Assembly (NCBI GenBank): GCA_020348445.1
Contig: CP070751.1
Span: 5,081,187-5,145,186 of the forward strand
DNA: 64,000 bases
Source: Thermoplasmata archaeon
Lineage (GTDB): Archaea; Thermoplasmatota; Thermoplasmata; GCA-020350865
Direction: 5' to 3'
Shown here: positions 1-64,000 of the stretch, in pieces
Numbering within the stretch: position 1 is the stretch's first letter
How the letters are laid out: each line of letters begins with the position of its first letter
Position numbers and translations under genes: made by a program
The notes under the pieces: model-generated
The model's database searches: none
What the model was told of the DNA's origin: nothing
The model's input: only the letters and a program-made list of their open reading frames with translations

Positions 1-1044
1 GATAAGAGCTTGGAATCGTTCAATAGTGCCTTAGAATTGACTAAAGGAAATAAGAATAAGATAGCGGAGATTAAGGCAAATATTGGGAGAATCTACCGGA
101 AAAAGGGAGAATATAATGAATCCATAAGGAAGTTAACAGAAGCCTTGGATTTAGTCAAAAATGAAGGAGGCAAAGAGGAAGCACTTGTCCTCGAAAAAAT
201 CGGCATGACTTATCTTAGGAGAGGAGATTACAAAAGAGCCTTTGAGTACTTAGAGAAGAGCCTAGAGATAGGGGAAATAATCGGTGACCAGAAAGATATA
301 GCAACTTGTCTCAAGAACATCGGTTGTATGTATTGGTCAAGAGGTGAACACGAAAAAGCTCTCAAGAACTTCGAGAAAAGCCTGAAGATACATGATAAGA
401 TCGGCGACCAGCCAGGTATTCATGCCTGCCTCAACAACATCGGCGAAGTGCATCGTATTAAAGGAGAATACGAAAGAGCCCTAGAGTGGTTGGAGAAAAG
501 CCTGAGGATAGGGGAGAAGATCGGCAACCAAATTGGTATTGGATTTAACCTCATCAACATCGGCAATGCGTACACCCAAATAGGAGAATATGATAAGGCA
601 CTTAAGCACTTAGAGAAAGGCCTTAAGATAGGTAAGAAGATCGGTGCACAAACTGTCATTGCCGATGGCTACTGGGTTACGGCTGAAACATATCTGAAGA
701 AAAGTGACATGAAAGGAGCATTAGATTTCTGCGATCGGGTATTCGATTTATCCAAAAAGACGGGTTCTAAGGAACATATCGCACACTCAAGGAGAATCTT
801 TGGTGGTATCTATTGCGAGCAAAAGAAGTGGGAAGAATCAATTGAGAATTTCCAGGAGAGCTTAAAAATTTTTAATGAAATTGGAATGAAGAATGAATTA
901 GGCAATGCCTACTATGAGTTCGGATTGATGTGGAAAGAAAAAGGAAACACCGAGAAGGCAAAAGAACATCTGAACAGTGCTCTTGATATTTTCGAGAAAT
1001 TGAATTTGGAGAAGCAAGCGGAAAAAGTAAGAAAGGAGTTATAA
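1..1044 (+). CDS. TPR-repeat C-terminal part of a probable STAND-ATPase/TPR protein (5' truncated by window edge)
   Basis: The frame is open from base 1 (gat aag agc ttg); the ORF-track start at 10 is only a TTG. About eight TPR-like repeats (e.g. LNNIGEVHRIKGEYERALEWLEKSL). Aligns by eye with the C-terminal ~345 aa of 1046-3856, including the ending EKVRKEL. Confidence 0.85.
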   Translation, partial: DKSLESFNSALELTKGNKNKIAEIKANIGRIYRKKGEYNESIRKLTEALDLVKNEGGKEEALVLEKIGMTYLRRGDYKRAFEYLEKSLEIGEIIGDQKDIATCLKNIGCMYWSRGEHEKALKNFEKSLKIHDKIGDQPGIHACLNNIGEVHRIKGEYERALEWLEKSLRIGEKIGNQIGIGFNLINIGNAYTQIGEYDKALKHLEKGLKIGKKIGAQTVIADGYWVTAETYLKKSDMKGALDFCDRVFDLSKKTGSKEHIAHSRRIFGGIYCEQKKWEESIENFQESLKIFNEIGMKNELGNAYYEFGLMWKEKGNTEKAKEHLNSALDIFEKLNLEKQAEKVRKEL

Positions 1045-1045
1045 A

Positions 1046-3856
1046 ATGGCAATCATTGATTCACATATACCATTAGTGGACAGAGTACTGGAGCTCGAAG
1101 AGCTGAAGACCCACCTCCACAACGCAACCAAGGGCCAAGGCAATCTTGTCTTCATCGCAGGCGAGGCTGGAGTGGGTAAAACCAGGTTGGTTGACGAGTT
1201 GAAAACCTATGCCCAATCTCAAGGTATCCAGATATTGCAGGGCTGGTCCTTATATGAATCCCTAACTCCCTACATGCCCTTTGTAGAAGCCTTGAGATCT
1301 GCAAATTTGGAACATCTGTTCTCACGGGAGGACCCTCCAAAAGTGGAGTGTGTATATCTTATAACGGACACTGGGTTATTGATAAAGGAAGTGCTGCGGG
1401 AGGAAACCAAACTAGATTCTACAATATTCGCAGGCATGCTTACAGCGGTCGGAGACTTCGTGAAGGATTCACTGACAATGCTCAGCGGGGAGGAAAAGAA
1501 TGAGGCACTCAATTCTCTTGGATATGAAAATTATCGGATTCTAATTGAAGTCGGTACGAATACAAATCTAGTTGTTATACTCACAGGAAAGGAAAACGAG
1601 TTTTTGATCAATGATATGAAAGAGGTTCTTGCTAACGTTGACCAGGAGTATGGAAATGTGCTAAAAGCCTGGGATGGTGATGACAATAGCGTTAGAGGAA
1701 TCGAGAATGTGTTAAAGCCACTAATCACCTCTGGAAAATATGACGGTATAGATTATGCAAAGGATGACCCAAAGATCAAGAGGAATAGATTATTTGAGAA
1801 CATCTCGTTAGGAATTGAAAGATACGCTAAAGTCAATCCTTCTATACTCTGCATTGAAGATTTGCAGTGGGCTGATCCTTCATCAATGGCACTCATGCAT
1901 TATGTAGCTCGAAATACACGAAAGTGCAATTTACTGATTCTTGGAACTTACAGACCTGAAGATGTTACTGCAATTAAGGAAGGGAAAGCACATCATTTGA
2001 TCGACGCAATGCAATTAATGAGCCGTGAGGATTTATATCAAATGATTGAATTGGAAAGGTTGGAAGAAGATCATATGGATGAGATGCTTACATCGCTTTT
2101 GGGCAAGACTGATTTCACAGATGAATTTAAGAAACAACTTTATAAAGAAACAGAAGGCAACCCATTTTTCATGGTATCACTCATCAGGATGTTGATTGAA
2201 GAAAAAACTATCGAGATGAAAGATGATGTTTGCACTCTCACGAAAGACTTAAAAGAAGTGCATATACCTTCGAAGGTGCACGATGTAATCATACGGAGAC
2301 TGAGTCGAGTGAAGGAAGAGAGGAGAGAAGTTTTAGATATTGCGGCGGTGATAGGTGAAGAGTTCACATCGACCTTATTGGCAAACACGACAAAACTCGA
2401 AAAAGTTCACTTGTTGAAGCAATTAAGAACCTTGGAACAAAGCCATAAACTGATTCGTTCATTCGGGCAAAAATACAAATTCGATCACGCAAAGATAAAA
2501 GAGATATTGTACCTCAAAATTCCCGAAGAATTGAGAATGGAATACCATACAATAATTGCAGATTCTATTGAAACCCTAAACAAGGACAATTTGGATGATA
2601 TGGTTGAAGACTTAGCATTTCACTACTATCATTGCAGGAACAGGGAAAAAGCCCTTCCATATCTCCTCAAAGCAGCGGAGAAGGCGAAAAAGGATTATTC
2701 AAATGAAGAGGCAATAAGGTTCTACAATGAAGCCCTGGAATTAGAAGAAGATGAACAGAAGAGGAGGGAAATATTCGAGGAAATAGGTGATATTTATGGG
2801 TTGATTGGAGATTATAATAAGAGCATAGAATCTTTAGAATGTGGACTGGAATTAGCTAGACAAAAGAATATAATAGCAGAAATCAAAGTGAAGATTGGTA
2901 GAATTTGTCAAAAAAAAGGAGAATACGACGATTCCATAAGAATAAGCACTGAGGCACTTGATTTGGTAAAAGGTGATGAATGCAAGGAGGAAGCGGAGGC
3001 TCTCGCTGCAATCGGTAATGTTTACCAATTCAAAGGAGAAAACGACAGAGCTCTCGAATATTTCAATAAGAGCTTGATGATAAGGGAGAAGATTGGAGAT
3101 CAAAAGGGAATTGCACGCATATTCAATGGTTTTGGTATATTACACGCAGATAAAGGGGAATACGACAACGCCCTTAAGGAATTCGAAAAGAGCTTAGAGA
3201 TAAAGAAAAAGATTGGTGACATACGGGAAATTGCCAAATCCTTCAACAATATCGGCCTTATGTACAATCTTACGGGAGACCTCGATAGAGCTCTGGGATA
3301 TTTCGAAAGGGGCTTAAAGATGCTTAAGAAGATTGGCGACTTGCGTTTAATTGGGGTCACCTTAAATAGTATTGGTGAAATGCATCTTATTAAAGAACAA
3401 TATGACGAAGCTATTAAAAATTATGAAAAGAGTATGGAGATTTGCGATAAGAATCAGATTAGAAGACCGGCAACTTACAATTATTGCGGACTTGCGGAGG
3501 CATATTATAAAAAAGGGAATCTTAAGAAAGCCTTTCATTTCTGTAATATGGCCTACGATTCATCCAAAGAGATTGGTGTCATGGAGAATGTTGCACACTC
3601 AAAGAGAATCTACGGCATGATCTATCGAGAGCAGAAGAAATGGGAGGAATCTATTGAGAATTTCGAGGATAGCATCAGAATTTTCAACGATATTAAAATG
3701 GAGAGGGGGTTGGGAAAATTGTATTACGAATATGGGTTGATGTGGAAGACTAAAGGGGATTCTGAGAAGGCAAAGGAGCATCTGAATAAAGCACTTAATA
3801 TCTACATGAAATTGAAGTTGGAAAAGCACGCGGAGAAGGTAAGAAAGGAGTTATAA
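1046..3856 (+). CDS. STAND-class (AAA_16-like) NTPase with inserted longin-like domain and C-terminal TPR array
   Basis: Walker A GEAGVGKT, Walker B LCIEDLQWAD, sensor GTYR and the STAND GxP motif EGNPFF are present. A ~130-aa insert (aa ~99-228) lies between Walker A and B. TPR repeats start at about aa 550. GGAG RBS; starts 1 nt after the upstream stop. Confidence 0.88.
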   Translation: MAIIDSHIPLVDRVLELEELKTHLHNATKGQGNLVFIAGEAGVGKTRLVDELKTYAQSQGIQILQGWSLYESLTPYMPFVEALRSANLEHLFSREDPPKVECVYLITDTGLLIKEVLREETKLDSTIFAGMLTAVGDFVKDSLTMLSGEEKNEALNSLGYENYRILIEVGTNTNLVVILTGKENEFLINDMKEVLANVDQEYGNVLKAWDGDDNSVRGIENVLKPLITSGKYDGIDYAKDDPKIKRNRLFENISLGIERYAKVNPSILCIEDLQWADPSSMALMHYVARNTRKCNLLILGTYRPEDVTAIKEGKAHHLIDAMQLMSREDLYQMIELERLEEDHMDEMLTSLLGKTDFTDEFKKQLYKETEGNPFFMVSLIRMLIEEKTIEMKDDVCTLTKDLKEVHIPSKVHDVIIRRLSRVKEERREVLDIAAVIGEEFTSTLLANTTKLEKVHLLKQLRTLEQSHKLIRSFGQKYKFDHAKIKEILYLKIPEELRMEYHTIIADSIETLNKDNLDDMVEDLAFHYYHCRNREKALPYLLKAAEKAKKDYSNEEAIRFYNEALELEEDEQKRREIFEEIGDIYGLIGDYNKSIESLECGLELARQKNIIAEIKVKIGRICQKKGEYDDSIRISTEALDLVKGDECKEEAEALAAIGNVYQFKGENDRALEYFNKSLMIREKIGDQKGIARIFNGFGILHADKGEYDNALKEFEKSLEIKKKIGDIREIAKSFNNIGLMYNLTGDLDRALGYFERGLKMLKKIGDLRLIGVTLNSIGEMHLIKEQYDEAIKNYEKSMEICDKNQIRRPATYNYCGLAEAYYKKGNLKKAFHFCNMAYDSSKEIGVMENVAHSKRIYGMIYREQKKWEESIENFEDSIRIFNDIKMERGLGKLYYEYGLMWKTKGDSEKAKEHLNKALNIYMKLKLEKHAEKVRKEL

Positions 3857-3857
3857 A

Positions 3858-4733
3858 ATGGCAATTAAAAAGAAAATCGTCCTTTTGGGCGATAGCGCTG
3901 TCGGCAAGACCAGTCTCATCCGAAGATACGTTTTCAACCAGTTCAAAGACTCCTACATCGCCACAATAGGAACCAAGATAACAAGAAAAGAGCTAAAAAT
4001 CCAAAGACCTCACCATTCTGTGGACCTCACCTTCGTGATATGGGATGTAATCGGTAGAGAAGGCTACCATGGCTTGCATGCCAGGACCTTTGCCGGAATA
4101 TCCGGTGCCATTCTGGTTGCTGACTTGACACGGAAGGAAACCTTAGAGAACCTGGAGCGATATTGGATTCCTCTTCTTCTCAAAGTCGTGGATAATGTCC
4201 CTTTAATTTTTGCTTGTAACAAATCCGATTTGGTAGGTGAGTACGAGTTTGAGCCAGAGGACATTACCAAGATGGCAGAAAGATACAACGGACGCATTGC
4301 ACGCATCCTCCCAAAAGGACTGTCTATCTCATATTCCACAAGTGCTAAGACAGGGAGCAATGTGGAACACACATTCGAAAGCCTTGGACACCTTCTGGTT
4401 TCCAGCTTCGATCTACAGGACCCCGTAAAGGAGCTTTACCAGAACGTGATTGCAATGGGCATTCACAGATCATCTGATAAGACAACGCCTATAGGAGCCC
4501 TTGATTCAATTATAATCGATTTCTGCGAGGGTTTTAAGGATTCCAGGATATCCATGATGATCCTGCGCCAGGAAATCGCAAGATCGGGTCTTGACATCAA
4601 CAATCCCACCAAAGCGGGAATTCTTACTGTGGTGGAATACCTAGCTGAAGCAGAGAACGAATTCAAGGATGAGAAGGAAGTTATTGATAACATGGAAAGA
4701 AGACTACAATGGGCTCAGGGTATAATTGAATGA
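3858..4733 (+). CDS. Rab/Ras-like small GTPase with ~110-aa C-terminal helical extension
   Basis: G1 GDSAVGKTS, G2 YIATIG, G3 WDVIG, G4 NKSD, G5 TSAK. No CAAX motif. Starts 1 nt after the upstream stop. Confidence 0.92.
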   Translation: MAIKKKIVLLGDSAVGKTSLIRRYVFNQFKDSYIATIGTKITRKELKIQRPHHSVDLTFVIWDVIGREGYHGLHARTFAGISGAILVADLTRKETLENLERYWIPLLLKVVDNVPLIFACNKSDLVGEYEFEPEDITKMAERYNGRIARILPKGLSISYSTSAKTGSNVEHTFESLGHLLVSSFDLQDPVKELYQNVIAMGIHRSSDKTTPIGALDSIIIDFCEGFKDSRISMMILRQEIARSGLDINNPTKAGILTVVEYLAEAENEFKDEKEVIDNMERRLQWAQGIIE

Positions 4734-4816
4734 ATCAGAAATGAGAATTTCGTGTGGATCTTTGCGGAGTTCATTCTGACTTTTTATCGTGGAATTTTTC
4801 GTAAACCTGGGGTACA

Positions 4817-4837
4817 TGTGGTCACAAATAATTATAA
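4817..4837 (+). promoter_or_regulatory. TGTGGTCACA near-palindromic operator plus TTATAA TATA-like box upstream of the RHH gene
   Basis: TGTGGTCACA at 4817-4826, 5-nt spacer, TTATAA at 4832-4837. Same geometry as 5228-5248. Confidence 0.55.
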
Positions 4838-4936
4838 GAGTGCGGCACCAATTGATGGTTGTAAGAGAAATATTCTCGTTAATTTAGGTTCACATTATTA
4901 CCACCTTATAGAATTGGCGGTTTCGGAGAAGAACGA

Positions 4937-5128
4937 ATGACCCTAAAAGAGAGAAAGATAAAAACCCTTAAGATCAGGATCGAAACAGAGCTTCTGGAGC
5001 GTATCAAAGAGGAAGCTCAGAAACAGGATACAGATTTATCCACCTATGTAAGGTGGTGTCTTAGGACAGGGTTGTATCTGGAGGATCTGAGCCAATTTCT
5101 TCAATCGAGAATCGATGAGAACAGGTGA
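4937..5128 (+). CDS. Small ribbon-helix-helix (CopG/Arc-like) DNA-binding protein
   Basis: 63 aa with an N-terminal alternating strand (TLKIRIETE) followed by two helices (LLERIKEEAQKQ, DLSTYVRWCLR). Confidence 0.7.
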   Translation: MTLKERKIKTLKIRIETELLERIKEEAQKQDTDLSTYVRWCLRTGLYLEDLSQFLQSRIDENR

Positions 5129-5217
5129 AGGTTATTTGATTATAATTGTACCCTCTATAAGAATTTATAAGTTTTAATCGAGGCAATTTGGAAATTAAGG
5201 AAACTCTTTTTTTTAGC

Positions 5218-5273
5218 TGTGGCCACATGTGGGCACAGGAGATTATATATAATTATCGGATGGCGTGGCCACA
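5218..5273 (+). promoter_or_regulatory. Three TGTGGNCACA-type operator sites flanking a TATA box upstream of the NosD-like gene
   Basis: TGTGGCCACA 5218-5227 (perfect palindrome), TGTGGGCACA 5228-5237, TTATATAT 5243-5250, CGTGGCCACA 5264-5273. Confidence 0.65.
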
Positions 5274-5407
5274 AGGGTTTATTTCAGTTTATTTCAATTC
5301 ATTTTTCAGATGGAGGAAAAGACTTTGGAAAACAAAATAAAAAGTCAGAGCGTTTTTCTGAAGTTTGGATATAGCCCCTTATTCTCAGAGGGAGGAGGTG
5401 ATTCGAA

Positions 5408-6709
5408 ATGAGAAAAGCCGTAGCATATTTGATAGTGTTTGCCTTGGCTGCAATGGTATTGGCCACAGTTCCTATGTCCACTTCTGCTGGGTATGTTGGG
5501 GATGTTACGATCCTTAAGAATGGAAAAGTGGATCCGGCAAATGCGCCTATTTACGTTTCAGGATCCATATATACAATGACGGATGATATCACAGGGACCA
5601 TAACCATCGAAAAGTCCGGAATCACACTGGATGGTGCAGGTTTCACAGTAGGAGGTTCGGGAACAGGCAATGGAATATATCTTGAAGATGTGAACGGAGT
5701 AACCCTCATGAACCTGAATATCCATGGATTTTTGGATGGAATCATGATGATATCTTCCAACCACAATACAATAAAACAAAATACAGTGTCGCAATGTGTT
5801 GATGATTGTATTGATCTGAAAGGCAGCGATGGCAACACTATCAAAGAAAACATGATAACAAACAGTGGCCAAGTTAATATTGGCGATACCACCGATGAAT
5901 TATATGCAAATGGTATATTCCTTGAAGATTGTGATGATAACACCATAAAGGAAAATACAGTTTCCTATATCATAGATGACGCAATCTATCTGATATATTC
6001 AAGCGATAACACGGTAAAAACGAACATAGTTACAGATAGTACCTGGGGTATTGTCGCAGAAATGTCAAGCCATAACAATATAATAAAGGAAAACACAGTT
6101 ACAGATATGAGCTCAAATAGCATTGTCGTAGCCCTTAATTGTTTTAACAACAATATATGCCATAATGTAGTCTCCAATGCTGTATGGGGTGGTATTGCGG
6201 TAGCTAGCAATGCCAACAACAATATGGTAAAGGAGAACACCCTTTACAACACGAGAATTGGTGTTATGGTTTTCATGTCCAGTGGAAATTGCATTTGGGC
6301 CAATTCGGTTTCTGGTTGTATTTGGGAGGGAATCCGACTGCAATTTTCAAACGGAAACACGATTAAGGGAAACACATTGGAGCACAACTATCGAGGTATC
6401 CTGCTTATCAGGAATCCAGCAGGTGGAAGTAACCTTATAAAAGAGAATTCTATAAGGGAAAATGATGTTGGGATGATCCTCAGTTATAATTCATACGACA
6501 ATGTTGTTTACCACAACAATTTTGTGGCAAATGGAAACCAAGCAATTGACAATGGCATAGGAAATTGTTGGGACAATGGCGCTGAGGGCAACTACTGGAG
6601 CGATTATTCAGGGATGGATATGGATGATGACGGAATTGGGGATACCCCTTACTATATCAATGGTGTGGCAGGTTCCGCAGATAATTATCCATTAATGAAT
6701 CCTTGGTAG
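5408..6709 (+). CDS. Secreted right-handed parallel beta-helix (NosD/CASH-type) protein
   Basis: Signal peptide MRKAVAYLIVFALAAMVLA. Many NxIxxN/GIxL beta-helix repeats. Typical terminal GNYWSDY...DDDGIGDTPY...DNYPL motif. GGAGG RBS. Confidence 0.85.
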   Translation: MRKAVAYLIVFALAAMVLATVPMSTSAGYVGDVTILKNGKVDPANAPIYVSGSIYTMTDDITGTITIEKSGITLDGAGFTVGGSGTGNGIYLEDVNGVTLMNLNIHGFLDGIMMISSNHNTIKQNTVSQCVDDCIDLKGSDGNTIKENMITNSGQVNIGDTTDELYANGIFLEDCDDNTIKENTVSYIIDDAIYLIYSSDNTVKTNIVTDSTWGIVAEMSSHNNIIKENTVTDMSSNSIVVALNCFNNNICHNVVSNAVWGGIAVASNANNNMVKENTLYNTRIGVMVFMSSGNCIWANSVSGCIWEGIRLQFSNGNTIKGNTLEHNYRGILLIRNPAGGSNLIKENSIRENDVGMILSYNSYDNVVYHNNFVANGNQAIDNGIGNCWDNGAEGNYWSDYSGMDMDDDGIGDTPYYINGVAGSADNYPLMNPW

Positions 6710-6852
6710 TGGCAGATAAATCATCAAGCTTAAATGCGAAACTCAAACCTTCTTCCTTATTTTTATAATTTTTATCTTCGTATTTTATATATCCTTCTTT
6801 TAACAATAAAAATTAAGTTAAATGATTCAGTTTCGGGAATGGAGATAAGATC

Positions 6853-7641
6853 ATGGAAATAGTGGACCTTTCAGAGGAACACGAACAATTGTACTTCCTC
6901 TGCCTCGAAGATTGGTCAGATGAAATCAAAGAAGCAGGAGAACACAAAAAGCTCTGGTACAACAGAATGAAGGACAAGGGTCTTCGGGTAAAGCTCGCCA
7001 CGGACGACAAGGGTGAGATCGGAGGGATGATACAATACCTACCCATCGAGGAATCCTTTGTTGAAGGCAAGGACCTTCTTTTTATAAACTGCATATGGGT
7101 GCACGGATACAAACAGGGAAGGGGGAACTTCCAGAAGAAGGGAATGGGCAAGGCTCTAATAAAAGCAGCCGAAGAAGATGCTAAAGAGCAAGGTGCCAAG
7201 GGAATCGTGGCCTGGGGTGTTTCCCTGCCTTTCTGGATGAAGGCCTCGTGGTTCAAAAAACAAGGGTACGAAAGAGTGGACAAGATGGACATCTCGATTC
7301 TTCTATGGAAACCTTTTTCTAATGATGCTGAGCCTCCAAAGTGGATCAAGGTAAAGAAAAAACCCAAGAAACTCCCTGGCAAGGTGACTGTGTATGGCTT
7401 CATAAATGGATGGTGCCCTGCACAGAATTTGGTATTTGAAAGGGCAAAGCGGGCAGCCTCCGAATTTCCAGACAAGGTGGAATTCATTAGGATAGACACC
7501 TCAAACAGAGATGTCTTTTTGGCCTGGGGAATGGTTGATGCACTGTTCATTGACGACGTCCAGATAACAACTGGTCCGCCTCCGTCCTACAAGAAGATAA
7601 GAAAAATAATCAAGAAAAAGGTGAAGAGACTAAAGAAATAA
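6853..7641 (+). CDS. GNAT-family N-acetyltransferase with C-terminal thioredoxin-like (YoaP-like) domain
   Basis: Acetyl-CoA motif A in INCIWV...FQKKGMGKALI. C-terminal GWCP motif in a thioredoxin-like segment. Confidence 0.75.
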   Translation: MEIVDLSEEHEQLYFLCLEDWSDEIKEAGEHKKLWYNRMKDKGLRVKLATDDKGEIGGMIQYLPIEESFVEGKDLLFINCIWVHGYKQGRGNFQKKGMGKALIKAAEEDAKEQGAKGIVAWGVSLPFWMKASWFKKQGYERVDKMDISILLWKPFSNDAEPPKWIKVKKKPKKLPGKVTVYGFINGWCPAQNLVFERAKRAASEFPDKVEFIRIDTSNRDVFLAWGMVDALFIDDVQITTGPPPSYKKIRKIIKKKVKRLKK

Positions 7642-7666
7642 ATATGATGCTAAAATAATGTGATCA

Positions 7667-10021
7667 TTATTTGGATACGTCCTTCACTTTTGCCCTATTC
7701 TCCTTTTCCACCCTCCCAATCTTCTTAATCTTCTTTACGAACATATCGATCATCTTGGGCATGACCTTGAACGTGGGAAGCAACATGGGCATGAACTGCA
7801 GCCTGTCCTTTTCTATCCCCAGTTCCTCCATCTTACTCCCGTACTCTTCGAGTCTCTTTTCAATTACCTCAGAAAGCTCCCCCCCTTCCTCATCAGACAA
7901 CAATATACCATCTGCGCCTTTTGAAAATGCGAACATAATATGTGCAATACTTATTCGTGCCGCAGAAGGCACCCTGATTATACGAATCTCGGGTGAATAG
8001 GACATCCTGGCCGTACCTGTAGAGTCTGCAGCCGTGTACGAGAGCCTGTCACCAAAGAATCCAAGTATCACTGGCTCTTTTTCTTCCTCCTTGTCCGCTA
8101 GAATGCCAGATATCTCGGCTAAAATCTGGGAATCTTTGTAATGATGCATGTCCAATGCATTATCATCGCATTCAGGAATACAGGCACCGCAGCCTGTGCA
8201 TGCAAAGGAGTCAAGAATGATCTCGGGCTCTATTGATATTGCAGAAACAGGGCATACAGGTACACATTTTCCGCATTTGGTACAGTTCTCTGGGATGATA
8301 AAGGCCTTTATCGGGTCCATCACCATCATGCCGTCACCAATAAACTCAATTGCCTTGGCTGCTGCACTGTTTGCATCTGTTACACATTCATGAATATCCT
8401 TGGGACCCAAAGCGCAGCCTGCAGAAAATATACCCACATGATGCGTGCTAACTGGATCCAGCTTGGGATGTTTTTCTGCAATAAAACCATCAGGACCAAG
8501 GGGGATTTTCAGAATCTTTGCCAAATTTTCGCTGTCCTTGGCAGGAAGTAAGGCAGGGCACAGAACCACCATATCAAATTCATTGTCAAAAATCTCACCT
8601 GCTGCCACATCCTCAGCCCGAACCACAAGGCCATTTTCTGAGGGGACAACCTCTGCACCTCGACTTTTTACAAAATTTACCTTGTACTCATCCTGGGCCC
8701 TCAAGTAGAACTCCTCGCAACCCCTGGTAGAAGCGCGGATATCAAGGTAGTACACCCATACTTCCATGTATCTAAAATATTCCCGTAATTGAACAGAGTG
8801 CTTGATTGCATATGTACAACCTACCTTGCAACAGTGGGCAACTCCCTTATTCACATCCCTTGAGCCAACACAAAGAAGATAACCGATCTTCTTCACCCTT
8901 TTTCCATCACTCAACCTCTTCAGCACCTTTCCCTCTGCCGCTTCATTGATAAACAATCTCTCCATTTGCATGGCAGATATGACATCTGGATGCTCAAAAT
9001 TGTACTCGGCTAGAGACATGGAATCAAATAGCTCAAATCCTGTGGCTGTGATAATTACCCCCACATCCAGCTCCAGTATCTTTTGCTCATCCTCTAAATT
9101 CACAGCAGCAACAGGGCATGCATCCACACAAGCTCCACACTCAGTACAGTTTTCAAAGTCTATGACATAAGAGGGCGGGACAGCCTGGGGAAATGGTTTG
9201 TAAATCGCTTTTCTCTGATACAGACCCTCATCAAACTCATGCACTACCTCAACAGGACATCCTTCAGAGCATTCACCGCAACACAGGCAAAGCTCTGTAT
9301 CCACACCCCTTGGTTTTTGGGTTATCTTGACGTTAAAATTACCTGGTGAACCTTCAACCCCTACAACCTCTGAACAAGTGAGTAGGGTGATATTTGGTTG
9401 AATGCTTAAGTCCGCCATTTTCGGAGCCAGGATGCAAGGCGAGCAGTCAAGTGTGGGATAGGTTTTACTGAGCTGTGCCATGTGACCACCTATTGAGGGA
9501 TTTCTTTCCAATAAAGTCACATGGTATCCGCTTTGGGCAAGCTGCAATGAAGAGGTAATACCGGCGATCCCACCGCCTATTACCAGCACATTCTTATTGA
9601 TATCCACTTTCTTGGATTCCAATGCTTCCAACTCCCTTGCCCGAAGAACTCCTGCGCGAACCAGATCAAGTGCTTTTTGCGTACCCAGTTGTTTGTCATC
9701 GTGAATCCATGAGCACTGCTCCCTTAGATTCACTTGAACAACAAGATACGGATTTAGACCTGCCTCCTCTGCAACATTCTTAAAAAGAATCTCGTGCATA
9801 TGTGGGGAGCATGCAGAAACAACCATCCCATCAAGCTCTTTTTCCTTGATTGCATTTTTTATTGACTCCAGATTCAGCTTAGAGCAAGTGAACTGTGTAA
9901 CTTCAACAAATGCAACACCCTCGATATTTTTCACTTTTTCTCCAAGTGATTCCACATCCACGGTTTTTGAGATGTTGCCACCGCAGCCGCATATGAACAC
10001 ACCTATTTTTTTTTCCGGCAT
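7667..10021 (-). CDS. hdrA: Heterodisulfide reductase subunit A-like flavoprotein fused to a C-terminal MvhD/FlpD-like domain
   Basis: GVFICGCGGNI, ACSP, NLREQCSW, FAD motif VIGGGIAG, TLDCSPCIL, CVGSRD, four CxxCxxCxxxC ferredoxin motifs and GCALGPKDI. C-terminal SYTAAD...IRIIRV...KGADG is MvhD-like. Confidence 0.9.
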   Translation of the reverse strand: MPEKKIGVFICGCGGNISKTVDVESLGEKVKNIEGVAFVEVTQFTCSKLNLESIKNAIKEKELDGMVVSACSPHMHEILFKNVAEEAGLNPYLVVQVNLREQCSWIHDDKQLGTQKALDLVRAGVLRARELEALESKKVDINKNVLVIGGGIAGITSSLQLAQSGYHVTLLERNPSIGGHMAQLSKTYPTLDCSPCILAPKMADLSIQPNITLLTCSEVVGVEGSPGNFNVKITQKPRGVDTELCLCCGECSEGCPVEVVHEFDEGLYQRKAIYKPFPQAVPPSYVIDFENCTECGACVDACPVAAVNLEDEQKILELDVGVIITATGFELFDSMSLAEYNFEHPDVISAMQMERLFINEAAEGKVLKRLSDGKRVKKIGYLLCVGSRDVNKGVAHCCKVGCTYAIKHSVQLREYFRYMEVWVYYLDIRASTRGCEEFYLRAQDEYKVNFVKSRGAEVVPSENGLVVRAEDVAAGEIFDNEFDMVVLCPALLPAKDSENLAKILKIPLGPDGFIAEKHPKLDPVSTHHVGIFSAGCALGPKDIHECVTDANSAAAKAIEFIGDGMMVMDPIKAFIIPENCTKCGKCVPVCPVSAISIEPEIILDSFACTGCGACIPECDDNALDMHHYKDSQILAEISGILADKEEEKEPVILGFFGDRLSYTAADSTGTARMSYSPEIRIIRVPSAARISIAHIMFAFSKGADGILLSDEEGGELSEVIEKRLEEYGSKMEELGIEKDRLQFMPMLLPTFKVMPKMIDMFVKKIKKIGRVEKENRAKVKDVSK

Positions 10022-10043
10022 ATTATCCCTTCCTGGGAAATAT

Positions 10044-13000
10044 TCACACCTTACTAGGGGTATCTTGAGGCTCCATTTCCATCATAAATCTTGGTAATAT
10101 CTCGGCGACCTCGTAATCCTTGCCTTTCTCCATTTTTCCTTCGACATCCTTTGCTTTTTCAGGCGAAATAAGAGAGATATTTATCCTTCCTCCTTCCTCT
10201 GAATATTTCTTGTCTATTATGGCCAATCCATGTTGTAGGCCCTCCACAAGAACGCAGCTTGTCACTGTCCCAATTTCCTTTTCCTCCAAATTGTATACAG
10301 GGTAGCCTGGTCTTATTGCACGGATGCCCCGAGATTCCATCCTGTACCTTACAATTGATCTATTCCACCCAAGGAACCTTGAAAACTGTCCTTCCCTGCC
10401 TATGAAAAAAGGCTTGTGAAACTTCACAAAGGAGCCGTACCCTGCTTCAATGGGGTCTATGTCATGATCCCCGGCAAGCTCATGACCGTACAACGGAAAT
10501 CCTGCCTCAGTTCTTGTTGAATCCCTTGCTCCGAGACCACAGGGCTTGATTCCAAAAGGCTCGCCTTTTTCCAAAAGAAGATTCCAAATATTCGGGGCAT
10601 CGTCTGGATGAAGATAAAGCTCAAATCCGATCTCTTCACCCGTGTAACCAGTTCTTGAAATCATAACATCAATTCCTTGTAGCTTTGCAAAAATAAATTC
10701 CAATTTTTTTAGCCTGGCCAATTCTAAGCCCGTGGAATCATCAGCACATTCTTGAAGGATTTTTAGGGAATTGGGACCCTGGAGGCTGAGGTCGATTTTT
10801 CTATCGGGTCCACAGGATTCGTCCTTTAAATCACGAATAGTTAAAGAACCCTCGATCTCTATCTCTGGATTGTTATTATCAATCATATATTGTTTTGTAG
10901 CTACAGCCTCAAGCCAGGCCTTGATCTTGTCCATGTTCACAGCATTTACCACCATCATGTATTTCTCATAATCCAGACGATAGATAAAGACATCATCAAG
11001 GACATTACCCCCAGGATCAAGAATATATGAATAATGGGACTGTCCAGGTCTTAGCCAGGGAACGTAGTTAGTCGTCACAAAATCCAAAAACCGAGTGGCG
11101 TGCTCCCCCGAAAATTCCAAAATACCCATATGGGAGACATCGAACAATCCAGCTGTTTCCCTGACTGCCTCATGCTCATCACTTGTCTTGGTGTACCAAA
11201 GCGGCATTTCCCAGCCAGCGAAGGACGCCATCTTCTTTGTAAGTTTTATATGTTCATCATTTAGGCAACTTTTTTTAAGGGATTTTTCTTCAGGAACATA
11301 ATCGTATTTCTTTTTAATGGAGTCTTTCTTTTGTATTCCTTTTACTATCTGTTTTTGGCCAACAAAGTACGACTTGTTCAAATCAAAGAATGATTCATGG
11401 TTCTGATAAAGGGTAATCCCATCTGATTTCTGCATTTCATCAAGATTTGGCAGCCCTGATTCTTTTTGTATTCTTTGCCTAGCATTTAATCCAGCGGCTT
11501 TGATTCCCAAAGCCTTCCCAGTAAGTAATATTTTATCCCAGATTTTTTGTACACTGGATGGGGAAATAAACATATCATATCCTAAAAAGTCTCCATGAGA
11601 CTCGCATGAGACTAATATATCGACATCATCTATCTTTCCCTTTGAAAAGTATGAAGGTTCAAGAGACCCCACCTCAGGAACCAACTTAGTCATTATCTCT
11701 TTAGCCATCGGGCCTATCAGAGCCAAGGCAGTCATTTGATTCTTATCTTCCACCTCCTTCAAGTCCCTAACCACGCAGGGACCCTCCACCTTCATAAAAA
11801 CGTCATCATCAAAAAGGACGTAACCATCTGAAAGAGCGCGTAACCAGGTTTTGATCCTCTCACAACTTGCTGAGCTTGTTACAAGAATGCACCTGCTTCT
11901 TTCCTTTCTATCATGCTCCATCCTGAGAATATGAACATCACCCATGGGCTTAGAATCCTTATACAGGAAGAAACCCCAGGCTCCCATGCCAGGTGGAAGG
12001 CTGCCTACATCCTTTGTTACAGTCTGCTGCAAAAAGGGCATCACCCGATCTGTATCTCCAGATATCTCGAGAATCCCCAGATCCCACATGTCAAATAAAG
12101 CAGCACCCTCCTTTGCTGCCAAAAATTCAGATTCAGAATCTCCATAATGTATGGGAACAACAGGACCACTTGTATCCTCAAACTTCCCATTTAACAACTC
12201 ATGTTGAGCTTTCAGAGGAGTATCCTTGGCTTTCATCTCATCAATTGAGTAATAATGGGGATACCCACTTGACAAACTCACCTTATCCCTGGCAAGGCTC
12301 TTTTCCAGCTCTGCAACCTCGGCTTTAATCTCTTCCATTAGATCGAAATCGATTTTTCCACGGCCAGTTTCTCTCACACCGCCAAGATAATAAAATGGAT
12401 GTATGTTGGTTAAAACCTTGTGAACCAGATATGCTATCTTCTCCATCTCCTTTTTACCCATACCTCTTTGGGTTGCCCATGTGGTTCCAAGTCTTATTGC
12501 AGAGGGATGCACAGGATTTTCATCACCTACAATGGCGTTCTTGTTGCACGTAAGACCGCACAGATCAAGTATCCTGGATACGGCCTCACCACTCATCTGA
12601 TAACCTGTCTTAGATTTTATGCCCTTTAGGTCAATTAAAACCATATGAGTATTTGTGCCCCCGTAGGCAAGTTTAAGACCCAGGGCTTCAAGGGACTTGC
12701 CAAGATGCTCTGCATTCTTAACTATTTGTTTGGATAGCTCCTTGAACTCTTGCGTCTGCGCTATCTTGAAACAAACGGCCTTAGCAGCTATATTGCAGAT
12801 GTGTGGCCCCCCCTGCTCACCTGGAAACACGGCAGTTTCAATTAACCTTGCCTTTTCCTCGTCAGTTGTTATAATCACAGCACCTCTTGGACCGCACATG
12901 GTCTTGTGGGTTGTAAATGCCGCAATGTCGGCGATTCCCACGGGATTGGAAACAACGCATGCAGAAACCAAGCCTGCAGTATGTGCAATATCAGCATGCA

Positions 13001-13817
13001 GTATGCAACCTCCTTCAACTGAATCTGCAATGTCCCTCATTTTTTTCCAGTCAATATCCCAGGGATATGCACTGTATCCTGCTATAATCATCTTGGGTTG
13101 ATGCTCCTTGGCAAGTATTTTAATTGCCTCATAATCAAGCCTTCCAGTGGACAAGTTTACAGTGTAGGGGATGATATTGTAGAACTTGCCCGAACGGTTG
13201 GCTTCGCTTCCATGCGTGAGATGACCACCAGAATCCAGAGCCATACCCATTACCGTGTCTCCAGGCTCCAAGAAAGCCTCGTACACAGCGTTGTTTGCAG
13301 CTGCACCAGACAGGGGCTGGACGTTGACAAAAATCCTCTCTACAGAAACCTCCTTTGATACAAAGAGCTCTGCACAGCGTTTCTGAGCCAGGGCTTCAAT
13401 AAAATTAACATAATCAACGCCTTTGTAGTACCTCCTGTCAGCGTATCTTCTCTGAAATGTAAGCTGCCTGTCAAAATCCAGAAGCTCGTCTCTTTCGTCG
13501 CGGATGTACCTCATATGTGGATAACCCTCAGCATAAAGGTTGGTAAAAACAGAGGCCAGAGCTTCCTTAACAGGCGCAGGGCATATACTCTCAGATGCTA
13601 TGAGCATTATCTTTCTGGCTTGCCTTTCCTCTTCTAGGTTGATCAGGTAGTCGGTCTCGGGATCCACTGTTGACAGCTCATCTTCAAAGAAGAAATTAGA
13701 AGGCGCTTTTGAATTGGTCATCACAACACCCCAATTATGCAAAATCTCAGGTGATTTTGCATTCGCCACCATACCAAATTCCAGGTACAAATAGTTTTTT
13801 ACAAAGACCTTGAGCAT
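10044..13817 (-). CDS. glyA-gcvT: Fusion of serine hydroxymethyltransferase (GlyA), a degenerate GcvT-like domain and a complete glycine-cleavage T protein
   Basis: SHMT motifs LIASE, YAEGYP, NVQPLSG, GGHLTHG, DIAH, TTHKT (PLP Lys), FPGEQGGP, IRLGT. GcvT motifs FAGWEMPLWY, GLFDVSHMG, SRTGYTGE, CGLGARDSTRTEAG. The true start may be a downstream Met. Confidence 0.92.
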   Translation of the reverse strand: MLKVFVKNYLYLEFGMVANAKSPEILHNWGVVMTNSKAPSNFFFEDELSTVDPETDYLINLEEERQARKIMLIASESICPAPVKEALASVFTNLYAEGYPHMRYIRDERDELLDFDRQLTFQRRYADRRYYKGVDYVNFIEALAQKRCAELFVSKEVSVERIFVNVQPLSGAAANNAVYEAFLEPGDTVMGMALDSGGHLTHGSEANRSGKFYNIIPYTVNLSTGRLDYEAIKILAKEHQPKMIIAGYSAYPWDIDWKKMRDIADSVEGGCILHADIAHTAGLVSACVVSNPVGIADIAAFTTHKTMCGPRGAVIITTDEEKARLIETAVFPGEQGGPHICNIAAKAVCFKIAQTQEFKELSKQIVKNAEHLGKSLEALGLKLAYGGTNTHMVLIDLKGIKSKTGYQMSGEAVSRILDLCGLTCNKNAIVGDENPVHPSAIRLGTTWATQRGMGKKEMEKIAYLVHKVLTNIHPFYYLGGVRETGRGKIDFDLMEEIKAEVAELEKSLARDKVSLSSGYPHYYSIDEMKAKDTPLKAQHELLNGKFEDTSGPVVPIHYGDSESEFLAAKEGAALFDMWDLGILEISGDTDRVMPFLQQTVTKDVGSLPPGMGAWGFFLYKDSKPMGDVHILRMEHDRKERSRCILVTSSASCERIKTWLRALSDGYVLFDDDVFMKVEGPCVVRDLKEVEDKNQMTALALIGPMAKEIMTKLVPEVGSLEPSYFSKGKIDDVDILVSCESHGDFLGYDMFISPSSVQKIWDKILLTGKALGIKAAGLNARQRIQKESGLPNLDEMQKSDGITLYQNHESFFDLNKSYFVGQKQIVKGIQKKDSIKKKYDYVPEEKSLKKSCLNDEHIKLTKKMASFAGWEMPLWYTKTSDEHEAVRETAGLFDVSHMGILEFSGEHATRFLDFVTTNYVPWLRPGQSHYSYILDPGGNVLDDVFIYRLDYEKYMMVVNAVNMDKIKAWLEAVATKQYMIDNNNPEIEIEGSLTIRDLKDESCGPDRKIDLSLQGPNSLKILQECADDSTGLELARLKKLEFIFAKLQGIDVMISRTGYTGEEIGFELYLHPDDAPNIWNLLLEKGEPFGIKPCGLGARDSTRTEAGFPLYGHELAGDHDIDPIEAGYGSFVKFHKPFFIGREGQFSRFLGWNRSIVRYRMESRGIRAIRPGYPVYNLEEKEIGTVTSCVLVEGLQHGLAIIDKKYSEEGGRINISLISPEKAKDVEGKMEKGKDYEVAEILPRFMMEMEPQDTPSKV

Positions 13818-13887
13818 AGAAATTACAAAATCCTTTTAAGCAATAAAACAATCACACAAACCAAAGAATCCAAAGGTGGAAATGTAA

Positions 13888-14427
13888 TTGAAAATACTTA
13901 TTCATGTTTGCTGCGCTCCTTGCTTCACCTATCCCCACAAACGCCTGCGCAAAGAGAATCATGAGGTTGTGGGTTTCTTTTACAACCCAAATATTCATCC
14001 ATATACAGAATACAAGGCCAGGCTTCACGCCTTGCAAAGGTATACATCCTTAAAACCTGTTGAAATTATTTACAATAATGAATATCCCTTGAAGGAATTT
14101 GTAAGCGGTCAATTGAAAGCTATGGATGAAGGAAAAAAAAGATGTGAGTTCTGCATCAAAACGAGACTCAAAAAAACGGCCCAAACAGCCAAGGATAAAG
14201 GATTTGACGCCTTTACAACTACGCTTTTGGAATCCAAATACCAGCCACATGATTTGATAAGGGAAATAGGAGAGGACTGCGCTAAAGAATTTGATTGCGG
14301 TTTCTATTACGAGGATTTCAGGGTAGGATGGAAGGAATCGGTGAGCTTGTCAAAAGAATTAGAATTGTATAGACAAAAATATTGCGGATGCATATTCAGC
14401 GAGAAAGAAAGATATTTAGACAAATAA
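13888..14427 (+). CDS. queH: Epoxyqueuosine reductase QueH (DUF208) family Fe-S protein
   Basis: HVCCAPC, FYNPNIHP, RCEFC, FTTTLL and YCGCIFS motifs. TTG start with AGGTGG RBS. Confidence 0.88.
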   Translation: MKILIHVCCAPCFTYPHKRLRKENHEVVGFFYNPNIHPYTEYKARLHALQRYTSLKPVEIIYNNEYPLKEFVSGQLKAMDEGKKRCEFCIKTRLKKTAQTAKDKGFDAFTTTLLESKYQPHDLIREIGEDCAKEFDCGFYYEDFRVGWKESVSLSKELELYRQKYCGCIFSEKERYLDK

Positions 14428-14503
14428 TTGTTTTTTAAAATATAGTAGAAAAAAAGATAGGCCAGGCTAGTAATTTGTAATCCTCATTCAGATATGAGAC
14501 AAT

Positions 14504-15097
14504 CTACTGTGTAAATGTCTCGCCCTTCTCGTAGGTATCCTTCAGATGCTTTATCAAGTTCTCCCTGTTTCGCCTGATATGGGACTCAAACCAAATCTTG
14601 ACCACATCCCCCAGAATCTTGTGCAACTTGTCAAAAGATAAGGAGTTTAAGGTGGAATCGTAAAGTACACGCTGAGTGAAAATTCTCTTCCATCCAGAGT
14701 ACTTGTAATAATGTTCTCCCTCGCAGTATTCGAATACCATCCGAAGATGTGTGGCTTTGGCTGTGTTGTAATACCAGGCTTTCAGCGAATCACCTACCCT
14801 GCCCTGATCCTGGGTTCTGTCTATGAGCTGAACTGTACTTACACCTGAAAAATTGAATTTTGGTTTGAACTTCCATGGTTCAGGGAAATCCTCGAATTGG
14901 GCAAACGCACTGTGTGAAGGCTCCATTGTAAAGTGCACACCCTCCTTGTTGAATCTTATCCAAATCCTCCAAAAGTCCTGGATCAATGTCTTGTTTATAT
15001 CCTCTTTTTGGGCGTTCTGCTCATCTACATCCAACAGAATTTCCTCTGTCCTTTTTTCCAATTCCTTATCGAGAGCTGCAAACCAATCATCTGCCAT
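14504..15097 (-). CDS. Hypothetical protein (197 aa)
   Basis: Clean ATG ORF with a GGAGG-like upstream context and protein-like composition. No recognised motif. Confidence 0.75.
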   Translation of the reverse strand: MADDWFAALDKELEKRTEEILLDVDEQNAQKEDINKTLIQDFWRIWIRFNKEGVHFTMEPSHSAFAQFEDFPEPWKFKPKFNFSGVSTVQLIDRTQDQGRVGDSLKAWYYNTAKATHLRMVFEYCEGEHYYKYSGWKRIFTQRVLYDSTLNSLSFDKLHKILGDVVKIWFESHIRRNRENLIKHLKDTYEKGETFTQ

Positions 15098-15260
15098 GGT
15101 ATCACTTCGGGAGGTATATGAATTACAAATTTAAAAAGGTTGTTATCGAAAGGGCATACCCAAAATCTAATTTATCCATTTTTTACATTTTTTCAACATG
15201 ATTTGCCATTTCCTAGAATGAGAATAAATCTACCTAAAAGTATAAATATTATATCAACAT

Positions 15261-15274
15261 TATACAATTGTATA
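15261..15274. promoter_or_regulatory. Perfect 14-bp palindrome TATACAATTGTATA, candidate operator of the XRE regulator
   Basis: Seen directly, 20 nt upstream of the probable ATG at 15295. Related TTGTATA half-sites lie upstream of the ABC operon (18683-18690, 18707-18720). Confidence 0.45.
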
Positions 15275-15294
15275 TAACATACATGGGAATTTCA

Positions 15295-15819
15295 ATGACA
15301 GTTGCAAACGAATTGATGGATAGTATCTTGGAATCAGATGATGCATTCAGGGTAACATTAAGAAGAATCCTAAAAACGGATTTGGGTATGAGCATTCCAG
15401 AGTTCAGTAAAGTCTCTGGTATTTCGCAAAGTACGATTTACAAGATAATATCTGAAAAAAGAGAGCCAAATCTAAGAACAATAAGACAGATAATCGAAGC
15501 AATAAGGAAAATCGAAGGCCTCAAGAAGGAGCCTTTCATAGCAATTATCGTGGCAAGGTCGGTTTTGAACAAGATAGAGGAAAGGAGGATGAAGATCGCA
15601 GGCAAGGAACTAACGATTCGGGAGTATCCTGCAAATTCCATGGAGGAAACCATAATCTCGGCAATTAAAGCGGAAAGGGATGGTGCCGTTGCTGTTGTTT
15701 GTGCGCCAATTGTGAGCACGACAATCGAAAAGGTTCTAAGAATTCCTGTTGCCACGATCATGCCAAAGGAAAGCATGAAAGAGGCCATAAAACTGGCTGC
15801 AAAAAAGACTGGGATTTAA
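15295..15819 (+). CDS. XRE/HTH transcriptional regulator with C-terminal ligand-binding domain (archaeal type)
   Basis: HTH segment MSIPEFSKVSGISQSTIYKIISEKREPNLRTI. C-terminal AVVCAPIVS domain. The ORF-track TTG start (15268) lies inside the palindrome, so ATG 15295 is preferred. Confidence 0.8.
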   Translation: MTVANELMDSILESDDAFRVTLRRILKTDLGMSIPEFSKVSGISQSTIYKIISEKREPNLRTIRQIIEAIRKIEGLKKEPFIAIIVARSVLNKIEERRMKIAGKELTIREYPANSMEETIISAIKAERDGAVAVVCAPIVSTTIEKVLRIPVATIMPKESMKEAIKLAAKKTGI

Positions 15820-16613
15820 CTCTCTTCTTTCTTACGTTCAGAGGCAATGGCCTTGGTGACTTCCTCTTCCACCTCACCTAAAATCTCATGTCTTAACTTT
15901 GCAAATTCTTTGCCAGCCCTATCCCTTGGTCTCAAGAGATCGATTGAGATTTCCTTTTTTATTGTAGCAGGTCTTGATGTGAGAACCACGACTCGATCCG
16001 AAAGATAAAGAGCTTCATCAACTGAGTGAGTTACAAAAACAATGGTCTTATTTGTTTTTTGCCAGATCCCCAACAATTCCCTTTGCATTATATTTCTGGT
16101 TTGAGCATCCAAGGATCCAAATGGCTCGTCCATTAGAAGGACATCGGGCTCATTTGCCAATGCCCTTGCAATACCCACCCGTTGTTTCATTCCACCCGAT
16201 AATTCATTTGGATGGGCGTTTTCAAATCCTTCCAAGTTCACAAGGTCAATGTAATGCATGGCAATTTCACGTCTTTTTTCTTTGGGCATTCCTTGGATCT
16301 CCAGGCCGAATTCGATGTTTTTAATCACAGTGCGCCACGGGAACAAAGCAAATTCCTGGAACACCATTCCGCGATTCGGACCCGGCCCTTCCACCTTTTC
16401 TCCTCTCTCATAAATGATACCTTCTGAAGGAATTTCTAGGCCTGCAATCAATCTAAGGATAGTGGTCTTTCCGCAACCTGACGGTCCTAGAAGAGTAATG
16501 AACTCCCCCTCTTCGATGGTGAGATTCAAATTCGAAATTGCGCTGACACTCTTATCATCAGAATCAAATATTTTTGTCAGATGTTCGATTTTAATCAGCG
16601 CATTCCCATCCAC
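15816..16613 (-). CDS. NitT/TauT-family ABC transporter ATP-binding subunit
   Basis: GPSGCGKT, Q-loop VFQE, LSGGMKQ signature, LLMDEPF, VTH switch. Confidence 0.95.
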   Translation of the reverse strand: MDGNALIKIEHLTKIFDSDDKSVSAISNLNLTIEEGEFITLLGPSGCGKTTILRLIAGLEIPSEGIIYERGEKVEGPGPNRGMVFQEFALFPWRTVIKNIEFGLEIQGMPKEKRREIAMHYIDLVNLEGFENAHPNELSGGMKQRVGIARALANEPDVLLMDEPFGSLDAQTRNIMQRELLGIWQKTNKTIVFVTHSVDEALYLSDRVVVLTSRPATIKKEISIDLLRPRDRAGKEFAKLRHEILGEVEEEVTKAIASERKKEES

Positions 16614-17437
16614 CTGGACACTCTCCTTTCTATATAACTGGCTCCACCTACTGTGATAAAGCCCAGAATACCTATTACGATCATTCCCGCGAACATATCG
16701 TCATATCGTCCCACATCAGCCATAGCAGATATATAAAATCCCACGCCACCGCCTGTAACTCCAACCATCTCTGCGGCAACGATACACATCCAACCTATAC
16801 CCAATCCGATCCTAATACCTGTCATGAGGGTGGGAATTACCGCTGGAAAAATCACCTTTTGCAGCATGTTTCGCTTTGTTACACCAAGGGTCTTTGCTGC
16901 ATCGATAATAATGGGATCTATTCTTTTTACACCGAAGATGGTGTTTATTAAAACCGGAAAGAAAATTCCTAAAAACACAATAAAGGCTGTATCAAAGGGC
17001 TCATCGAAAAACACAATTGCAAAAGGTATCCATGCTATTGGAGGTATCGGCCGAATCAATTCCACTATGGGATTACCAGCATTGTGCACATGTTTTGACC
17101 AGCCCATCAACAAACCCAAGGGAACTGCTAAAATAAATGCGATTATAAATCCATATAAAATCCTAACCATGGAGGCTAGAATATGTTCTCCCATGTAGCG
17201 CTGTGAAAATGGATCTCGGTTAAAAAATGAGGCTATTAGGGCGTCAAATACCATATGCGGTCTAGGAAGATACGGCTTATTTTGTAACTGGGCATATAAA
17301 TCCCATGCAAGAATAAATATGATTACAGCGAGGATACTTATTCCCAAGTGAATTAACCTATCTCTGTTTTTCTTTACCTTGAAAAATGAGAGAAAAAAAG
17401 TCCTGTTCTTTTGGGCCTTCGAAGCCTTTTTGTTCAT
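16595..17437 (-). CDS. NitT/TauT-family ABC transporter permease
   Basis: RPIPPIAWIP motif, EAA-like IIDAAKTLG loop, multiple TM segments. Confidence 0.93.
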   Translation of the reverse strand: MNKKASKAQKNRTFFLSFFKVKKNRDRLIHLGISILAVIIFILAWDLYAQLQNKPYLPRPHMVFDALIASFFNRDPFSQRYMGEHILASMVRILYGFIIAFILAVPLGLLMGWSKHVHNAGNPIVELIRPIPPIAWIPFAIVFFDEPFDTAFIVFLGIFFPVLINTIFGVKRIDPIIIDAAKTLGVTKRNMLQKVIFPAVIPTLMTGIRIGLGIGWMCIVAAEMVGVTGGGVGFYISAMADVGRYDDMFAGMIVIGILGFITVGGASYIERRVSRWMGMR

Positions 17438-17521
17438 CGGTCAGTCTCCTTGGCGCTAATGAGCAAACCGATATTTGGCTCTTATCTCCTTTAGATCATA
17501 TTTATTGTAGAGGGATTGTCT

Positions 17522-18610
17522 TCATGTAGAGACCTTAATATTCTCCTCTTCTGCTATCATCCTTAAAAGGAAATACTGGACTGTTGAAAACCCGGGTATT
17601 CCAAATTTCTTGCCCCTTAGATCCTTTAAGGAATCGATGCTCTCAGCGACGATTATAGCTGAGCCTTCGTTGTTAACCTGGGCTAAAATCATAGTATTTA
17701 TTCCGGCATTCAAATGCTTAAGAACAGCAGGAGCGCTGCCTAAATATCCCATATCAACATCCCCTGCTTCAAAATGATCCATTTCATCTCCGCCGTTTGA
17801 GTAAGGAGCACCAGATGCATCGGTAACAGTCACTCCGTATTTTTCAAATAGGCTTTTTCCACCGCCTACATCAGAATTCTTGGCCACAGGATACGCGAGC
17901 TGATGAAGATCACCTAGAAGGTAGCCCACTCGAACGGTACCTAAGGAAGTGGATGTAGGGGTTACGGTAGCAGCATCCTGAAGATATGTTTCATCAACAT
18001 ATTTATCAACAAAATCCTCGGTATCCTCGTATCCTCGCTCAGATATTTTATCATCAGTTACGATTTCAAATTCTATAAGTTTGTCAGTATATTCTTTAAG
18101 ACCATCATAGAAATCCTCGGTAAGTAGATAAACGTATGTCATGTGGCTTAATGCTTCCTTTACGACAGCTTCATCCCGTGCAGTAAAATCTACGGCTATG
18201 TCAACTAGTAAGGAATATTCCATTGATGTGTTGTCCGCTAATGCGTTTACCATCCAAGTGGTTGCCTCCATATGCGCTTTCAAGAAATGTTTTACCAGAT
18301 CAGGATTCGAACTTGCAAAGTTCTTTTCTACGGCCACGACGCAGCATGGATGACCAGGCCAAATCTCCCCGGATAAATGCAATGTCTTACCTACCCCACC
18401 GACAACAGAATCTGAGCAGTACGGTTCCCAAGCGACATATCCAGCGATATCTCCGCTATCAAGGCTAGCTTTCATGTCTTTTGGCGCAATTTTAACGGCC
18501 TTAATCGATTTTTCCCCATCTTCCTCGAAACAGCCTGCTAATAACAGAACCGACACGATTATTACGATTCCGATTATACTCATGAGTTTGTTTTTGCTCA
18601 CCTTCTTCAT
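17522..18610 (-). CDS. NitT/TauT (SsuA/NMT1-like) substrate-binding lipoprotein, circularly permuted
   Basis: Lipobox LLLAGC. Motifs AWEPY and WPGHPCCVV come first, then VRVGYL, NGGDEM, GYLGSAP, NNEGSAI and DLRGKKFGIPG. ATG 18610 has a GGTG RBS; the ORF track starts at GTG 18619. Confidence 0.88.
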   Translation of the reverse strand: MKKVSKNKLMSIIGIVIIVSVLLLAGCFEEDGEKSIKAVKIAPKDMKASLDSGDIAGYVAWEPYCSDSVVGGVGKTLHLSGEIWPGHPCCVVAVEKNFASSNPDLVKHFLKAHMEATTWMVNALADNTSMEYSLLVDIAVDFTARDEAVVKEALSHMTYVYLLTEDFYDGLKEYTDKLIEFEIVTDDKISERGYEDTEDFVDKYVDETYLQDAATVTPTSTSLGTVRVGYLLGDLHQLAYPVAKNSDVGGGKSLFEKYGVTVTDASGAPYSNGGDEMDHFEAGDVDMGYLGSAPAVLKHLNAGINTMILAQVNNEGSAIIVAESIDSLKDLRGKKFGIPGFSTVQYFLLRMIAEEENIKVST

Positions 18611-18797
18611 ATGAAGCACCAGTGCCTATATTATGGTTCTAATAGATAAATATTTTTCCTTTTCAGATATAAATTTGTCCTCATTGTATAAGATACTAAG
18701 CTTCTTTATAATTTTGTATATTCAATGTCTTTGGACCATCAATTCTTATTAATGCATAAAAACTGAGTTATTAAAGAAGATACAGTCAAGTGAAGAA

Positions 18798-18805
18798 TTT
18801 ATATA
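18798..18805 (+). promoter_or_regulatory. TATA box for the tRNA gene
   Basis: TTTATATA preceded by purine-rich GAAGAA, about 40 nt upstream of the tRNA 5' end. Confidence 0.5.
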
Positions 18806-18846
18806 CCCTTTTAGCTTTCCCTCGGATAGAATTGAATAAATCAAAT

Positions 18847-18959
18847 GCAGGTGTAGTCTAGTCTGGTTTAGGACGTTGGCCTTCCATGATCTTCTCCTTC
18901 TCAATTTACGGGGATATCAAAGAAAGCCAACAACTCGGGTTCGAATCCCGGCACCTGCA
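18847..18959 (+). tRNA. tRNA-Gly: tRNA-Gly(TCC) with a 38-nt intron at canonical position 37/38 (18887-18924)
   Basis: Acceptor stem GCAGGTG/CACCTGC plus discriminator A. Anticodon stem TTGGC/GCCAA with loop CT-TCC-A|intron|A. T-arm GGGTTCGAATCCC. CCA is not encoded. Confidence 0.93.
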
Positions 18960-19242
18960 TCCTTTATTTTCTAATTATTATCACATTGATGTAAGGGATT
19001 CGAACCTTAGAGGAAAGGAGATTATAAGCATATTAAATTACCTTTCCTCGCTAGGGACGAATCCCGGCACCTGCATCCATTATTTTCTAATTGCTATTAA
19101 ATTAATTTAAGGGATTCGAACCTCAGAGGAAAGGAGATTATAAGCATATTAAATTACCTTTCCTCGCTAGGGACGAATGCCCGTGGCGGGAAACCCACCA
19201 CTTCATTTCCTCGCCTGGCTCGGAAATCCCGGCACCTGCATC
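18942..19242 (+). repeat. Tandem ~116-bp units duplicating the tRNA-Gly 3' end, each containing a long hairpin
   Basis: (CG)AATCCCGGCACCTGCATC at 18942, 19058 and 19225. A near-identical 71-nt segment at 18992-19062 and 19108-19178. Inverted arms GGGATTCG/CGAATCCC and GAGGAAAGG/CCTTTCCTC. Confidence 0.9.
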
Positions 19243-19556
19243 TATTGTTTTCTTGATTTTTTTATGGATGAGCCTTATGTTCGAATTATTTTGGTATAAC
19301 AATTATTTCTTAGGCTCAAACATCCAGCATTTGTAAAAACCTTTAAAGATCTGTATTAATAATTATTAAACATAAATATATATATATTAGATGTAATTCT
19401 GGATAAAAAATATGCATTTTGGATATAGAAAATATATAAGGGTGATAGAATAGTACCCCTATTTGACAGCATCATGTGGCACTATGGATGGTAAGGGAGT
19501 AAACAGAGTTACGGAAAGTTTCAGGGACGCTGTCACAATATAGAAAGGGGACATGC

Positions 19557-22500
19557 ATGCCTGAAAAGAAAATGTTCAGGGAGATGTACGAGAGATGGAA
19601 AGAACTCGACCTACCTGAAGAACAAAAAGATGTTTTGGATAAAATAGAACACGATATCGAGGATTTAGACCAGGAAGATACAATAAAGGAGATTACAGAA
19701 AGTTTACGAACCGATTTAAACGACTCAGATTTATGGTTTAAACTGGGAGCAACTTTACTTGCATCAAAGAAATACGATTTTGCACTGGCGGCACTGGATA
19801 TCACAGTAAAGGTGGAACCAGAAAAGTCATATGTATATGGGGTAAAAGGTTTTGTTCTCACGAAGTTAGGCAGGTACGAGGAAGCAGTGGAAGCCCTTGA
19901 GAAAACTGTTGAGCAAACAGGTCCTATAGAAGGTTACGAGGGTATCGATGATCTTATAAAGGGTATCGAATCAGGAGATGTGAAGATCAAGGCCCTCACT
20001 GCCCCCGGAGTTGAGGAAATACCCTATGATGAATTATTAGAAATCGAAAGAGGATTGGAGAAACTCCTTATTGAGGAGGAAGAGGCTCCATCCAGTTTGG
20101 AACTGCAGGACGAACTTGAGGCACTCTCGGAAGAAATTGAGCAGATTTTAGCAGAGCCCGAGGGTGGAGAAGAGATGTATAAATGTCCAAGCTGTGGTAC
20201 CGAGATAGATTCAAAAGATGAGGTTTGCCCAACATGTGGCATTGAATTCGTTGAAATGGAGGAAGTGCCTGAGGAATTAAAGGGTGAGGAGGTAATCGAA
20301 AAGTTCGAATGCCCCGACTGCGGGGCAATCTTAGATTACGAAATCCAAAAATGCCCTGACTGTGGCCTTGTCTTTGTTGAGGAGGAAGGTGAATTATTTG
20401 CATGTCCCTCATGCGGGGAGGAAGTGGATTCTTCAGCCAGTATTTGCTCCAGTTGCGGAGCTGAGTTTCTGTCTGAGGAGGAGGAACTGGAGGCCGCTTT
20501 GGACGAGATTTTGGCTGTTGAAAGCCTGGAAAGAGAAAAAACCGAGGAAGCGAAAGCCAAATTAGAGGCCCAATACGGTCTCACCAATGGTTTGACCAAT
20601 GGTTTAACCAACGGCATCACCAATGGACTTAAAAAAGCCAAACGGGGCCTGACCAACGGTATTACAAATGGTCTTACCAACGGTTTAACCAATGGACTTC
20701 GGGCTTTAAAAGTGGGTATAACCAATGGTTTGACCAATGGCAACGGTATTACCAACGGCCTAGGTCCAAAACGCCCCGTAATCGACCCGAAACGTAGTAA
20801 ACTAAAACTTATCGGAATTCCTGTTATATTATTTATTCTGATATTTACCCCATATATCCTCGTGAATATAATGAAACCCGAGGAAAAAATAGATATCGAT
20901 GGCAGTTTTGGAGATTGGAAGAATGTACAAACAACTTCAGATGAAATCGAAGCTGCAGAATTCAATCCCAACGTTGACATAATCGACTATCGGGTGGATG
21001 ATAGCCAGATGGAACTTTCGTTCTATTTAGAGGTTGCAGGTTTCATGTTGGCTGGTGAGCCCAATGAGCCTGATGGCAGACAACTTGTGGATACGGCATA
21101 CATTTTCGTGGATACAGATCAGGATCCCGACTCAGGCTATTTGATAAAGGGCATTGGTGCAGATTATATGTTGGAGATTTATGGTTGGAATGAAACCATC
21201 TTTGGTAATTTTCTTTACAATTACCCTGAAGTGGAGCAGGACTGGAATCATTGGGAAACTGTTGAATACGTATCAGCAGCAGTAAGTGGCTCGATGTTGG
21301 AGGCACAGGTAAACCACGAATCAATTCACCTTAGTAACCATGAACCCTTGGATATTCTGTTTTATATGCAGGGATGGAACGGATCTGAAGATTTTTCAGA
21401 CACCATAATATCCAATGAAGATGGTGTTTTAGCTGTAACTCAACAAGGTGAGGGTGAAGGTAAGATCAGTGGTGACGGCAATAAACTGCTTAGGTTGGAA
21501 ATCAAGGCTATAAACAACGATATAACCATCAATGAGATCAAGGCCGAAAGAACAGGCTCTGGAACAGATGACGACGTCTCTGAGATAAGGCTTGAGGATG
21601 AGAACCGCAAATCATTTGGATTGGGCACTTTAAGGGAGGGCATTTTAACATTTCAACCGGCATTGACCCTTACGCAAGAGCAAACCGCAACCACTGTCTA
21701 CATTGTAGTAGATATCAGTGAAAGTGCACAGGAAGGGGACAGCATTGGATTTAAAATAATGAAAAACCATGATATAATAACTGATTCAGGAACAGTGTCT
21801 TTAAAACAAATGGCCCCCGAAGATGAGAACCCCGAGGATGAGAAATACGAAACCAGCTATCTGGTGGACATACCTGACGACGTTATAATAGACGGTGCAT
21901 TTGCAGATTGGGACACAAAATTCGTTCGTAACGACACAAGCGGTGATGTAAGCCGCGTTGAATTGGATATACTTAAATACGGTGTTTCCACCACCGATTC
22001 CCAAGCAGCGTTCTTTTTAAAAGTGGATAAAAGTATGTGCTCTGGAACGGCTGTTCCCTATCGGAATACTGCATCTGCAAAAATATTCGTGCCGTCGGAG
22101 CAAGTGGATTCAGATGGAGATGGAATATTAGATTTAAATGATAACCATGATGTGAACATCGAGTTTTTATTTAGCCTGAACCTGAATTTCAGACAGTATC
22201 TAAAGGAGGGGGCACCAGATGATCTTCTAATAGAGGCATTTGAAAATAACTCACAACCATTGACTTCTAATGCTGGATTGATTAAAATATTGGACAGATA
22301 CTGGAAGGTCGAAGATGGCGATGCGATATATATCATCATAGATTACGGGATAGAGCTAAAGATATATGATTCCGATGGTGTGCTGGAGGATACCAGGTTT
22401 GACTTCGATAATGATGGTATACCTGATGAAGAGGATACCGATGATGACGACGATGGTATAGAGGATTTCGATGTCGGAGGTACGGATGTTCTTCTTAAAC

Positions 22501-24989
22501 AGATTGTAACAGGTGCAACAAAATACATAGGCCCTCCTGAACCTCCAATACCTATTTATCCAAAAACAGGAGAGGATTTGGTTTACATTTTCATAGATAC
22601 GAATCCTGGGATAGGTTATAGGGAAGGCCTTCCAATTGCCGCTGATTATATGATAGAGGTGAAGGGGAGGTACAATATCGTGCAAAGCAGCGTAATCTAC
22701 AAATGGTCTGGAGCTTCTCCTTTTGATTGGAATTGGACTGAGCACCGCTCTCCAGAGGTGGAACTGGACATGCTGCGGATGGAGGTGGGCATAACCTGGG
22801 ATGACATAGAATTAAATCCCGCAGATGATCACTTCGATGTATACTTTTTAACGACAGATTGGAGAAAGAAAGATAGAGATTATTCAAATACAGAGGGTGT
22901 GATTACAGGACCCACAAGAGCCTACATCGGAGATGGTAAAAGCAGAGGTTATGACGTGAAATATCACGGCAGCTACGATGTGTACTTCGATGAGAATGAA
23001 GGTGAGGTGCTCTTTGAGACAAAGAAAGGTTACTTTTTGTCCTGGAACGTGCCTTCTGAGCTGAAGATCACCTCTTTGGATGAAGTTGTTTATACTTTTG
23101 ATGAACCTGAAAACTCGGGCTTTGAAATCAGCGAGTCTCATGCTGATTACTATTACTCCTTTGATGATCTTGCTGTCACAACTCACTACATGTTTGGGGG
23201 GAGTATGTTAAAAGAGGATATCATCCTCGCCGAGAACCCCATAGAGGATATCATGGATTCTGGTTTTCTTTTGGTCACGACGCCTTTGAGCTACTCTCCA
23301 GAATTAGCAATGTACGTGGATAATTATCCACAGAAGGACGGTTTTGTGACAACAAGTGATATTGAATTCCGCAACACCTTCTATTCTGAAAACGTCTACA
23401 CGTTGATGAGCCCTGTTGCTTACGATGCAAATGGAGACGATGTAAAATGCGAATATGTGGTGGATTTCATAGATCCTGAGGATTCAACAGCTACACTTAC
23501 CTTACGGTGCTCTATGGACTGGCTTGCCACGGCAGAATATCCTGTTAGAATAGATCCCACGATATTGAAAAATGATCAATATGAAGGCGGCGGGGATGAC
23601 AGCGAATATTTGGGTTATTCCCTTGCAGTTGGGGATTTTAATGACGATGGCAACGAGTATGATATCGTAACTGGTGCACCGTACTGGGATCATACCTCAA
23701 CTAGTTGGGGTGCCGCATACATTTTCTATGGTCCTGTAATGACCAACGATTTCACACCAGATGCAATTATCAATCTCACTGAGGAACCTGATAGAAGTAA
23801 TAATGATCAACTAGGAAGATGTGTCGCAGCAGCAGATTTTGACAACGACGGCGTGCGTGATGATGTGGTGCTCACCACCTCAGGGGATGAGGCGTATGTG
23901 GTTTACGGAGAAGGTGGCATCTCAGGCGCTGTCACAACTGCAGATGTGATCATTTATCCACCTGGGGCCGGGGCGCCTGGGTTTGGAAGGTACGGCCTTG
24001 CTGTGGGTAATTTCGATGGAAACGACGGAGATGATGTGGCAATTGGCGCCAACTCCAACAACAGCCTATACATATATTTCAACTCAACAGATTGGGACGA
24101 TGGACTGGTGTACGATCCCAGTGTCACGATTGGATACACTACAGGTAATTTGGGAGTATCTATAGCCAGAGGTAATCTCAGAAACAACGGTGCGACGGAT
24201 TATGATGATATAGCCGTAGGTGCTTATGGTTACCTCGTTGGTAGTACCAGTGCAGCCGGAGCCGTTTTCGTGTTTTACGGGGACGGTACCTACGGTGATG
24301 GAGCACAATTAGCCGGTGCAGATGTTATAATAGAATCCGGTGCAAATTACCCGACAGAAAATGGCGAATCAGAGAGATTTGGATGGAGTATCGCAATCGG
24401 TGATTTCAATAAATCTGCCACAACAAATGACTTTGATGATCTCCTTATAGGTGCACCGTACTACAACTCCGAGGAGGGAAAAGCTTATATCTACTTTACA
24501 GAGGATGATTCCGATGGAGGCTTCGGCTCAGCCACTGGGGAAGATGACGATTTGATTTTACATGAGATTGGTGCAAATAGGTTCGGTTATTCTGTTGCGA
24601 TAGGTAACTTCTGGGGTGATGGCTACCTTGATGCTTTTGTGGGAGCATACAGAACCAGTTCATCTGATGGTATCGCATATGCATACGACTTCGATGGAGC
24701 AAACTTGGATAATACCAGCGATTGGAGTTTAAGTGGAACAATCGGTGAGGGATTAGGATTGGCTGTTTTCGCGGCAGATGTAAACGGAAGCGGTTACGAT
24801 AATTTCATCATGGGCTGCCCATATTTCGATGATCCCGATGATTCTCCAGCTAACGACAATGCAGGTAGAGTGAAGGTGGACGAGTACATCCCGGAGTTCT
24901 CCGATATCGCGGTCCCAATAGCATCGACAATAACATTCATAATATTCTGTTCTAGAAAAAGGAAAAGAAATCCAAAGAATGATAAATAA
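19557..24989 (+). CDS. Large membrane protein: TPR, three double Zn ribbons, GLTN repeats, TM, extracellular beta domains, 7 FG-GAP (integrin-alpha-like) repeats, PEF-CTERM
   Basis: TPR-like DLWFKLGATLLASKKYDFA. Three CPxCG...CxxCG pairs. TM LIGIPVILFILIFTPYILV. DxDGDG calcium motifs. FG-GAP repeats such as FGWSIAIGDFN...DDLLIGAPYY...GKAYIYF. C-terminus IPEF-hydrophobic-RKRKR. Confidence 0.88.
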   Translation: MPEKKMFREMYERWKELDLPEEQKDVLDKIEHDIEDLDQEDTIKEITESLRTDLNDSDLWFKLGATLLASKKYDFALAALDITVKVEPEKSYVYGVKGFVLTKLGRYEEAVEALEKTVEQTGPIEGYEGIDDLIKGIESGDVKIKALTAPGVEEIPYDELLEIERGLEKLLIEEEEAPSSLELQDELEALSEEIEQILAEPEGGEEMYKCPSCGTEIDSKDEVCPTCGIEFVEMEEVPEELKGEEVIEKFECPDCGAILDYEIQKCPDCGLVFVEEEGELFACPSCGEEVDSSASICSSCGAEFLSEEEELEAALDEILAVESLEREKTEEAKAKLEAQYGLTNGLTNGLTNGITNGLKKAKRGLTNGITNGLTNGLTNGLRALKVGITNGLTNGNGITNGLGPKRPVIDPKRSKLKLIGIPVILFILIFTPYILVNIMKPEEKIDIDGSFGDWKNVQTTSDEIEAAEFNPNVDIIDYRVDDSQMELSFYLEVAGFMLAGEPNEPDGRQLVDTAYIFVDTDQDPDSGYLIKGIGADYMLEIYGWNETIFGNFLYNYPEVEQDWNHWETVEYVSAAVSGSMLEAQVNHESIHLSNHEPLDILFYMQGWNGSEDFSDTIISNEDGVLAVTQQGEGEGKISGDGNKLLRLEIKAINNDITINEIKAERTGSGTDDDVSEIRLEDENRKSFGLGTLREGILTFQPALTLTQEQTATTVYIVVDISESAQEGDSIGFKIMKNHDIITDSGTVSLKQMAPEDENPEDEKYETSYLVDIPDDVIIDGAFADWDTKFVRNDTSGDVSRVELDILKYGVSTTDSQAAFFLKVDKSMCSGTAVPYRNTASAKIFVPSEQVDSDGDGILDLNDNHDVNIEFLFSLNLNFRQYLKEGAPDDLLIEAFENNSQPLTSNAGLIKILDRYWKVEDGDAIYIIIDYGIELKIYDSDGVLEDTRFDFDNDGIPDEEDTDDDDDGIEDFDVGGTDVLLKQIVTGATKYIGPPEPPIPIYPKTGEDLVYIFIDTNPGIGYREGLPIAADYMIEVKGRYNIVQSSVIYKWSGASPFDWNWTEHRSPEVELDMLRMEVGITWDDIELNPADDHFDVYFLTTDWRKKDRDYSNTEGVITGPTRAYIGDGKSRGYDVKYHGSYDVYFDENEGEVLFETKKGYFLSWNVPSELKITSLDEVVYTFDEPENSGFEISESHADYYYSFDDLAVTTHYMFGGSMLKEDIILAENPIEDIMDSGFLLVTTPLSYSPELAMYVDNYPQKDGFVTTSDIEFRNTFYSENVYTLMSPVAYDANGDDVKCEYVVDFIDPEDSTATLTLRCSMDWLATAEYPVRIDPTILKNDQYEGGGDDSEYLGYSLAVGDFNDDGNEYDIVTGAPYWDHTSTSWGAAYIFYGPVMTNDFTPDAIINLTEEPDRSNNDQLGRCVAAADFDNDGVRDDVVLTTSGDEAYVVYGEGGISGAVTTADVIIYPPGAGAPGFGRYGLAVGNFDGNDGDDVAIGANSNNSLYIYFNSTDWDDGLVYDPSVTIGYTTGNLGVSIARGNLRNNGATDYDDIAVGAYGYLVGSTSAAGAVFVFYGDGTYGDGAQLAGADVIIESGANYPTENGESERFGWSIAIGDFNKSATTNDFDDLLIGAPYYNSEEGKAYIYFTEDDSDGGFGSATGEDDDLILHEIGANRFGYSVAIGNFWGDGYLDAFVGAYRTSSSDGIAYAYDFDGANLDNTSDWSLSGTIGEGLGLAVFAADVNGSGYDNFIMGCPYFDDPDDSPANDNAGRVKVDEYIPEFSDIAVPIASTITFIIFCSRKRKRNPKNDK
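20577..20785 (+). repeat. Coding tetrapeptide repeat G[LI]TN x11 in three blocks
   Basis: GLTNGLTNGLTNGITNG / GLTNGITNGLTNGLTNG / GITNGLTNGNGITNG. Codons are synonymously diverged, so the repeat appears conserved at the protein level. Confidence 0.92.
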
Positions 24990-24991
24990 AC

Positions 24992-27900
24992 TCAGCTGTC
25001 CACTCTCAAGGCCAATTTTTTCTTGGCCGAGGATTTTTTCTTAAAAAGTGTGCCGCACATGGGGCATTTTCCAATTCTCTCTCCGCAAGCCTCATGATAT
25101 GTGTTGCCGCAATTGCATTCTATTACCATGAATCCTGGTTTTATCTTGCCGTTGCAGGCATAGCATTTATAGCCTTTTTCCGCCTTGATTTTCTTGTATG
25201 GTGGTGCTTTTTCCGGCGATTTTCCCAGGGTGACTTCATGGGATAATTGAGCTTCACATACTTTGCCATCGAAGATTCTGGAAAATGTGGTGTTTAAATA
25301 GAAATTCAGATCGCCGGAGGCGACGGCCTTTATTTTTAGAGGAATCTCCAATTTATCCCTTGCTTTTAGAATTTTTATACCTTCAAGGCCCTGTATTTCG
25401 AAGTCCTCCCCCTTCTTGATAAATTGCACATCCTTTGCAACCGATTTGCCAGTGTTGGAAAGTACCAAAGTAATCTCATACCATTTATCCTTCTCCTCAA
25501 CATCACTTAAATCGATCTCAAGCGAGACATTCGGGCTGAAAGGTTCCAATTCGGTTTCCAAGGCTGTCTCTGCCTTTTTGAGGATCTCAAGGGCCAAATC
25601 GGGCTTGTTTTCGCTGAGCTCCTGTGCTTCCCTTAGTAATTTCTCAGCCGATTTCGTGTTCATTCCGCTTTTACTGATACGCATAAGTTTCCCTGCCAAC
25701 TCAGAAATCAAATCCTCCACATCTTTGTCGGGTTTTGGTATCTGTTTCTCTTCTTCCTCCAACTCCTTTTTCTTCTCCTCGATCTCTTCGGATAGGGGAG
25801 GCGCGGGAGGTTCCTCGGCGGCTATCTCAGAGGGTTCTTCCAATACCTCCTCGACAGCTGTCTCTTTGACCTTTGGAGCTCCTGGCTCTATTGTCTCCAT
25901 CTGGTCCATCAATTTTCGTATGTATTTAGCAGCATCGAGATATTCCTTGCTTTCAAGGTGGGATTCCCCGCTCTTTAATATCGCCATCACTTCGGTTAGG
26001 TCCATTCCCTTTTTCTTGGCCTTCGTCAATCTTGCCTTTGCGGAGGAAAGTTTTTCAAACAGGTTTTTAGTAATCTCTCTCTCAATGAGCCTCTTGCAGT
26101 TTTCCGTGAATACCGCCACCTGAGCGTATGACTCCTCCTCCAAGGCGGCCTTTGCCTCGTCTAACATGTTGTTGGCTCTCGTAACATTCACACCCAATTC
26201 CGAGGCGGTTTTTATAAGCTGCTCGCAATTCTCAATGGGTATTGAAAGATGTCCTACATAGGATCGCTTCGCCTCCCTGATGGTTTCTTTTGCGAACTTC
26301 ATAGAAGTTGTGAATTTCTTTTCCTCAAACGCCTTTTTGGCAACACCATAGAGCTCCCTAGCCTTTTTCACATCAACACCGACATCGTCACTCTCGTTCA
26401 CCCTTGCTAAAGCTGCATGAAGGGTCGTGGAGGCTCGTTCGTACTCCTCTGTGGTTTCCGAAAGCACTATTCCGCTTTCCAATGCAAACTCAAGGGCCTT
26501 CACATATTCAAGGTTCTTTAGGGCGGTGGCTGCCTTTATCAACAGCTTCCTCACATTGTCCGCTCCAATGCCCTTTTTCTCAGCCTCCTTCAATTTTGCA
26601 GCGGTAACGGCGATGATTTCAGCTGCCATCTTCTTTTGAAGATCTACCTTCTCAACCTCGCTTTCGCTCTGCATGGCGAGCCTCAATGCCTCATTGTAAT
26701 CTTCATCGGCAAGTGCGATTCTTGCCTCCTCCAGTAATTTCTCAGCTTTGGAAACATCCATTCCTTCGGATTTGGACTTGTTAATAATGGACTGAAACGA
26801 TGATATTGCCTCAGAAACCTTCAGCTCTTTAGCCTTTTTTGCCAGCCTTATGCATTTTTTACCCAATTCTATGGAAGCGAGATACTCGTTGTTCTTTAAC
26901 TCAGAAAATGCCTTTTCGAGCAATTTCCTTGCCTCGCTTACATCGGCCTTTAAACTCTCTGCCTCTTGGATATAATTACCTGCTAGATTGATGATATTCG
27001 CAGTTCTTTGGCTCTCGTCCCTGATCTCTTCGATCTCACCCAGGCTATGGGATGCGTATTTTGCCGCCTTTTCGTACCTATGCAGCTCCAAGGCCTCCTC
27101 GGCCTTTTGGTAAAGGACCTCTACAGTTAGAACATCCAGACCGATTTTCTTAGCCTCTATTATCATGGAGTATGCGTTTGATAACATATCTGAAATCTTT
27201 ACATTGCAAAGCTCCTCGGCCCTCTCGGCGGTTTTTTGAGCGGAGTTAAGGGCATTTTCGAATTGCTCGTTGTTCATATATATGACCGTCTTTTTGAGTT
27301 GGAGTTCTGCATCTGAAGTATCCATTTCAAGGTTTTTTGCGATTTCAATGCATTCCTTGCCAAATTCCATTTTTTCGTTAATGGAATGCACCAAGGTGAG
27401 CTGGGTTACCTCGTTTGTACACTCCTCTACCAGGTCAGAGACAGCTTTAAAACTACCTGCGGAAAGAGATTTTTCTGCCTCCACTAATTTCTTCATTGGG
27501 GACGACATATCTATGTCGTGTTTCGTAGCCTCCTCTATCTTGGATTTCAATGCAATTATCGTTGCTGTTAGCTCTTCATGTTCTCCAATAAATGAGAGTG
27601 TTTCCTCTTTACTCTTGGTCATGATATAATATGCTTCCCGGAAATTCCTCCTCGCTATAGCCTCATTTGCCCCTCTTAGCCTTTCATTCATCTCAGAAAC
27701 ATCCATTCCATATTCTTTTGCCCTGTTGATGTTTTCCAATATGCTCGAGGCTAAATCGGTAACTATGGTTTTCTGTTGGTCAATTACCATCTCTAAGATA
27801 TTATTGGATTGGGTCAAAGCTTCAGAGAATTTTTTTTCCTCGTATAGTGATTTCGCCTTACTCAGCATTTCTTCGACTTGTGGAATGTCACCTTTCATGT

Positions 27901-29713
27901 CTCTTAAAGACGCCATTGTGACTTCGGCCTTTTCAATTGAAGACTTTACATATTCATTGACAGCCTTCTTACATTCAATAACAAATCCATAGGCTTCATC
28001 GTAATTATCCTGATCCAACACTGCGCCAGCATTTGCTAGTAAATTCATACAATTGGTCTTTCCCTCTCCTTCTTCGAGAGAATTAACCACATATGTAAGA
28101 TCCACTATCTCCTTGGTGACACCTTTTTTTAATGCATCTCCTGCTTCTTCTTTGATTTTGTTGGCGAGTTCAATTGCCTTGTTGTAATCCTCAGCTTTTA
28201 GGGCAACATTTGCCTGATTCAGGTATTCCCTCACGTGCTTTACATTAGAATCCGTCTTTTCGCCCAATGATACTATTTCCTCAGATTTCTTGATTATATC
28301 AAATGTATGATCGTACATTCCCTGCTCTATTTTTTCCCTGCATTGGGATATGAGATTCATGGCTTTTTTATAGTCCTTGGAATCGAATGCTCCCTTTGCC
28401 TCCTTCATAAGATCTGTGATCCGTATGGTGTCCACTCCTATCTTCGCGGCTCTCGATATGGCCTGTGTTATGAGTTGCAGCTCTTCCTTCGCACCTTCAT
28501 AATTACTGATCAATTTATTTATTGTAGCTTCACCTTTTCTTGCATATTCCATTGCTTCGACGAATTTCTTCTCTTTTAAGGAACTTCTTGCCATGTCCAA
28601 ATATTTCACGGATTCCGAAAGGTTCGCGCCAATGTTTTTGGCGGTGATGAACTTCGGTCTGGAGAGAGAAATCGTTTTCAATACACATTGAAATTGAGCG
28701 TTCTCCACCTCTTCATATATCTGATTGGAATAATCATAAACTTCGTCAAAATTCTTCGATTTGAATGCATCCTTTGCTTTATTGAACAGAAGTTGGGCCT
28801 TTGTAACCTCAGCATTTATGGCCTTTCCCTCCCTGATGGTCTCTTCACACTGTCTTATGATCTTCGTGCTCGCCCTTCCCACGAGTTTATCTGCTTCACT
28901 TTGGCTCTTGTTAATCAGATTTATTGCCTGTTCAAAATCCTGGGAATCCAAGGCAGTTTGAGCGTTATCATAAAGCTCTTGGGCCTTCTTAACGTCCGCT
29001 TCCATTCTCCTTGCCAGTTCTATGGTTACCATGGCATTTTCTATGAGCTTTGATATTTCATCCTCTGCAAGCTTACCGGCCTGCTGCATTCCCTCGCTAA
29101 TGAATCTCCAGGCATGTTCATAATCGCTTTTATCTGTGTACTCCCTGGCTTTATTAAGATGTGTTTCCACCTCTGATGCGTCTTGTCCGATTTTCTTGAC
29201 CATGACGATAAGGGATTGAGCTTTTGTAAATGTTTTTGAAACCTGTTCATTAAGGAGTTTATCAACAACCTCCCATCCTTTTTCCGCATGTCCCAGAGCC
29301 TCTTCGTATTTTCCTTCTGTAACGGCTTCATTTGATTTTGCCAGTGGTTCATCCAGGTTTGGAGCTTCCACACCCATCTCCCTTGCCAATTTGATGAGGT
29401 TCTTTGTGGAATCAATTACCATTAAAACATGTTCTTTAAGGGCGTTTTCTGCTATTGACTTGCTCTCCTGAGCAAGTTCGGATGCTGACTTGAATTCCTT
29501 TTGCGCCAAAGCGCTGGTCGCTTCTGTTAGTTTTGCCTCGGCCTTAGCGACGTTGGCATCCATGTTTTTTGCGGCCTTAATCAGTTCCTCAGCCACTGCT
29601 ATCTCTTTTTCGGCCAACTTGCGGAACTTCGTGGCCTCTTGCGCTTTCTTCTCAAGTTGTTTTGTCAGTTGAAGCGCTTTTAGATAGTTGGATGCCAATA
29701 TTCGCGCCCCCAT
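24992..29713 (-). CDS. Giant alpha-helical repeat protein with C-terminal CARDB/Ig-like domain and C4HC3 RING/PHD-like zinc finger
   Basis: Recurrent GxDVxxAxxxLxxAxxA...YxxA helical units over ~1270 aa, a Pro/Glu linker, an Ig-like segment (ITLVLSNTGKSVAKDV) and terminal CYAC...CNC...HEAC...CPMC. Confidence 0.85.
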   Translation of the reverse strand: MGARILASNYLKALQLTKQLEKKAQEATKFRKLAEKEIAVAEELIKAAKNMDANVAKAEAKLTEATSALAQKEFKSASELAQESKSIAENALKEHVLMVIDSTKNLIKLAREMGVEAPNLDEPLAKSNEAVTEGKYEEALGHAEKGWEVVDKLLNEQVSKTFTKAQSLIVMVKKIGQDASEVETHLNKAREYTDKSDYEHAWRFISEGMQQAGKLAEDEISKLIENAMVTIELARRMEADVKKAQELYDNAQTALDSQDFEQAINLINKSQSEADKLVGRASTKIIRQCEETIREGKAINAEVTKAQLLFNKAKDAFKSKNFDEVYDYSNQIYEEVENAQFQCVLKTISLSRPKFITAKNIGANLSESVKYLDMARSSLKEKKFVEAMEYARKGEATINKLISNYEGAKEELQLITQAISRAAKIGVDTIRITDLMKEAKGAFDSKDYKKAMNLISQCREKIEQGMYDHTFDIIKKSEEIVSLGEKTDSNVKHVREYLNQANVALKAEDYNKAIELANKIKEEAGDALKKGVTKEIVDLTYVVNSLEEGEGKTNCMNLLANAGAVLDQDNYDEAYGFVIECKKAVNEYVKSSIEKAEVTMASLRDMKGDIPQVEEMLSKAKSLYEEKKFSEALTQSNNILEMVIDQQKTIVTDLASSILENINRAKEYGMDVSEMNERLRGANEAIARRNFREAYYIMTKSKEETLSFIGEHEELTATIIALKSKIEEATKHDIDMSSPMKKLVEAEKSLSAGSFKAVSDLVEECTNEVTQLTLVHSINEKMEFGKECIEIAKNLEMDTSDAELQLKKTVIYMNNEQFENALNSAQKTAERAEELCNVKISDMLSNAYSMIIEAKKIGLDVLTVEVLYQKAEEALELHRYEKAAKYASHSLGEIEEIRDESQRTANIINLAGNYIQEAESLKADVSEARKLLEKAFSELKNNEYLASIELGKKCIRLAKKAKELKVSEAISSFQSIINKSKSEGMDVSKAEKLLEEARIALADEDYNEALRLAMQSESEVEKVDLQKKMAAEIIAVTAAKLKEAEKKGIGADNVRKLLIKAATALKNLEYVKALEFALESGIVLSETTEEYERASTTLHAALARVNESDDVGVDVKKARELYGVAKKAFEEKKFTTSMKFAKETIREAKRSYVGHLSIPIENCEQLIKTASELGVNVTRANNMLDEAKAALEEESYAQVAVFTENCKRLIEREITKNLFEKLSSAKARLTKAKKKGMDLTEVMAILKSGESHLESKEYLDAAKYIRKLMDQMETIEPGAPKVKETAVEEVLEEPSEIAAEEPPAPPLSEEIEEKKKELEEEEKQIPKPDKDVEDLISELAGKLMRISKSGMNTKSAEKLLREAQELSENKPDLALEILKKAETALETELEPFSPNVSLEIDLSDVEEKDKWYEITLVLSNTGKSVAKDVQFIKKGEDFEIQGLEGIKILKARDKLEIPLKIKAVASGDLNFYLNTTFSRIFDGKVCEAQLSHEVTLGKSPEKAPPYKKIKAEKGYKCYACNGKIKPGFMVIECNCGNTYHEACGERIGKCPMCGTLFKKKSSAKKKLALRVDS

Positions 29714-30025
29714 TTACCTATACGGGCTTTCCCTATATTACTCTATTTATTCATTGATATAAGGTTATTTTTATCTATATAAAGCATTTAGGCTCCTTAT
29801 TACACTCTTTGTTCAACATCGTTTTGTTTTTTCGGTTTTTTTCAACGAGCATTCAGCCCCTACCAGAATTCTCTGGCATCGAAGACAGCGAGATAACTGT
29901 CTCTCCAATACCCACCTTTTGCGTGTGTCATAATTTGTTTGGTTCTTCTACCATAATTAACATTATTTTAGTGGAATATAAATATTTTGGTTGGGAAAAA
30001 CCTCGATAAAACCCCGAAAAGCCCC

Positions 30026-30982
30026 TTAAAAACCACCTTTCAACCTCTCAATACAAATATTGAGCATCGCCTCGACATCACCTATTCCCGCAAGTCCTGC
30101 CGCCCCATCATGTCCACCTCCGTCACACCCATTTTCTTTTCCGATCTCATCCATCAGGTTACCGAGATGCAAACCTTCCTTAATAATGGCCGAAGTTGCC
30201 CTTGCGCTTATCCTGAATTCATTTTCCCTTTGTGAGCCGACAAATGCGCAATCGGCTCCCAATGAAAGCAATGTACCACATACACTGGATTCAAAAGATC
30301 CTACCTGGGATACTGCAACAATGTATCTACCCACCTTTGTATATCTCATTCTCTGTGCACCTTTTAATCTTGATATCCTTTTTGAGTAGTCTGTTTCGTG
30401 CTCCTCCTCAAATACAGAGAGGACATCATCCATACTGATTCCGCTTGCTTCCATTATCTTGGCAAATGTTGTTAATGTGCTTGCTTTCGCATAGCTGAAT
30501 TTCCCAGTATCTGTTAATATACCTGCAAGTAGAGCTAGTCCGATTTTTGAAGTTATCTTTTTTTCGGCGAGCTTTAGGATTTCGTAAACGATCTCTCCAC
30601 AGGATGCCACATTTTCATCGATATAACAGAGTTCGGTTTCCCAAGCATGGGTCTTGAGGTGATGGTCAATTACGATGAGATTACTTAGATTTTCTCCGTA
30701 CTCTCCCAATCTTTCAGGTGAGGGTGTATCAACCGCGATAATCGTGTTGAAAATCGATATATCCGGATGTTCAATAACCTCCACATCCAGGTTTTTTTGA
30801 AGGTTCTTGCCGTTCTTGCTCAAACCCCCTGCAGATCCGATGGTAATCTCAGGAAAAGCCAAGCTCAAAGCCACTGCGCAACCTAAGGCATCTGGGTCGG
30901 CATTCACATGCAAAAGGACGCATTTCTTTTCCTTGCTTGCTAGTTTCTTTATGATCTTCTCGAGAAGGGATTTTTGATCCAT
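30026..30982 (-). CDS. DHH/DHHA1-family phosphoesterase
   Basis: HVNADPDA, VDT, IDHH, LTDTG and GGGH motifs. Confidence 0.92.
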   Translation of the reverse strand: MDQKSLLEKIIKKLASKEKKCVLLHVNADPDALGCAVALSLAFPEITIGSAGGLSKNGKNLQKNLDVEVIEHPDISIFNTIIAVDTPSPERLGEYGENLSNLIVIDHHLKTHAWETELCYIDENVASCGEIVYEILKLAEKKITSKIGLALLAGILTDTGKFSYAKASTLTTFAKIMEASGISMDDVLSVFEEEHETDYSKRISRLKGAQRMRYTKVGRYIVAVSQVGSFESSVCGTLLSLGADCAFVGSQRENEFRISARATSAIIKEGLHLGNLMDEIGKENGCDGGGHDGAAGLAGIGDVEAMLNICIERLKGGF

Positions 30983-31059
30983 TTAAAATGGTACATACCT
31001 AGGTCTATTAAAAAGTGAGGTTTGCTATCGTATATCTATTCAACGGAGGATGAAGAAAC

Positions 31060-32442
31060 TCATAGTCGCTTCTTATGCCTTGTCTTCCTTGAAAATACTC
31101 TTGCAGATGGAATGCATATGGCACCTACAAATATCAAGGCTCCTGAGGCACAAAGTCCTCCTTCTTCCTCTTCTTCAGCAGGAGGTTCTCCAAAATAAGC
31201 GGTGTAAACAGGATCATGCTCGACCCTGTATCCTTGCCAGCCTGGGAAGGAGACGGCATACCACAATCTTGCAGTGTGTGCGTAATTGAGCCACCATTTC
31301 CCTCTGAGGTCCTTGGGACTGGAGTACTCGTCTTGAATGTTCTCACTCAAGGCATATGAGAGAAGAGAAAAAAGCCCGGCTGAAAAACCCAGTTGCCAAC
31401 CAACAAGTATCAAGTCACCCAATTTGGCCTGTAGAAGGATATTGTAGGCATCCTGGTCATCGCGGATATTCGTGTAAGGTGTTGTACTTTCATCTTTTAG
31501 GTCAAAGGTGCCCCTATATCCGATTTCAAATGCTCTATCATTCTCATCCCCCACCTGGATACTGATATTTTCAGCAGCAATTGGATCCATCCCTGTTTGG
31601 ATTTCATGACCTGTTTTGTTGGTAAACTCATACCAAGAAGCAAATACAGATACATAATGAACTGCACTGATTCCCCAATCCTCATTTAAAATTTCTCGGG
31701 GTTCATAATCTTTGCCAAATATTTTGATCAACTCCACCTGGCCAATGGTATAATATGTTTCAGTTTTAACTTCACCTGTATCTTCGTCGATCGTTACATC
31801 GTACATCACCGAAAATTCACTGAATCTGGCATGCAATAACGGTAGGGCAAAGGATGCCCAGAATGCAAAGTGATTGCTGTGGTTGGCCACGATAATCTTT
31901 GCAAACAAATTTGTGTACGTTATGCCAAACCTATAATGGCCTTCATCTACCTTTTCCACCTCATGCACGATGGTGTTTGGGGAATAACTTCCATTTGCAT
32001 TGCCTAGGCCGTAAGGAATAATGTAGTAAACGGGTTCATTACCCGGGTCCTGTATGTGGTTACCATTTGTATCATTGTACGCCATCAAGAACGCGAATAT
32101 CGCCCCTATGAACACCTCTCTTTTTTCGGGTGTATAGTAATGCATTCCAAGTAATTGATATGGTAAAACACCTTTTCCGCCTTTTGGTCCCGTGATATTC
32201 TCCAAGGCTACCAGGAAGACCTGTACATCAGCAAAATTAACGTAAGACACAGAAAATGTGGCAGTGCCATTATCTGTCCCATCAGAAACAGAGGAGGTCC
32301 AATACTCATCCTTAAACGATTTTCCAAGTATATCCTCCTCATCCCCCTCTTCCCAATTATCAAATCCCGATGCAGAAGAGGAGGGGGCAAGCAAAAGTCC
32401 AGCAATCATCATACAAAAAAGTTTCAGAACCATGTTCTTCAT
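31060..32442 (-). CDS. Hypothetical exported protein with C-terminal membrane anchor
   Basis: Signal peptide MKNMVLKLFCMMIAGLLLAPSSSA. Acidic linker, then GGLC, a hydrophobic stretch and a basic tail. GAGGTG RBS. Confidence 0.8.
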   Translation of the reverse strand: MKNMVLKLFCMMIAGLLLAPSSSASGFDNWEEGDEEDILGKSFKDEYWTSSVSDGTDNGTATFSVSYVNFADVQVFLVALENITGPKGGKGVLPYQLLGMHYYTPEKREVFIGAIFAFLMAYNDTNGNHIQDPGNEPVYYIIPYGLGNANGSYSPNTIVHEVEKVDEGHYRFGITYTNLFAKIIVANHSNHFAFWASFALPLLHARFSEFSVMYDVTIDEDTGEVKTETYYTIGQVELIKIFGKDYEPREILNEDWGISAVHYVSVFASWYEFTNKTGHEIQTGMDPIAAENISIQVGDENDRAFEIGYRGTFDLKDESTTPYTNIRDDQDAYNILLQAKLGDLILVGWQLGFSAGLFSLLSYALSENIQDEYSSPKDLRGKWWLNYAHTARLWYAVSFPGWQGYRVEHDPVYTAYFGEPPAEEEEEGGLCASGALIFVGAICIPSARVFSRKTRHKKRL

Positions 32443-32577
32443 GAGTTCACCTCGGAATGCTATACACTGATTGTATAAAAATATATCCGCTCCAAGCCGT
32501 TAATTTGATAATGGATATTCATTTATAAAATGTTCAGGCACCACCTAAAGCTCTATATCTGAGTATATTCTCTGAAA

Positions 32578-35500
32578 CTAGAAGTCTTCATCATCCGGAG
32601 GAGGGGGCTCCTCGTCCTCATCATCTGGAGGAGGGGGCTCTTCATCCTCATCATCTGGGGGAGGTGGTTCCTCCTCTTCCTCTTCTTCAGCTTTAAAGGG
32701 CGCTTCTTCCTCTTTTTCTGAACCTTTTGATGGTTCTGCCTTATCTTTTGTTACTCTTAAGATAGCTTTCTTCTTTCTCGGGGGGGGTGGGATTCTATTG
32801 TTGGAAAGTCTTTGTTCCTGCAAGGCAATACGCAACGCTTTCTCCTCGTAAGTAAGCTCCTTTTCCTTTGGTTTCCTCCGAATCAAAAATAAGATCAACA
32901 GCAAAACGATGATGATAATTGGGATCACCAAGAGCAGAACCCACGGGGATTCTTCTTCAGGGGAAGATCCAGTTTCCGTGGTACCATGGGCCTCTTGCGA
33001 ATGCGGTGATTCATTGCCAGCCTCATCAACGGCTATTATTCTATAATAATATGAAGCACCAGGTTCAAGGCCGGAATCTGTGAAGGATGTCTCATCCCTA
33101 CTGGCATTTGTGACATTTATCCATGGACCATCGGGACTTGTGGCGCGCTGAATGATATAGTGGTCCATATCGGATTCTGTATTGGGAGTCCATGTGATCT
33201 CGATTTTATCTTTACCCAATACCTTTAAAGTGGGTTGAATCGGTGCGTCGGGTGGGGGGTCATCAATGGGTGCCAATACAGTTATTATTCCCGTAGAGTC
33301 GGAAAGTTGCGCTGAATAGAAAGCAGTAATTTTACATATGCCATCTTCAGATAGCTCTTGTGCAGTGAAGTTGGTCCAGATACCAAAGGATGTTACCAGA
33401 CCCACAGTAACATCATCACTGGACCAAAAAACCTCAACATCATATAGAAACTTAGCAGTGTCATTATAGGCCGCTGCATAGAATTGGTCGGTTTCCCCTG
33501 CTGAGTACCACCTGGAGGTGGTGATATTCCCCTCGCCTTTTTCAGCATCTCTTATTATAATCTCGTCTATCATTGGTTTTAAAACCGTAAGGTATCCTGT
33601 TGAGTTTTTGATGCCCAAATAAGAAGCATTCACAATACAAATCAAATCCCTCTGCACAAGCTGGGCAATGAATTTCGGTTGTATCGTACTTATATCCATT
33701 ATGCCCACATTTTCATCGCTGCTCTCCCATGTGGCATCGACATCGCTAATATAGCCTGCTGTATTGTTATATGCTGCAGCATAGAAGGATTCCTGTTGAT
33801 AGACTATATATGTCCTATCCCCAACAGGTTTTCCAGAATCATCGGGCTCGCTACGGATTATAATTTTATCCACTGTTGGTTGACTAACAGTGTATTGAAC
33901 ACCAAATGTTTTTTCTTCGAAATTCGCCAAGAGCCATACGATACCTGGGATTTTCCCGACATTTATCCCATTGAGTACTGTAGGTGCCCCGATAAATACT
34001 GTTGATGTACCTCCGAAAGTACTCCATGTGGCGGCAACTGAATCTATAAAGCCCACCGAATCATTATATGCGGAACAGTTGCCCCACTCCCGAAATCCCA
34101 CTGGAACGACACCACCTTCAAGGGCTGCTCCACCGGGAACATCGGTTATTTTAATAAAGTCCACAGTGGGTGGACTAACCAGATACTGGACACTGTCAGT
34201 TGCCCCATCGAAGCTAGCGTTGAACCAAACTGTCCCATCAGTTGTACCCAGATCGATACCATTTAAATGAGCAGGGCTTATCCCAAGAAGTGTTGATGCC
34301 TGACCTTCTGCAGTCCAGTCCGCATTCACAGTTCCTATGAAACCAGCTGTATTGTTGTATGAAGAGCAGTTTCCCCACTCTCGAATACCAAGGGGCATAA
34401 TACCACCTGGAAGGGGTGTGCCATTGGGAACATCGGTTATCTCGATGTAATCCACTAAAGGAGGAGATACTGTGAACTGGATGCTGTAAGAACGTCCCCC
34501 ATAACTTGCATTGAACCAGACTATCCCTTGAATGATTCCAACATCTATACCATTAAAGGTCCCTGGTGTCGAATCTAAAAGTGATGATGTGCCTCCCTCT
34601 GCTGTCCATTGTGCATTCACAACACCGATGTATCCAACTGTATCATTGAACGCGGAGCAGTGGCCCCATATCCTTTCACCCACCAAAACTGTGCCCCCCA
34701 AAACCGGATTTCCATTTGGAATATCAGTTATTTCTATGACATCAGGTGTGGGGGGGATTATATCGTATCGGATACTGTAAGTGAATGTTGTGTAGCTTGC
34801 GTTGAGCCATACCGATTCTAGGATCAAACCCACATCGACACCGTTGGAACTCGATGGTGTCACATTTAAAAGGGATGATCCCCCGCCCTCAACAGTCCAG
34901 GAAGCCGTAACATGGCCGACATATCCGTGGGTGATATTGTAAGCAGAGCAATTGCCCCATTCCCTGTGACCCAAAGGAACAGAGCCTCCCAAAAGAGGGG
35001 TCCCGTTGGGGACATCTGTAATCTGGATGTAGTCTATTGTTGCGAAAATCACCTCATACTGTACACTATCATTGTATCCCCCCCAACTGGCGTTGAACCA
35101 AACAGGACCTTCGATTGTGCCAACATCGATTCCATTTAAGACGGCAGGAGTGGCCCCAAGAAGCAAGGAGTTACCTCCCTTCGCAGTCCAGGTTGCATCC
35201 AAAACACCAATAAAATCTGCTGTATCATTATATCCAGAACAGTTACCCCATTCCTGAAAACCAAAGGACACCAAACTGCCAACAAGCTGAGTCCCGTCTG
35301 GAATATCAGTTATCTCGATATAATCCACAGTGGGCGGGGATACATTGTATAAAACGCTGTCTGAATGTCCATTGTAACTTACATTGAACCATACGTCTCC
35401 TCCTACAATGCCCACCTGGATTGCATTTGTAATCTCTGGAGTAGGTCCAAATAATGATGAAGTTCCACCCTCTGCCTTCCAATCTCCACTCCCTGTTCGT

Positions 35501-38355
35501 ATGTAACCCCCTGTATTGTTGTACAGTGAGCAGGCGCCCCATTCCAGAAATCCAACAGACACGTTCTTTGCGACAAGAGGAGTTCCACCTGGATTGTCGG
35601 TTATTTCTATGTAATCCACTACCGGGGTAAGCACAATGTATAAGACGCTATCATTGAAACCACTAACACTTGTATTCAACCACACTTCACCAGGATCCTT
35701 ACTGACATTGATTCCATTCACATCTGAAGGTGTTCCTCCAAGAAGCGATGAGGTGCCACCATCTGCGGTCCAGTTCGCACTCACTCTGCCGATATATCCA
35801 ATCGTATCATTGAACATGCAGCAGTAACCCCATTCAGTAAAGCCCACAGGAACAGTACTTCCTGTAAGGGGACTCCCGCCTGGAAGATCGGTTATTTCGA
35901 TATAATCCACTGATGGAGGTATAACATTGTACTGGATGCTAAAATTGTGTGTGTTATTGTAACTTGCGTTGAGCCACACGATTGATCCGTTAATGCCTAC
36001 ATCGATTCCGTTCATCATGGCAGGGGATATCCCAAGAAGCGACGAATTGCCGCCTTCTGCAGTCCAGTTTGCACTCACCACATCAATGAATCCTACTGTT
36101 TTGTTGTATGCGGAGCAACTTCCTGACTTTTGGTATTTAACTGGGACGATTCCGCCTGAAAGTGGGGGTCCACCCGGGCCATCTGTGATCATTATATAGT
36201 CCACTTTCGGAGGCGTAACATTATACTGGACACCAAAAACGTATCCTTTATAACTAGCATTGAGCCAAACGACATCTGGTATGAAACTTACATTTAGTCC
36301 GCAGAAAAACCCTGGTGTTGGTGCGATAAGTATGGAGTCTCCACCTTTTACAGTCCAGTCTGCCCAGGCCACATCGATAAAGCCCCCTGTGATATTGTAG
36401 GCTGAGCAGTTGCCCCATTCCAAAAAGCCCACAGATACATTGCCGCCTGTCAAAATATTTCCGTCTGGAACATCGGTTATCTGGATGTAATCCACGGCCC
36501 AGGGGCTTACTGAATATTGGATACTATAGGTATGTCCATTATAGCTTGCATTTAGCCAAACTCTGCCGGTTGTGGTACCTACATCGATTCCGTTTAAGAT
36601 CTCTGGCTCGGGGCCAAGAAGGGTGGCATCACCACCATCTACGCTCCAGTCTGCATTCACAGTTCCGATGTAACCTACTGTAAGATTATAAGCAGAGCAG
36701 TTGCCCCATTCTTTGAAGTCTAACGGTACAATATCACCTATTATGGGTTGACCATTAGGGACATCAGTGATCTGTATGTAATCGGCTGTTGGCGGCAGAA
36801 TATTCAAAGAGAAATTATCAGTCCATAAGGGATTTATACCACTGGTTCCGTTTATATCCACTAAACCTGTGGTAAATCCCGCGATAAAGGTTGTTGAGTT
36901 ACCGAACAAATTAGTGAGTGAACCTAGGGGGGGATTTTGAATCCAATTAACCTCAACCAGATCAACGAATACTCCACTTGTTAAATTGAAGCCTGAGGCG
37001 TAAATCGTGATGTTACCTCCCACGGGAAGAATCACTGCTTCTAAAGGTGTTCCCCCTGGAGAATCGGTCAGGATTATATAATCCAGGGTGGGGAGCGGCA
37101 CAATGGTGGCAAAGTAGATGTCGTAGGTTGTCAAGCTGCGGCGGTCTTCCCAGGCCACAAAAATTCTGTCAGATGAGTAAGTTGCTATGGTGGGATTTTG
37201 CTGAGATTCGAAATTTTTGTCATCGTTCACCCTCAGATTGGGGTGTGCCCAAGTCGCGCCACCATCTGTAGAATTAGAATAATATATATCTGGATCCCCT
37301 TTGCGGAGGTCTTGCCAGGCCATATGTATGATGTTGTCAGTATCCACTGCTATGGAAAGAGCAGTTTGATCTGATGAGCCAGAATCGGTATTGACTCTTA
37401 AATTTGGATTGCTCCAAGTTGCACCGGAATCAGTGGAATTGGCTAAATAAATATCCCAGTCGCCGTTGCGCTTATCCTCCCATGCAACAAAAACATTTCC
37501 CAATAAGTCCGAGGCTAATTTGGGGTATCGCTGACTCTCGTTAAGGGTATCGGAATTGATCCTGATATCGTTTGTGAGCCAGGTCATACCCCCATCCATG
37601 GACTTGGAAAGGAAGATGTCACGATCCCCGGTGCGGTCATCTTGCCAGGCGACATATACATTTCCAATGGGATCAACAATTATCGAAGGAAACCGTTGAC
37701 TTGAGTTCGTGGTATCGTTGCCAACCCTAACATTGGGATGGGTCCAGTTGACTCCTTGATTGGAGGACTTTGCAAAGTAGATGTCCCAGTCACCATTACG
37801 GACATCTTCCCAGACCGCGTAGATTGTACCAGAAGAATCCACTGCAATATCAGGATATCTCTGACTTACACCGAGAATGTCGGTGTTGATCTTAATATTG
37901 GGATCTGACCAGTTCGCCCCACCATTTGTTGAGTTTGCAAAGTATATGTCGGAGTTGGAATTGCGATAATCTTCCCAGACCACATATATGGTTTCAGAGG
38001 AATATGTGGCGATGGCCGGATTGGATTGAACAGAATTTACTGAATCGTTGTTGATTTTTATATCTGGATCCCTCCAGGTCTCGCCTTTATCACTGGAATT
38101 GGTAAAGTAAATGTCAGGATCTATATTGCGGTAATCCTCCCAGACAAGGTAAATGTCACCTGCTGCGCCCACAGCCATGGCGGGGTGATATTGCTCAGCC
38201 ACAATGGTCTCGTTGTTCACCATCAAGTTAACTGAAAATGGAGTATCAGCAGAAACTGAAGGGAAAATGGCGCTAAAAGTGAGGTTTATACCCGTAGATA
38301 ATAGGAGGAAGGTAACTGCGAAAGCCCAGGCTTCTTTTATCGTTTTATGGTTCAT
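32578..38355 (-). CDS. Surface protein: 7-blade BNR/Asp-box propeller, ~13 Ig-like repeats, FN3, TM and acidic poly-Pro cytoplasmic tail
   Basis: Seven AVDxxGxIYxxWED blades with SxDxGxTW boxes. Repeats of DYIxITDxPxGxP...WGxCSAYN. FN3 segment YYYRIIAVDEAGNES. TM WVLLLVIPIIIIVLLLILFLI. Tail (EEPPPPDDED)x3. ATG 38355 with AGGT RBS is preferred over 38373. Confidence 0.9.
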   Translation of the reverse strand: MNHKTIKEAWAFAVTFLLLSTGINLTFSAIFPSVSADTPFSVNLMVNNETIVAEQYHPAMAVGAAGDIYLVWEDYRNIDPDIYFTNSSDKGETWRDPDIKINNDSVNSVQSNPAIATYSSETIYVVWEDYRNSNSDIYFANSTNGGANWSDPNIKINTDILGVSQRYPDIAVDSSGTIYAVWEDVRNGDWDIYFAKSSNQGVNWTHPNVRVGNDTTNSSQRFPSIIVDPIGNVYVAWQDDRTGDRDIFLSKSMDGGMTWLTNDIRINSDTLNESQRYPKLASDLLGNVFVAWEDKRNGDWDIYLANSTDSGATWSNPNLRVNTDSGSSDQTALSIAVDTDNIIHMAWQDLRKGDPDIYYSNSTDGGATWAHPNLRVNDDKNFESQQNPTIATYSSDRIFVAWEDRRSLTTYDIYFATIVPLPTLDYIILTDSPGGTPLEAVILPVGGNITIYASGFNLTSGVFVDLVEVNWIQNPPLGSLTNLFGNSTTFIAGFTTGLVDINGTSGINPLWTDNFSLNILPPTADYIQITDVPNGQPIIGDIVPLDFKEWGNCSAYNLTVGYIGTVNADWSVDGGDATLLGPEPEILNGIDVGTTTGRVWLNASYNGHTYSIQYSVSPWAVDYIQITDVPDGNILTGGNVSVGFLEWGNCSAYNITGGFIDVAWADWTVKGGDSILIAPTPGFFCGLNVSFIPDVVWLNASYKGYVFGVQYNVTPPKVDYIMITDGPGGPPLSGGIVPVKYQKSGSCSAYNKTVGFIDVVSANWTAEGGNSSLLGISPAMMNGIDVGINGSIVWLNASYNNTHNFSIQYNVIPPSVDYIEITDLPGGSPLTGSTVPVGFTEWGYCCMFNDTIGYIGRVSANWTADGGTSSLLGGTPSDVNGINVSKDPGEVWLNTSVSGFNDSVLYIVLTPVVDYIEITDNPGGTPLVAKNVSVGFLEWGACSLYNNTGGYIRTGSGDWKAEGGTSSLFGPTPEITNAIQVGIVGGDVWFNVSYNGHSDSVLYNVSPPTVDYIEITDIPDGTQLVGSLVSFGFQEWGNCSGYNDTADFIGVLDATWTAKGGNSLLLGATPAVLNGIDVGTIEGPVWFNASWGGYNDSVQYEVIFATIDYIQITDVPNGTPLLGGSVPLGHREWGNCSAYNITHGYVGHVTASWTVEGGGSSLLNVTPSSSNGVDVGLILESVWLNASYTTFTYSIRYDIIPPTPDVIEITDIPNGNPVLGGTVLVGERIWGHCSAFNDTVGYIGVVNAQWTAEGGTSSLLDSTPGTFNGIDVGIIQGIVWFNASYGGRSYSIQFTVSPPLVDYIEITDVPNGTPLPGGIMPLGIREWGNCSSYNNTAGFIGTVNADWTAEGQASTLLGISPAHLNGIDLGTTDGTVWFNASFDGATDSVQYLVSPPTVDFIKITDVPGGAALEGGVVPVGFREWGNCSAYNDSVGFIDSVAATWSTFGGTSTVFIGAPTVLNGINVGKIPGIVWLLANFEEKTFGVQYTVSQPTVDKIIIRSEPDDSGKPVGDRTYIVYQQESFYAAAYNNTAGYISDVDATWESSDENVGIMDISTIQPKFIAQLVQRDLICIVNASYLGIKNSTGYLTVLKPMIDEIIIRDAEKGEGNITTSRWYSAGETDQFYAAAYNDTAKFLYDVEVFWSSDDVTVGLVTSFGIWTNFTAQELSEDGICKITAFYSAQLSDSTGIITVLAPIDDPPPDAPIQPTLKVLGKDKIEITWTPNTESDMDHYIIQRATSPDGPWINVTNASRDETSFTDSGLEPGASYYYRIIAVDEAGNESPHSQEAHGTTETGSSPEEESPWVLLLVIPIIIIVLLLILFLIRRKPKEKELTYEEKALRIALQEQRLSNNRIPPPPRKKKAILRVTKDKAEPSKGSEKEEEAPFKAEEEEEEEPPPPDDEDEEPPPPDDEDEEPPPPDDEDF
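32586..32672 (-). repeat. 30-bp coding tandem repeat (EEPPPPDDED x3)
   Basis: Three units of about tcatcatctggaggagggggctc with a 30-nt period. Confidence 0.85.
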
Positions 38356-38405
38356 ATTACCTATTCTCCCCATTACTACGATACTAATAGATATGTTTCT
38401 ATTAG

Positions 38406-38431
38406 ATATAAACCTATCTTTTGGATGGCCA
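38406..38431 (-). promoter_or_regulatory. Conserved promoter motif (CCAA..GATAG + TTTATAT) of the surface-protein paralog family
   Basis: Minus strand reads tggccatccaaaagataggtttatat. Similar motifs at 41615-41639 and 46673-46691. Confidence 0.5.
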
Positions 38432-38546
38432 AGAATTGTAATTTCTAATTATTTGGGGATTAAAATATCCATTAACTAATCATCTCATCGCCCAGAATTT
38501 ACAAATTTAGCCCTCATCACAGCGATTAAGTCTACGGATCCTATTC

Positions 38547-38900
38547 TTAATCATCCGGTGGTGGAGGTTCCCCATCATGAGCATCCATTGCCTCTTCAAC
38601 ATCTAGCGGTGGAGGTTCCTCATCCTCATAATCCATTAACCCTTCATCATCTAAGTGTGGAGGTCAATCCCCAGGATCCATTGGCTCTTCATCATCCGGT
38701 GGTGGCTTCTCATCCTCAGAATCCATTAACCCTTCATCATCTAAGTGTGGAGGTTAATCCCCAGGATCCTTTGGCTCTTCATCATCCGGTGGTGGAGGTT
38801 CTTCATCCTCAGAATCCATTGGCTCCTCATCCTCCAGTGGTGGAGGCTCCTCATCACCAGAGTCCATTGACTCTTCGCCATCCACCAGGGGGGATTCCCC
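38547..38900 (-). repeat. Degenerate acidic-proline coding repeat extending in frame past the stop of 38754-41669, including a 90-bp-period duplication
   Basis: The in-frame translation after TAA (38754-56) reads PPHLDDEGLMDSEDEKPPPDDEEPMDPGD*PPHLDDEGLMDYEDEEPPPLDVEEAMDAHDGEPPPPDD*. Bases 38631-38705 match 38721-38795 except at 2 positions. Confidence 0.88.
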
Positions 38901-41669
38901 GTCATCTATGGGCGACGGTTCCTCCTTGGAAGGTTTCGAACCCTTTTCATCTTCCTCCTTTCTTCTGCGGAGAAGTAGCAATAGGAGTATAAGGACGAGG
39001 AATATCAATAGTATGGCAGGAATCAGGCAAGGAAACTCGGTATCCTTTTCTTCTTCAGCAAGACTCACGTAGATTGTGAACGTGCAATTGTCGAAACCAT
39101 CCTTTCCGTCTGTTACCTGTATCGTGAAGACGTTAGATCCAAAGTTATCTTTTAAAGGGGTGCCATAGATTGTTCCGTTCCAAGGATCTATCTGCAGCCA
39201 TATGGGTCCTGAGACCCTGCTCCAGGTAAGAGGATCAGAGTCAGGATCTGTGGCCGTGAACGTGAAGTTCACCATTATACCTTCTTTTGCTTTAGTAGGT
39301 GCTGATTCCTTGTTCGTTATCCTTGGAGGTCTGTTTTGGGATTCTATCCCAACTACGATTGTAAATGTATAATTGTCATATCCACCCTTTCCATCGCTCA
39401 CTTGTATCGTAAAGATATTTGGGCCGAGGTCCTCCAGTAATGGCATTCCATATATGGTACCATTGTCTGATCCGATGTGCAACCAACTCGGTCCCGAAAT
39501 CCTACCCCAGGTGAGGGGATCTGTATCTGGGTCCTCTGCTGTGAACGTGAATTTAACTGTGTAGTTCGCTATTGCAGTTGAGGGTTCGGATTCTCTGTTT
39601 GTAATAATTGGAGGATTATTTTGAGGTTCGTTTGGATCAGATTGAGTAAAGGTAGCAAATATCCAGTAACCGTCAGGTTGATTGCCATAGGAACTCGTCT
39701 CCCACCCATCTGTCAGATTGACCCGCCAATAAAAGAAACCAAAAGGGCGTGTATCGAAGGTTCCGGACTCTGTAACAGGTCCTGAGCCGGATTCTATGAT
39801 ATCTGTGAACTCTGAATCTGTTGCCACTTCCCAGTTGTAGCTTTGAGGTAAATCACCTTCACTGTCCATATTTGGTGAATTCCAAGATACAATTTGGCTT
39901 GAATTGGCCTCTATAACGCTCTCATCCCTTGGGGTAACAGGTTCTGAGGGTGCTAGAACCTCATTCATATGAAAGTCAACCCAGGAGACGGGACTCCACA
40001 CACCTGAGCTGTTTTGCACTGCAACCTTAAGTTTGTACGTGGTCCCATCGTCTAGTGGAGGACCGTTTGTGGGATATGGAGCTGTGTTGTATATGACATT
40101 TACAAATGATCCTGAGGTAGCCGAATGAGTTCTGTTACATTCCCATAATAACGTTGATCCAAAAGCATCCCAGACGCCGACATTGTATCGTATAAGGGGG
40201 TCAGAATGGGGGTCCTTGAATCTAAAACCGAATGTGGGCTCATGTGATATGATGTGCCCAATCCCTTCTGTTGGGCCTAAATAACCTTCCACGCTGAGCA
40301 TGTCTGCATATGGAACAGGATGAACAGAGTCGATTGTAGCCGAGTAGATGTCGTCAGGACCGCTTCGACGATCCTCCCAAGCTACATGAATTGGGCCCAT
40401 GGAGCCTACGGAAATTGTAGGGGTTTTTTGGCTTTCAACTCCGGGGTCTTCATCGCATACCCTAAGATTAGGATCTGTCCAAGTAACTCCATAATTGAGG
40501 GAATATGCGAAGTAAATGTCAAAGTTGCCATTGCGTTTATCCTGCCAAGTCACATAAATTGTTCCTGTATGGCTTACTGTAAGGGAAGGAGAAAGTTGCG
40601 ATGCAGCCCCTGTGTCAGTGTTGATCTTTTTATTTGGATCTGTCCAGTTTGCCCCGCCATCTGTGGATTTGGCAAAGTAGATGTCATTATTGTCGTCTCT
40701 ATAGTCTTGCCAAGCCAAGTAGATATCACCGTTGGGTCCGACACCTATCGAAGGCTCGTTTTGACTCTTTACTGTGGTGTCTTTATTGACTCTGACACTG
40801 GTACTCCAGGTTTCACCGCCATCTGTGGATGAGGCGGCATGTATATCAAAATCGCCTGTTATTTTATCTTCCCAGGCCACGTAAATGGTGCCTTCTGCGT
40901 CCACGGCTACTGTGGGATTGAGCTGTAGGGAGGAAGCAGGGTCCCGGTTGACCTTTGTATTTGGATCACTCCAGTCATCTCCCCTGTTGGTGGACATGGC
41001 AAAGTATATGTCGAAGTTGCTGTTTCTGTCGTCTTCCCAGACCACATAGATGTTATCAGAGGAGTCCACTTTAAGACATGGATCAGTTTGAGTCCCCCCA
41101 GCCGTACTTATTTTAGTGGGGGGATAGGCCCAGGATTCTCCACCGTTCTCTGATCTGGTGAAGTAGATGTCCCAATCGACTCCGCCATCGTCCTGCCATG
41201 CAAGATATAACGTGCCAGCAGAATCCACGGCAATGGATGGATTGCTTTGGTTTCCAGAGCCGACATCAACCAAGATATTTGGATCAGTCCAGGTCTCCCC
41301 CCAGTCAGAGGATTTGGCAAAGTAGATATCTGAGTTGTAAAGGTCATTGCGATAGTCGTACCAGGCCAAATATGCGGTGCCTGTAGAATCCACGGCAATT
41401 GTAGGTGCATTCTGTACTGTTAAAGTGGAGTCAGTGTTCACCTTAACGTTATCTGAAAACGGAGGATCGCCTTTTACCTTTGGTGTTTCCAGGGAAATCA
41501 GAAATGTAACGCTGGCAACAAACAGAGATGCAACAATGCACATGGTTTTAATCTTTCTTGGAATTACTCTCAAAGTCAAACAGCCTCTCTTTGAAATCAT
41601 ATTCATCATATGGTATTTAAAACCTATCTTGGATAGCCATTGAAAATAATTTCGAATTCTAAATAGCAA
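38754..41669 (-). CDS. Surface protein: 7-blade BNR propeller, two cadherin/He_PIG-like Ig domains, TM and acidic Pro-rich tail
   Basis: Seven blades with SxDxGxTW boxes. Two NxPPxITN...FTFTAxDPDxDPLTW..SGPxWL...GTIYGxP repeats. TM followed by RRRK. The real start is probably a TTG at 41573 or 41579 (GAGAGG RBS, TATA at 41615-41622). Confidence 0.88.
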   Translation of the reverse strand: MLFRIRNYFQWLSKIGFKYHMMNMISKRGCLTLRVIPRKIKTMCIVASLFVASVTFLISLETPKVKGDPPFSDNVKVNTDSTLTVQNAPTIAVDSTGTAYLAWYDYRNDLYNSDIYFAKSSDWGETWTDPNILVDVGSGNQSNPSIAVDSAGTLYLAWQDDGGVDWDIYFTRSENGGESWAYPPTKISTAGGTQTDPCLKVDSSDNIYVVWEDDRNSNFDIYFAMSTNRGDDWSDPNTKVNRDPASSLQLNPTVAVDAEGTIYVAWEDKITGDFDIHAASSTDGGETWSTSVRVNKDTTVKSQNEPSIGVGPNGDIYLAWQDYRDDNNDIYFAKSTDGGANWTDPNKKINTDTGAASQLSPSLTVSHTGTIYVTWQDKRNGNFDIYFAYSLNYGVTWTDPNLRVCDEDPGVESQKTPTISVGSMGPIHVAWEDRRSGPDDIYSATIDSVHPVPYADMLSVEGYLGPTEGIGHIISHEPTFGFRFKDPHSDPLIRYNVGVWDAFGSTLLWECNRTHSATSGSFVNVIYNTAPYPTNGPPLDDGTTYKLKVAVQNSSGVWSPVSWVDFHMNEVLAPSEPVTPRDESVIEANSSQIVSWNSPNMDSEGDLPQSYNWEVATDSEFTDIIESGSGPVTESGTFDTRPFGFFYWRVNLTDGWETSSYGNQPDGYWIFATFTQSDPNEPQNNPPIITNRESEPSTAIANYTVKFTFTAEDPDTDPLTWGRISGPSWLHIGSDNGTIYGMPLLEDLGPNIFTIQVSDGKGGYDNYTFTIVVGIESQNRPPRITNKESAPTKAKEGIMVNFTFTATDPDSDPLTWSRVSGPIWLQIDPWNGTIYGTPLKDNFGSNVFTIQVTDGKDGFDNCTFTIYVSLAEEEKDTEFPCLIPAILLIFLVLILLLLLLRRRKEEDEKGSKPSKEEPSPIDDGESPLVDGEESMDSGDEEPPPLEDEEPMDSEDEEPPPPDDEEPKDPGD
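41615..41639 (-). promoter_or_regulatory. Conserved paralog promoter motif
   Basis: Minus strand reads tggctatccaagataggttttaaat. Confidence 0.45.
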
Positions 41670-41751
41670 TAGATATCAAGTAAATAAATAATATCTCGTA
41701 CAGGTTCTCCGAAGTCCAAAGGATGCATAGAATAAATCTAAGTTTCAGCTT

Positions 41752-44700
41752 TTACGGTGGGGGAGGCGGCGATGGTCTTTCTTCCACCTCCTCGGACATT
41801 CCATCCTCGTACTCCTCATACATCTCCTCTTCTGAAGTTCCACCCTCGTATTCCTCGTAATCCTCCTCCCCGATTCCCTCATCGGACTGTTCAACCTCTC
41901 CTTCTCCTTCTTCGGGAGGTATTGCCACCTCCGTTTTCTTCTTTCGTCTTAAGGATAGAATCAGTAATATGACGATCGCTAAAAAAGCTAACCCCAAGAT
42001 CAAAATCCATTGGGACTCTTCCTCCTCAGTTTTAGCAGATGCTGCTGTGGAATATGGTGATTCATTACCAGCATCATCAACGGCCGTGATTGCATAATAA
42101 TAAGTCGTATCTGGACTTAGGTCAGAATCAGTGTATGATGTTGTGTCAGCATCCCCCTCGTGCACCATCTCCCAGGGATCGTCGGGTGATTTTCTTCTGT
42201 ATACCCTGTAGTTTGCAACATCAGGATCATCAACCTTAGACCAAGATATCTCGATTTTATCTGACCCTTTGACCTTCAAACTCGGTTTTGCAGGTGCAGC
42301 AGGTTTTATAGTGTCCACAGATGCCGAGACAGTGATAATCCCAGTTGAATTGGATAAAGTGGGGGAATATGTGGCTGTTATTCTACAGGTTCCCTCGGTT
42401 GCCAATTCTTTTACAGTAAAGTTTGTCCAAATACCCAAAGGTGTAACTTCACCCACCGAGGTATCATCAACTGACCATGTGACCTCCACATCCCAAAGAT
42501 AGAAGGCAGTATTGTTATAGGCAGCGGCATAGAATTGGTCTGTTTCTCCACCTGAGAACGTGCGTGTTGTTGTGATGTTTCCCTCTCCATTTGCTGCATC
42601 ACGGATAATGATCTCATCCACCCTGGGCGCCAATACCAAAAGATCCCCTGTGGAGTTCCTGATATCAAGATAAGTAACATTGATTTTACATATGCTATCC
42701 TCGATTACAAGCCTGGCAATGAATTTCGGCGGAGAGATCGTGGTTTCAATTATACCAACACTATTATCACTAATTTCCCAGGTCGCAATTACATTGCGGA
42801 GATATCCCACAGTTTTGTTGTACGCTGCAGCAAATAATATCTCCGTCTGATTGACAATATAGACCTTGTCCGTTATTATCTCTCCTCCGCCACCATCGGC
42901 ATTGCGAATAATTATCTCATCCACTGTGGGTACCAACACAGTTAGTGTTCCTGTGGCGTTCATTTTATCGTCGTATGTTGCATTGACTTTACATTGGGAG
43001 TCCACTGAAATCATCTTGGCCGTGAAGTTGGTCCAATGGCCATATAAGGTCACCACACCTGTATCTGTGTCGTCGCTTTGCCACTCTACAGCAACAAGGC
43101 TGACAAATTCATCGTGGGTATCATTCCAACCGCATGCATAGAATATATAGTTAAGTCCCCCAATGTAATATGAATCGCCGATCCAGCCGCCACTGCCATC
43201 TGGAGTGTCGGATATTAATATACGGTCAATTACCAGGGGATTGACTGTTAAAATCCCAGTCCAGTTCAAATCATACAGAATATTTGACGCAGATACTTTG
43301 CATACACCAGCCTTTTCTGCATCAAATGTCGTGAATGTACTTGGTCCCGAATTCACTGTACCAACATCAGGATTATTGCATTCCCAAACCACTTCTATTA
43401 AGATTACAAACTGGGAATCTGTTTCGTTCCATCCACAGGCATAGAATGTGTCGCTGTCGTATTTATAATAGAGCTGATCGCCTACCCAGCCGCTTGCGCA
43501 ATTTGGAGAGCGGGAGATAATGATTCTATCGATGCCAAAACTGCTAACAGATAATATTCCAGTCCAGTTCGTTGTATAGGATGCATGTGATGCTGAGACA
43601 TTGCATACCCCATCATCAACTGCTGTAAACACACTGGAACCACTACCCACTAGCGGATCCAAGGTCCCGACACTTGTATTGTTACTTGCCCAATTTACCT
43701 CCACGAGCTCAACAAAAACATCATAGGTTTCGTTCCATCCGCAGGCATAGAATGTGTCAGTGCCTCCCTTAACAAAATAATAGTCGCCTATCCAACCACT
43801 TAATCCATCTGGACTGCGAGAAATGAAGATTCTATCTATCTTGAGGGGGACCACAGTCAATACCCCGGTCCAATTCACGCCATATGTAGCATGGGTGGCA
43901 TTGACCATGCATTTTCCAGTAGCAACTGCATTGAACGCGGTCGAGTTTGCCGGTCCTATTTCTACCGAACCAATCCCGGTATCGTTGCTTTTCCAGTTTA
44001 CATCCACCAGCTCAACAAACTCATCATGGGTTTTGTTCCAACCGCATGCATAGAATGTGTCAGTTGCAGTCATATCATATATATAATCACCTATCCAACC
44101 CGTGCTTCCATTGGGTGCAAGTGAGATTACGATATCGTCAATCACCAATGGATCGACCGTCAGAATCCCTGTCCTGTTCGTGGCATAGGAAGCGTGGGAT
44201 GCCGAGACTTTGCACGTTCCAACACCCACAGCATTGAACGTCGTTGTGGTCCCTGAGCCAACAGCCACTTCTCCCACATTCTCATCATCACTTGTCCAGG
44301 TAACATCCACCAAGACCGCGAACTCATCATGAGTCTTATTCCATCCACAGGCATAGTAAATCTCTGAGTCATGTTTTACATAGGACCTGTCATCTATCCA
44401 GCCGCTGCTTCCATCAGGAGTCAAGGATATTAAAATCTCGTCGATTTCCAGGGGATCGACTGTTAATACACCGGTATAATTTATGTCGAACATGGCATGA
44501 TAAGCTGAAACATTGCATGTTCCCACATTCACAGCCTCGAATTTCGTTGAAAAATCGGGTCCCTGAACAACGGTACCAATTAATTCATCATTACTGTTCC
44601 ATTCCACGTCAACTAAGGCCACGAACTCGTCGTGAGTGTTGTTCCAACCGCAGGCGTAGAAAGTATCGTTTTCGTACTTTTTATAGGTTTGATCGCCGAT

Positions 44701-46635
44701 CCAACCATCACTACTATCCTCAGAAAGTGAGATTATGAGTTTATCCATTCCCAACGCATTGATAGTCAAAGTCCCAGTTGTATTTAAACCATATGAAAGA
44801 CTTGTTGCATTAACATGGCATATTCCCACATCTTTTGCAGTAAATGTCGTTGACGTACCTGAAGGTGTCACACCGCCAACATCGGTATCATTACATGACC
44901 ATGTTACATCAACCAGCTTTACAAAAACATCGGATGTCTTGTTCCACCCGCATGCGTAAAATATATCGTTATCATGTTTTGTATAGGTCCGATCCCCAAT
45001 CCATCCACCTGCTCCATCCATATCAAGTGATATTCTAATTTCATCGATGGTAATATCTAAAACAGTCAATATCCCCGTTTCGTTGACTTCATAACTTGCG
45101 TTTGTAGCATTGACATAACATATCCCTCCCCCGACGGCGGTAAACGTTGTGGAGGTACTAGGCCCGAAATCTACGGTCCCCACACCAGTATCATTACATT
45201 TCCAGTCCACCTCCACCAAAGATACGAACACTCCATATGTCTCGTTCCAACCGCAGGCATATAACGTAATAATATCGGTAATAAAATAGGTCTGATCACC
45301 TACCCAGCCGGTTGCGGCATTCGAACTTAAAGAAATGATTATCTTGTCTGTTTGGGGAATCGGTGGTGGCGGTATAAGATAGGCATAATAAATATCGTCG
45401 TTGCTGCCGCTGCGGCGGTCATCCCAGGCCACACAGACTGTGCCATTTGGGGAAACTGCAAGGTCGGGGTTCAGTTGATTCTCGCCTGAAATGTCGTCGT
45501 TCACCCTTAGATTTGGATCTGTCCATGTGACACCATAATCTGAGGAATTGGCATAGAAGATATCGAAGTTGTCATTGCGGTAATCCCCCCAAGCGACATG
45601 GATGGTACCTGTCGAATCAACAGTGATGTCCGGGACCCATTGACTCCTTGTACCCACATCGGTATTTATCTTAACATTTGGATAGGGCCAGGTCTCACCT
45701 TTATCTGAGGATCTGGCAAAATATATATCCAAATTGCCATCCCGATTATCCTCCCAGACCAGGTATACATTATCATTGGAATCAACGGCAATACTGGGAT
45801 TGTATGATTCGTTGTCGGTGGCGTATGTATTCACCCTTTTATTTGGTTTGCTCCAGGTCATACCCCCATCCTCTGACTTTGCGAAGTAGATATCTGAATC
45901 GCCATCGCGTTGGTCTTCCCAGGCTGAATAAATAATGCCATTTGAATCAACGGCAATTGTGGGATTAAGCTGAAATGAGTTGGTGGTATCGTTACTCACT
46001 TCGACATTTGGATGGTTCCATGTGGCCCCCCCATCTGAAGAATATGCCGAGTAGATGTCCCAGTTAGTGCCGCTGCGAGCATCATGCCAAACAGCGTATA
46101 CAACTCCATTTGAATCCACGGCAATTACGGGTTTTTCTTGAGGAAAGGGACCACCATCTGTATTGACTGGCAAGTTGGTACTACCCCAGGTAGCGCCCCC
46201 ATCTGTGGAATTGGCAAAGTAGATATCTGCGTTACCGGCCCTGTTGTCCTCCCAGGCAATAAAAAGAGTACCTGTTGCATTCACAGCAAGGGATGGGGCC
46301 ATCTGATCCTCGGTTGTGGCATCTGTGTTGATCTTCTTGTTGGGATTGGACCAGGTTGCACCTCCATCTGTTGAGTTGGCAAAAAAGATATCTCCGTGGG
46401 TATTTCGATAGTCTTCCCAGGCAATGTATATGTTTCCATTGGGGCCCACGACAATGGATGGTCTATTCTGATTGTCGGTGCCCGATTCGATGCTCACCTT
46501 CTTGTTGGCAGAAAATGGAGGATCGGCTCTTGCCGTCTCCGGGATGGCGTAAAAGATGACCATAATGGCTGAAAACAGCATAAAATATGTTATGGCCAAG
46601 GCTAAACCTTTTTTTGCATTAACTTTCTCATTCAT
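41752..46635 (-). CDS. Surface protein: 7-blade BNR propeller, 10 Ig-like repeats, FN3, TM and acidic tail ending PSPPPP
   Basis: Seven blades. Eight FYACGWN repeats plus two AAAYN repeats of ~100 aa. FN3 segment YYYAITAVDDAGNES. TM WILILGLAFLAIVILLILSL followed by RRKKK. Confidence 0.9.
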   Translation of the reverse strand: MNEKVNAKKGLALAITYFMLFSAIMVIFYAIPETARADPPFSANKKVSIESGTDNQNRPSIVVGPNGNIYIAWEDYRNTHGDIFFANSTDGGATWSNPNKKINTDATTEDQMAPSLAVNATGTLFIAWEDNRAGNADIYFANSTDGGATWGSTNLPVNTDGGPFPQEKPVIAVDSNGVVYAVWHDARSGTNWDIYSAYSSDGGATWNHPNVEVSNDTTNSFQLNPTIAVDSNGIIYSAWEDQRDGDSDIYFAKSEDGGMTWSKPNKRVNTYATDNESYNPSIAVDSNDNVYLVWEDNRDGNLDIYFARSSDKGETWPYPNVKINTDVGTRSQWVPDITVDSTGTIHVAWGDYRNDNFDIFYANSSDYGVTWTDPNLRVNDDISGENQLNPDLAVSPNGTVCVAWDDRRSGSNDDIYYAYLIPPPPIPQTDKIIISLSSNAATGWVGDQTYFITDIITLYACGWNETYGVFVSLVEVDWKCNDTGVGTVDFGPSTSTTFTAVGGGICYVNATNASYEVNETGILTVLDITIDEIRISLDMDGAGGWIGDRTYTKHDNDIFYACGWNKTSDVFVKLVDVTWSCNDTDVGGVTPSGTSTTFTAKDVGICHVNATSLSYGLNTTGTLTINALGMDKLIISLSEDSSDGWIGDQTYKKYENDTFYACGWNNTHDEFVALVDVEWNSNDELIGTVVQGPDFSTKFEAVNVGTCNVSAYHAMFDINYTGVLTVDPLEIDEILISLTPDGSSGWIDDRSYVKHDSEIYYACGWNKTHDEFAVLVDVTWTSDDENVGEVAVGSGTTTTFNAVGVGTCKVSASHASYATNRTGILTVDPLVIDDIVISLAPNGSTGWIGDYIYDMTATDTFYACGWNKTHDEFVELVDVNWKSNDTGIGSVEIGPANSTAFNAVATGKCMVNATHATYGVNWTGVLTVVPLKIDRIFISRSPDGLSGWIGDYYFVKGGTDTFYACGWNETYDVFVELVEVNWASNNTSVGTLDPLVGSGSSVFTAVDDGVCNVSASHASYTTNWTGILSVSSFGIDRIIISRSPNCASGWVGDQLYYKYDSDTFYACGWNETDSQFVILIEVVWECNNPDVGTVNSGPSTFTTFDAEKAGVCKVSASNILYDLNWTGILTVNPLVIDRILISDTPDGSGGWIGDSYYIGGLNYIFYACGWNDTHDEFVSLVAVEWQSDDTDTGVVTLYGHWTNFTAKMISVDSQCKVNATYDDKMNATGTLTVLVPTVDEIIIRNADGGGGEIITDKVYIVNQTEILFAAAYNKTVGYLRNVIATWEISDNSVGIIETTISPPKFIARLVIEDSICKINVTYLDIRNSTGDLLVLAPRVDEIIIRDAANGEGNITTTRTFSGGETDQFYAAAYNNTAFYLWDVEVTWSVDDTSVGEVTPLGIWTNFTVKELATEGTCRITATYSPTLSNSTGIITVSASVDTIKPAAPAKPSLKVKGSDKIEISWSKVDDPDVANYRVYRRKSPDDPWEMVHEGDADTTSYTDSDLSPDTTYYYAITAVDDAGNESPYSTAASAKTEEEESQWILILGLAFLAIVILLILSLRRKKKTEVAIPPEEGEGEVEQSDEGIGEEDYEEYEGGTSEEEMYEEYEDGMSEEVEERPSPPPPP

Positions 46636-46672
46636 ATTACCTCATCTCCTGTTATTGTAATTACACTATCGA

Positions 46673-46691
46673 ATATAAATCTATCCTTGGA
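46673..46691 (-). promoter_or_regulatory. Conserved paralog promoter motif
   Basis: Minus strand reads tccaaggatagatttatat, 38 nt upstream of ATG 46635. Confidence 0.5.
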
Positions 46692-46825
46692 GCATCCCAT
46701 CGAAACCTGAATTATTGGATTACCTATCTGGTGTCTCTGTAAAGAAATGTTTGAATTGATTGAGGGACAGAAAGAGGGCTTAAGTTGAAACCGTCGAAGG
46801 CCCTATGGACTTAACAGGGCTTTCC

Positions 46826-49800
46826 TTACCTATCGTCCTCAGGTTCTCCCATGGTGTCCCTGTGTGTGGCTGGTAAATTGCCTGCCTGTGGATCTCTTGG
46901 CCCGCCGTGTTGTAATCCCCATCGATCATCCTTCTGGTCTGCAAGGCCCAACTCGCCATCAGATTCTACAAGGGCCTGATCGGCTCCACAGGCCTCGCCC
47001 AGGGCCATGAGGAACCTAACAAGATGCGGGGATATCAATCTATCTGTCTCAGGATATCCGAACGGTGCATATGGTGCAATATAGCTGTTGAATTCTCCTA
47101 TCCAGTCAAAGACCCGGTCCCCACCTGTATTGAATATCATCACATCAAGACCGCATCCACCGAAGACGAAATCCCTGTCTGCAAATTCGGGTGAATCAGG
47201 CTCGTTGTTGAGGCCACCTTGTGAGTCATGATTGTCGTCTGCATTGATGACATCGTCACCCAATCCACCGAACATGCGATCGTTCTGGGTTCCGCCAACT
47301 ATCCAGTCATGGCCGTTATCTCCGAACATCCTGTCCTTACCGTCTAAGATCTTGGTGCCGTTACCATCAACGGCCTCGAAATTGAGGAAGAATCCAACAA
47401 TCTTCGTGCGTGGATTCTCTGCATCGTAGAAGGATATCTTTCTTGTTACAGGATCGTAAGGCAGCGGTGTTGTGTTGGTTATTGGATCGCTGTTATAGAA
47501 ATCAGGCAATGCTTCGGCACCCAACATTCCATCATCACCTGCTCCACCGTGCATCCAGTCATTGCCAAGACCGCCATACATGATGTCGTTTCCGCCGTAT
47601 TCAAAAGCCGCAATGTCAGCGACTTTCTTGAGCCTTCCTGTGATATCAACCCAGGCACCAATAAAGGGACCAGGCAATTTGATGAACTTCTCTTTGAATG
47701 GTTTGGTTAATCCGTAAAGCGGCTCAGTCTCACCGTTTCTTGAGGTGCGGATCCTGCCATCGTCACCCATCATGCCATCCTGGCCATTTCCACCATACAT
47801 CCTATCATGGCCACTCTGGCCGTAGAGATCGTCGTCCTGTCCCTCGCCAAATATGACATCGTTACCCACCATACCGTGTATGAGATCATCACTGGCCTCA
47901 CCGTGAATCAGATCATCTGTTCCGATGTCGCTTGCACTTCCGCCTGGAGTGTAGTCAAGAAGCTGAATTGCCCTTGGAATGATGGTCACATTGCCGTAGT
48001 TGTCATAAGTAAATGTGAGGAAGTCACCGCTGTATTGTCCGTTTGTACCCACGATGCGGAATATATTGCCATTGTCTCCGAGTATGTAATCTGAATCCAA
48101 TGCATGACCGTCATCTGATTCATCACCTGGATCGTATCTTGCAATACGGGTTCCTGCTCCACCGAATATGGTGTCAGAATCGTCGGGTCTCAGGCTTGAA
48201 TCAGTGAGACCGAACAGCTCTGAGCTTCCGCCAACTATGTCATCCTGGCCATAGTCACCATAGATAAGGTCCTTGCCGCCGTTGCCCTCCATGTAATCAT
48301 CGCCGTCATCTGCATTCTCCACAGAAGGATCGGTGGCATTGATGAACTCAGAAACTGAGGCGTCACCCTGCATTAGGTCGTCCCCAAGCTCGCCGAACAT
48401 GACATCCTCGTGCGGTCCCCCTGCCATGTAATCGTTGCCGTATGTGTATGGTGTGGGGCTGTCGCTGTGGTCCAAAAGTGTGGTATCGCGACCCCTGGCA
48501 CCGCTTGGATTAGGCTGGTGGGTGGAAGTAACGTCTGCATCGTCATTTTCATCGTACAATGTGGTGCCCTCCAATGAACGGATGCGCGGGCTCACAGTGT
48601 CGTATCTCCTGAGAATTATGCAATTGTCTCCTGCCATCACATCATCCTCCGAGCCTCCGTCCATGATATCGTTTAGACCTGGTCCAACATCGAGCTCATC
48701 GATTCCGCCCACGACGTTATGGCCACCGATCATGTCGTCGTCATCCTCATTGCCGAACATGTCGTCGTCGCCTTGCTGGCCCAGCATTATGTCATCGCCT
48801 TCGTTGCCGTACATCAGATCGCCGTCACCGCCATCGGATGCGGCAGTGTATATAGCGATGAAGATGAACGTCGGAACAGGCAGGGTCGAGAGATCCAGTA
48901 ACATATTGGGCTTTCTTTCCACCCTGGCATGGTCACCGAAGAGCAGGTCGTTGTGTTCGTGGCCGTACATCGTATCATCAGCAGTTCCACCGAATGCGAT
49001 ATCATTCTCAGAACCGCACAGTATCATGTCACTGCCACCGTCATTGGGGAATGTGGCAATAATAAGATCCAGGGTCGAAGTATCGGGTTCTGAACTGTCA
49101 ACAGATGTTAATACATAATCGAGAAGGCCGTTGTCGCCAAGTATGATATCCATATCGGCATTTCCCTTGAGATGATCACCGTAAGCGCCGCCGAGAATTA
49201 TGTCATCCTGATCGTTTCCTTCGATGGTGTCGCTGCCGCCTATTGCGGGATCAGTTGTCTTGATTTTTTCTATGAGCTCTCCTGGCTGTGTGATATTGCC
49301 ATTGTCACCAAGGATTATATCCTCCCCACCGTGACCCCAGATATCGTCACCAAATGCACCGCCTAAGATCTTATCATTATCCTCGTTACCCTCGATGGTG
49401 TCGCTGCCCCCTATACCAGGATCAGTTGTCACTATCAGATCGAGGGTGTTTGCATCGCCGTCAAAGACCATGTCCAAGAATCCGTTGTCACCTAGAATCA
49501 CATCCTCGTTTAGATTGCCCCAGATTAAGTCACCCTCGGCCCCTCCAAGGATGTAGTCATCCCCGTCATTGCCTTCGATTGTATCGTTGCCGCCTATTGC
49601 CGGGTCTGTGGTCTCGATGAGCTCTATTATCTCACCGGGCTGTGTTACCCTACCGTTGTCACCAAGTATCAGATCGTTATTTTCGTGGCCCCAAATGTAG
49701 TCCCCGTACGGGCCACCCAGTATGGTATCCTCTCCTTCATTGCCTTCGATGGTATCGATGCCACCAATGGAAGGATCTGTGGTCTCGATGAGATCCAGGG

Positions 49801-52800
49801 TGTCAGCGTCACCATCCACGACAAAATCTAGCCTTCCGTTATCGCCGAGAATGACCTCGTTGCCCAAATTGCCCCATATGAAGTCACCAGCAGCACCACC
49901 CAGTATCTTGTCATCATCGTCGTTTCCTTCGATGATATCGCTTCCACCTGTGGCGGGATCGGTGGTTTCTATAACTTGAATTACCTCATCTGGCATGGTG
50001 ATCTTACCGTTGTCGCCGAGGATTATATCATTATCATCGTTGCCCCATATATAATCGCCGGCTGTTCCTCCCAGTATTATATCATCATCGTCCTGGCCGT
50101 AAATGGTGTCGTTGCTGCCGTATGATGGGAAAATGGTTTCGATCATGTCGATTACACCACCCGGCATCGTAAGTTCTCCGTTGTCCCCAAGTATCACGTC
50201 ATCATTGTCATTCCCTTCAATGTAATCGCCTCCAGCACCGCCGAGAACGATGTCCTCGCCCTCGTCACCTCTTATGGTGTCGCCGCTGCCCAAATCAGGT
50301 TTGGTGGTATTGATCATATCCAGGGTCGTGGGATCACCATCACCACCGCTGCCGTTCGCAAGGTTGTATTTTAAAATGCCCTCGTCGCCAACAATGATGT
50401 CGTTGCCTGTTGCGCCGTCAAGATCGTCCCCTGCGACACCACCAATTATGACATCGCTTTCCTCGTTGCCCTCGACTGTGTCATTGCCGCCGTCTTCAGC
50501 GACGGTGTCGGTAGCCTCGATTATTACGACGATACCATTTATTAGGTCTATCCTGCCCTGGTCACCGATTATGATATCCTCCCCAGGATCACTTGATGGA
50601 TCTTGATCAAGTGTATCATCACCGTATATGATATCACCGGCGTCACCCCCTAAGATCGTGTCGTCCACTTCACCGCCTGATATTGTATCGACTCCGCCAG
50701 GAGCGGGTAAGATATTGTCCGTCGTAAGTATAAGATCTAGAGTGGACCTGTCTCCATCACCTGTATTATAGTTCAGCAAACCGCTGTCACCGAGAATGAT
50801 GTCGTTATCCAAGCCTCCTATCAGGTCGTCATCGCCAACGCCGCCTAAGATAACGTCAGCATTTTCACTTCCGTTGATATAATCATCGCCGCCTGTGCTA
50901 TTATCGGTGTCCGTGGTTTCGATTAAGGTGACCTCAGATGTTTTATCATCTGGAACAGGGACAAAGTCAACACGACCGTTATCGCCGATTAAGATGTCGT
51001 CTCCGTCCGCTCCCAACTCGTCGGCATCTCCGAAGATGTCATCCTCCCCTCTACCGCCGATAGCTATATCTTCACCCTCGCCGCCATAGATGGTATCATC
51101 ATCGCCTGATCCTAGATCTGTGGATTCAAACAACTCTATGAGAGATCCGCCCATGGTATCCTGGTAATCGAAGTCGAACTCACCGTTATCTCCTATCAAC
51201 TTGTCGTCACCATCACCACCGTTCATGGTATCCTGACCAGGACCGCCCAGCAGGATATCGTCACCCACATCACCGTTCATGAAATCGTTTCCTATGGTGG
51301 TATTGCGCACTGTTTTGATGAGGTCGTAATTCAGTGTTAGCTTGTTGGGAACCAAATAGACCTCGCCGTCGTCGCCGAACATGACATCGTTGTCGGCATT
51401 TCCCTTCACCAAATCATGGCCCGCATTGCCGTACAACCTGTCGTTTCCACTTCCTCCATAAAGATCGTCATTACCCTCATCACCGTATGCGATGTCAGAG
51501 CCGCGATCGCCCCATATCCAGTCGTTATTTGCACCGCCGTGGAGCTCGTCGTTTCCATCCTCGCCAAAGATCCAATCGTTACCATCACCGCCTGTTAGGT
51601 TGTCACCGGCTGCTGTGCCATATAACGGGAATCTCGTGATAGGATGACCTGTGGCATTTTCTTCGAATTCCTGTGACGTCTTATTGTAATCAAATGAGGA
51701 ATCGCCCCAGATGGTATCTGCTCCTCCTCCGCCATGGATCCAATCGGGAGCGCCTCCGCCGCTTAGGAAATCGTCACCTCCCTCACCTGAGATGTTATCG
51801 GCATCAGCGTCACCTGTTATATGATCCTGACCTCCGAAGTCAGGATTATCGGGATACATATCAGGTTTGCCGTTGCCATTTGTATCAAGGCTGAAGGAAT
51901 AACTAGAAACAGTGTACTGGAACGAGGAATCTCCCCATATCCAATCCTCACCATCCTCGCCTCGGACGATGTCTCCATTATCACCGCCTGCAAGGAAGTC
52001 ATCTCCTGCTCCGCCGAAAATGATATCGGCTTGTTGACTTCCCCTGAGGGTCCAGGGCTCCCCTGACACAGCTTGAGAGGCATCACCGCTTATCACATCA
52101 TCCTCAGATCCACCCTCCAGATAATCTTTGCCACCGTTGCCAATTAGTATATCCTCGCCCTTCTCGCCGTATAGATGGTCGTTTCCTGGTCCGCCGACCA
52201 GAACATCTTCACCAATACCACCCCATAGCTCTGCAACGCCATCGCCGGCTATGAGAACATCATTGCCTGATCCCCCTACTAGTTCAGCTGTGATGGAAGA
52301 CGTATCCACACCCGACATATCGACGATATCGTTACCTTCTCCGCAATCGGCCATTACCTTTTTCACACCTGAATATTCCTGTGGACCGTAGGTCGTACCT
52401 CCCAAGGTGGCAGTCACCTCCACAGTATCTCCTGACTTCAATTCCAATATGAATTTCTCAGAATCATCTGTTGTATGTCTGTAAAGCCGGTCCTGTGCAA
52501 ACTCACCCATATTGAGGCGGAGCTCACCGCTATCCTCGTCGACCTTTGCAAGAATTGGATCCTTTGGACATGTGTAGCTGAATTCAATCAAAGGCAGCGA
52601 AGGTCCAAAGTACCATGTTTTCTCCCACAGACCCCAGAGTGCCTCAACAAAGGCGAAAAGACGCGCCTCAACCTTTCCACTAACATCGAAGATACAGATC
52701 AATCCCAGCGGGAACGAAAGCTGCTTGATTCCATTGAGTATGTTGCCCCAGATCTCCTCAATCCTCACCTTGCCGTCTCCGTCTGGATCATTTAAGTTGA

Positions 52801-55800
52801 AATCGATTGTAGCGTAAATTCCGCCGCCAACACCAGCCTTTGCTACCACGAGGTTCAGAACTGCAGCACCACTGATACCACCATAGATAGTGACCTCTGG
52901 AATATCGGCGCCGGTATCCAAATCTAAATCTCCCACATAAAAGCCTTTGAGCAGATCAAGTGGGTGCTTGAATCCTCCTGCTGCAAATTCCTGAAGTCCG
53001 TATGTGTCGTAGCCAAAGGACAGGTCGATTATGACCCCCAACGAGCCTGTGATTTCAGCACCCAGCCCGTCCCAAATTGGGAAGTACTGGCTGTACGTGA
53101 AATCAAATATGAACTTGGGCATGTCATAGACCACGATGTCAGCAGGCCTACCCAGTAACAGGCCAAATATCTGTCCCGGATCTTCAAATATCGGGAAGCT
53201 CCAACCTCCTCCTTCCTTTGTTGTACTGCTTGCAAAGGACTTGGTTGCAGGCTTAGCACTGCTTCCATCAAGTGCACTTCCAAGTGAGGAATCGAAATCG
53301 AAGTTGGAAAGTGCGCTGCTGAGTTCCTCAAAGCCCGCACCCAGGGGCAGGGATTGACTGGAGGGAGTATTTCTGATTTCATCAAATACACCTTCATCTG
53401 TTAGATCGGGAGCATCTCCATCATCCCCGCCTAAGCTGAAGCTGCCAAAGACAATGACGATATCACCTGCGTCTGTTGGAATGGAATTTATGAACGTGAT
53501 GAGATCTGCCAATGCATAAATGAAAGCTGGATCCACAACACCGAACATCCCTGCTATGTCGATTAACGTGATGGTCTGTCCCGCCAAATCGGATATAACT
53601 GGAATCCTGGAAGTAAGAATGTCCACAAGAGGCTGCAGTGGTTCTGTTATCTGCTGTATCTCTTCGACAATGGGACCAAGAAAGTCCGAGAAGAACGAGC
53701 CGAGATTGAGTCCCACATTGGTGAAGTTGATCCACGGATTAGATGGATGCCTATCAAATGGGCTGGATGCAGAATTGTTGACACCATCTCCAAGACCCCA
53801 TCTCAAGTAGAATCCTGCCTCGATGGATGGCCACTTGCCTCCGCCTACAATTCCCAATCTGAGGTCAAGATCCAGGTCGGCCTGAACTCCCCAGGAGAAA
53901 TCGAAATCCATGGATGGTATCTCGCCAAAGGACAGCCTGTCATCATCGCCACCGCCCTCGACGTCCACACTGAACCATCCATACAGGCTCTCCTTGTCAG
54001 GATTTTCCTGGGTTACATCCAGGTTCTCTACGTCCAGCTGCAAAAACAGCAACTTGCCTGTGAGATGATCCATTAGTGTCACACCGAGGCCTATATCAAT
54101 TATGCTGGTGAGGTATTTAGAGCCAGTATGTGGATAAACTGTTGTACCATTGAATTCATCTGTAAATTCGTCCCAGGGTGTGGTATCAAAATAGAATCCG
54201 TCATCAAGGCTTATTCCAAAGACCAATAGGAAGTTCCAGGTGAATGCTATCTCTATCCCGCCGTCCATATCAAGGCCTAGTCCTGGTAGGCCGAAATCGA
54301 TCTCGGGGGTTTCCCAGGAGTAGCGGTCTCCCAGCCAAAGATTGAACTGTAATTCACTCCAATCATCAGCTAGATAGTACTGGACATCGCGGAAAGTGAG
54401 CCCGCCGTCAGTGCTGTTCCAGTTTTCATCCAGTTGCAGTATATCAAGTCCTGGGGGCCCCAGCGCATTGAAGATCGCCTCCCGAACTAGATCAATTGCC
54501 TTTTGTGGTGCATTTTCGATGAAATCCCGAAGCCATGGAATAACACTGTCGCGGACATCCTCTATGAATTCGGCTCCATCTGAAAGACTGTCCCCAATAA
54601 GGGGCAGGTCGATTTCGCCAAATTCCCCTGCCAGTATATCTTCCAAGATAGCAAGGAGCATGTCCAGGCCTTCAACCACCAGAAGTAGCATTTCTATGAG
54701 GTTTAGATCGTCTAAGTCAGGAAGCGCAGCCGTGAAATTGGGTGCTGAGTTCAGACTTGCATCCACCTTGATGTCGAATGGATCGCTCGTGCCCACCTCC
54801 ATTGAAATATTGACATTGAAATCCAGATTGCCGATGAAGTTGGACGCTGTCGGGAAATAGCATGGTAAAATGGCTCCTATTCCGGCAGATAGATTTGCCT
54901 TGAGGTTGTAAGCAGACAGGTTAAAGAGCTCAATCTTGTCTCCGTCGGTTGATGGATTTGGATCATCGAAGGCTGTGAGTATTAAGTACGCAGGATTCGT
55001 GTTGCTGGGATTTCCATCCTCATTGAAAACGGCATGACCGCCAGTTACGAATAAGCCAAATGGCCCCAAGGATGCTATGAAATTAACGTTGGAAGCGTTT
55101 GCGTAACCCTCGAGTCTTATTTCTGTGTTATCAAAAATATATACTGCAAAGTTCGAAAGATTAATTCCCATACCCAGTTCAACCTCAACCGAGAATTCAG
55201 CCTCAAGACCTGCTGCTCCGCTGAGATTAGCAAGACTCTGAAGGCTGGGGGGTAGGGATAGACCCAGTAGATCCAATAGGTCGATCTGTACTGGTAATGA
55301 TGCACTGTAGCTCGTGTCCCAAGTGATGTTGAAGCGCAAAATTGTACTGCTTTTAAATATGGAAAGGATAACACTCTCTTCATCATCGGTTGGTATTCCC
55401 AGAACCTCTTTAAGAAGAGTTAGGAGCTCCTGAGCAATGGAGGCATCCTCACTTGACAGCTCCTCAATAGCCAATAAAAACGGCTCAATAAAGTTCAGGG
55501 TCTCGTTCAGCGTGACGCCCAGAATAGGTATGGGTTCATCATAGAAATCGTACTTGCTGAAGTTAATAAGGAGATTGTAGATGCTTCGAAGCGCAGTTAA
55601 AACTGAACTGAAGTTCAAATCATCGAAGCCGTCGGCAATGGCCCCCATATCCAATGCCGTAACATCCAGGGTTGACATATTCGTGAAATCCTCCAGAACG
55701 ATAACGATCCTTGGATTACCCAACAACTCATTGGCAAGGCCTTGTATAGCATCAGGCAATTGAATGGAAATGTTGGAGAGTGTAAGATTCCCGTTGCCTG

Positions 55801-64000: not shown

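Follow-up and report, generated by a model that had tools for sequence, protein, structure and literature searches.

At the start of the window, by which we mean the whole 64,000-nucleotide stretch of Thermoplasmata archaeon DNA analysed here, we found two tandem STAND ATPase genes, STAND1 and STAND2, followed on the same strand by the gene of a Rab-like small GTPase, a ribbon-helix-helix (RHH) gene with a palindromic sequence behind it and the gene of a secreted beta-helix protein (Table 1). STAND1, a 937-aa STAND-longin-TPR gene, starts at genome position 5079417, 1770 nt ahead of the window. The junctions STAND1/STAND2 and STAND2/GTPase both read TAA-A-ATG and have a 27-nt text in common, with GGAG about 10 nt ahead of each ATG. 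These open reading frames and junctions agree with an earlier note on this DNA, which had described paralogous TPR-ending genes and a small GTPase spaced by 1 nt. Judged from the spacing, the STAND and GTPase genes may be translationally coupled. The DNA of the locus is contained in three public sequencing runs, all of them DNA runs from one sediment study, and no RNA run containing it is listed among the public runs. A 62-codon GTG frame between the GTPase and RHH genes (4752..4940) was not counted as a gene, because it has neither a Pfam match nor a conserved counterpart.

Table 1. Features of the cassette, in window coordinates
Feature	Position	Strand	Remarks
STAND1, 3′ part (TPR region)	1..1044	+	TPR_12 2.6e-54; full ORF found in genome
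STAND2	1046..3856	+	936-aa AAA_16 STAND ATPase with nested longin domain and C-terminal TPR repeats; conserved family
Walker A, GEAGVGKT	1160..1183	+	STAND2 residues 39-46; invariant in family alignment
Longin-fold domain inside the NTPase domain (predicted)	1334..1735	+	STAND2 residues ~97-230; AF2 model, pLDDT 75
Walker B, ILCIEDLQWAD	1844..1876	+	STAND2 residues 267-277
TPR sensor region	2726..3853	+	STAND2 residues ~560-936; most divergent part between STAND1 and STAND2
Rab-like small GTPase, Arg-type (DxxGR) clade	3858..4733	+	291 aa; Pfam Ras 1.2e-28
G3 motif, DVIGR	4044..4058	+	Arg67 aligns with Ras Gln61; Arg conserved throughout the 30 clade loci examined
Family-specific four-helix C-terminal domain (predicted)	4470..4730	+	conserved D..DFC, M, P, E
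Ribbon-helix-helix (CopG-type) DNA-binding protein	4937..5128	+	63 aa; PF12441 29.0 bits (cut-off 28), residues 5-43
Candidate RHH operator	5217..5273	.	18-nt palindrome GTGGCCACATGTGGGCAC (5219-5236) and further GTGGCCACA (5265-5273)
Secreted NosD/right-handed beta-helix protein	5408..6709	+	433 aa; NosD 8e-38, Beta_helix 2.7e-29; N-terminal signal-like helix

STAND ATPases with a nested longin-type domain

STAND ATPases are ligand-gated switches in regulation and immunity. STAND2 belongs to the AAA_16 (MalT-like) type, with both Walker motifs, a PF13191 match of 1.1e-19 (72 bits, cut-off 32.6) and C-terminal TPRs after a helical arm (TPR_12 4e-51 in 5 stretches; TPR_MalT 3.5e-14). The AAA_16 match covers residues 10-298, while the profile itself has only 167 positions. 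Walker A and Walker B are likewise intact in STAND1. The STAND is predicted to be soluble, with no TM-like segment. The two paralogs are 80% identical over residues 1-560, with 83-87% identity in the NTPase and longin part and 41-56% in the TPR parts, a divergence that fits two sensors feeding one GTPase. The STAND-longin-TPR family was present in 71 of 251 genomes from the class, and a single genome had as many as 65 first-look candidates; the family far exceeds the subset linked to a GTPase, a point absent from the earlier note.

The cassette STANDs have the AAA_16 NTPase, the helical arm and the C-terminal TPR sensor in common with STANDs of the MalT/AfsR and Avs/NLR types, and bacterial AAA_16 homologs align with STAND residues 8-560 at 25-32% identity. 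Known members of these types, however, carry an N-terminal effector (HTH, cyclase, kinase or nuclease), whereas the cassette family is without any, and Pfam found no N-terminal effector domain in STAND2. A second difference is the insert of about 130 aa between Walker A and Walker B, which is missing from bacterial AAA_16 homologs and also from two paralogs in the same genome. When genome contigs were searched with the STAND alignment, most of the matches were bacterial AAA_16 proteins without the insert, which shows that the insert is lineage-specific.

Avs and NLR systems, too, are built from a STAND ATPase and a TPR sensor, and the cassette could accordingly act against viruses or mobile elements, with the TPRs recognising invader proteins, the GTPase responding and the RHH protein being an antitoxin-like partner. 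The strong expansion and tandem duplication of the STAND family, which evolves fastest in its sensor part, the patchy distribution across genera, the match of the RHH protein to the CopG antitoxin family and the presence of HEPN/MNT or DUF234 ATPase genes near some loci are consistent with such a role. We nevertheless consider it very unlikely, as the sole PADLOC matches were generic TPR models hit by the STAND, with neither the GTPase nor the RHH protein matching any model, a nuclease, protease, TIR, SIR2 or pore-forming effector is missing, and the genes flanking the cassette in the window (for the secreted beta-helix protein and an acetyltransferase-family protein) do not make a defence island. 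The defence role envisaged in the earlier note is thus unsupported.

The AF2 model of the insert shows in DSSP the element order b-b-a-b-b-b-a, with no helix ahead of strand 1 (E14-22, E27-33, H40-62, E72-75, E78-84, E88-95, H100-122, then short helices). Its top VIA match was TRAPP Trs23 (2j3t_D; Z 12.7, 130 residues aligned), and further longin proteins matched with Z scores of 12.0 (VAMP7), 11.9 (Fuzzy), 11.8 (Sec22b) and 11.3 (Ykt6). Roadblock proteins reached Z 10-11 over shorter alignments of 102-109 residues, and because this gap in Z is just about 1-2, the longin call over Roadblock leans also on topology and aligned length. The comparison of the predicted structure supports a longin-type fold for the insert, in agreement with the longin insert proposed earlier. 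At the level of sequence, Pfam gave no family for the isolated insert at E up to 10, the Robl_LC7 profile (PF03259, COG2018) did not match the insert of the window, and a profile of 21 insert paralogs met only chance matches to designed proteins among PDB sequences. Among these 21 paralogs, one matches Robl_LC7 (E 0.0084) and one Fuz_longin_1 (0.0026). In the JGI annotation some homologs are labelled 'Roadblock/LC7/MglB'.

The matches of the insert include proteins that were solved together with GTPases, namely Fuzzy-Rab23, Mon1-Ccz1-Ypt7, TRAPP and MglB-MglA. The best structural matches are eukaryotic longin GEF platforms (Mon1-Ccz1, Fuzzy-Inturned/CPLANE and TRAPP Trs23/Bet5), with VIA Z scores of, for example, 11.9 for Fuzzy-Rab23 (9rs9_A) and 10.6-10.8 for Mon1-Ccz1; sequence identity is just 8-16%. 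In the eukaryotic platforms paired longins bind a Rab-type GTPase, and the tandem paralogs STAND1 and STAND2 could pair likewise. Among eukaryotic longin GEFs we know of none that lies within an NTPase domain or is under the control of ATP. The genome of the cassette also encodes single-pass giant surface proteins (1600-5200 aa) whose cytoplasmic tail consists of this same longin domain, with genes directly next to those of Gln-type GTPases. A longin domain of this kind is paired with small GTPases in three different architectures.

An Arg-type Rab-like GTPase and its linkage to STAND genes

The GTPase carries the motifs G1 (GDSAVGKT, residues 11-18), G2 (T36), G3 (DVIGR, 63-67), G4 (NKSD, 121-124) and G5 (SAK, 162-164). 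The earlier note had correctly read G1, G4 and G5 as intact and DVIGR as a G3 motif with Arg for the catalytic Gln. GTPase paralogs have Q at the position of R67, and in the tree the GTPases with DxxGR group into a single clade (SH-aLRT 97) within the DxxGQ paralogs. The protein has a Ras-superfamily G domain with G1-G5, and Rab proteins are its best matches: the top PDB sequence matches were Rab21 (1.2e-18), Rab11, a Thorarchaeota Rab (4.8e-18) and Rab5, and the model of the GTPase gave VIA Z scores of 20.8-22.4 to Rab3C (22.4), Sec4, Rab9 and Rab32. Two Rab features are missing, the switch II Gln (DTAGQ) and the C-terminal prenylated Cys motif. Since the C-terminus (...WAQGIIE) holds no Cys, the GTPase is without a CAAX motif, as had been remarked before.

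Behind a disordered linker (184-203), the C-terminal 90 aa or so are predicted to fold into four helices (211-287); a helical domain had been proposed here earlier, with a length of about 110 aa. Among 65 representative clusters, this domain was found only at the end of GTPases of about 270-300 aa or in shorter, possibly partial proteins. Pfam gave no family for the isolated domain at E up to 10, a profile of 30 such domains found nothing below E 0.02 among PDB sequences and Pfam, and the ESM Atlas yielded no usable match. In a fold search with the whole GTPase model the G domain accounted for the matches, and among those listed NFeoB (3a1s_A) was the sole one to reach into the C-terminal domain; we set it aside, because its superposition (Z 15.5, but an rmsd of 7.3 over 209 residues) is too loose.

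Pfam Roc matches residues 6-124 of the GTPase at 7e-24, but the Ras/Rab match is stronger, and Pfam found no COR domain in the protein, whose C-terminal domain is just about 90 aa long. The term 'Roco-like' used previously holds only for the Gln-to-Arg change, which is common with LRRK2; a COR match is missing in Pfam, and the best match is Rab. In switch II of the LRRK2 Roc domain, the residue equivalent to Ras Gln61 is an Arg (R1398), as it is in the cassette GTPase; a 2026 preprint (PMC13345514) describes this as unique to LRRK2 among Roco proteins and as a difference from classical Ras-family GTPases. Unlike LRRK2, the cassette GTPase shows no COR domain in Pfam and has no LRR or kinase context, and its Arg arose independently, within an archaeal Gln-type family.

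Is the pairing with a STAND gene a common feature of these GTPases? A neighbouring STAND-longin-TPR gene on the same strand, in either order, was present at 18 of the 30 Arg-type loci and at 2 of 127 for other small GTPases, counts that overstate independence because the loci are related to one another. They support a linkage that is specific to the Arg-bearing clade, and the neighbourhood of STAND(longin)-TPR and GTPase genes, on whose conservation the earlier note had staked its idea, is indeed conserved. In at least nine loci, the distance from STAND stop to GTPase start lies between -4 and 39 nt. A neighbouring STAND is missing at 12 of the 30 Arg-type loci, where a different longin-domain protein can stand beside the GTPase (L011, L234), and at 6 of the 30 the vicinity lacks STAND, RHH and longin genes alike. 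GTPase and RHH genes occur without a STAND in at least five loci, and none of the five loci with GTPase-then-STAND order has an RHH gene. Among the more distant STAND-longin-TPR members sampled, 1 of 15 had a small GTPase in the available flank, so a GTPase encoded in cis is not necessarily the partner of every longin insert. A search for STAND-GTPase fusions among longer proteins gave four matches with GTPase-family Pfam domains only and no AAA_16 or TPR, which is weak evidence.

These exceptions could be explained by co-regulation without any contact between longin domain and GTPase. The insert would then serve the self-assembly of the STAND or another partner, and GTPase and RHH genes would be a separate unit that often shares the STAND operon; most members sampled outside the close clade do stand without a neighbouring GTPase, the unit is found without a STAND, and fusion proteins were not found. 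We hold this to be quite improbable, however, because the adjacency is specific to one GTPase clade, which has also lost the catalytic Gln, and because longin domains of this kind recur next to small GTPases in three architectures, a pattern that would be difficult to account for if the two did not touch.

The RHH gene, its candidate operator and the downstream gene

The RHH protein matches PF12441 above the curated cut-off, and homologs of it adjoin 13 of the 30 Arg-type GTPase loci. Behind the gene, the palindrome GTGGCCACATGTGGGCAC and the further GTGGCCACA flank an AT-rich TATA-like stretch. The palindrome pattern occurs three times in the 5.16-Mb genome, each time just 3′ of an RHH paralog, and lies 3′ of RHH genes in the loci L012, L013, L205, L234, L237 and L244 as well. 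The beta-helix gene downstream is the probable regulated target; L012 and L205 have NosD/beta-helix homologs at the same position, and the genes downstream of cassettes encode mostly secreted proteins (beta-helix, propeller-like, Laminin_G/PKD). Taken together, the RHH gene, the palindrome and the downstream secreted-protein gene suggest that the output of the cassette is transcriptional. None of these three elements appears in the earlier note.

The secreted products of the downstream genes would also suit a cassette that controls the cell surface or secretion, in which the GTPase, on longin platforms, positions or licenses the export of neighbouring secreted or giant surface proteins, the STAND is but one anchor among several with a longin domain and the RHH protein does no more than autoregulate the operon. 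The longin tails of giant surface proteins encoded next to Gln-type GTPases in the same genome agree with this, as does the finding that eukaryotic trafficking proteins are the best structural matches of both the longin insert and the GTPase. The GTPase, however, has no membrane anchor, the STAND is predicted to be soluble, the loci encode no secretion machinery, and the conserved RHH gene with its palindrome favours a step at the level of DNA. We therefore regard a role in surface or secretion control as unlikely.

A proposed relay and its relation to known systems

The observations made here are the domain folds, a linkage of the genes that is conserved and specific to the clade, their close spacing, and an RHH gene and palindrome that are likewise conserved; from them we infer physical interactions, a direction of the signal, a platform acting as GEF or GAP and a transcriptional output. 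Our best reading, at what we would call an even chance, is that the locus is a conserved three-tier archaeal signalling cassette, in which STAND sensors act on the GTPase via their longin domains, with transcription as the output. STAND1 and STAND2 would be cytoplasmic sensors whose divergent TPR arrays bind different ligands, and ligand binding would lead to ATP-dependent oligomerisation, by analogy with other STAND proteins. The nested longin domain would be the output of the STAND, in place of an N-terminal effector. Longin and Roadblock proteins bind small GTPases via a dimeric platform, and oligomerisation, possibly into a STAND1/STAND2 hetero-oligomer, could join the longin domains into such a GTPase-binding platform, which may serve the Rab-like GTPase of the same operon as its exchange factor or GAP. 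Because Arg replaces the catalytic Gln, the GTPase probably cannot complete a Ras-like cycle unaided and would need its STAND partner for it. It may hand the signal via its helical C-terminal domain to the adjacent RHH protein, which would bind the palindrome GTGGNCACATGTGGNCAC around the promoter of the downstream secreted-protein gene. More tentatively, and with considerable doubt, we suggest that the cassette represents a hitherto unknown class of archaeal signalling, an ATP to GTP to DNA relay in which a STAND/longin platform switches a Gln-less GTPase that controls an RHH repressor. If so, the longin-Rab pairing would be a general signalling device in non-Asgard archaea, including the tails of giant surface proteins.

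Small GTPases with a longin or Roadblock regulator are familiar from the control of polarity in bacteria and from membrane traffic in eukaryotes, where the longin-Rab pairing is known as an exchange-factor mechanism. The cassette resembles MglA/MglB and the conservon in that a prokaryotic small GTPase gene lies beside that of a regulator with the longin/Roadblock superfold (VIA Z 10.0-10.4 for MglB against the insert). The regulator of the cassette has longin topology and is nested in a STAND ATPase, whereas the Roadblock protein of MglB and conservon type stands alone. In the actinobacterial conservon (CvnA-D) a sensor histidine kinase is added to the GTPase/Roadblock pair (PMC4316618), whereas the sensor of the cassette is an ATP-driven TPR protein; STAND or TPR partners are not mentioned in the GTPase/Roadblock survey of the same paper. 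The cassette GTPase is also more Rab- than MglA-like (VIA Z 22.4 for Rab versus 17.5 for MglA) and differs from MglA by the Arg at the Gln61 position and the extra C-terminal domain.

In the literature searched, which included few subscription journals, we found no published STAND with a nested longin/Roadblock domain and no pairing of one with a GTPase, in line with the earlier note, which had called the module a candidate undescribed one. The cassette unites both kinds of switch in one operon, with a GTPase-docking fold in the ATPase core and a dedicated GTPase beside it. Should the two indeed be coupled, this would be a new way of wiring an ATP switch to a GTP switch, and Arg at the Gln61 position, otherwise discussed mainly for LRRK2 (Parkinson's disease), would have a further example that arose naturally and independently.

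Longin-Rab partnerships in Asgard archaea are usually seen as forerunners of eukaryotic trafficking. With its Rab-like GTPase and longin domains the cassette resembles Asgard archaea, which have Rab-like GTPases and many longin/Roadblock domains: Asgard Roadblock structures match the insert at Z 11.0, and the PDB sequences that best match the GTPase include a Thorarchaeota Rab. Provided that the coupling is real, such partnerships would also be expanded, and operonic, in Thermoplasmata. In the cultured Asgard archaeon MK-D1, GTPase genes are generally not operonic with putative regulators (PMC10933270), whereas the pairing described here is operonic, occurs in Thermoplasmata and comes with a STAND ATPase and an RHH protein. 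The conserved gene order of the cassette provides matched regulator-GTPase pairs that are directly testable and hard to obtain in Asgard archaea.

The cassette and the domain nested in its STAND proteins

The source genome is a single contig of 5.16 Mb with 41.5% G+C (the window being G000:C1:5081187-5145186); in NCBI, close homologs are labelled Thermoplasmata archaeon, Methanomassiliicoccales archaeon or the like, and the window DNA is present in sediment metagenomes of one study and in no listed RNA run. Three same-strand ORFs occupy window positions 1-4733, in agreement with the earlier note, which had described paralogous TPR-ending genes and a small GTPase on one strand with 1-nt spacing. 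Both junctions (STAND1/STAND2 and STAND2/GTPase) read TAA-A-ATG; the surrounding 27-nt text is the same in both, and a GGAG lies some 10 nt upstream. Judged by sequence, this spacing is compatible with translational coupling of the ORFs, and the shared text fits a tandem duplication that took the junction along.

Features of the locus and related loci (window positions unless marked genome)
Feature	Coordinates	Strand	Remark
STAND1 3' end, of 937-aa gene	1..1044	+	gene start at genome 5079417
STAND2, 936-aa paralog of STAND1	1046..3856	+	ORF
Small GTPase, 291 aa	3858..4733	+	ORF
CopG-type RHH gene, 63 aa	4937..5128	+	PF12441, 29.0 bits; cut-off 28
Palindrome GTGGCCACATGTGGGCAC	5219-5236		just 3' of RHH gene
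Further GTGGCCACA	5265-5273		with GTGGCCACATGTGGGCAC brackets an AT-rich, TATA-like stretch
Secreted NosD/beta-helix protein gene	5408..6709	+	after palindrome
Run of very large ORFs	19557-61648		1810, 1573, 1931, 971, 1627, 4940 aa (last at 46826..61648)
Third STAND-longin-TPR paralog	61993-63999	+	runs off window; 938 aa in genome
Two intact Arg-type GTPase genes	genome 5073489-5075462
Orphan GTPase C-terminal-domain fragment	genome 5078866-5079171		48% identity, one in-frame TAG
Giant ORFs with C-terminal longin-like domain	genome 3137498-3153037, 1165062-1172393, 3306262-3313539	-
Giant ORFs with C-terminal longin-like domain	genome 3706549-3717366, 4118138-4123045, 4675886-4687189	+
Gln-type GTPase genes beside giant ORFs	genome 3131528-3137291 (six tandem), 3703376-3706222 (three), 4123166 (one)

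STAND2 matches AAA_16 (1.1e-19) and TPR_12 (4e-51), with no domain N-terminal to the NTPase, and both paralogs retain intact Walker A (residue 39) and Walker B (residue 267) motifs. The AAA_16 match spans residues 10-298, far longer than the 167-position profile, and therefore contains an insertion of about 130 aa. Bacterial AAA_16 homologs align to STAND2 residues 8-560, yet are about 120 aa shorter, and the insert is likewise absent from two paralogs in the source genome. Modelled with AF2 from 21 paralogs (pLDDT 75), the insert shows the element order b-b-a-b-b-b-a, and Foldseek places it in the Roadblock/longin superfold. VIA-align ranks longin domains at the top, namely TRAPP Trs23 (Z 12.7, 130 residues aligned), VAMP7 (12.0), Fuzzy in its complex with Rab23 (11.9), Sec22b (11.8) and Mon1-Ccz1 (10.6-10.8), while the Roadblock proteins LAMTOR and MglB reach Z 10-11 over 102-109 residues. 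Based on this element order and ranking, the insert is a longin domain at the level of fold and topology, as had been proposed from the sequence. Sequence profiles scarcely detect either family in it, and JGI annotates some homologs as Roadblock/LC7/MglB. Identity between STAND1 and STAND2 is 83-87% across the NTPase and longin part and only 41-56% across the TPR part, as one would expect of sensors that differ in ligand.

A Rab-like GTPase clade with arginine in G3

The GTPase has canonical G1, G2, G4 and G5 motifs and reads DVIGR in G3, with Arg67 at the Ras Gln61 position; the motif reading in the earlier note thus holds, as does its C-terminal helical domain, predicted here as four helices (residues 211-287) after a disordered linker. 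Its best solved relatives by sequence are Rab21, Rab11, a Thorarchaeota Rab and Rab5, and by structure Rab3C, Sec4 and Rab9 (Z 21-22), against 17.5 for MglA and 15-17 for Arf proteins. The C-terminal domain has no match among Pfam or PDB sequences, and only 65 clusters were retrieved with it from 1.8 billion representative proteins; where the protein is about 270-300 aa long, it always lies at the C-terminal end, the remaining matches being shorter and possibly partial. The source genome holds 36 matches to this GTPase, about 19 of them full-length, i.e. with the family-specific C-terminal domain, and about 20 matches to the longin-like domain; for non-Asgard archaea, a survey from 2016 gave a single Rab-like copy per species (PMC4915359).

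A tree of 141 G domains unites the DxxGR proteins in one group (SH-aLRT 97), which sits within DxxGQ proteins bearing the same C-terminal domain, and Arg is thus a derived trait fixed in a single clade. According to a preprint from 2026, LRRK2 is the only Roco protein with Arg at the Gln61 position and differs in this from classical Ras-family GTPases (PMC13345514); the Arg of the archaeal clade represents a separate, independent instance.

An orphan GTPase fragment precedes STAND1 by about 250 nt (2 kb ahead of the window), and two intact Arg-type genes are found nearby (see table). The ancestral order may have been GTPase-STAND-STAND-GTPase.

Linkage, the RHH gene and a three-tier reading

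Is the neighbourhood of STAND and GTPase genes conserved? Among 30 distinct Arg-type loci with usable flanks (6 from the source genome, 24 from other genomes or metagenomes), which are kin, so that counts overstate independence, 18 have an adjoining same-strand STAND-longin-TPR gene, as against 2 of the 127 remaining small GTPases of the data set, one of which reads DVIGA and also lacks the Gln. The linkage suggested in the earlier note is therefore kept. The STAND gene comes first in 13 of the 18 (gap of -4 to 39 nt in at least nine, about 0.46 and 1.1 kb in two) and second in five (about 40-110 nt). Two further Arg-type GTPases, at L011 and L234, adjoin a divergently oriented gene whose product ends in this longin domain. 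The converse fails: of 251 sampled genomes of the class, 71 contain the STAND-longin-TPR family (up to 65 first-look candidates in one genome), and only 1 of 15 members 37-51% identical to STAND2 has a GTPase within the available flank. Cis-linkage therefore characterises a single subclade of STAND proteins and a single clade of GTPases. A search for proteins fusing STAND and GTPase found none.

The RHH gene, which the earlier note does not mention, has homologs adjoining 13 of the 30 Arg-type loci, some of these without STAND. With at most one mismatch, the 5.16-Mb genome contains three copies of the palindrome pattern, all of them directly behind an RHH paralog which itself comes after an Arg-type GTPase; with at most two, the pattern also follows the RHH genes of L012, L013, L205, L234, L237 and L244. 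NosD/beta-helix homologs hold the same position in L012 and L205, and different secreted proteins hold it in other loci. A surface or secretion role of the cassette is unlikely in our estimate, and co-regulation of the genes with no longin-GTPase contact about equally so.

The best-supported reading, to which we give an even chance, is a three-tier cassette. Beside the folds, the gene linkage and the palindrome, which we observed, we infer every contact between the proteins and the direction of signal flow. TPR-gated, ATP-dependent STAND assembly would bring the nested longin domains together into a dimeric platform of the kind that longin and Roadblock proteins use on GTPases; this platform would set the nucleotide state of the Gln-less GTPase, which via its own C-terminal domain would act on the RHH protein, the presumed regulator of the secreted-protein gene that follows. 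An NLR/Avs-like role in defence, which the earlier note raised as NLR-like, finds little in its favour, since PADLOC yields generic TPR matches only and a toxic effector is absent, and we regard it as slightly less likely than the two rival readings above.

Our literature search found related work (MglA/MglB, conservons, Asgard GTPase-Roadblock studies) and no description of a STAND protein that has a longin domain nested in it and a GTPase as partner. Compared with known pairs of a GTPase and a longin/Roadblock regulator, the regulator here is fused into a STAND switch and would be tied to an RHH output.

Variant cassettes and further longin loci

At L012 (genome G001, same genus), a 552-aa STAND remnant (6340-7999) without NTPase and longin parts lies 1 nt upstream of the orthologous GTPase (78% identity), and thus the cassette can decay while the junction stays. 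Near-identical cassettes (GTPase 75%, STAND 58-64% identical) at L013/L014 and protein P0196 lie on contigs labelled Hodarchaeales or Hermodarchaeota in NCBI, which could reflect mis-binning or transfer between Thermoplasmata and Asgard archaea. L141 (G088:C19) and G084:C14 carry tandem arrays of three to five STAND-longin-TPR genes; the L141 array ends beside a GTPase with DVIGA in G3, a separate STAND-linked case without the catalytic Gln, which a quick tree places inside a wider group that also holds the Arg clade.

The third STAND paralog of the window (35% identical to STAND2) is divergent from the 4940-aa ORF, and the roughly 6 kb of genome inspected downstream of the paralog contain no GTPase gene; none of the large ORFs at 19557-61648 matched the longin insert. 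Outside the window, giant ORFs of 1178-5179 aa end in the same longin-like domain at their very C-terminus (six are tabulated; further ones exist). Most combine a signal-like helix at the N-terminus with one TM helix directly ahead of the longin domain, and hence resemble surface proteins whose longin tail is cytoplasmic. Gln-type small-GTPase genes adjoin several of these ORFs, and the order of longin domain then GTPase recurs in metagenome loci L163, L169, L171, L185, L186, L188, L204 and L210.

Follow-up and report, generated by a model that had tools for sequence, protein, structure and literature searches.

A predicted longin-fold domain nested between Walker A and Walker B of a STAND-TPR ATPase, encoded beside a Rab-like GTPase in a Thermoplasmata archaeon

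Results

Genes at the locus

The window, i.e. the whole stretch of DNA analysed, covers 64,000 nt of contig CP070751.1 of a Thermoplasmata archaeon (assembly GCA_020348445.1, forward-strand positions 5,081,187-5,145,186). Its features are reported in Table 1. The product of the first complete gene, P0001, meets the definition of a STAND protein: Walker A and Walker B motifs, within a NOD of the NBD-helical-winged-helix type, are followed by a repeat sensor. The AAA_16 model of Pfam matches P0001 with an E-value of 1e-19, and its positions 2-166 (of 167) correspond to residues 10-298, a range in which roughly 120 residues of P0001 have no counterpart in the profile. Directly downstream, only 2 nt after the stop codon, starts the gene for P0003, followed by those for a small ribbon-helix-helix (RHH) protein and for a secreted NosD/beta-helix protein. 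The latter may be a target gene, its membership of the module not being shown.

Table 1. Features identified within the window (positions in nt, counted from the first base of the window).
Feature	Position	Strand	Evidence
C-terminal TPR array of the upstream tandem paralogue (937-aa STAND-longin-TPR protein; start outside the window)	1..1044	+	TPR_12, other TPR families
P0001, STAND (AAA_16) NTPase with nested longin-fold domain and C-terminal TPR sensor array, 936 aa	1046..3856	+	
P0001 Walker A, GEAGVGKT, aa 39-46	1160..1183	+	
P0001 longin-fold insert, aa 98-227	1337..1726	+	Profile match, AF2 models, longin fold matches (Z 11.5-12.4)
P0001 return linker and helix into Walker B, aa 228-266	1727..1843	+	Conserved columns, secondary structure of the NOD model
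P0001 Walker B, ILCIEDLQWAD, aa 267-277	1844..1876	+	
P0001 TPR sensor array, about aa 530-936	2633..3853	+	TPR_12 E 4e-51, TPR_MalT E 3.5e-14
P0003, Rab-like small GTPase, 291 aa	3858..4733	+	Ras E 1e-28, Roc E 7e-24
P0003 G3 motif, WDVIGRE, Arg67 in place of the catalytic Gln	4041-4061	+	
P0003 conserved C-terminal extension of ~110 aa (aa 178-291)	4389-4730	+	
Ribbon-helix-helix (CopG-like) protein, 63 aa, candidate output regulator	4937..5128	+	PF12441 E 1.9e-6, 29 bits (cut-off 28)
Secreted NosD/beta-helix protein	5408..6709	+	NosD E 8e-38, Beta_helix E 3e-29, hydrophobic N-terminus
P0002, second STAND-longin-TPR paralogue, truncated at the window end (full length in the genome 938 aa)	61993..63999	+	
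P0002 Walker A	62173-62196		
P0002 insert, aa 122-249	62356-62739		
P0002 Walker B	~62857-62892		

P0001 and P0002 share 35% identity over 595 aa, and the two inserts can be aligned. The start of P0002 lies upstream of the one given in the initial annotation (62056), which is the second ATG of the gene. The 5'-open reading frame at the left end of the window represents a third paralogue, beyond the pair named there. It corresponds to the genome ORF 5079417-5082230, and its inserted domain (aa 98-227) is 85% identical to that of P0001.

A search of sequencing runs returned DNA runs of sediment metagenomes from one study, together with a small share in a mangrove run, and no RNA run.

Position of the inserted domain

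In both P0001 and P0002, Walker A and Walker B are separated by a domain of about 130 aa, as the initial annotation had proposed, and the place then assigned to it in P0001 (about 1340-1730) matches the one obtained with the family profile. In P0001 the domain consists of strands 99-107 and 112-117, helix 125-147, strands 157-160, 163-169 and 173-180, helix 185-207 and short helices up to about residue 228. In more than 100 homologues the two Walker motifs lie about 227 aa apart. Bacterial AAA_16 relatives can be aligned on both sides of the domain, and in them a linker of about 35-40 aa replaces the b-b-a-b-b-b core. A scan of genome contigs mostly returned such insert-less bacterial AAA_16 proteins and few new insert-bearing loci; two NOD paralogues encoded in the same genome also lack the domain. 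A domain of the longin/Roadblock superfamily is lodged in a loop at the surface of the P-loop core; strand b2 and its following helix come before it, and the helix that runs into the Walker B strand comes after.

Conservation was evaluated over 62 homologues. Walker A columns G39, E40, G42, G44 and K45 are invariant, and the stretch S229-G-K-Y-D-G234 ... P242 ... R246-N247 of the return linker is nearly so; conservation of this linker (SGKYDG ... P ... RN) is higher than in the inserted domain itself. Within the latter, conservation is highest in helix a1, which carries the conserved polar residues D28 and D45, and in the WDG motif; no GTPase interface has been mapped on it.

Fold of the inserted domain

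The insert was modelled with AlphaFold2 both alone (pLDDT 81.5, pTM 0.75) and within a 480-aa NOD model (pLDDT 87.6), with the same predicted fold. The order of elements is b1 b2 a1 b3 b4 b5 a2 a3 (in the insert-alone model E3-11, E16-21, H29-48, E61-64, E67-73, E77-84, H89-111 and H117-130), so that the b-b-a-b-b-b-a pattern read from the sequence in the initial annotation reappears with one more helix at its end. Modelling and fold search had also been proposed there, and they place longins on top over the whole domain. The best matches include VAMP7 (4afi_B, Z 12.2, rmsd 2.4 over 114 aa), Sec22 (3egd_C, Z 11.9), CPLANE (7q3d_C, Z 11.7), AP2 mu (Z 11.1) and TRAPP, and, for the second model, Mon1-Ccz1 (5ldd_E, Z 11.6). 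MglB and Roadblock structures follow just behind, with Z about 9-11, and their superpositions are confined to model residues 1-112. Ragulator is also found among the matches, and the longins and Roadblocks that act as GTPase platforms fall altogether between Z 9 and 12.4. A non-longin fold, such as PAS or GAF, had been named as the outcome that would refute the longin assignment; it did not materialise, since the top matches are whole-domain longins and no PAS or GAF entry is present among the top 50 structural matches of either model.

Sequence comparisons gave far less. Searches of isolated inserts against Pfam returned nothing at E <= 10, and NCBIfam nothing useful. No significant match to any longin family of Pfam was obtained: PF13774 (Longin), run against the genome, did not match at the domain copies, and Fuz_longin_1 (PF19036) gave a sub-threshold E-value of 0.0028 in one of 30 family members. 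When PDB sequences were searched with family profiles, built first from 21 and later from 30 members, only designed proteins and noise came back, MglB standing at E ~0.4. The signals that do exist at this level are weak, and lean towards Roadblock. PF03259 reaches sub-threshold values in 5 of 30 family members (best E 0.0049), hhalign against the six PF03259 proteins of the genome gives a weak match with a probability of 36% (E 3.7e-4, 95 columns in register), and several homologues are labelled 'Roadblock/LC7/MglB family' by JGI, which points to COG2018. The Roadblock requirement of an N-terminal helix is not met, as no helix precedes b1 save for a 4-residue turn (aa 89-92) belonging to the ATPase; in the models the extra helices are C-terminal. 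The models thus support a longin at the level of fold, and this part of the original assignment holds; it has no equivalent at the level of sequence families. Since Z-scores for Roadblock and MglB come close to those for longins, and the faint sequence signals lean the other way, 'longin/Roadblock superfamily with longin topology' is the safe wording.

Distribution of the domain family

The insert belongs to a large, unnamed family of 6434 clusters, with no Pfam model. The genome under study (5.16 Mb) carries 21 copies in 19 ORFs, separate from its six canonical Roadblock (PF03259) genes. The domain is not special to STAND proteins and resides mostly on receptor tails: 12 of the 21 copies belong to giant surface proteins, where they immediately follow the membrane helix. 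Some proteins contain two or three copies, and two short ORFs (176 and 193 aa) consist of little beyond the domain. The STAND-longin junction was found in at least 13 of 301 genomes sampled from the phylum, and the STAND-longin family shows paralogue expansion and tandem duplication.

The neighbouring GTPase

P0003 carries the motifs expected of a Ras-family protein (G1 GDSAVGKT, G4 NKSD, and G5 SAK within TSAK). Its best solved relative is the Rab of Thorarchaeota 7ezb (E 1.4e-28); the eukaryotic sequences that it matches best include Rab7, Rab11, Rab21 and Rab35. It fails the DxxGQ test at G3, where an arginine takes the place of the glutamine. All 8 subfamily members compared, orthologues and paralogues from three genomes, carry G66 and R67, whereas 22 of the 28 other Ras-like GTPases of the genome retain GQ. 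Because the catalytic glutamine is replaced, P0003 probably needs a partner in order to hydrolyse GTP, or else acts as a slow switch; this is an inference, and where catalysis comes from is the mechanistic question that the invariant substitution poses. No COR domain was detected on P0003, and a search of the ESM Atlas with its C-terminal extension gave no usable match. An extension of this type was found in only 5 of the 301 genomes, compared to at least 13 with STAND-longin genes.

Gene neighbourhoods and co-occurrence

The genome encodes 34 Ras-like GTPases. A GTPase gene lies within 500 bp of 5 of the 19 domain-bearing ORFs, while 2000 random draws gave a mean of 0.29 and a maximum of 3. 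P0001 and a paralogue at 25 kb are each directly followed by a GTPase of about 290 aa, both belonging to one subfamily, characterised by WDxxGR (GR-type) and by the conserved C-terminal extension. Members of the P0003 subfamily also adjoin orthologous STAND-longin-TPR genes in three complete Thermoplasmata genomes (CP070726, CP070767 and CP070672). In another complete genome (G150), which has no STAND-longin gene, the subfamily is found beside a multi-pass membrane protein ending in a domain of the family, whose nearest neighbours in the tree are the STAND inserts. The pairing therefore seems to track the inserted domain rather than the ATPase. One GR-type GTPase of G150 is located beside a PAS-histidine kinase.

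The initial annotation had tied the insert to the adjacent GTPase. P0001 and its close orthologues bear this association out. It does not extend to P0002, which has no GTPase gene alongside (the nearest is 17 kb away), nor to most of the distant STAND-longin genes. No GTPase is encoded within 10-13 kb of the distant loci inspected (three tandem genes in G096, and G016, L033, L035 and L036), and, judging by coordinates, one is adjacent to only about 3 of 17 distant STAND-longin genes in four genomes.

Four of the five copies of the RHH gene in the genome lie directly downstream of GR-type GTPases. The arrangement was observed only in this genome and in G150, being absent at the CP070726, CP070767 and CP070672 loci, and for this reason the RHH gene was left out of the core module.

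At the level of whole genomes, the domain family and Ras-family GTPases are both present in 41 of the 301 genomes of the phylum and both missing in 257; the domain occurs alone in one and Ras-family GTPases alone in two. All 13 genomes with a STAND-longin junction fall in the both-positive set. These counts include related, non-independent genomes.

Discussion

Function of the inserted domain

We interpret the insert as a docking or regulatory platform for the P0003 GTPase, and assign to this reading a probability of about 0.55. The insertion, the modelled fold, the family, the gene neighbourhoods and the genome co-occurrence on which it is built are results of the analysis; binding, the direction of action (GEF, GAP or effector) and the output through the RHH protein are inferred. 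Complexes built from Roadblock and longin proteins act as GEFs or GAPs of small GTPases, as in MglB, Ragulator, GATOR1, FLCN-FNIP, Mon1-Ccz1 and TRAPP (PMC9481161). Fold similarity is no proof of function, and longins also serve as plain dimerisation or adaptor modules.

In STAND proteins an inducer releases autoinhibition and ATP drives multimerisation (PMC6468293). ATP-dependent multimerisation of P0001 upon binding of an inducer is inferred from the family only. P0001 would be a cytoplasmic STAND switch, composed of a TPR sensor arm and an ATP-driven NOD. A ligand on the TPR arm, together with ATP-dependent opening or oligomerisation of the NOD, would alter the presentation of the longin face, which would in turn set the nucleotide state or the localisation of P0003. 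At the P0001 locus, the output may then pass to the downstream RHH DNA-binding protein. The data suggest an as yet undescribed arrangement, outside Asgard archaea, in which an ATP switch is coupled to a GTP switch.

Other readings are possible. The insert could be mainly a pairing module, docking on same-family domains in receptor tails or stand-alone proteins and bringing the ATP switch to the membrane, with the GTPase as an indirect neighbour. The copies following a membrane helix in 12 giant surface proteins, the two near-stand-alone ORFs and the proteins with several copies would fit, as would the lack of an adjacent GTPase at most distant STAND-longin genes, and Roadblock and longin proteins are typically homo- or heterodimers (PMC9481161). 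We regard this as unlikely, if by no means dismissed, because it leaves unexplained both the near-perfect co-occurrence with Ras-like GTPases and the dedicated GR-type GTPase beside the P0001 clade in four genomes. Both models could hold at once, since by analogy with Mon1-Ccz1 or Ragulator a heterodimer could itself be the platform. The insert might instead be an internal element of the NOD, similar to domain II of RuvBL1/2, tuning ATP hydrolysis or oligomerisation or contacting its own TPR arm, with no GTPase partner. It sits in the same general position as the RuvBL insertion, the linker returning to the Walker B helix is better conserved than the domain, and GTPase neighbours are missing at P0002 and at many other STAND-longin genes. 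That the domain is a mobile family at work outside ATPases, on receptor tails and in stand-alone form, and that it tracks Ras-like GTPases across genomes, make a purely internal role quite doubtful.

Two further explanations carry very little weight for us. Alpha/beta sandwiches of this profilin-like group include ligand-binding domains, and D28 and D45 of helix a1 are polar and conserved, so the insert could act as a PAS/GAF-like sensor of a small ligand, a second input to the STAND protein; the fold search argues strongly against it, its top matches being all longin or Roadblock, and no sensor family of Pfam matches the insert. It is similarly hard to view the locus as an Avs-like anti-virus STAND system, with the insert as effector or as sensor of a viral protein. 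Defence systems often contain STAND-TPR proteins, the family has expanded by paralogy and tandem duplication, P0001 gives weak matches to BrxC_BrxD, and Avs3 and Avs5 are among the fold matches of its NOD (Z 11.4-11.6). Yet PADLOC finds only generic TPR models at the P0001 locus and none for the GTPase, the domain search detects no nuclease, protease, SIR2 or TIR effector domain on P0001, and the neighbours, a GTPase, an RHH protein and a secreted beta-helix protein, are not defence genes.

Significance

Longin/Roadblock platforms paired with Rab/Rag-type GTPases are counted among hallmarks of eukaryotic membrane traffic, and in prokaryotes they have mainly been discussed for Asgard archaea. 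The Thermoplasmata genome displays the same pairing at scale, with 34 Ras-like GTPases and 21 longin-fold domains. A platform role would assign a function to a family of over 6000 clusters lying outside any Pfam model. In a broader and only tentative version, some Thermoplasmatota lineages, outside Asgard archaea, would run a eukaryote-style signalling layer with one longin-fold family as universal adaptor for dozens of Rab-like GTPases, the receptor-tail copies serving outside-in signalling and the STAND-nested copy acting as an ATP-gated GEF or GAP. An ATP switch would then directly write the state of a GTP switch, and to our knowledge such wiring is not known in any domain of life. P0001, soluble and with the gene of its putative partner 2 nt away, is the most tractable entry point, and therefore allows a direct in vitro test of an ATP-driven switch acting on a GTPase.

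Comparison with known systems

P0001 shares with the STAND-TPR ATPases of the MalT/PH0952 type the Walker motifs, the NBD-helical-winged-helix NOD and the C-terminal TPR arm. Its NOD model matches Cdc6/Orc1, NRC2, MalT and PH0952 with Z 12-15 (among the STAND matches, 8bob_D at Z 13.5 and 6mfv_A at Z 12.4), and ZAR1 was matched as well. It differs from the MalT/PH0952 type in the folded domain between Walker A and Walker B and in the absence of a DNA-binding or enzymatic effector domain. We know of no AAA_16 STAND-TPR member with a folded domain at this position; literature searches turned up no account of a STAND ATPase that contains a longin or Roadblock domain, in agreement with the initial annotation, which had not recognised the architecture as characterised.

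RuvBL1 and RuvBL2 (Rvb1/2, TIP49) have an AAA+ core from which a separately folded domain, inserted between the two Walker motifs, projects outwards, and may be taken as a precedent for the position of the insert. They are the top whole-model Foldseek matches of the NOD model (E 1e-8). The inserted domain of RuvBL1/2 is an OB-fold, whereas that of P0001 is predicted to be a longin fold, and since TM-scores are only about 0.3 the likeness is one of architecture, an analogy and not homology.

Prokaryotic signalling sets in which a sensor goes together with a Roadblock-type protein and a Ras-like GTPase, comparable to P0001/P0003, are found in conservons and in ROCO proteins. Streptomyces conservons comprise the sensor kinase CvnA, the Roadblock protein CvnB, CvnC and the Ras-like GTPase CvnD; P0001 differs from conservons in that a STAND ATPase takes the role of sensor and contains the platform domain, which is no separate protein here. 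P0003 matches Pfam Roc, with no COR domain detected on it. An arginine at the position of Ras Gln61 also occurs in the Roc domain of LRRK2.

MglB and the other Roadblock/LC7 proteins (PF03259, COG2018), the LAMTOR subunits of Ragulator, the C-terminal domains of Rag and the Asgard Roadblocks share the b-b-a-b-b-b sandwich with the insert (Z 9-10.9), and MglB is linked in the genome to a Ras-like GTPase, MglA, as is the insert family. The insert departs from Roadblock in lacking the N-terminal helix and in having two C-terminal ones. The whole b-b-a-b-b-b-a-a order is that of eukaryotic longins, namely Mon1-Ccz1, TRAPP, Fuzzy-Inturned of CPLANE and SRX, VAMP7, Sec22 and Ykt6, and the sigma, mu, zeta and delta subunits of AP/COPI, which superpose on the insert model over the whole domain (Z 11-12.4, rmsd 2.4-3.4 over 113-133 residues). 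Mon1-Ccz1 acts on Rab7/Ypt7, Bet5/Trs23 of TRAPP on Ypt1, and SRX belongs to the SRP receptor. The domain described here is nested in a P-loop NTPase or borne on receptor tails, unlike the eukaryotic longins of multi-subunit GEFs; the GTPase encoded beside P0001 is Rab-like.

STAND proteins and the inserted segment

P0001 and P0002, two proteins of the window, are 35% identical across 595 residues. In both, a Pfam AAA_16 match is followed by TPR families, including TPR_MalT; judged from sequence, this combination marks them as STAND ATPases whose sensor consists of TPRs. Positions 2-166 of the 167 of the AAA_16 profile are spread over residues 10-298 of P0001, and about 120 residues have no profile counterpart. 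The initial annotation had placed here, at 1340-1730 and about 62356-62740, a segment of about 130 aa separating Walker A from Walker B. The profile boundaries, reported in the table, differ by a few bases only, and the separation is confirmed by the comparison with other proteins. A search restricted to P0001 residues 90-240 retrieved 164 full-length relatives, and in over 100 of them the two motifs are about 227 residues apart; those with a named source come almost all from metagenome-assembled genomes of Thermoplasmata and Methanomassiliicoccales. In a reference-genome scan, many bacterial AAA_16 proteins align to P0001 on either flank of the insert; they carry a linker of 35-40 residues, whereas P0001 and three Thermoplasmata relatives contain a β-β-α-β-β-β core.

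Features of the window, with coordinates (residue numbers refer to P0001)
Feature	Position	Strand	Description
Tandem third STAND paralogue	1-1044		5'-open ORF, TPR end
P0001	1046-3856	+	STAND protein, 936 aa
Walker A of P0001	aa 39-46		GEAGVGKT
Insert of P0001	1337-1726		Profile boundaries
Return linker of P0001	1730-1801 (aa 229-252)		From insert to Walker B helix
Walker B of P0001	aa 267-277		ILCIEDLQWAD
P0003	3858-4733	+	Rab-like GTPase
RHH gene	4937-5128	+	CopG-like, 63 aa; PF12441, E 1.9e-6
NosD/right-handed beta-helix gene	5408-6709	+	Secreted; hydrophobic N-terminus
HdrA-like ORF	7667-10021	-	784-aa FAD/4Fe-4S protein fused to MvhD/FlpD domain
SHMT-GCV_T ORF	10044-13817	-	1257 aa; serine hydroxymethyltransferase (SHMT, E 3e-118) and glycine-cleavage T-protein domain (GCV_T, E 6e-103)
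Very large ORFs	19557-61648		1810, 1573, 1931, 971, 1627 and 4940 aa
P0002	61993-63999	+	STAND protein, open at window end
Insert of P0002	62356-62739		Profile boundaries

The same genome encodes six NODs of the P0001 type, four with and two without the longin-fold domain. The latter belong to tandem STAND-TPR paralogues (G000:C1:4223856-4228868), in one of which 149 residues separate Walker A from Walker B; this segment may be a different or degenerate insert. The return linker of P0001 (SGKYDG..Y....P...RN.LFEN) is nearly invariant in 62 homologues, and is conserved more strongly than the longin domain itself.

Fold of the insert

The insert was modelled by AlphaFold2 from A1, in which the 21 segment copies that the genome contains are aligned. 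The model (pLDDT 81.5, pTM 0.75) has the order β1 β2 α1 β3 β4 β5 α2 α3. In a structure search independent of Foldseek, over about 48,000 PDB representatives, the top matches are longin domains, each spanning the whole model: VAMP7 (Z 12.2, rmsd 2.4, 114 residues), Sec22 (Z 11.9), the CPLANE longin (Z 11.7), AP2 mu (Z 11.1) and TRAPP Bet5 (Z 10.6). They are followed by MglB (Z 10.4) and by Asgard and bacterial Roadblock proteins (Z 9-10), which cover residues 1-112 only. The matches obtained with Foldseek are drawn from these families in a similar mixture. A second model, of P0001 residues 1-480, was built from a separate alignment of 62 sequences (pLDDT 87.6, pTM 0.81): the P-loop core is intact, and the insert forms a separate excursion with the same topology. 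Its NOD part matches Cdc6/Orc1, the plant NLR NRC2, MalT and the STAND-TPR protein PH0952 (Z 12.4-15), while residues 94-237 independently match the longins of VAMP7, CPLANE, Mon1-Ccz1 and Sec22 (Z 11.5-12.4), as well as an Asgard Roadblock (Z 10.9). The longin topology (β-β-α-β-β-β-α) originally inferred is thus found in both models, with longins as best matches; PAS or GAF domains, which would have refuted it, are absent from both match lists.

Pfam gives no match on the inserts, and its Longin model none at the domain copies of the genome, whose six canonical Roadblock genes are located elsewhere. The weak sequence signals lean towards Roadblock: an in-register hhalign match (probability 36%, E 3.7e-4), MglB at E of about 0.4, and sub-threshold similarity of family members to PF03259 in 5 cases out of 30, versus 1 out of 30 to Fuz_longin_1. 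Several homologues are labelled 'Roadblock/LC7/MglB family' by JGI. The family appears to lie outside every curated sequence family; the safe description is that of a family new at the sequence level, which has longin topology and belongs to the longin/Roadblock superfamily.

Distribution of the domain family

The family is large and mobile. A profile search over 1.84 billion cluster representatives identified 6434 clusters at a cut-off of E <= 0.001; with E <= 1e-10 the count is 4339. Typically the domain forms the very C-terminal end of a protein, whatever its length; some proteins carry two or three copies, and in some cases the domain stands alone. In ten representatives scanned, Pfam shows no match over the domain itself, and PKD, Ig-like, CarboxypepD_reg, DUF11, beta-propeller or DUF835 upstream of it.

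Within the genome under study (one contig, 5,156,303 bp), the 21 copies are distributed over 19 ORFs: four STAND-TPR proteins, a 2171-aa protein with three copies, two short ORFs (176 and 193 aa) and twelve giant ORFs of 1635-5179 aa. Each of the latter begins with a hydrophobic segment, and has a strong membrane helix whose end lies 5-25 residues ahead of the domain; this layout predicts a single-pass receptor in which the longin-fold domain is the cytoplasmic tail, next to the membrane. In a tree of the domain, one clade (support 99) unites 29 STAND inserts, from the genome under study and from others; the few remaining ones, including that of P0002, are placed close by but unsupported, and the STAND inserts as a whole fall within the receptor-tail domains. 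Since the STAND inserts cluster in this way, a single capture of the domain by a STAND gene is not ruled out, but the tree is unrooted and short.

Association with small GTPases

P0003, a Ras/Roc-family GTPase of 291 aa, starts 2 nt past the P0001 stop. It and five paralogues in the same genome, all of about 290-310 aa, have in common the motifs GDSxVGKT (close to the N-terminus), NKxD and SAK, and an extension of about 110 residues that is well conserved and for which no relatives were detectable. Their G3 motif is WDxxGR, with Arg replacing the catalytic Gln of Ras and Rab (GR or GRE type). The genome encodes 34 proteins with full Ras-type motifs, and GQ is kept in 22 of the 28 other Ras-like GTPases. 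The best solved relative of P0003 is a Thorarchaeota Rab (E 1.4e-28), followed by Rab7, Rab11, Rab21 and Rab35.

In three other complete Thermoplasmata genomes (CP070726, CP070767, CP070672), the STAND-longin-TPR orthologue likewise has a GRE-type GTPase of about 291 aa as its neighbour, either upstream or downstream, and once behind a tandem STAND pair; on a contig labelled Hermodarchaeota, a Ras gene lies 4 kb from the STAND homologue. The neighbouring GTPase of the initial annotation holds for P0001 and its three orthologous loci, but not for P0002, with none within 17 kb, nor for most distant genes: none was found within 10-13 kb of sequence around three tandem STAND-longin genes (G096) and single ones at four further loci (G016, L033, L035, L036). 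Judged from coordinates, a GTPase adjoins about 3 of the 17 such genes present in four genomes. Because of these genes lacking a neighbour, and of the P0003-type extension being detected in only 5 of 301 genomes, adjacency is regarded as a property of one subclade, sporadic elsewhere. A GTPase extension fragment (49% identity, one in-frame TAG) lies about 2 kb before the window start (G000:C1:5078866-5079168, + strand), directly upstream of the tandem STAND paralogue, and is probably the remnant of a further GTPase gene.

The complete 3.58-Mb genome G150 has no STAND-longin gene. One of its GRE GTPases is divergently adjacent to a 439-aa multi-pass membrane protein ending in the longin-fold domain, which in the tree has STAND inserts as its nearest neighbours; a second is located next to a PAS-histidine kinase. 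From the first of these pairs, the pairing seems to follow the domain, not the ATPase.

Co-occurrence at the genome level is a more general signal than adjacency. Of 301 genomes of the phylum, taken as a fixed sample, 42 contain the domain family and 43 the Ras family (E <= 1e-20): the two occur together in 41, the domain without Ras in 1, Ras without the domain in 2, and 257 have neither. As the sampled genomes are related, the Fisher p-value overstates the association; even so, the pattern holds family by family. All 13 genomes with the full STAND-longin junction fall within the both-positive set. In the genome under study, 5 of the 19 domain-bearing ORFs have a GTPase gene within 500 bp (random expectation 0.29, maximum 3 in 2000 draws); about 9 domain genes cluster with a GTPase, if tandem domain genes of one array are counted.

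Arrays of six and three Rab-like GTPase genes (about 280-300 aa, mostly GQ-type) at G000:C1:3131528-3153037 and 3703376-3717366 adjoin giant receptors (5179 and 3605 aa) that have longin-fold tails; the C-terminal extensions of these GTPases are distantly homologous to that of P0003 (26-38% identity).

Downstream genes and other contents of the window

The RHH gene begins 204 nt downstream of P0003, and is followed by the NosD-like gene. Four of the five RHH copies in the genome, and one in G150, are directly downstream of GR-type GTPases (GRE in G150); none follows the GRE GTPase in the three other complete genomes. A transcriptional output through RHH is a possible inference for the P0001 locus, outside the conserved core, and the NosD-like gene could be a regulated target.

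Elsewhere in the window, the SHMT-GCV_T ORF is an unusual fusion of two folate one-carbon enzymes. Very large ORFs occupy most of the sequence, the 4940-aa gene being divergent from P0002; the A1 profile detects no longin-fold domain in them.

Proposed role of the insert

Full-text literature searches returned no account of a STAND ATPase with an internal longin or Roadblock domain, in keeping with the initial view of the architecture as uncharacterised, nor of this domain family or of a GTPase expansion in Thermoplasmatota. A 2026 preprint states, in general terms only, that profilin-longin-like domains are often found together with GTPases.

In STAND-TPR proteins, the sensor arm keeps the molecule closed, and multimers form once inducer and ATP are bound (PMC6468293); for MglA, Rag, Rab7 and Rab1, the GEF or GAP platforms are made up of Roadblock and longin proteins (PMC9481161). 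The insert exits the P-loop core at a loop that is short and variable in relatives. From these properties and this position, we propose that the nucleotide-dependent state of the NOD would control the presentation of the longin face to the GR-type GTPase, which, lacking the catalytic Gln, would depend on a partner of this kind, or act as a slow switch. We assign a probability of roughly 55% to the insert being a NOD-gated platform; binding, direction of regulation and output are inferred. The main rival is that the insert is a module for pairing with same-family domains on receptor tails, a reading that can be reconciled with a heterodimeric GTPase platform resembling Mon1-Ccz1.

The insert of P0001 occupies what we take to be the same general site as regulatory domain II of RuvBL1/2; these were the top whole-model Foldseek matches of the P0001 model, but with a TM of only about 0.3. 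Compared with known systems, the components are of known kinds, and their nesting and wiring are new.

What the first reader, a model, noticed from the sequence alone, without database searches (positions are those of the whole stretch)
19557..24989. Receptor-like protein joining cytoplasmic TPR/Zn ribbons to an integrin-alpha-like propeller, anchored at both ends
Seen: no N-terminal signal peptide. It has TPRs, acidic linkers and three double Zn ribbons (~20180-20470), GLTN repeats, one TM (~20805-20870), ~1350 aa of extracellular-type domains (two IDGxFxDW starts, DxDxDG Ca motifs, a YPVRIDPT-ending beta domain), seven FG-GAP blades (~23600-24880), and IPEF-TM-RKRKR. Established: PEF-CTERM is an archaeosortase sorting signal normally paired with an N-terminal signal peptide. 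Inference: a type II membrane protein tethered twice, whose sortase processing or ligand binding could signal to the cytoplasmic TPR/Zn module. This would be an integrin-analogous adhesion receptor in a non-Asgard archaeon.
Basis: partly seen in the sequence, partly recalled or inferred. Interest (0 to 1): 0.75.

Follow-up and report, generated by a model that had tools for sequence, protein, structure and literature searches.

The report
Double-anchored archaeal surface protein, cytoplasmic head
This is a real 1,810-residue membrane protein of an uncultured Thermoplasmata archaeon with zinc-binding and TPR modules inside the cell and sugar-binding-like domains plus an integrin-type propeller outside; it is one ordinary member of a large, unnamed archaeal family that may couple the cell surface to the cytoplasm, and it is not an integrin relative.

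Summary
Window 19557-24989(+) is one intact 1,810-aa ORF.

- **Inside:** no signal peptide, about 2-3 TPRs, three zinc ribbons and G[LI]TN repeats.
- **Membrane:** one N-in helix at aa 412-442.
- **Outside:** a three-domain "pedestal" (CBM9/DOMON-like, beta-sandwich, CBM9/DOMON-like), a beta domain and a seven-bladed FG-GAP propeller.
- **Tail:** IPEF, a helix and RKRKR.

It is not a fusion artefact.
- The genome holds 19 paralogs with the same plan.
- Of 63 relatives with complete 5' ends in other Thermoplasmata genomes, 59 keep a head of more than 100 aa plus a helix before the pedestal.
- Same-genus orthologs start with the same MPEKKMF N-terminus.
- Their head is as conserved as the ectodomain.

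The PEF tail scores just under the TIGR03024 cut-off (21.3 against 23 bits). IPE is nearly invariant in relatives, and an ArtC-like sortase co-occurs with the family (53 of 56 sortase-bearing genomes).

The archaeon is not Asgard: no actin or Snf7 was found.

"Integrin-like" applies only to the propeller fold. Topology, legs and partner subunit differ. Signalling across the membrane is plausible, because paralog heads swap KaiC, wHTH, SAP and HhH modules, but it is untested.

This scan has already found the same family, in this genome and in others.

The parts
19557..24989 (+). Whole gene, 1810 aa, with stop codon
   Evidence: Orthologs in three other genomes start with the same MPEKKMF...RWKELDLPEEQ N-terminus.
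19689..19931 (+). Cytoplasmic TPR region (aa ~45-125, about 2-3 repeats)
   Evidence: Pfam TPR_1, TPR_2, TPR_9 and TPR_16 hit aa 49-121, each just under its cut-off. NCBIfam MamA-like scores 33 bits. Identity to orthologs is 58-65%.
20172..20468 (+). Three zinc ribbons (six CxxC knuckles, aa 206-304) separated by acidic linkers
   Evidence: Zn_ribbon_3 59.6 bits, DZR 39 bits, Zn_Ribbon_1 35 bits, all above cut-off. Identity to orthologs is 63-68%.
20577..20765 (+). Juxtamembrane cytoplasmic G[LI]TN(G) repeats (aa 341-403)
   Evidence: The strict G[LIV]TNG pattern matches 6 times before the pedestal. NG-rich repeats precede the helix in nearly all relatives. This is the most conserved segment, at 78-82% identity to orthologs.
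20790..20882 (+). Signal-anchor transmembrane helix (aa 412-442), N-terminus inside
   Evidence: Kyte-Doolittle peak 2.66, with +5 charge before and -3 after. A helix sits directly before the pedestal in all 18 paralogs whose 5' part is present (the nineteenth ORF starts inside the pedestal) and in 59 of 63 complete relatives.
20883..21425 (+). Pedestal domain 1, CBM9/DOMON-like beta-sandwich (aa 443-623), starts with IDGSFGDW
   Evidence: pLDDT about 90. VIA-align matches: Z 11.4 to 4jpq_B, 11.3 to 2ivf_C, 11.2 to 1i82_A (CBM9), with rmsd 3.4-4.0 over 153-169 residues.
21429..21869 (+). Pedestal domain 2, beta-sandwich (aa 625-771)
   Evidence: pLDDT about 90. Z 10.9 and 10.5 to the N-terminal carbohydrate-binding modules of sialidases 6mnj and 8gn6. 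Cohesin-like matches give Z about 7.
21888..22919 (+). Pedestal domain 3, second CBM9/DOMON-like domain (aa 778-840 plus 995-1121), starts with IDGAFADW and is split by an insertion
   Evidence: Z 10.9 to the C-terminal domain of glucodextranase 1ulv. It is conserved in all paralogs as query 441-840 plus 995-1120.
22077..22538 (+). Lineage-specific insertion (aa 841-994) with three DxDxDG calcium-type motifs
   Evidence: pLDDT below 50. The full-length insertion was found only in three paralogs of this genome (100, 71 and 63% identity). It was not found full length in five related genomes and is absent from orthologs L032, L033 and L035.
22917..23576 (+). Beta-rich domain ending in YPVRIDPT (aa 1121-1340)
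   Evidence: pLDDT about 80 in model 2. The fold is not assigned, because the propeller filled the match list.
23592..24881 (+). Seven-bladed FG-GAP beta-propeller (aa 1346-1775)
   Evidence: Seven repeats by sequence. Pfam FG-GAP is above cut-off. VIA-align gives Z 32-36.7, rmsd 2.5-3.0 over about 360 residues and 19-21% identity to integrin alpha propellers, against Z about 29 for generic propellers. Foldseek E is 3e-13.
24882..24986 (+). PEF-type C-terminal sorting tail: IPEF, hydrophobic helix, RKRKR
   Evidence: TIGR03024 scores 21.3 bits in the six-frame scan against a 23-bit cut-off, and three other PEF-tailed ORFs of the genome, two of them family paralogs, pass it. I, P and E are nearly invariant across 18 aligned relatives. 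The motif follows the last propeller strand by about 5 residues.

Best explanation
The gene encodes a cell-surface protein of a Thermoplasmata archaeon. It belongs to a large, unnamed family with a fixed plan: a variable cytoplasmic head, an Asn-Gly repeat, a signal-anchor helix, a three-domain pedestal (CBM9/DOMON-like, beta-sandwich, CBM9/DOMON-like), a variable passenger and a PEF-type tail.

What the sequence shows: the 411-aa head (TPR, three zinc ribbons, G[LI]TN repeats) stays in the cytoplasm and one helix spans the membrane. About 1,340 aa lie outside, and the C-terminal IPEF-helix-RKRKR returns the chain to the membrane.

What is inferred:
- An ArtC-like archaeosortase cuts at the PEF motif and attaches the new C-terminus to lipid. 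Both ends of the ectodomain are then held at the membrane, and the ectodomain forms an arch with no stalk.
- The lectin-like pedestal and the calcium-type FG-GAP propeller bind glycans or other surface ligands, either the cell's own or foreign ones.
- The conserved head serves as a docking platform for cytoplasmic partners, so that surface state and cytoplasm are coupled. This member carries no enzymatic or DNA-binding output of its own. Any output would have to go through partners bound by the TPR and zinc-ribbon head.
For: Architecture and topology:
- There are only two hydrophobic segments, and charge and domain types are consistent with N-in and C-in.
- N-glycosylation sequons number 11 outside and 1 inside.

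Family:
- The genome holds 19 paralogs with the same plan.
- At 50% identity there are 638 protein clusters at E<=1e-30 and 2,491 at E<=1e-3.
- The family was found in 68 of 121 sampled genomes of the class.
- Of relatives with complete 5' ends, 59 of 63 keep a head of more than 100 aa plus a helix. Of those with complete 3' ends, 39 of 57 have a PEF-type tail.

Folds: CBM9/DOMON-like Z about 11, and integrin-type propeller Z 32-36.7.

Sortase link:
- The genome has an ArtC-like gene (TIGR03762 53.8 bits; exo_archaeo signature 43.9 against 23) and an ArtA gene.
- Across 121 genomes, family and ArtC-like protein occur together in 53. The ArtC-like protein occurs alone in 3, the family alone in 15, and neither in 50.
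- By taxonomic family, the ArtC-like protein is in 17 of 22 that have the surface family and in 0 of 7 that lack it.
- In this genome 15 of 19 PEF-tailed ORFs belong to the family.

The head is functional:
- Identity to orthologs is 58-82% in the head against 48-61% in the pedestal.
- There is one ortholog of the head in each of four same-genus genomes.

Head modules shuffle among paralogs: KaiC ATPase, TPR, SAP, HhH and wHTH. Stand-alone KaiC genes abut several paralogs.
Against: - No experiment exists for any member.
- Processing of PEF-CTERM by ArtC has never been shown biochemically. The tail is below the TIGR03024 cut-off, and the sortase is below the ArtC cut-off of 100 bits.
- This member has no KaiC, no DNA-binding module and no conserved neighbour, so nothing in it names an output.
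- The fold matches at Z about 11 show a shared fold, not sugar binding.
- Fifteen family-bearing genomes showed no ArtC-like gene with this query.
Confidence: 0.55

Rival explanations
1. It is a purely structural envelope protein. The family would form a surface coat or glycocalyx scaffold of cells that lack a rigid wall. The cytoplasmic head would only stabilise, cluster or help insert the protein, with no information flow across the membrane.
For: - The genome has many paralogs with adhesin-like passengers.
- Lectin-like domains sit next to the membrane.
- Both ends of the ectodomain lie at the membrane without a stalk.
- Pedestal-only minimal members of about 590 aa exist (L038 and L051; P0123-P0130).
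- This member has no catalytic or DNA-binding output.
Against: - The head is conserved as strongly as the ectodomain.
- Heads of paralogs carry KaiC ATPase, wHTH, SAP and HhH modules, which a passive anchor would not need.
Confidence: 0.3
2. One reading: an integrin-analogous adhesion receptor, in which ligand binding at the propeller or sortase cleavage is transmitted to the TPR and zinc-ribbon module.
For: - The propeller is closest to integrin alpha propellers.
- The protein spans the membrane and has a conserved cytoplasmic part.
Against: - Topology is opposite to integrin alpha: type II, with the propeller at the C-terminal, membrane-pinned end.
- There are no thigh or calf leg domains. 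The weak Foldseek matches of the pedestal to integrin legs have TM below 0.1.
- No beta-subunit-like partner gene sits next to it.
- From general knowledge, FG-GAP propellers are common in prokaryotic surface proteins. The solved FG-GAP propellers that matched were almost all integrins, so the best match is expected.
Confidence: 0.07
3. The C-terminal IPEF-helix-basic tail is simply a second, permanent transmembrane anchor and is not processed by any sortase.
For: - The tail scores below the TIGR03024 cut-off.
- The candidate sortase scores below the ArtC cut-off.
- Fifteen family-bearing genomes have no detected ArtC-like gene.
Against: - The IPE motif is nearly invariant although it lies outside the helix.
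- Three other PEF-tailed ORFs of the genome, two of them family paralogs, pass the model cut-off.
- The ArtC-like gene is almost never found without the family: 3 of 56 genomes, and 0 of 7 taxonomic families that lack the surface family.
Confidence: 0.15
4. It is an assembly or gene-calling artefact that joins a cytoplasmic protein gene to a secreted protein gene near position 20800.
For: None was found. The idea was raised only because the domain combination is unusual.
Against: - The reading frame is continuous in a single-contig 5.16-Mb genome.
- The same continuous architecture occurs in 18 paralogs and in dozens of independent assemblies.
- Orthologs align from residue 1 across the junction.
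Confidence: 0.01

Closest known systems
PEF-CTERM sorting-domain proteins and archaeosortase C (NCBIfam TIGR03024 and TIGR03762; Haft et al. 2012, as cited in PMC5244752)
   Same: The extreme C-terminus has a PEF motif, a hydrophobic helix and a basic cluster. An ArtC-like exosortase-family gene is in the genome and co-occurs with the family.
   Different: There is no N-terminal signal peptide. Instead a signal-anchor helix follows a 411-aa cytoplasmic head, so the mature protein would be held at both ends. Tail and sortase both score below the curated cut-offs (21.3 against 23 bits; 53.8 against 100 bits), so this is a divergent Thermoplasmata branch.
ArtA/PGF-CTERM lipid-anchored surface proteins of Haloferax volcanii (PMC7157517, PMC6098224)
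   Same: This is the experimentally studied model for cleavage of a C-terminal sorting signal followed by lipid anchoring. This genome also has an ArtA gene (149 bits).
   Different: The signal (PGF), the sortase and the phylum all differ. As far as I know from the literature, those substrates are exported by N-terminal signals and have no cytoplasmic head.
Integrin alpha subunit FG-GAP beta-propeller (for example PDB 7la4_A, 4wjk_A)
   Same: It is a seven-bladed FG-GAP propeller with DxDxDG-type loops. The match is Z 32-36.7, rmsd 2.5-3.0 Å and 19-21% identity.
   Different: Only the propeller matches. The topology is opposite and the legs are not integrin-like. No beta-subunit-like partner gene sits next to it, and no integrin-type cytoplasmic tail is evident. 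It is not an integrin homologue at the protein level.
CBM9 / DOMON-like ligand-binding beta-sandwiches (PDB 1i82, 4jpq, 2ivf_C)
   Same: The fold of pedestal domains 1 and 3 matches, and they share the IDG-x-F-x-D-W type N-terminal strand.
   Different: No sequence model matches. Ligand-binding residues were not examined. Here the domains sit next to the membrane in a fixed three-domain unit.
Membrane-tethered one-component regulators (transmembrane transcription regulators such as ToxR/CadC; PMC10269533)
   Same: The plan is single-pass type II: a cytoplasmic N-terminal effector or interaction module and an external sensing part. One paralog in this genome (L026) has a wHTH head.
   Different: This member has TPR and zinc ribbons rather than a DNA-binding domain, a much larger adhesin-like ectodomain and a second, C-terminal anchor.
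Archaeal KaiC-like ATPase signalling modules (proposal of Makarova, Galperin and Koonin 2017, cited in PMC5847659; the paper itself is not held and was not read)
   Same: The closest paralog and many relatives carry a fused KaiC domain and/or a neighbouring stand-alone KaiC gene.
   Different: This member has neither a fused nor a neighbouring KaiC. Any link would have to act in trans.

Membership tests
PEF-CTERM sorting domain (TIGR03024) | Tripartite extreme C-terminus: PEF motif, hydrophobic helix, basic cluster | tested here: met
   IPEF at aa 1776-1779, a helix at aa 1781-1799, then RKRKR.
PEF-CTERM sorting domain (TIGR03024) | Score at or above the curated cut-off of 23 bits | tested here: not met
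   13.8 bits on the whole protein and 21.3 bits in the six-frame scan. Three other ORFs of the genome, two of them family paralogs, score 23.4-31.2 bits and pass.
PEF-CTERM sorting domain (TIGR03024) | Cognate archaeosortase C encoded in the same genome | tested here: inconclusive
   One ArtC-like gene scores 53.8 bits on TIGR03762 (cut-off 100) and passes the exosortase/archaeosortase signature (43.9 against 23). It co-occurs with the family in 53 of 56 genomes.
PEF-CTERM sorting domain (TIGR03024) | N-terminal signal peptide for export (the usual partner feature) | tested here: not met
   The N-terminus is charged and the first hydrophobic segment is at aa 412. A signal-anchor replaces the signal peptide.
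PEF-CTERM sorting domain (TIGR03024) | Cleavage at the motif and covalent lipid attachment | not testable with these tools
   This needs proteomics or biochemistry.
FG-GAP beta-propeller (Pfam PF01839) | FG-GAP repeats above the gathering score, seven blades closing a propeller | tested here: met
   25.9 bits against 22.1. Seven repeats by sequence. The model has pLDDT about 80, with Z 32-36.7 to integrin alpha propellers.
Integrin alpha subunit | Type I topology: N-terminal propeller, thigh/calf legs, C-terminal helix, short tail, obligate beta subunit | tested here: not met
   The topology is type II with the propeller at the C-terminal end. The region between helix and propeller is CBM9-like, a sandwich and a second CBM9-like domain. 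No beta-subunit-like neighbour is present.
CBM9 / DOMON-like superfamily | Beta-sandwich fold of the CBM9/DOMON type | tested here: met
   Z 11.2-11.4, rmsd 3.4-4.0 over 153-169 residues for aa 441-623. Z 10.9 for the second copy.
CBM9 / DOMON-like superfamily | Sequence-model match and ligand-binding residues | tested here: inconclusive
   No Pfam or NCBIfam hit over aa 441-1340. No relative among PDB sequences. Binding residues were not examined.
Zinc ribbon (Pfam PF13248, PF12773, PF13240) | Paired CxxC knuckles scoring above the gathering score | tested here: met
   59.6, 39 and 35 bits against cut-offs of 27, 27.3 and 25. Six CxxC knuckles lie in aa 209-299.
TPR | TPR repeat models above the gathering score | tested here: inconclusive
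   The best hit is TPR_1 at 25.9 bits against 27.8. Several TPR models overlap aa 49-121. Relatives are annotated with TPR families.
Unnamed Thermoplasmata 'head / NG-repeat / helix / pedestal / passenger / PEF tail' family | NG-rich repeat, a single helix and a three-domain pedestal in that order | tested here: met
   The profile built from 19 paralogs matches this protein at 759.5 bits. The order of parts is shared with paralogs and relatives.

The most novel reading that the evidence does not exclude
The conserved unit of NG-repeat, helix and pedestal is the transmission core of a previously undescribed class of archaeal single-pass receptors. These would take the place of two-component systems in Thermoplasmata: a census counted only 3 histidine kinases and 4 response regulators in 11 Thermoplasmata genomes (PMC5847659). 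Variable passengers would sense surface ligands, and variable heads (KaiC, wHTH, SAP, HhH, TPR/zinc ribbon) would deliver the output. This KaiC-less member would then be an adaptor-type receptor that signals through partners bound to its TPR and zinc-ribbon head.
Probability: 0.3. Interest if true: 0.8.

Novelty: new variant of a known kind. Interest (0 to 1): 0.55.

Why it matters
Thermoplasmata are abundant in sediments, soils and guts. They are almost uncultured and have very few classical signalling systems.

A family of several thousand large proteins joins cytoplasmic interaction, ATPase or DNA-binding modules to lectin-like and adhesin-like surface domains, and it carries a sortase-type tail. 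Such a family is a candidate for how these cells build their surface and sense it. I found no named model for the pedestal (Pfam, NCBIfam, PDB sequences) and no paper that describes it.

This member shows three things:
- The head is kept under selection even without a KaiC domain.
- Double anchoring is the rule for PEF-tailed proteins in this lineage.
- The "integrin-like" label should be limited to the propeller fold.

Tried and rejected
- **Asgard origin.** Rejected. No actin (PF00022) and no Snf7 (PF03357) was found in the single-contig genome. Relatives carry Thermoplasmata or Methanomassiliicoccales labels.
- **Loss of an ancestral KaiC domain by truncation next to the upstream tRNA.** Rejected. 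There is no KaiC remnant upstream, and orthologs in four same-genus genomes share the same KaiC-less N-terminus.
- **Obligate pairing of the KaiC-less and KaiC-bearing sister forms.** Weakened. The KaiC-bearing head was found in three of four same-genus genomes but not in the closed genome G029.
- **Functional link to the convergent 1,573-aa RING-finger neighbour.** Rejected. Its only close paralog (G000 3.36 Mb) is not next to a family member.
- **Conserved operon partners.** None was found, either here or next to a distant TPR/FG-GAP relative.
- **Foldseek on the 900-residue model.** It gave only unspecific tandem beta-sandwich matches with TM below 0.15. VIA-align resolved the domains.
- **ESM Atlas.** No usable hit.
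- **PDB sequence search with the family profile.** No hit.
- **Literature searches.** PEF-CTERM; Thermoplasmata with FG-GAP and zinc ribbon; FG-GAP with archaeosortase. No description of the family was found.
- **Papers not held.** Haft 2012 and Makarova 2017 are not held. They are cited second-hand.
- **Fold of aa 1121-1340 and of the G[LI]TN repeat.** Not determined.
Full report
**1. What is there**

Window 19557-24989(+) is one uninterrupted ORF of 1,810 aa. The N-terminus is highly charged, so there is no signal peptide.

- A 19-residue hydropathy scan finds only two hydrophobic segments, aa 412-442 (peak 2.66) and aa 1778-1799.
- Net charge is +5 in the 18 residues before the first segment and -3 after it.
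- Pfam finds TPR models just under threshold over aa 49-121, and zinc-ribbon models well above threshold over aa 206-304 (Zn_ribbon_3 59.6 bits, DZR 39 bits).
- Pfam FG-GAP scores 25.9 bits against a 22.1 cut-off.
- Nothing in Pfam matches aa 441-1340.
- The six CxxC knuckles make three zinc ribbons, not three double ribbons.
- IDGxFxDW occurs at aa 447 and 778, DxDxDG at aa 851, 949, 962 and 1427, and YPVRIDPT at aa 1328.
- Seven FG-GAP repeats start at aa 1352, 1419, 1476, 1532, 1608, 1676 and about 1733.
- The chain ends in IPEF, a helix and RKRKR.

**2. It is not an artefact, and relatives keep the fusion**

Within this genome (one contig of 5.16 Mb):
- tblastn and phmmer searches find 19 ORFs that share the region aa 441-840 plus 995-1120.
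- In 18 of them a hydrophobic helix sits directly in front of that region. The nineteenth ORF starts inside the pedestal.
- Nearly all have G[LIV]TNG repeats and CxxC pairs on the cytoplasmic side.
- Most end in (I/L)PE(F/Y), a helix and a basic cluster.

In other genomes:
- A scan of species-representative genomes with one peptide pattern gave 361 confirmed relatives, nearly all labelled Thermoplasmata, Methanomassiliicoccales or Methanobacteriota.
- Of 63 fetched relatives with complete 5' ends, 59 have a head longer than 100 aa followed by a helix before the conserved region.
- Of 57 with complete 3' ends, 39 have a PEF-type tail by a crude pattern, and several others carry near variants.
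- A profile search of 1.84 billion representative proteins gives 638 clusters at E<=1e-30 and 2,491 at E<=1e-3.
- The family is in 68 of 121 sampled genomes of the class and in 37 of 62 genera. It is missing from whole taxonomic families.

Orthologs:
- Orthologs in three other assemblies (L032, L033, L035) begin with the same MPEKKMF...RWKELDLPEEQ sequence and align across the junction.
- Each of four same-genus genomes has exactly one full-length match to the head, at 59-64% identity.

**3. Folds**

An AlphaFold2 model of aa 441-1340, built on the paralog alignment, has pLDDT of about 90 for aa 441-840 and aa 1000-1120. VIA-align against 48,161 PDB representatives gives the following:

| Region | Best matches | Z |
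|---|---|---|
| aa 441-623 | CBM9 (1i82_A), a putative carbohydrate-binding protein (4jpq_B), DOMON-like haem subunit of ethylbenzene dehydrogenase (2ivf_C) | 11.2-11.4 (rmsd 3.4-4.0, 153-169 residues) |
| aa 625-771 | N-terminal carbohydrate-binding modules of sialidases (6mnj, 8gn6) | 10.5-10.9 |
| aa 625-771 | Cohesin-like matches | about 7 |
| aa about 763-1121 | C-terminal domain of glucodextranase (1ulv) | 10.9 |

So the family-defining "pedestal" is CBM9/DOMON-like, then a beta-sandwich, then a second CBM9/DOMON-like domain.

In this protein the third domain is split by a 154-aa, low-confidence insertion (aa 841-994) that carries three DxDxDG motifs. The full-length insertion was found only in three paralogs of this genome. 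It is absent from the orthologs.

A second model (aa 1121-1780, mean pLDDT 78.6) shows a seven-bladed propeller at aa 1346-1780.
- It matches integrin alpha propellers at Z 32-36.7, rmsd 2.5-3.0 Å over about 360 residues and 19-21% identity.
- Generic seven-bladed propellers score about Z 29.
- Foldseek agrees, with E of 3e-13.

The IPEF motif follows the last blade by about five residues, and the first pedestal domain starts about five residues after the first helix. Both ends of the ectodomain therefore sit at the membrane without a stalk.

**4. The sorting signal**

TIGR03024 scores 13.8 bits on the whole protein and 21.3 bits in the six-frame genome scan. The cut-off is 23 bits.

- Three other ORFs in the genome, two of them family paralogs, pass the cut-off.
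- In an alignment of 18 relatives with the same C-terminal half, I, P and E of the motif are nearly invariant.
- A pattern search finds 19 ORFs in the genome with a PE[FYW]-helix-basic tail. Fifteen of them belong to this family. In this lineage the PEF-type tail goes mainly with this family, whose members mostly carry an internal signal-anchor rather than a signal peptide.

The genome encodes two exosortase-family proteins:
- a clear ArtA (149 bits);
- an ArtC-like protein (TIGR03762 53.8 bits, below the cut-off of 100; exo_archaeo signature 43.9 against 23).

Co-occurrence of the ArtC-like protein and the family across the same 121 genomes:

| | Genomes |
|---|---|
| Both | 53 |
| ArtC-like only | 3 |
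| Family only | 15 |
| Neither | 50 |

By taxonomic family, the ArtC-like protein is present in 17 of 22 that have the surface family and in 0 of 7 that lack it. These genomes are related to one another, so I offer no formal statistic, but the pattern fits a sortase-substrate pair.

The assignment of ArtC to PEF-CTERM is a published prediction (Haft et al. 2012, as cited in PMC5244752). Lipid anchoring has been shown only for ArtA/PGF-CTERM in Haloferax (PMC7157517).

**5. The cytoplasmic head**

Segment-wise identity of this protein:

| Segment | To orthologs L032, L033, L035 | To closest in-genome paralog (G000 603324-609485) |
|---|---|---|
| TPR region | 58-65% | 32% |
| Zinc ribbons | 63-68% | 36% |
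| G[LI]TN repeat | 78-82% | 66% |
| Pedestal domains | 48-61% | 60-73% |
| Beta domain (aa 1121-1340) | 40-56% where fully aligned | 69% |
| Propeller | 34% (L033, the only complete ortholog) | 69% |

Against orthologs, the head is at least as constrained as the ectodomain.

The closest in-genome paralog is 2,053 aa and 58% identical overall. It has an extra N-terminal KaiC domain and a stand-alone KaiC gene immediately upstream.

Heads of the other paralogs combine zinc ribbons with TPR, KaiC, SAP, HhH or a wHTH domain. More distant relatives show the same two forms, TPR...FG-GAP of about 1,650 aa and KaiC-TPR...FG-GAP of about 2,360 aa.

This member has no KaiC, fused or neighbouring. Its neighbours look unrelated:
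- an ABC transporter operon;
- an intron-bearing tRNA;
- a convergent 1,573-aa helical protein with a RING-like finger.

**6. Reading**

Shown by sequence and comparison:
- The protein is a type II, single-pass membrane protein.
- It has a conserved cytoplasmic head, a lectin-like pedestal and an FG-GAP propeller.
- Its sortase-type tail returns the C-terminus to the membrane.
- It belongs to a very large family that has no name in Pfam or NCBIfam and no sequence relative in the PDB.

Inferred:
- The ArtC-like sortase cuts the tail and lipid-anchors it, which gives a double-tethered arch.
- The pedestal and the propeller bind glycans or other surface ligands.
- The head recruits cytoplasmic partners.

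Free shuffling of heads and passengers around a constant NG-repeat, helix and pedestal core is the pattern seen in signalling proteins. Thermoplasmata have very few two-component systems (PMC5847659). I therefore favour a coupling or receptor-like role over a purely structural one, but only moderately.

The integrin analogy is limited to the propeller fold. Orientation, the domains between membrane and propeller, and the absence of a partner subunit all differ from integrins.

**7. Relation to earlier work of this scan**

The same family was already reported by follow-up agents, in three regions of this genome and in three other Thermoplasmata genomes. I reached the family independently, before reading those notes, and my results agree with them.

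This report adds the following for this member:
- domain-level fold assignments of the pedestal;
- the integrin-type propeller match;
- the KaiC-less orthologous group with a conserved start;
- the head-versus-ectodomain conservation comparison;
- the species-specific calcium-motif insertion;
- a genome-level co-occurrence table with the ArtC-like sortase.

Noticed in passing
window 18847-18959 (+): A 113-nt tRNA, probably intron-bearing, matches Rfam RF00005 at 54.1 bits. ARAGORN does not call it.
   Followed up: partly
window 22077-22538 (+), aa 841-994: A 154-aa insertion with three DxDxDG motifs splits the second CBM9-like domain. The full-length insertion is present only in three paralogs of this genome (100, 71 and 63% identity). 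It is absent from orthologs in other genomes. This suggests a recent insertion spread among paralogs, perhaps by gene conversion.
   Followed up: partly
window 19557-24989 compared with G000:C1:603324-609485: The similarity is mosaic. The head resembles orthologs in other genomes (58-82%) far more than it resembles the in-genome KaiC-bearing paralog (32-36% in the TPR and zinc-ribbon parts). The beta domain and propeller are 69% identical to that paralog. Two heads share one kind of ectodomain.
   Followed up: partly
window 24992-29713 (-): A convergent 1,573-aa, mostly helical protein has a C-terminal RING-like finger (Prok-RING_1, 21.3 bits, sub-threshold). Its stop codon lies 2 nt from this gene's stop. 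One 50%-identical paralog sits at G000 3.36 Mb. No link to the surface family was found.
   Followed up: partly
window 1046-4733 (+): A STAND-type AAA_16/TPR protein (936 aa) is immediately followed by a Ras/Roc-family small GTPase (291 aa; Ras 100 bits). This is in a genome without actin or Snf7, that is, a non-Asgard archaeon.
   Followed up: no
window 32578-46635 (-) and 46826-61648 (-): Three tandem BNR/sialidase-like propeller proteins (1,931, 971 and 1,627 aa) carry fn3, Ig or cadherin-like stalks. They are followed by a 4,940-aa ORF. The window is very rich in giant surface proteins.
   Followed up: no
window 10044-13817 (-): A 1,257-aa fusion joins serine hydroxymethyltransferase (395 bits) to the glycine-cleavage T protein (344 bits, two stretches). 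An HdrA-like gene with a FlpD domain lies downstream at 7667-10021.
   Followed up: no
L038 and L051 (other Thermoplasmata genomes); P0123, P0125, P0127, P0130: Minimal family members of about 570-600 aa have a short head of 48-72 aa, one helix and the pedestal alone, with no passenger and no PEF tail. The pedestal can therefore stand by itself.
   Followed up: no
whole genome G000: The genome is 5.16 Mb in one contig. Four same-genus genomes are 2.3-3.7 Mb, including a closed one of 3.2 Mb. Marker completeness is only about 82% for both closed genomes, which suggests that the marker set fits this lineage poorly.
   Followed up: no
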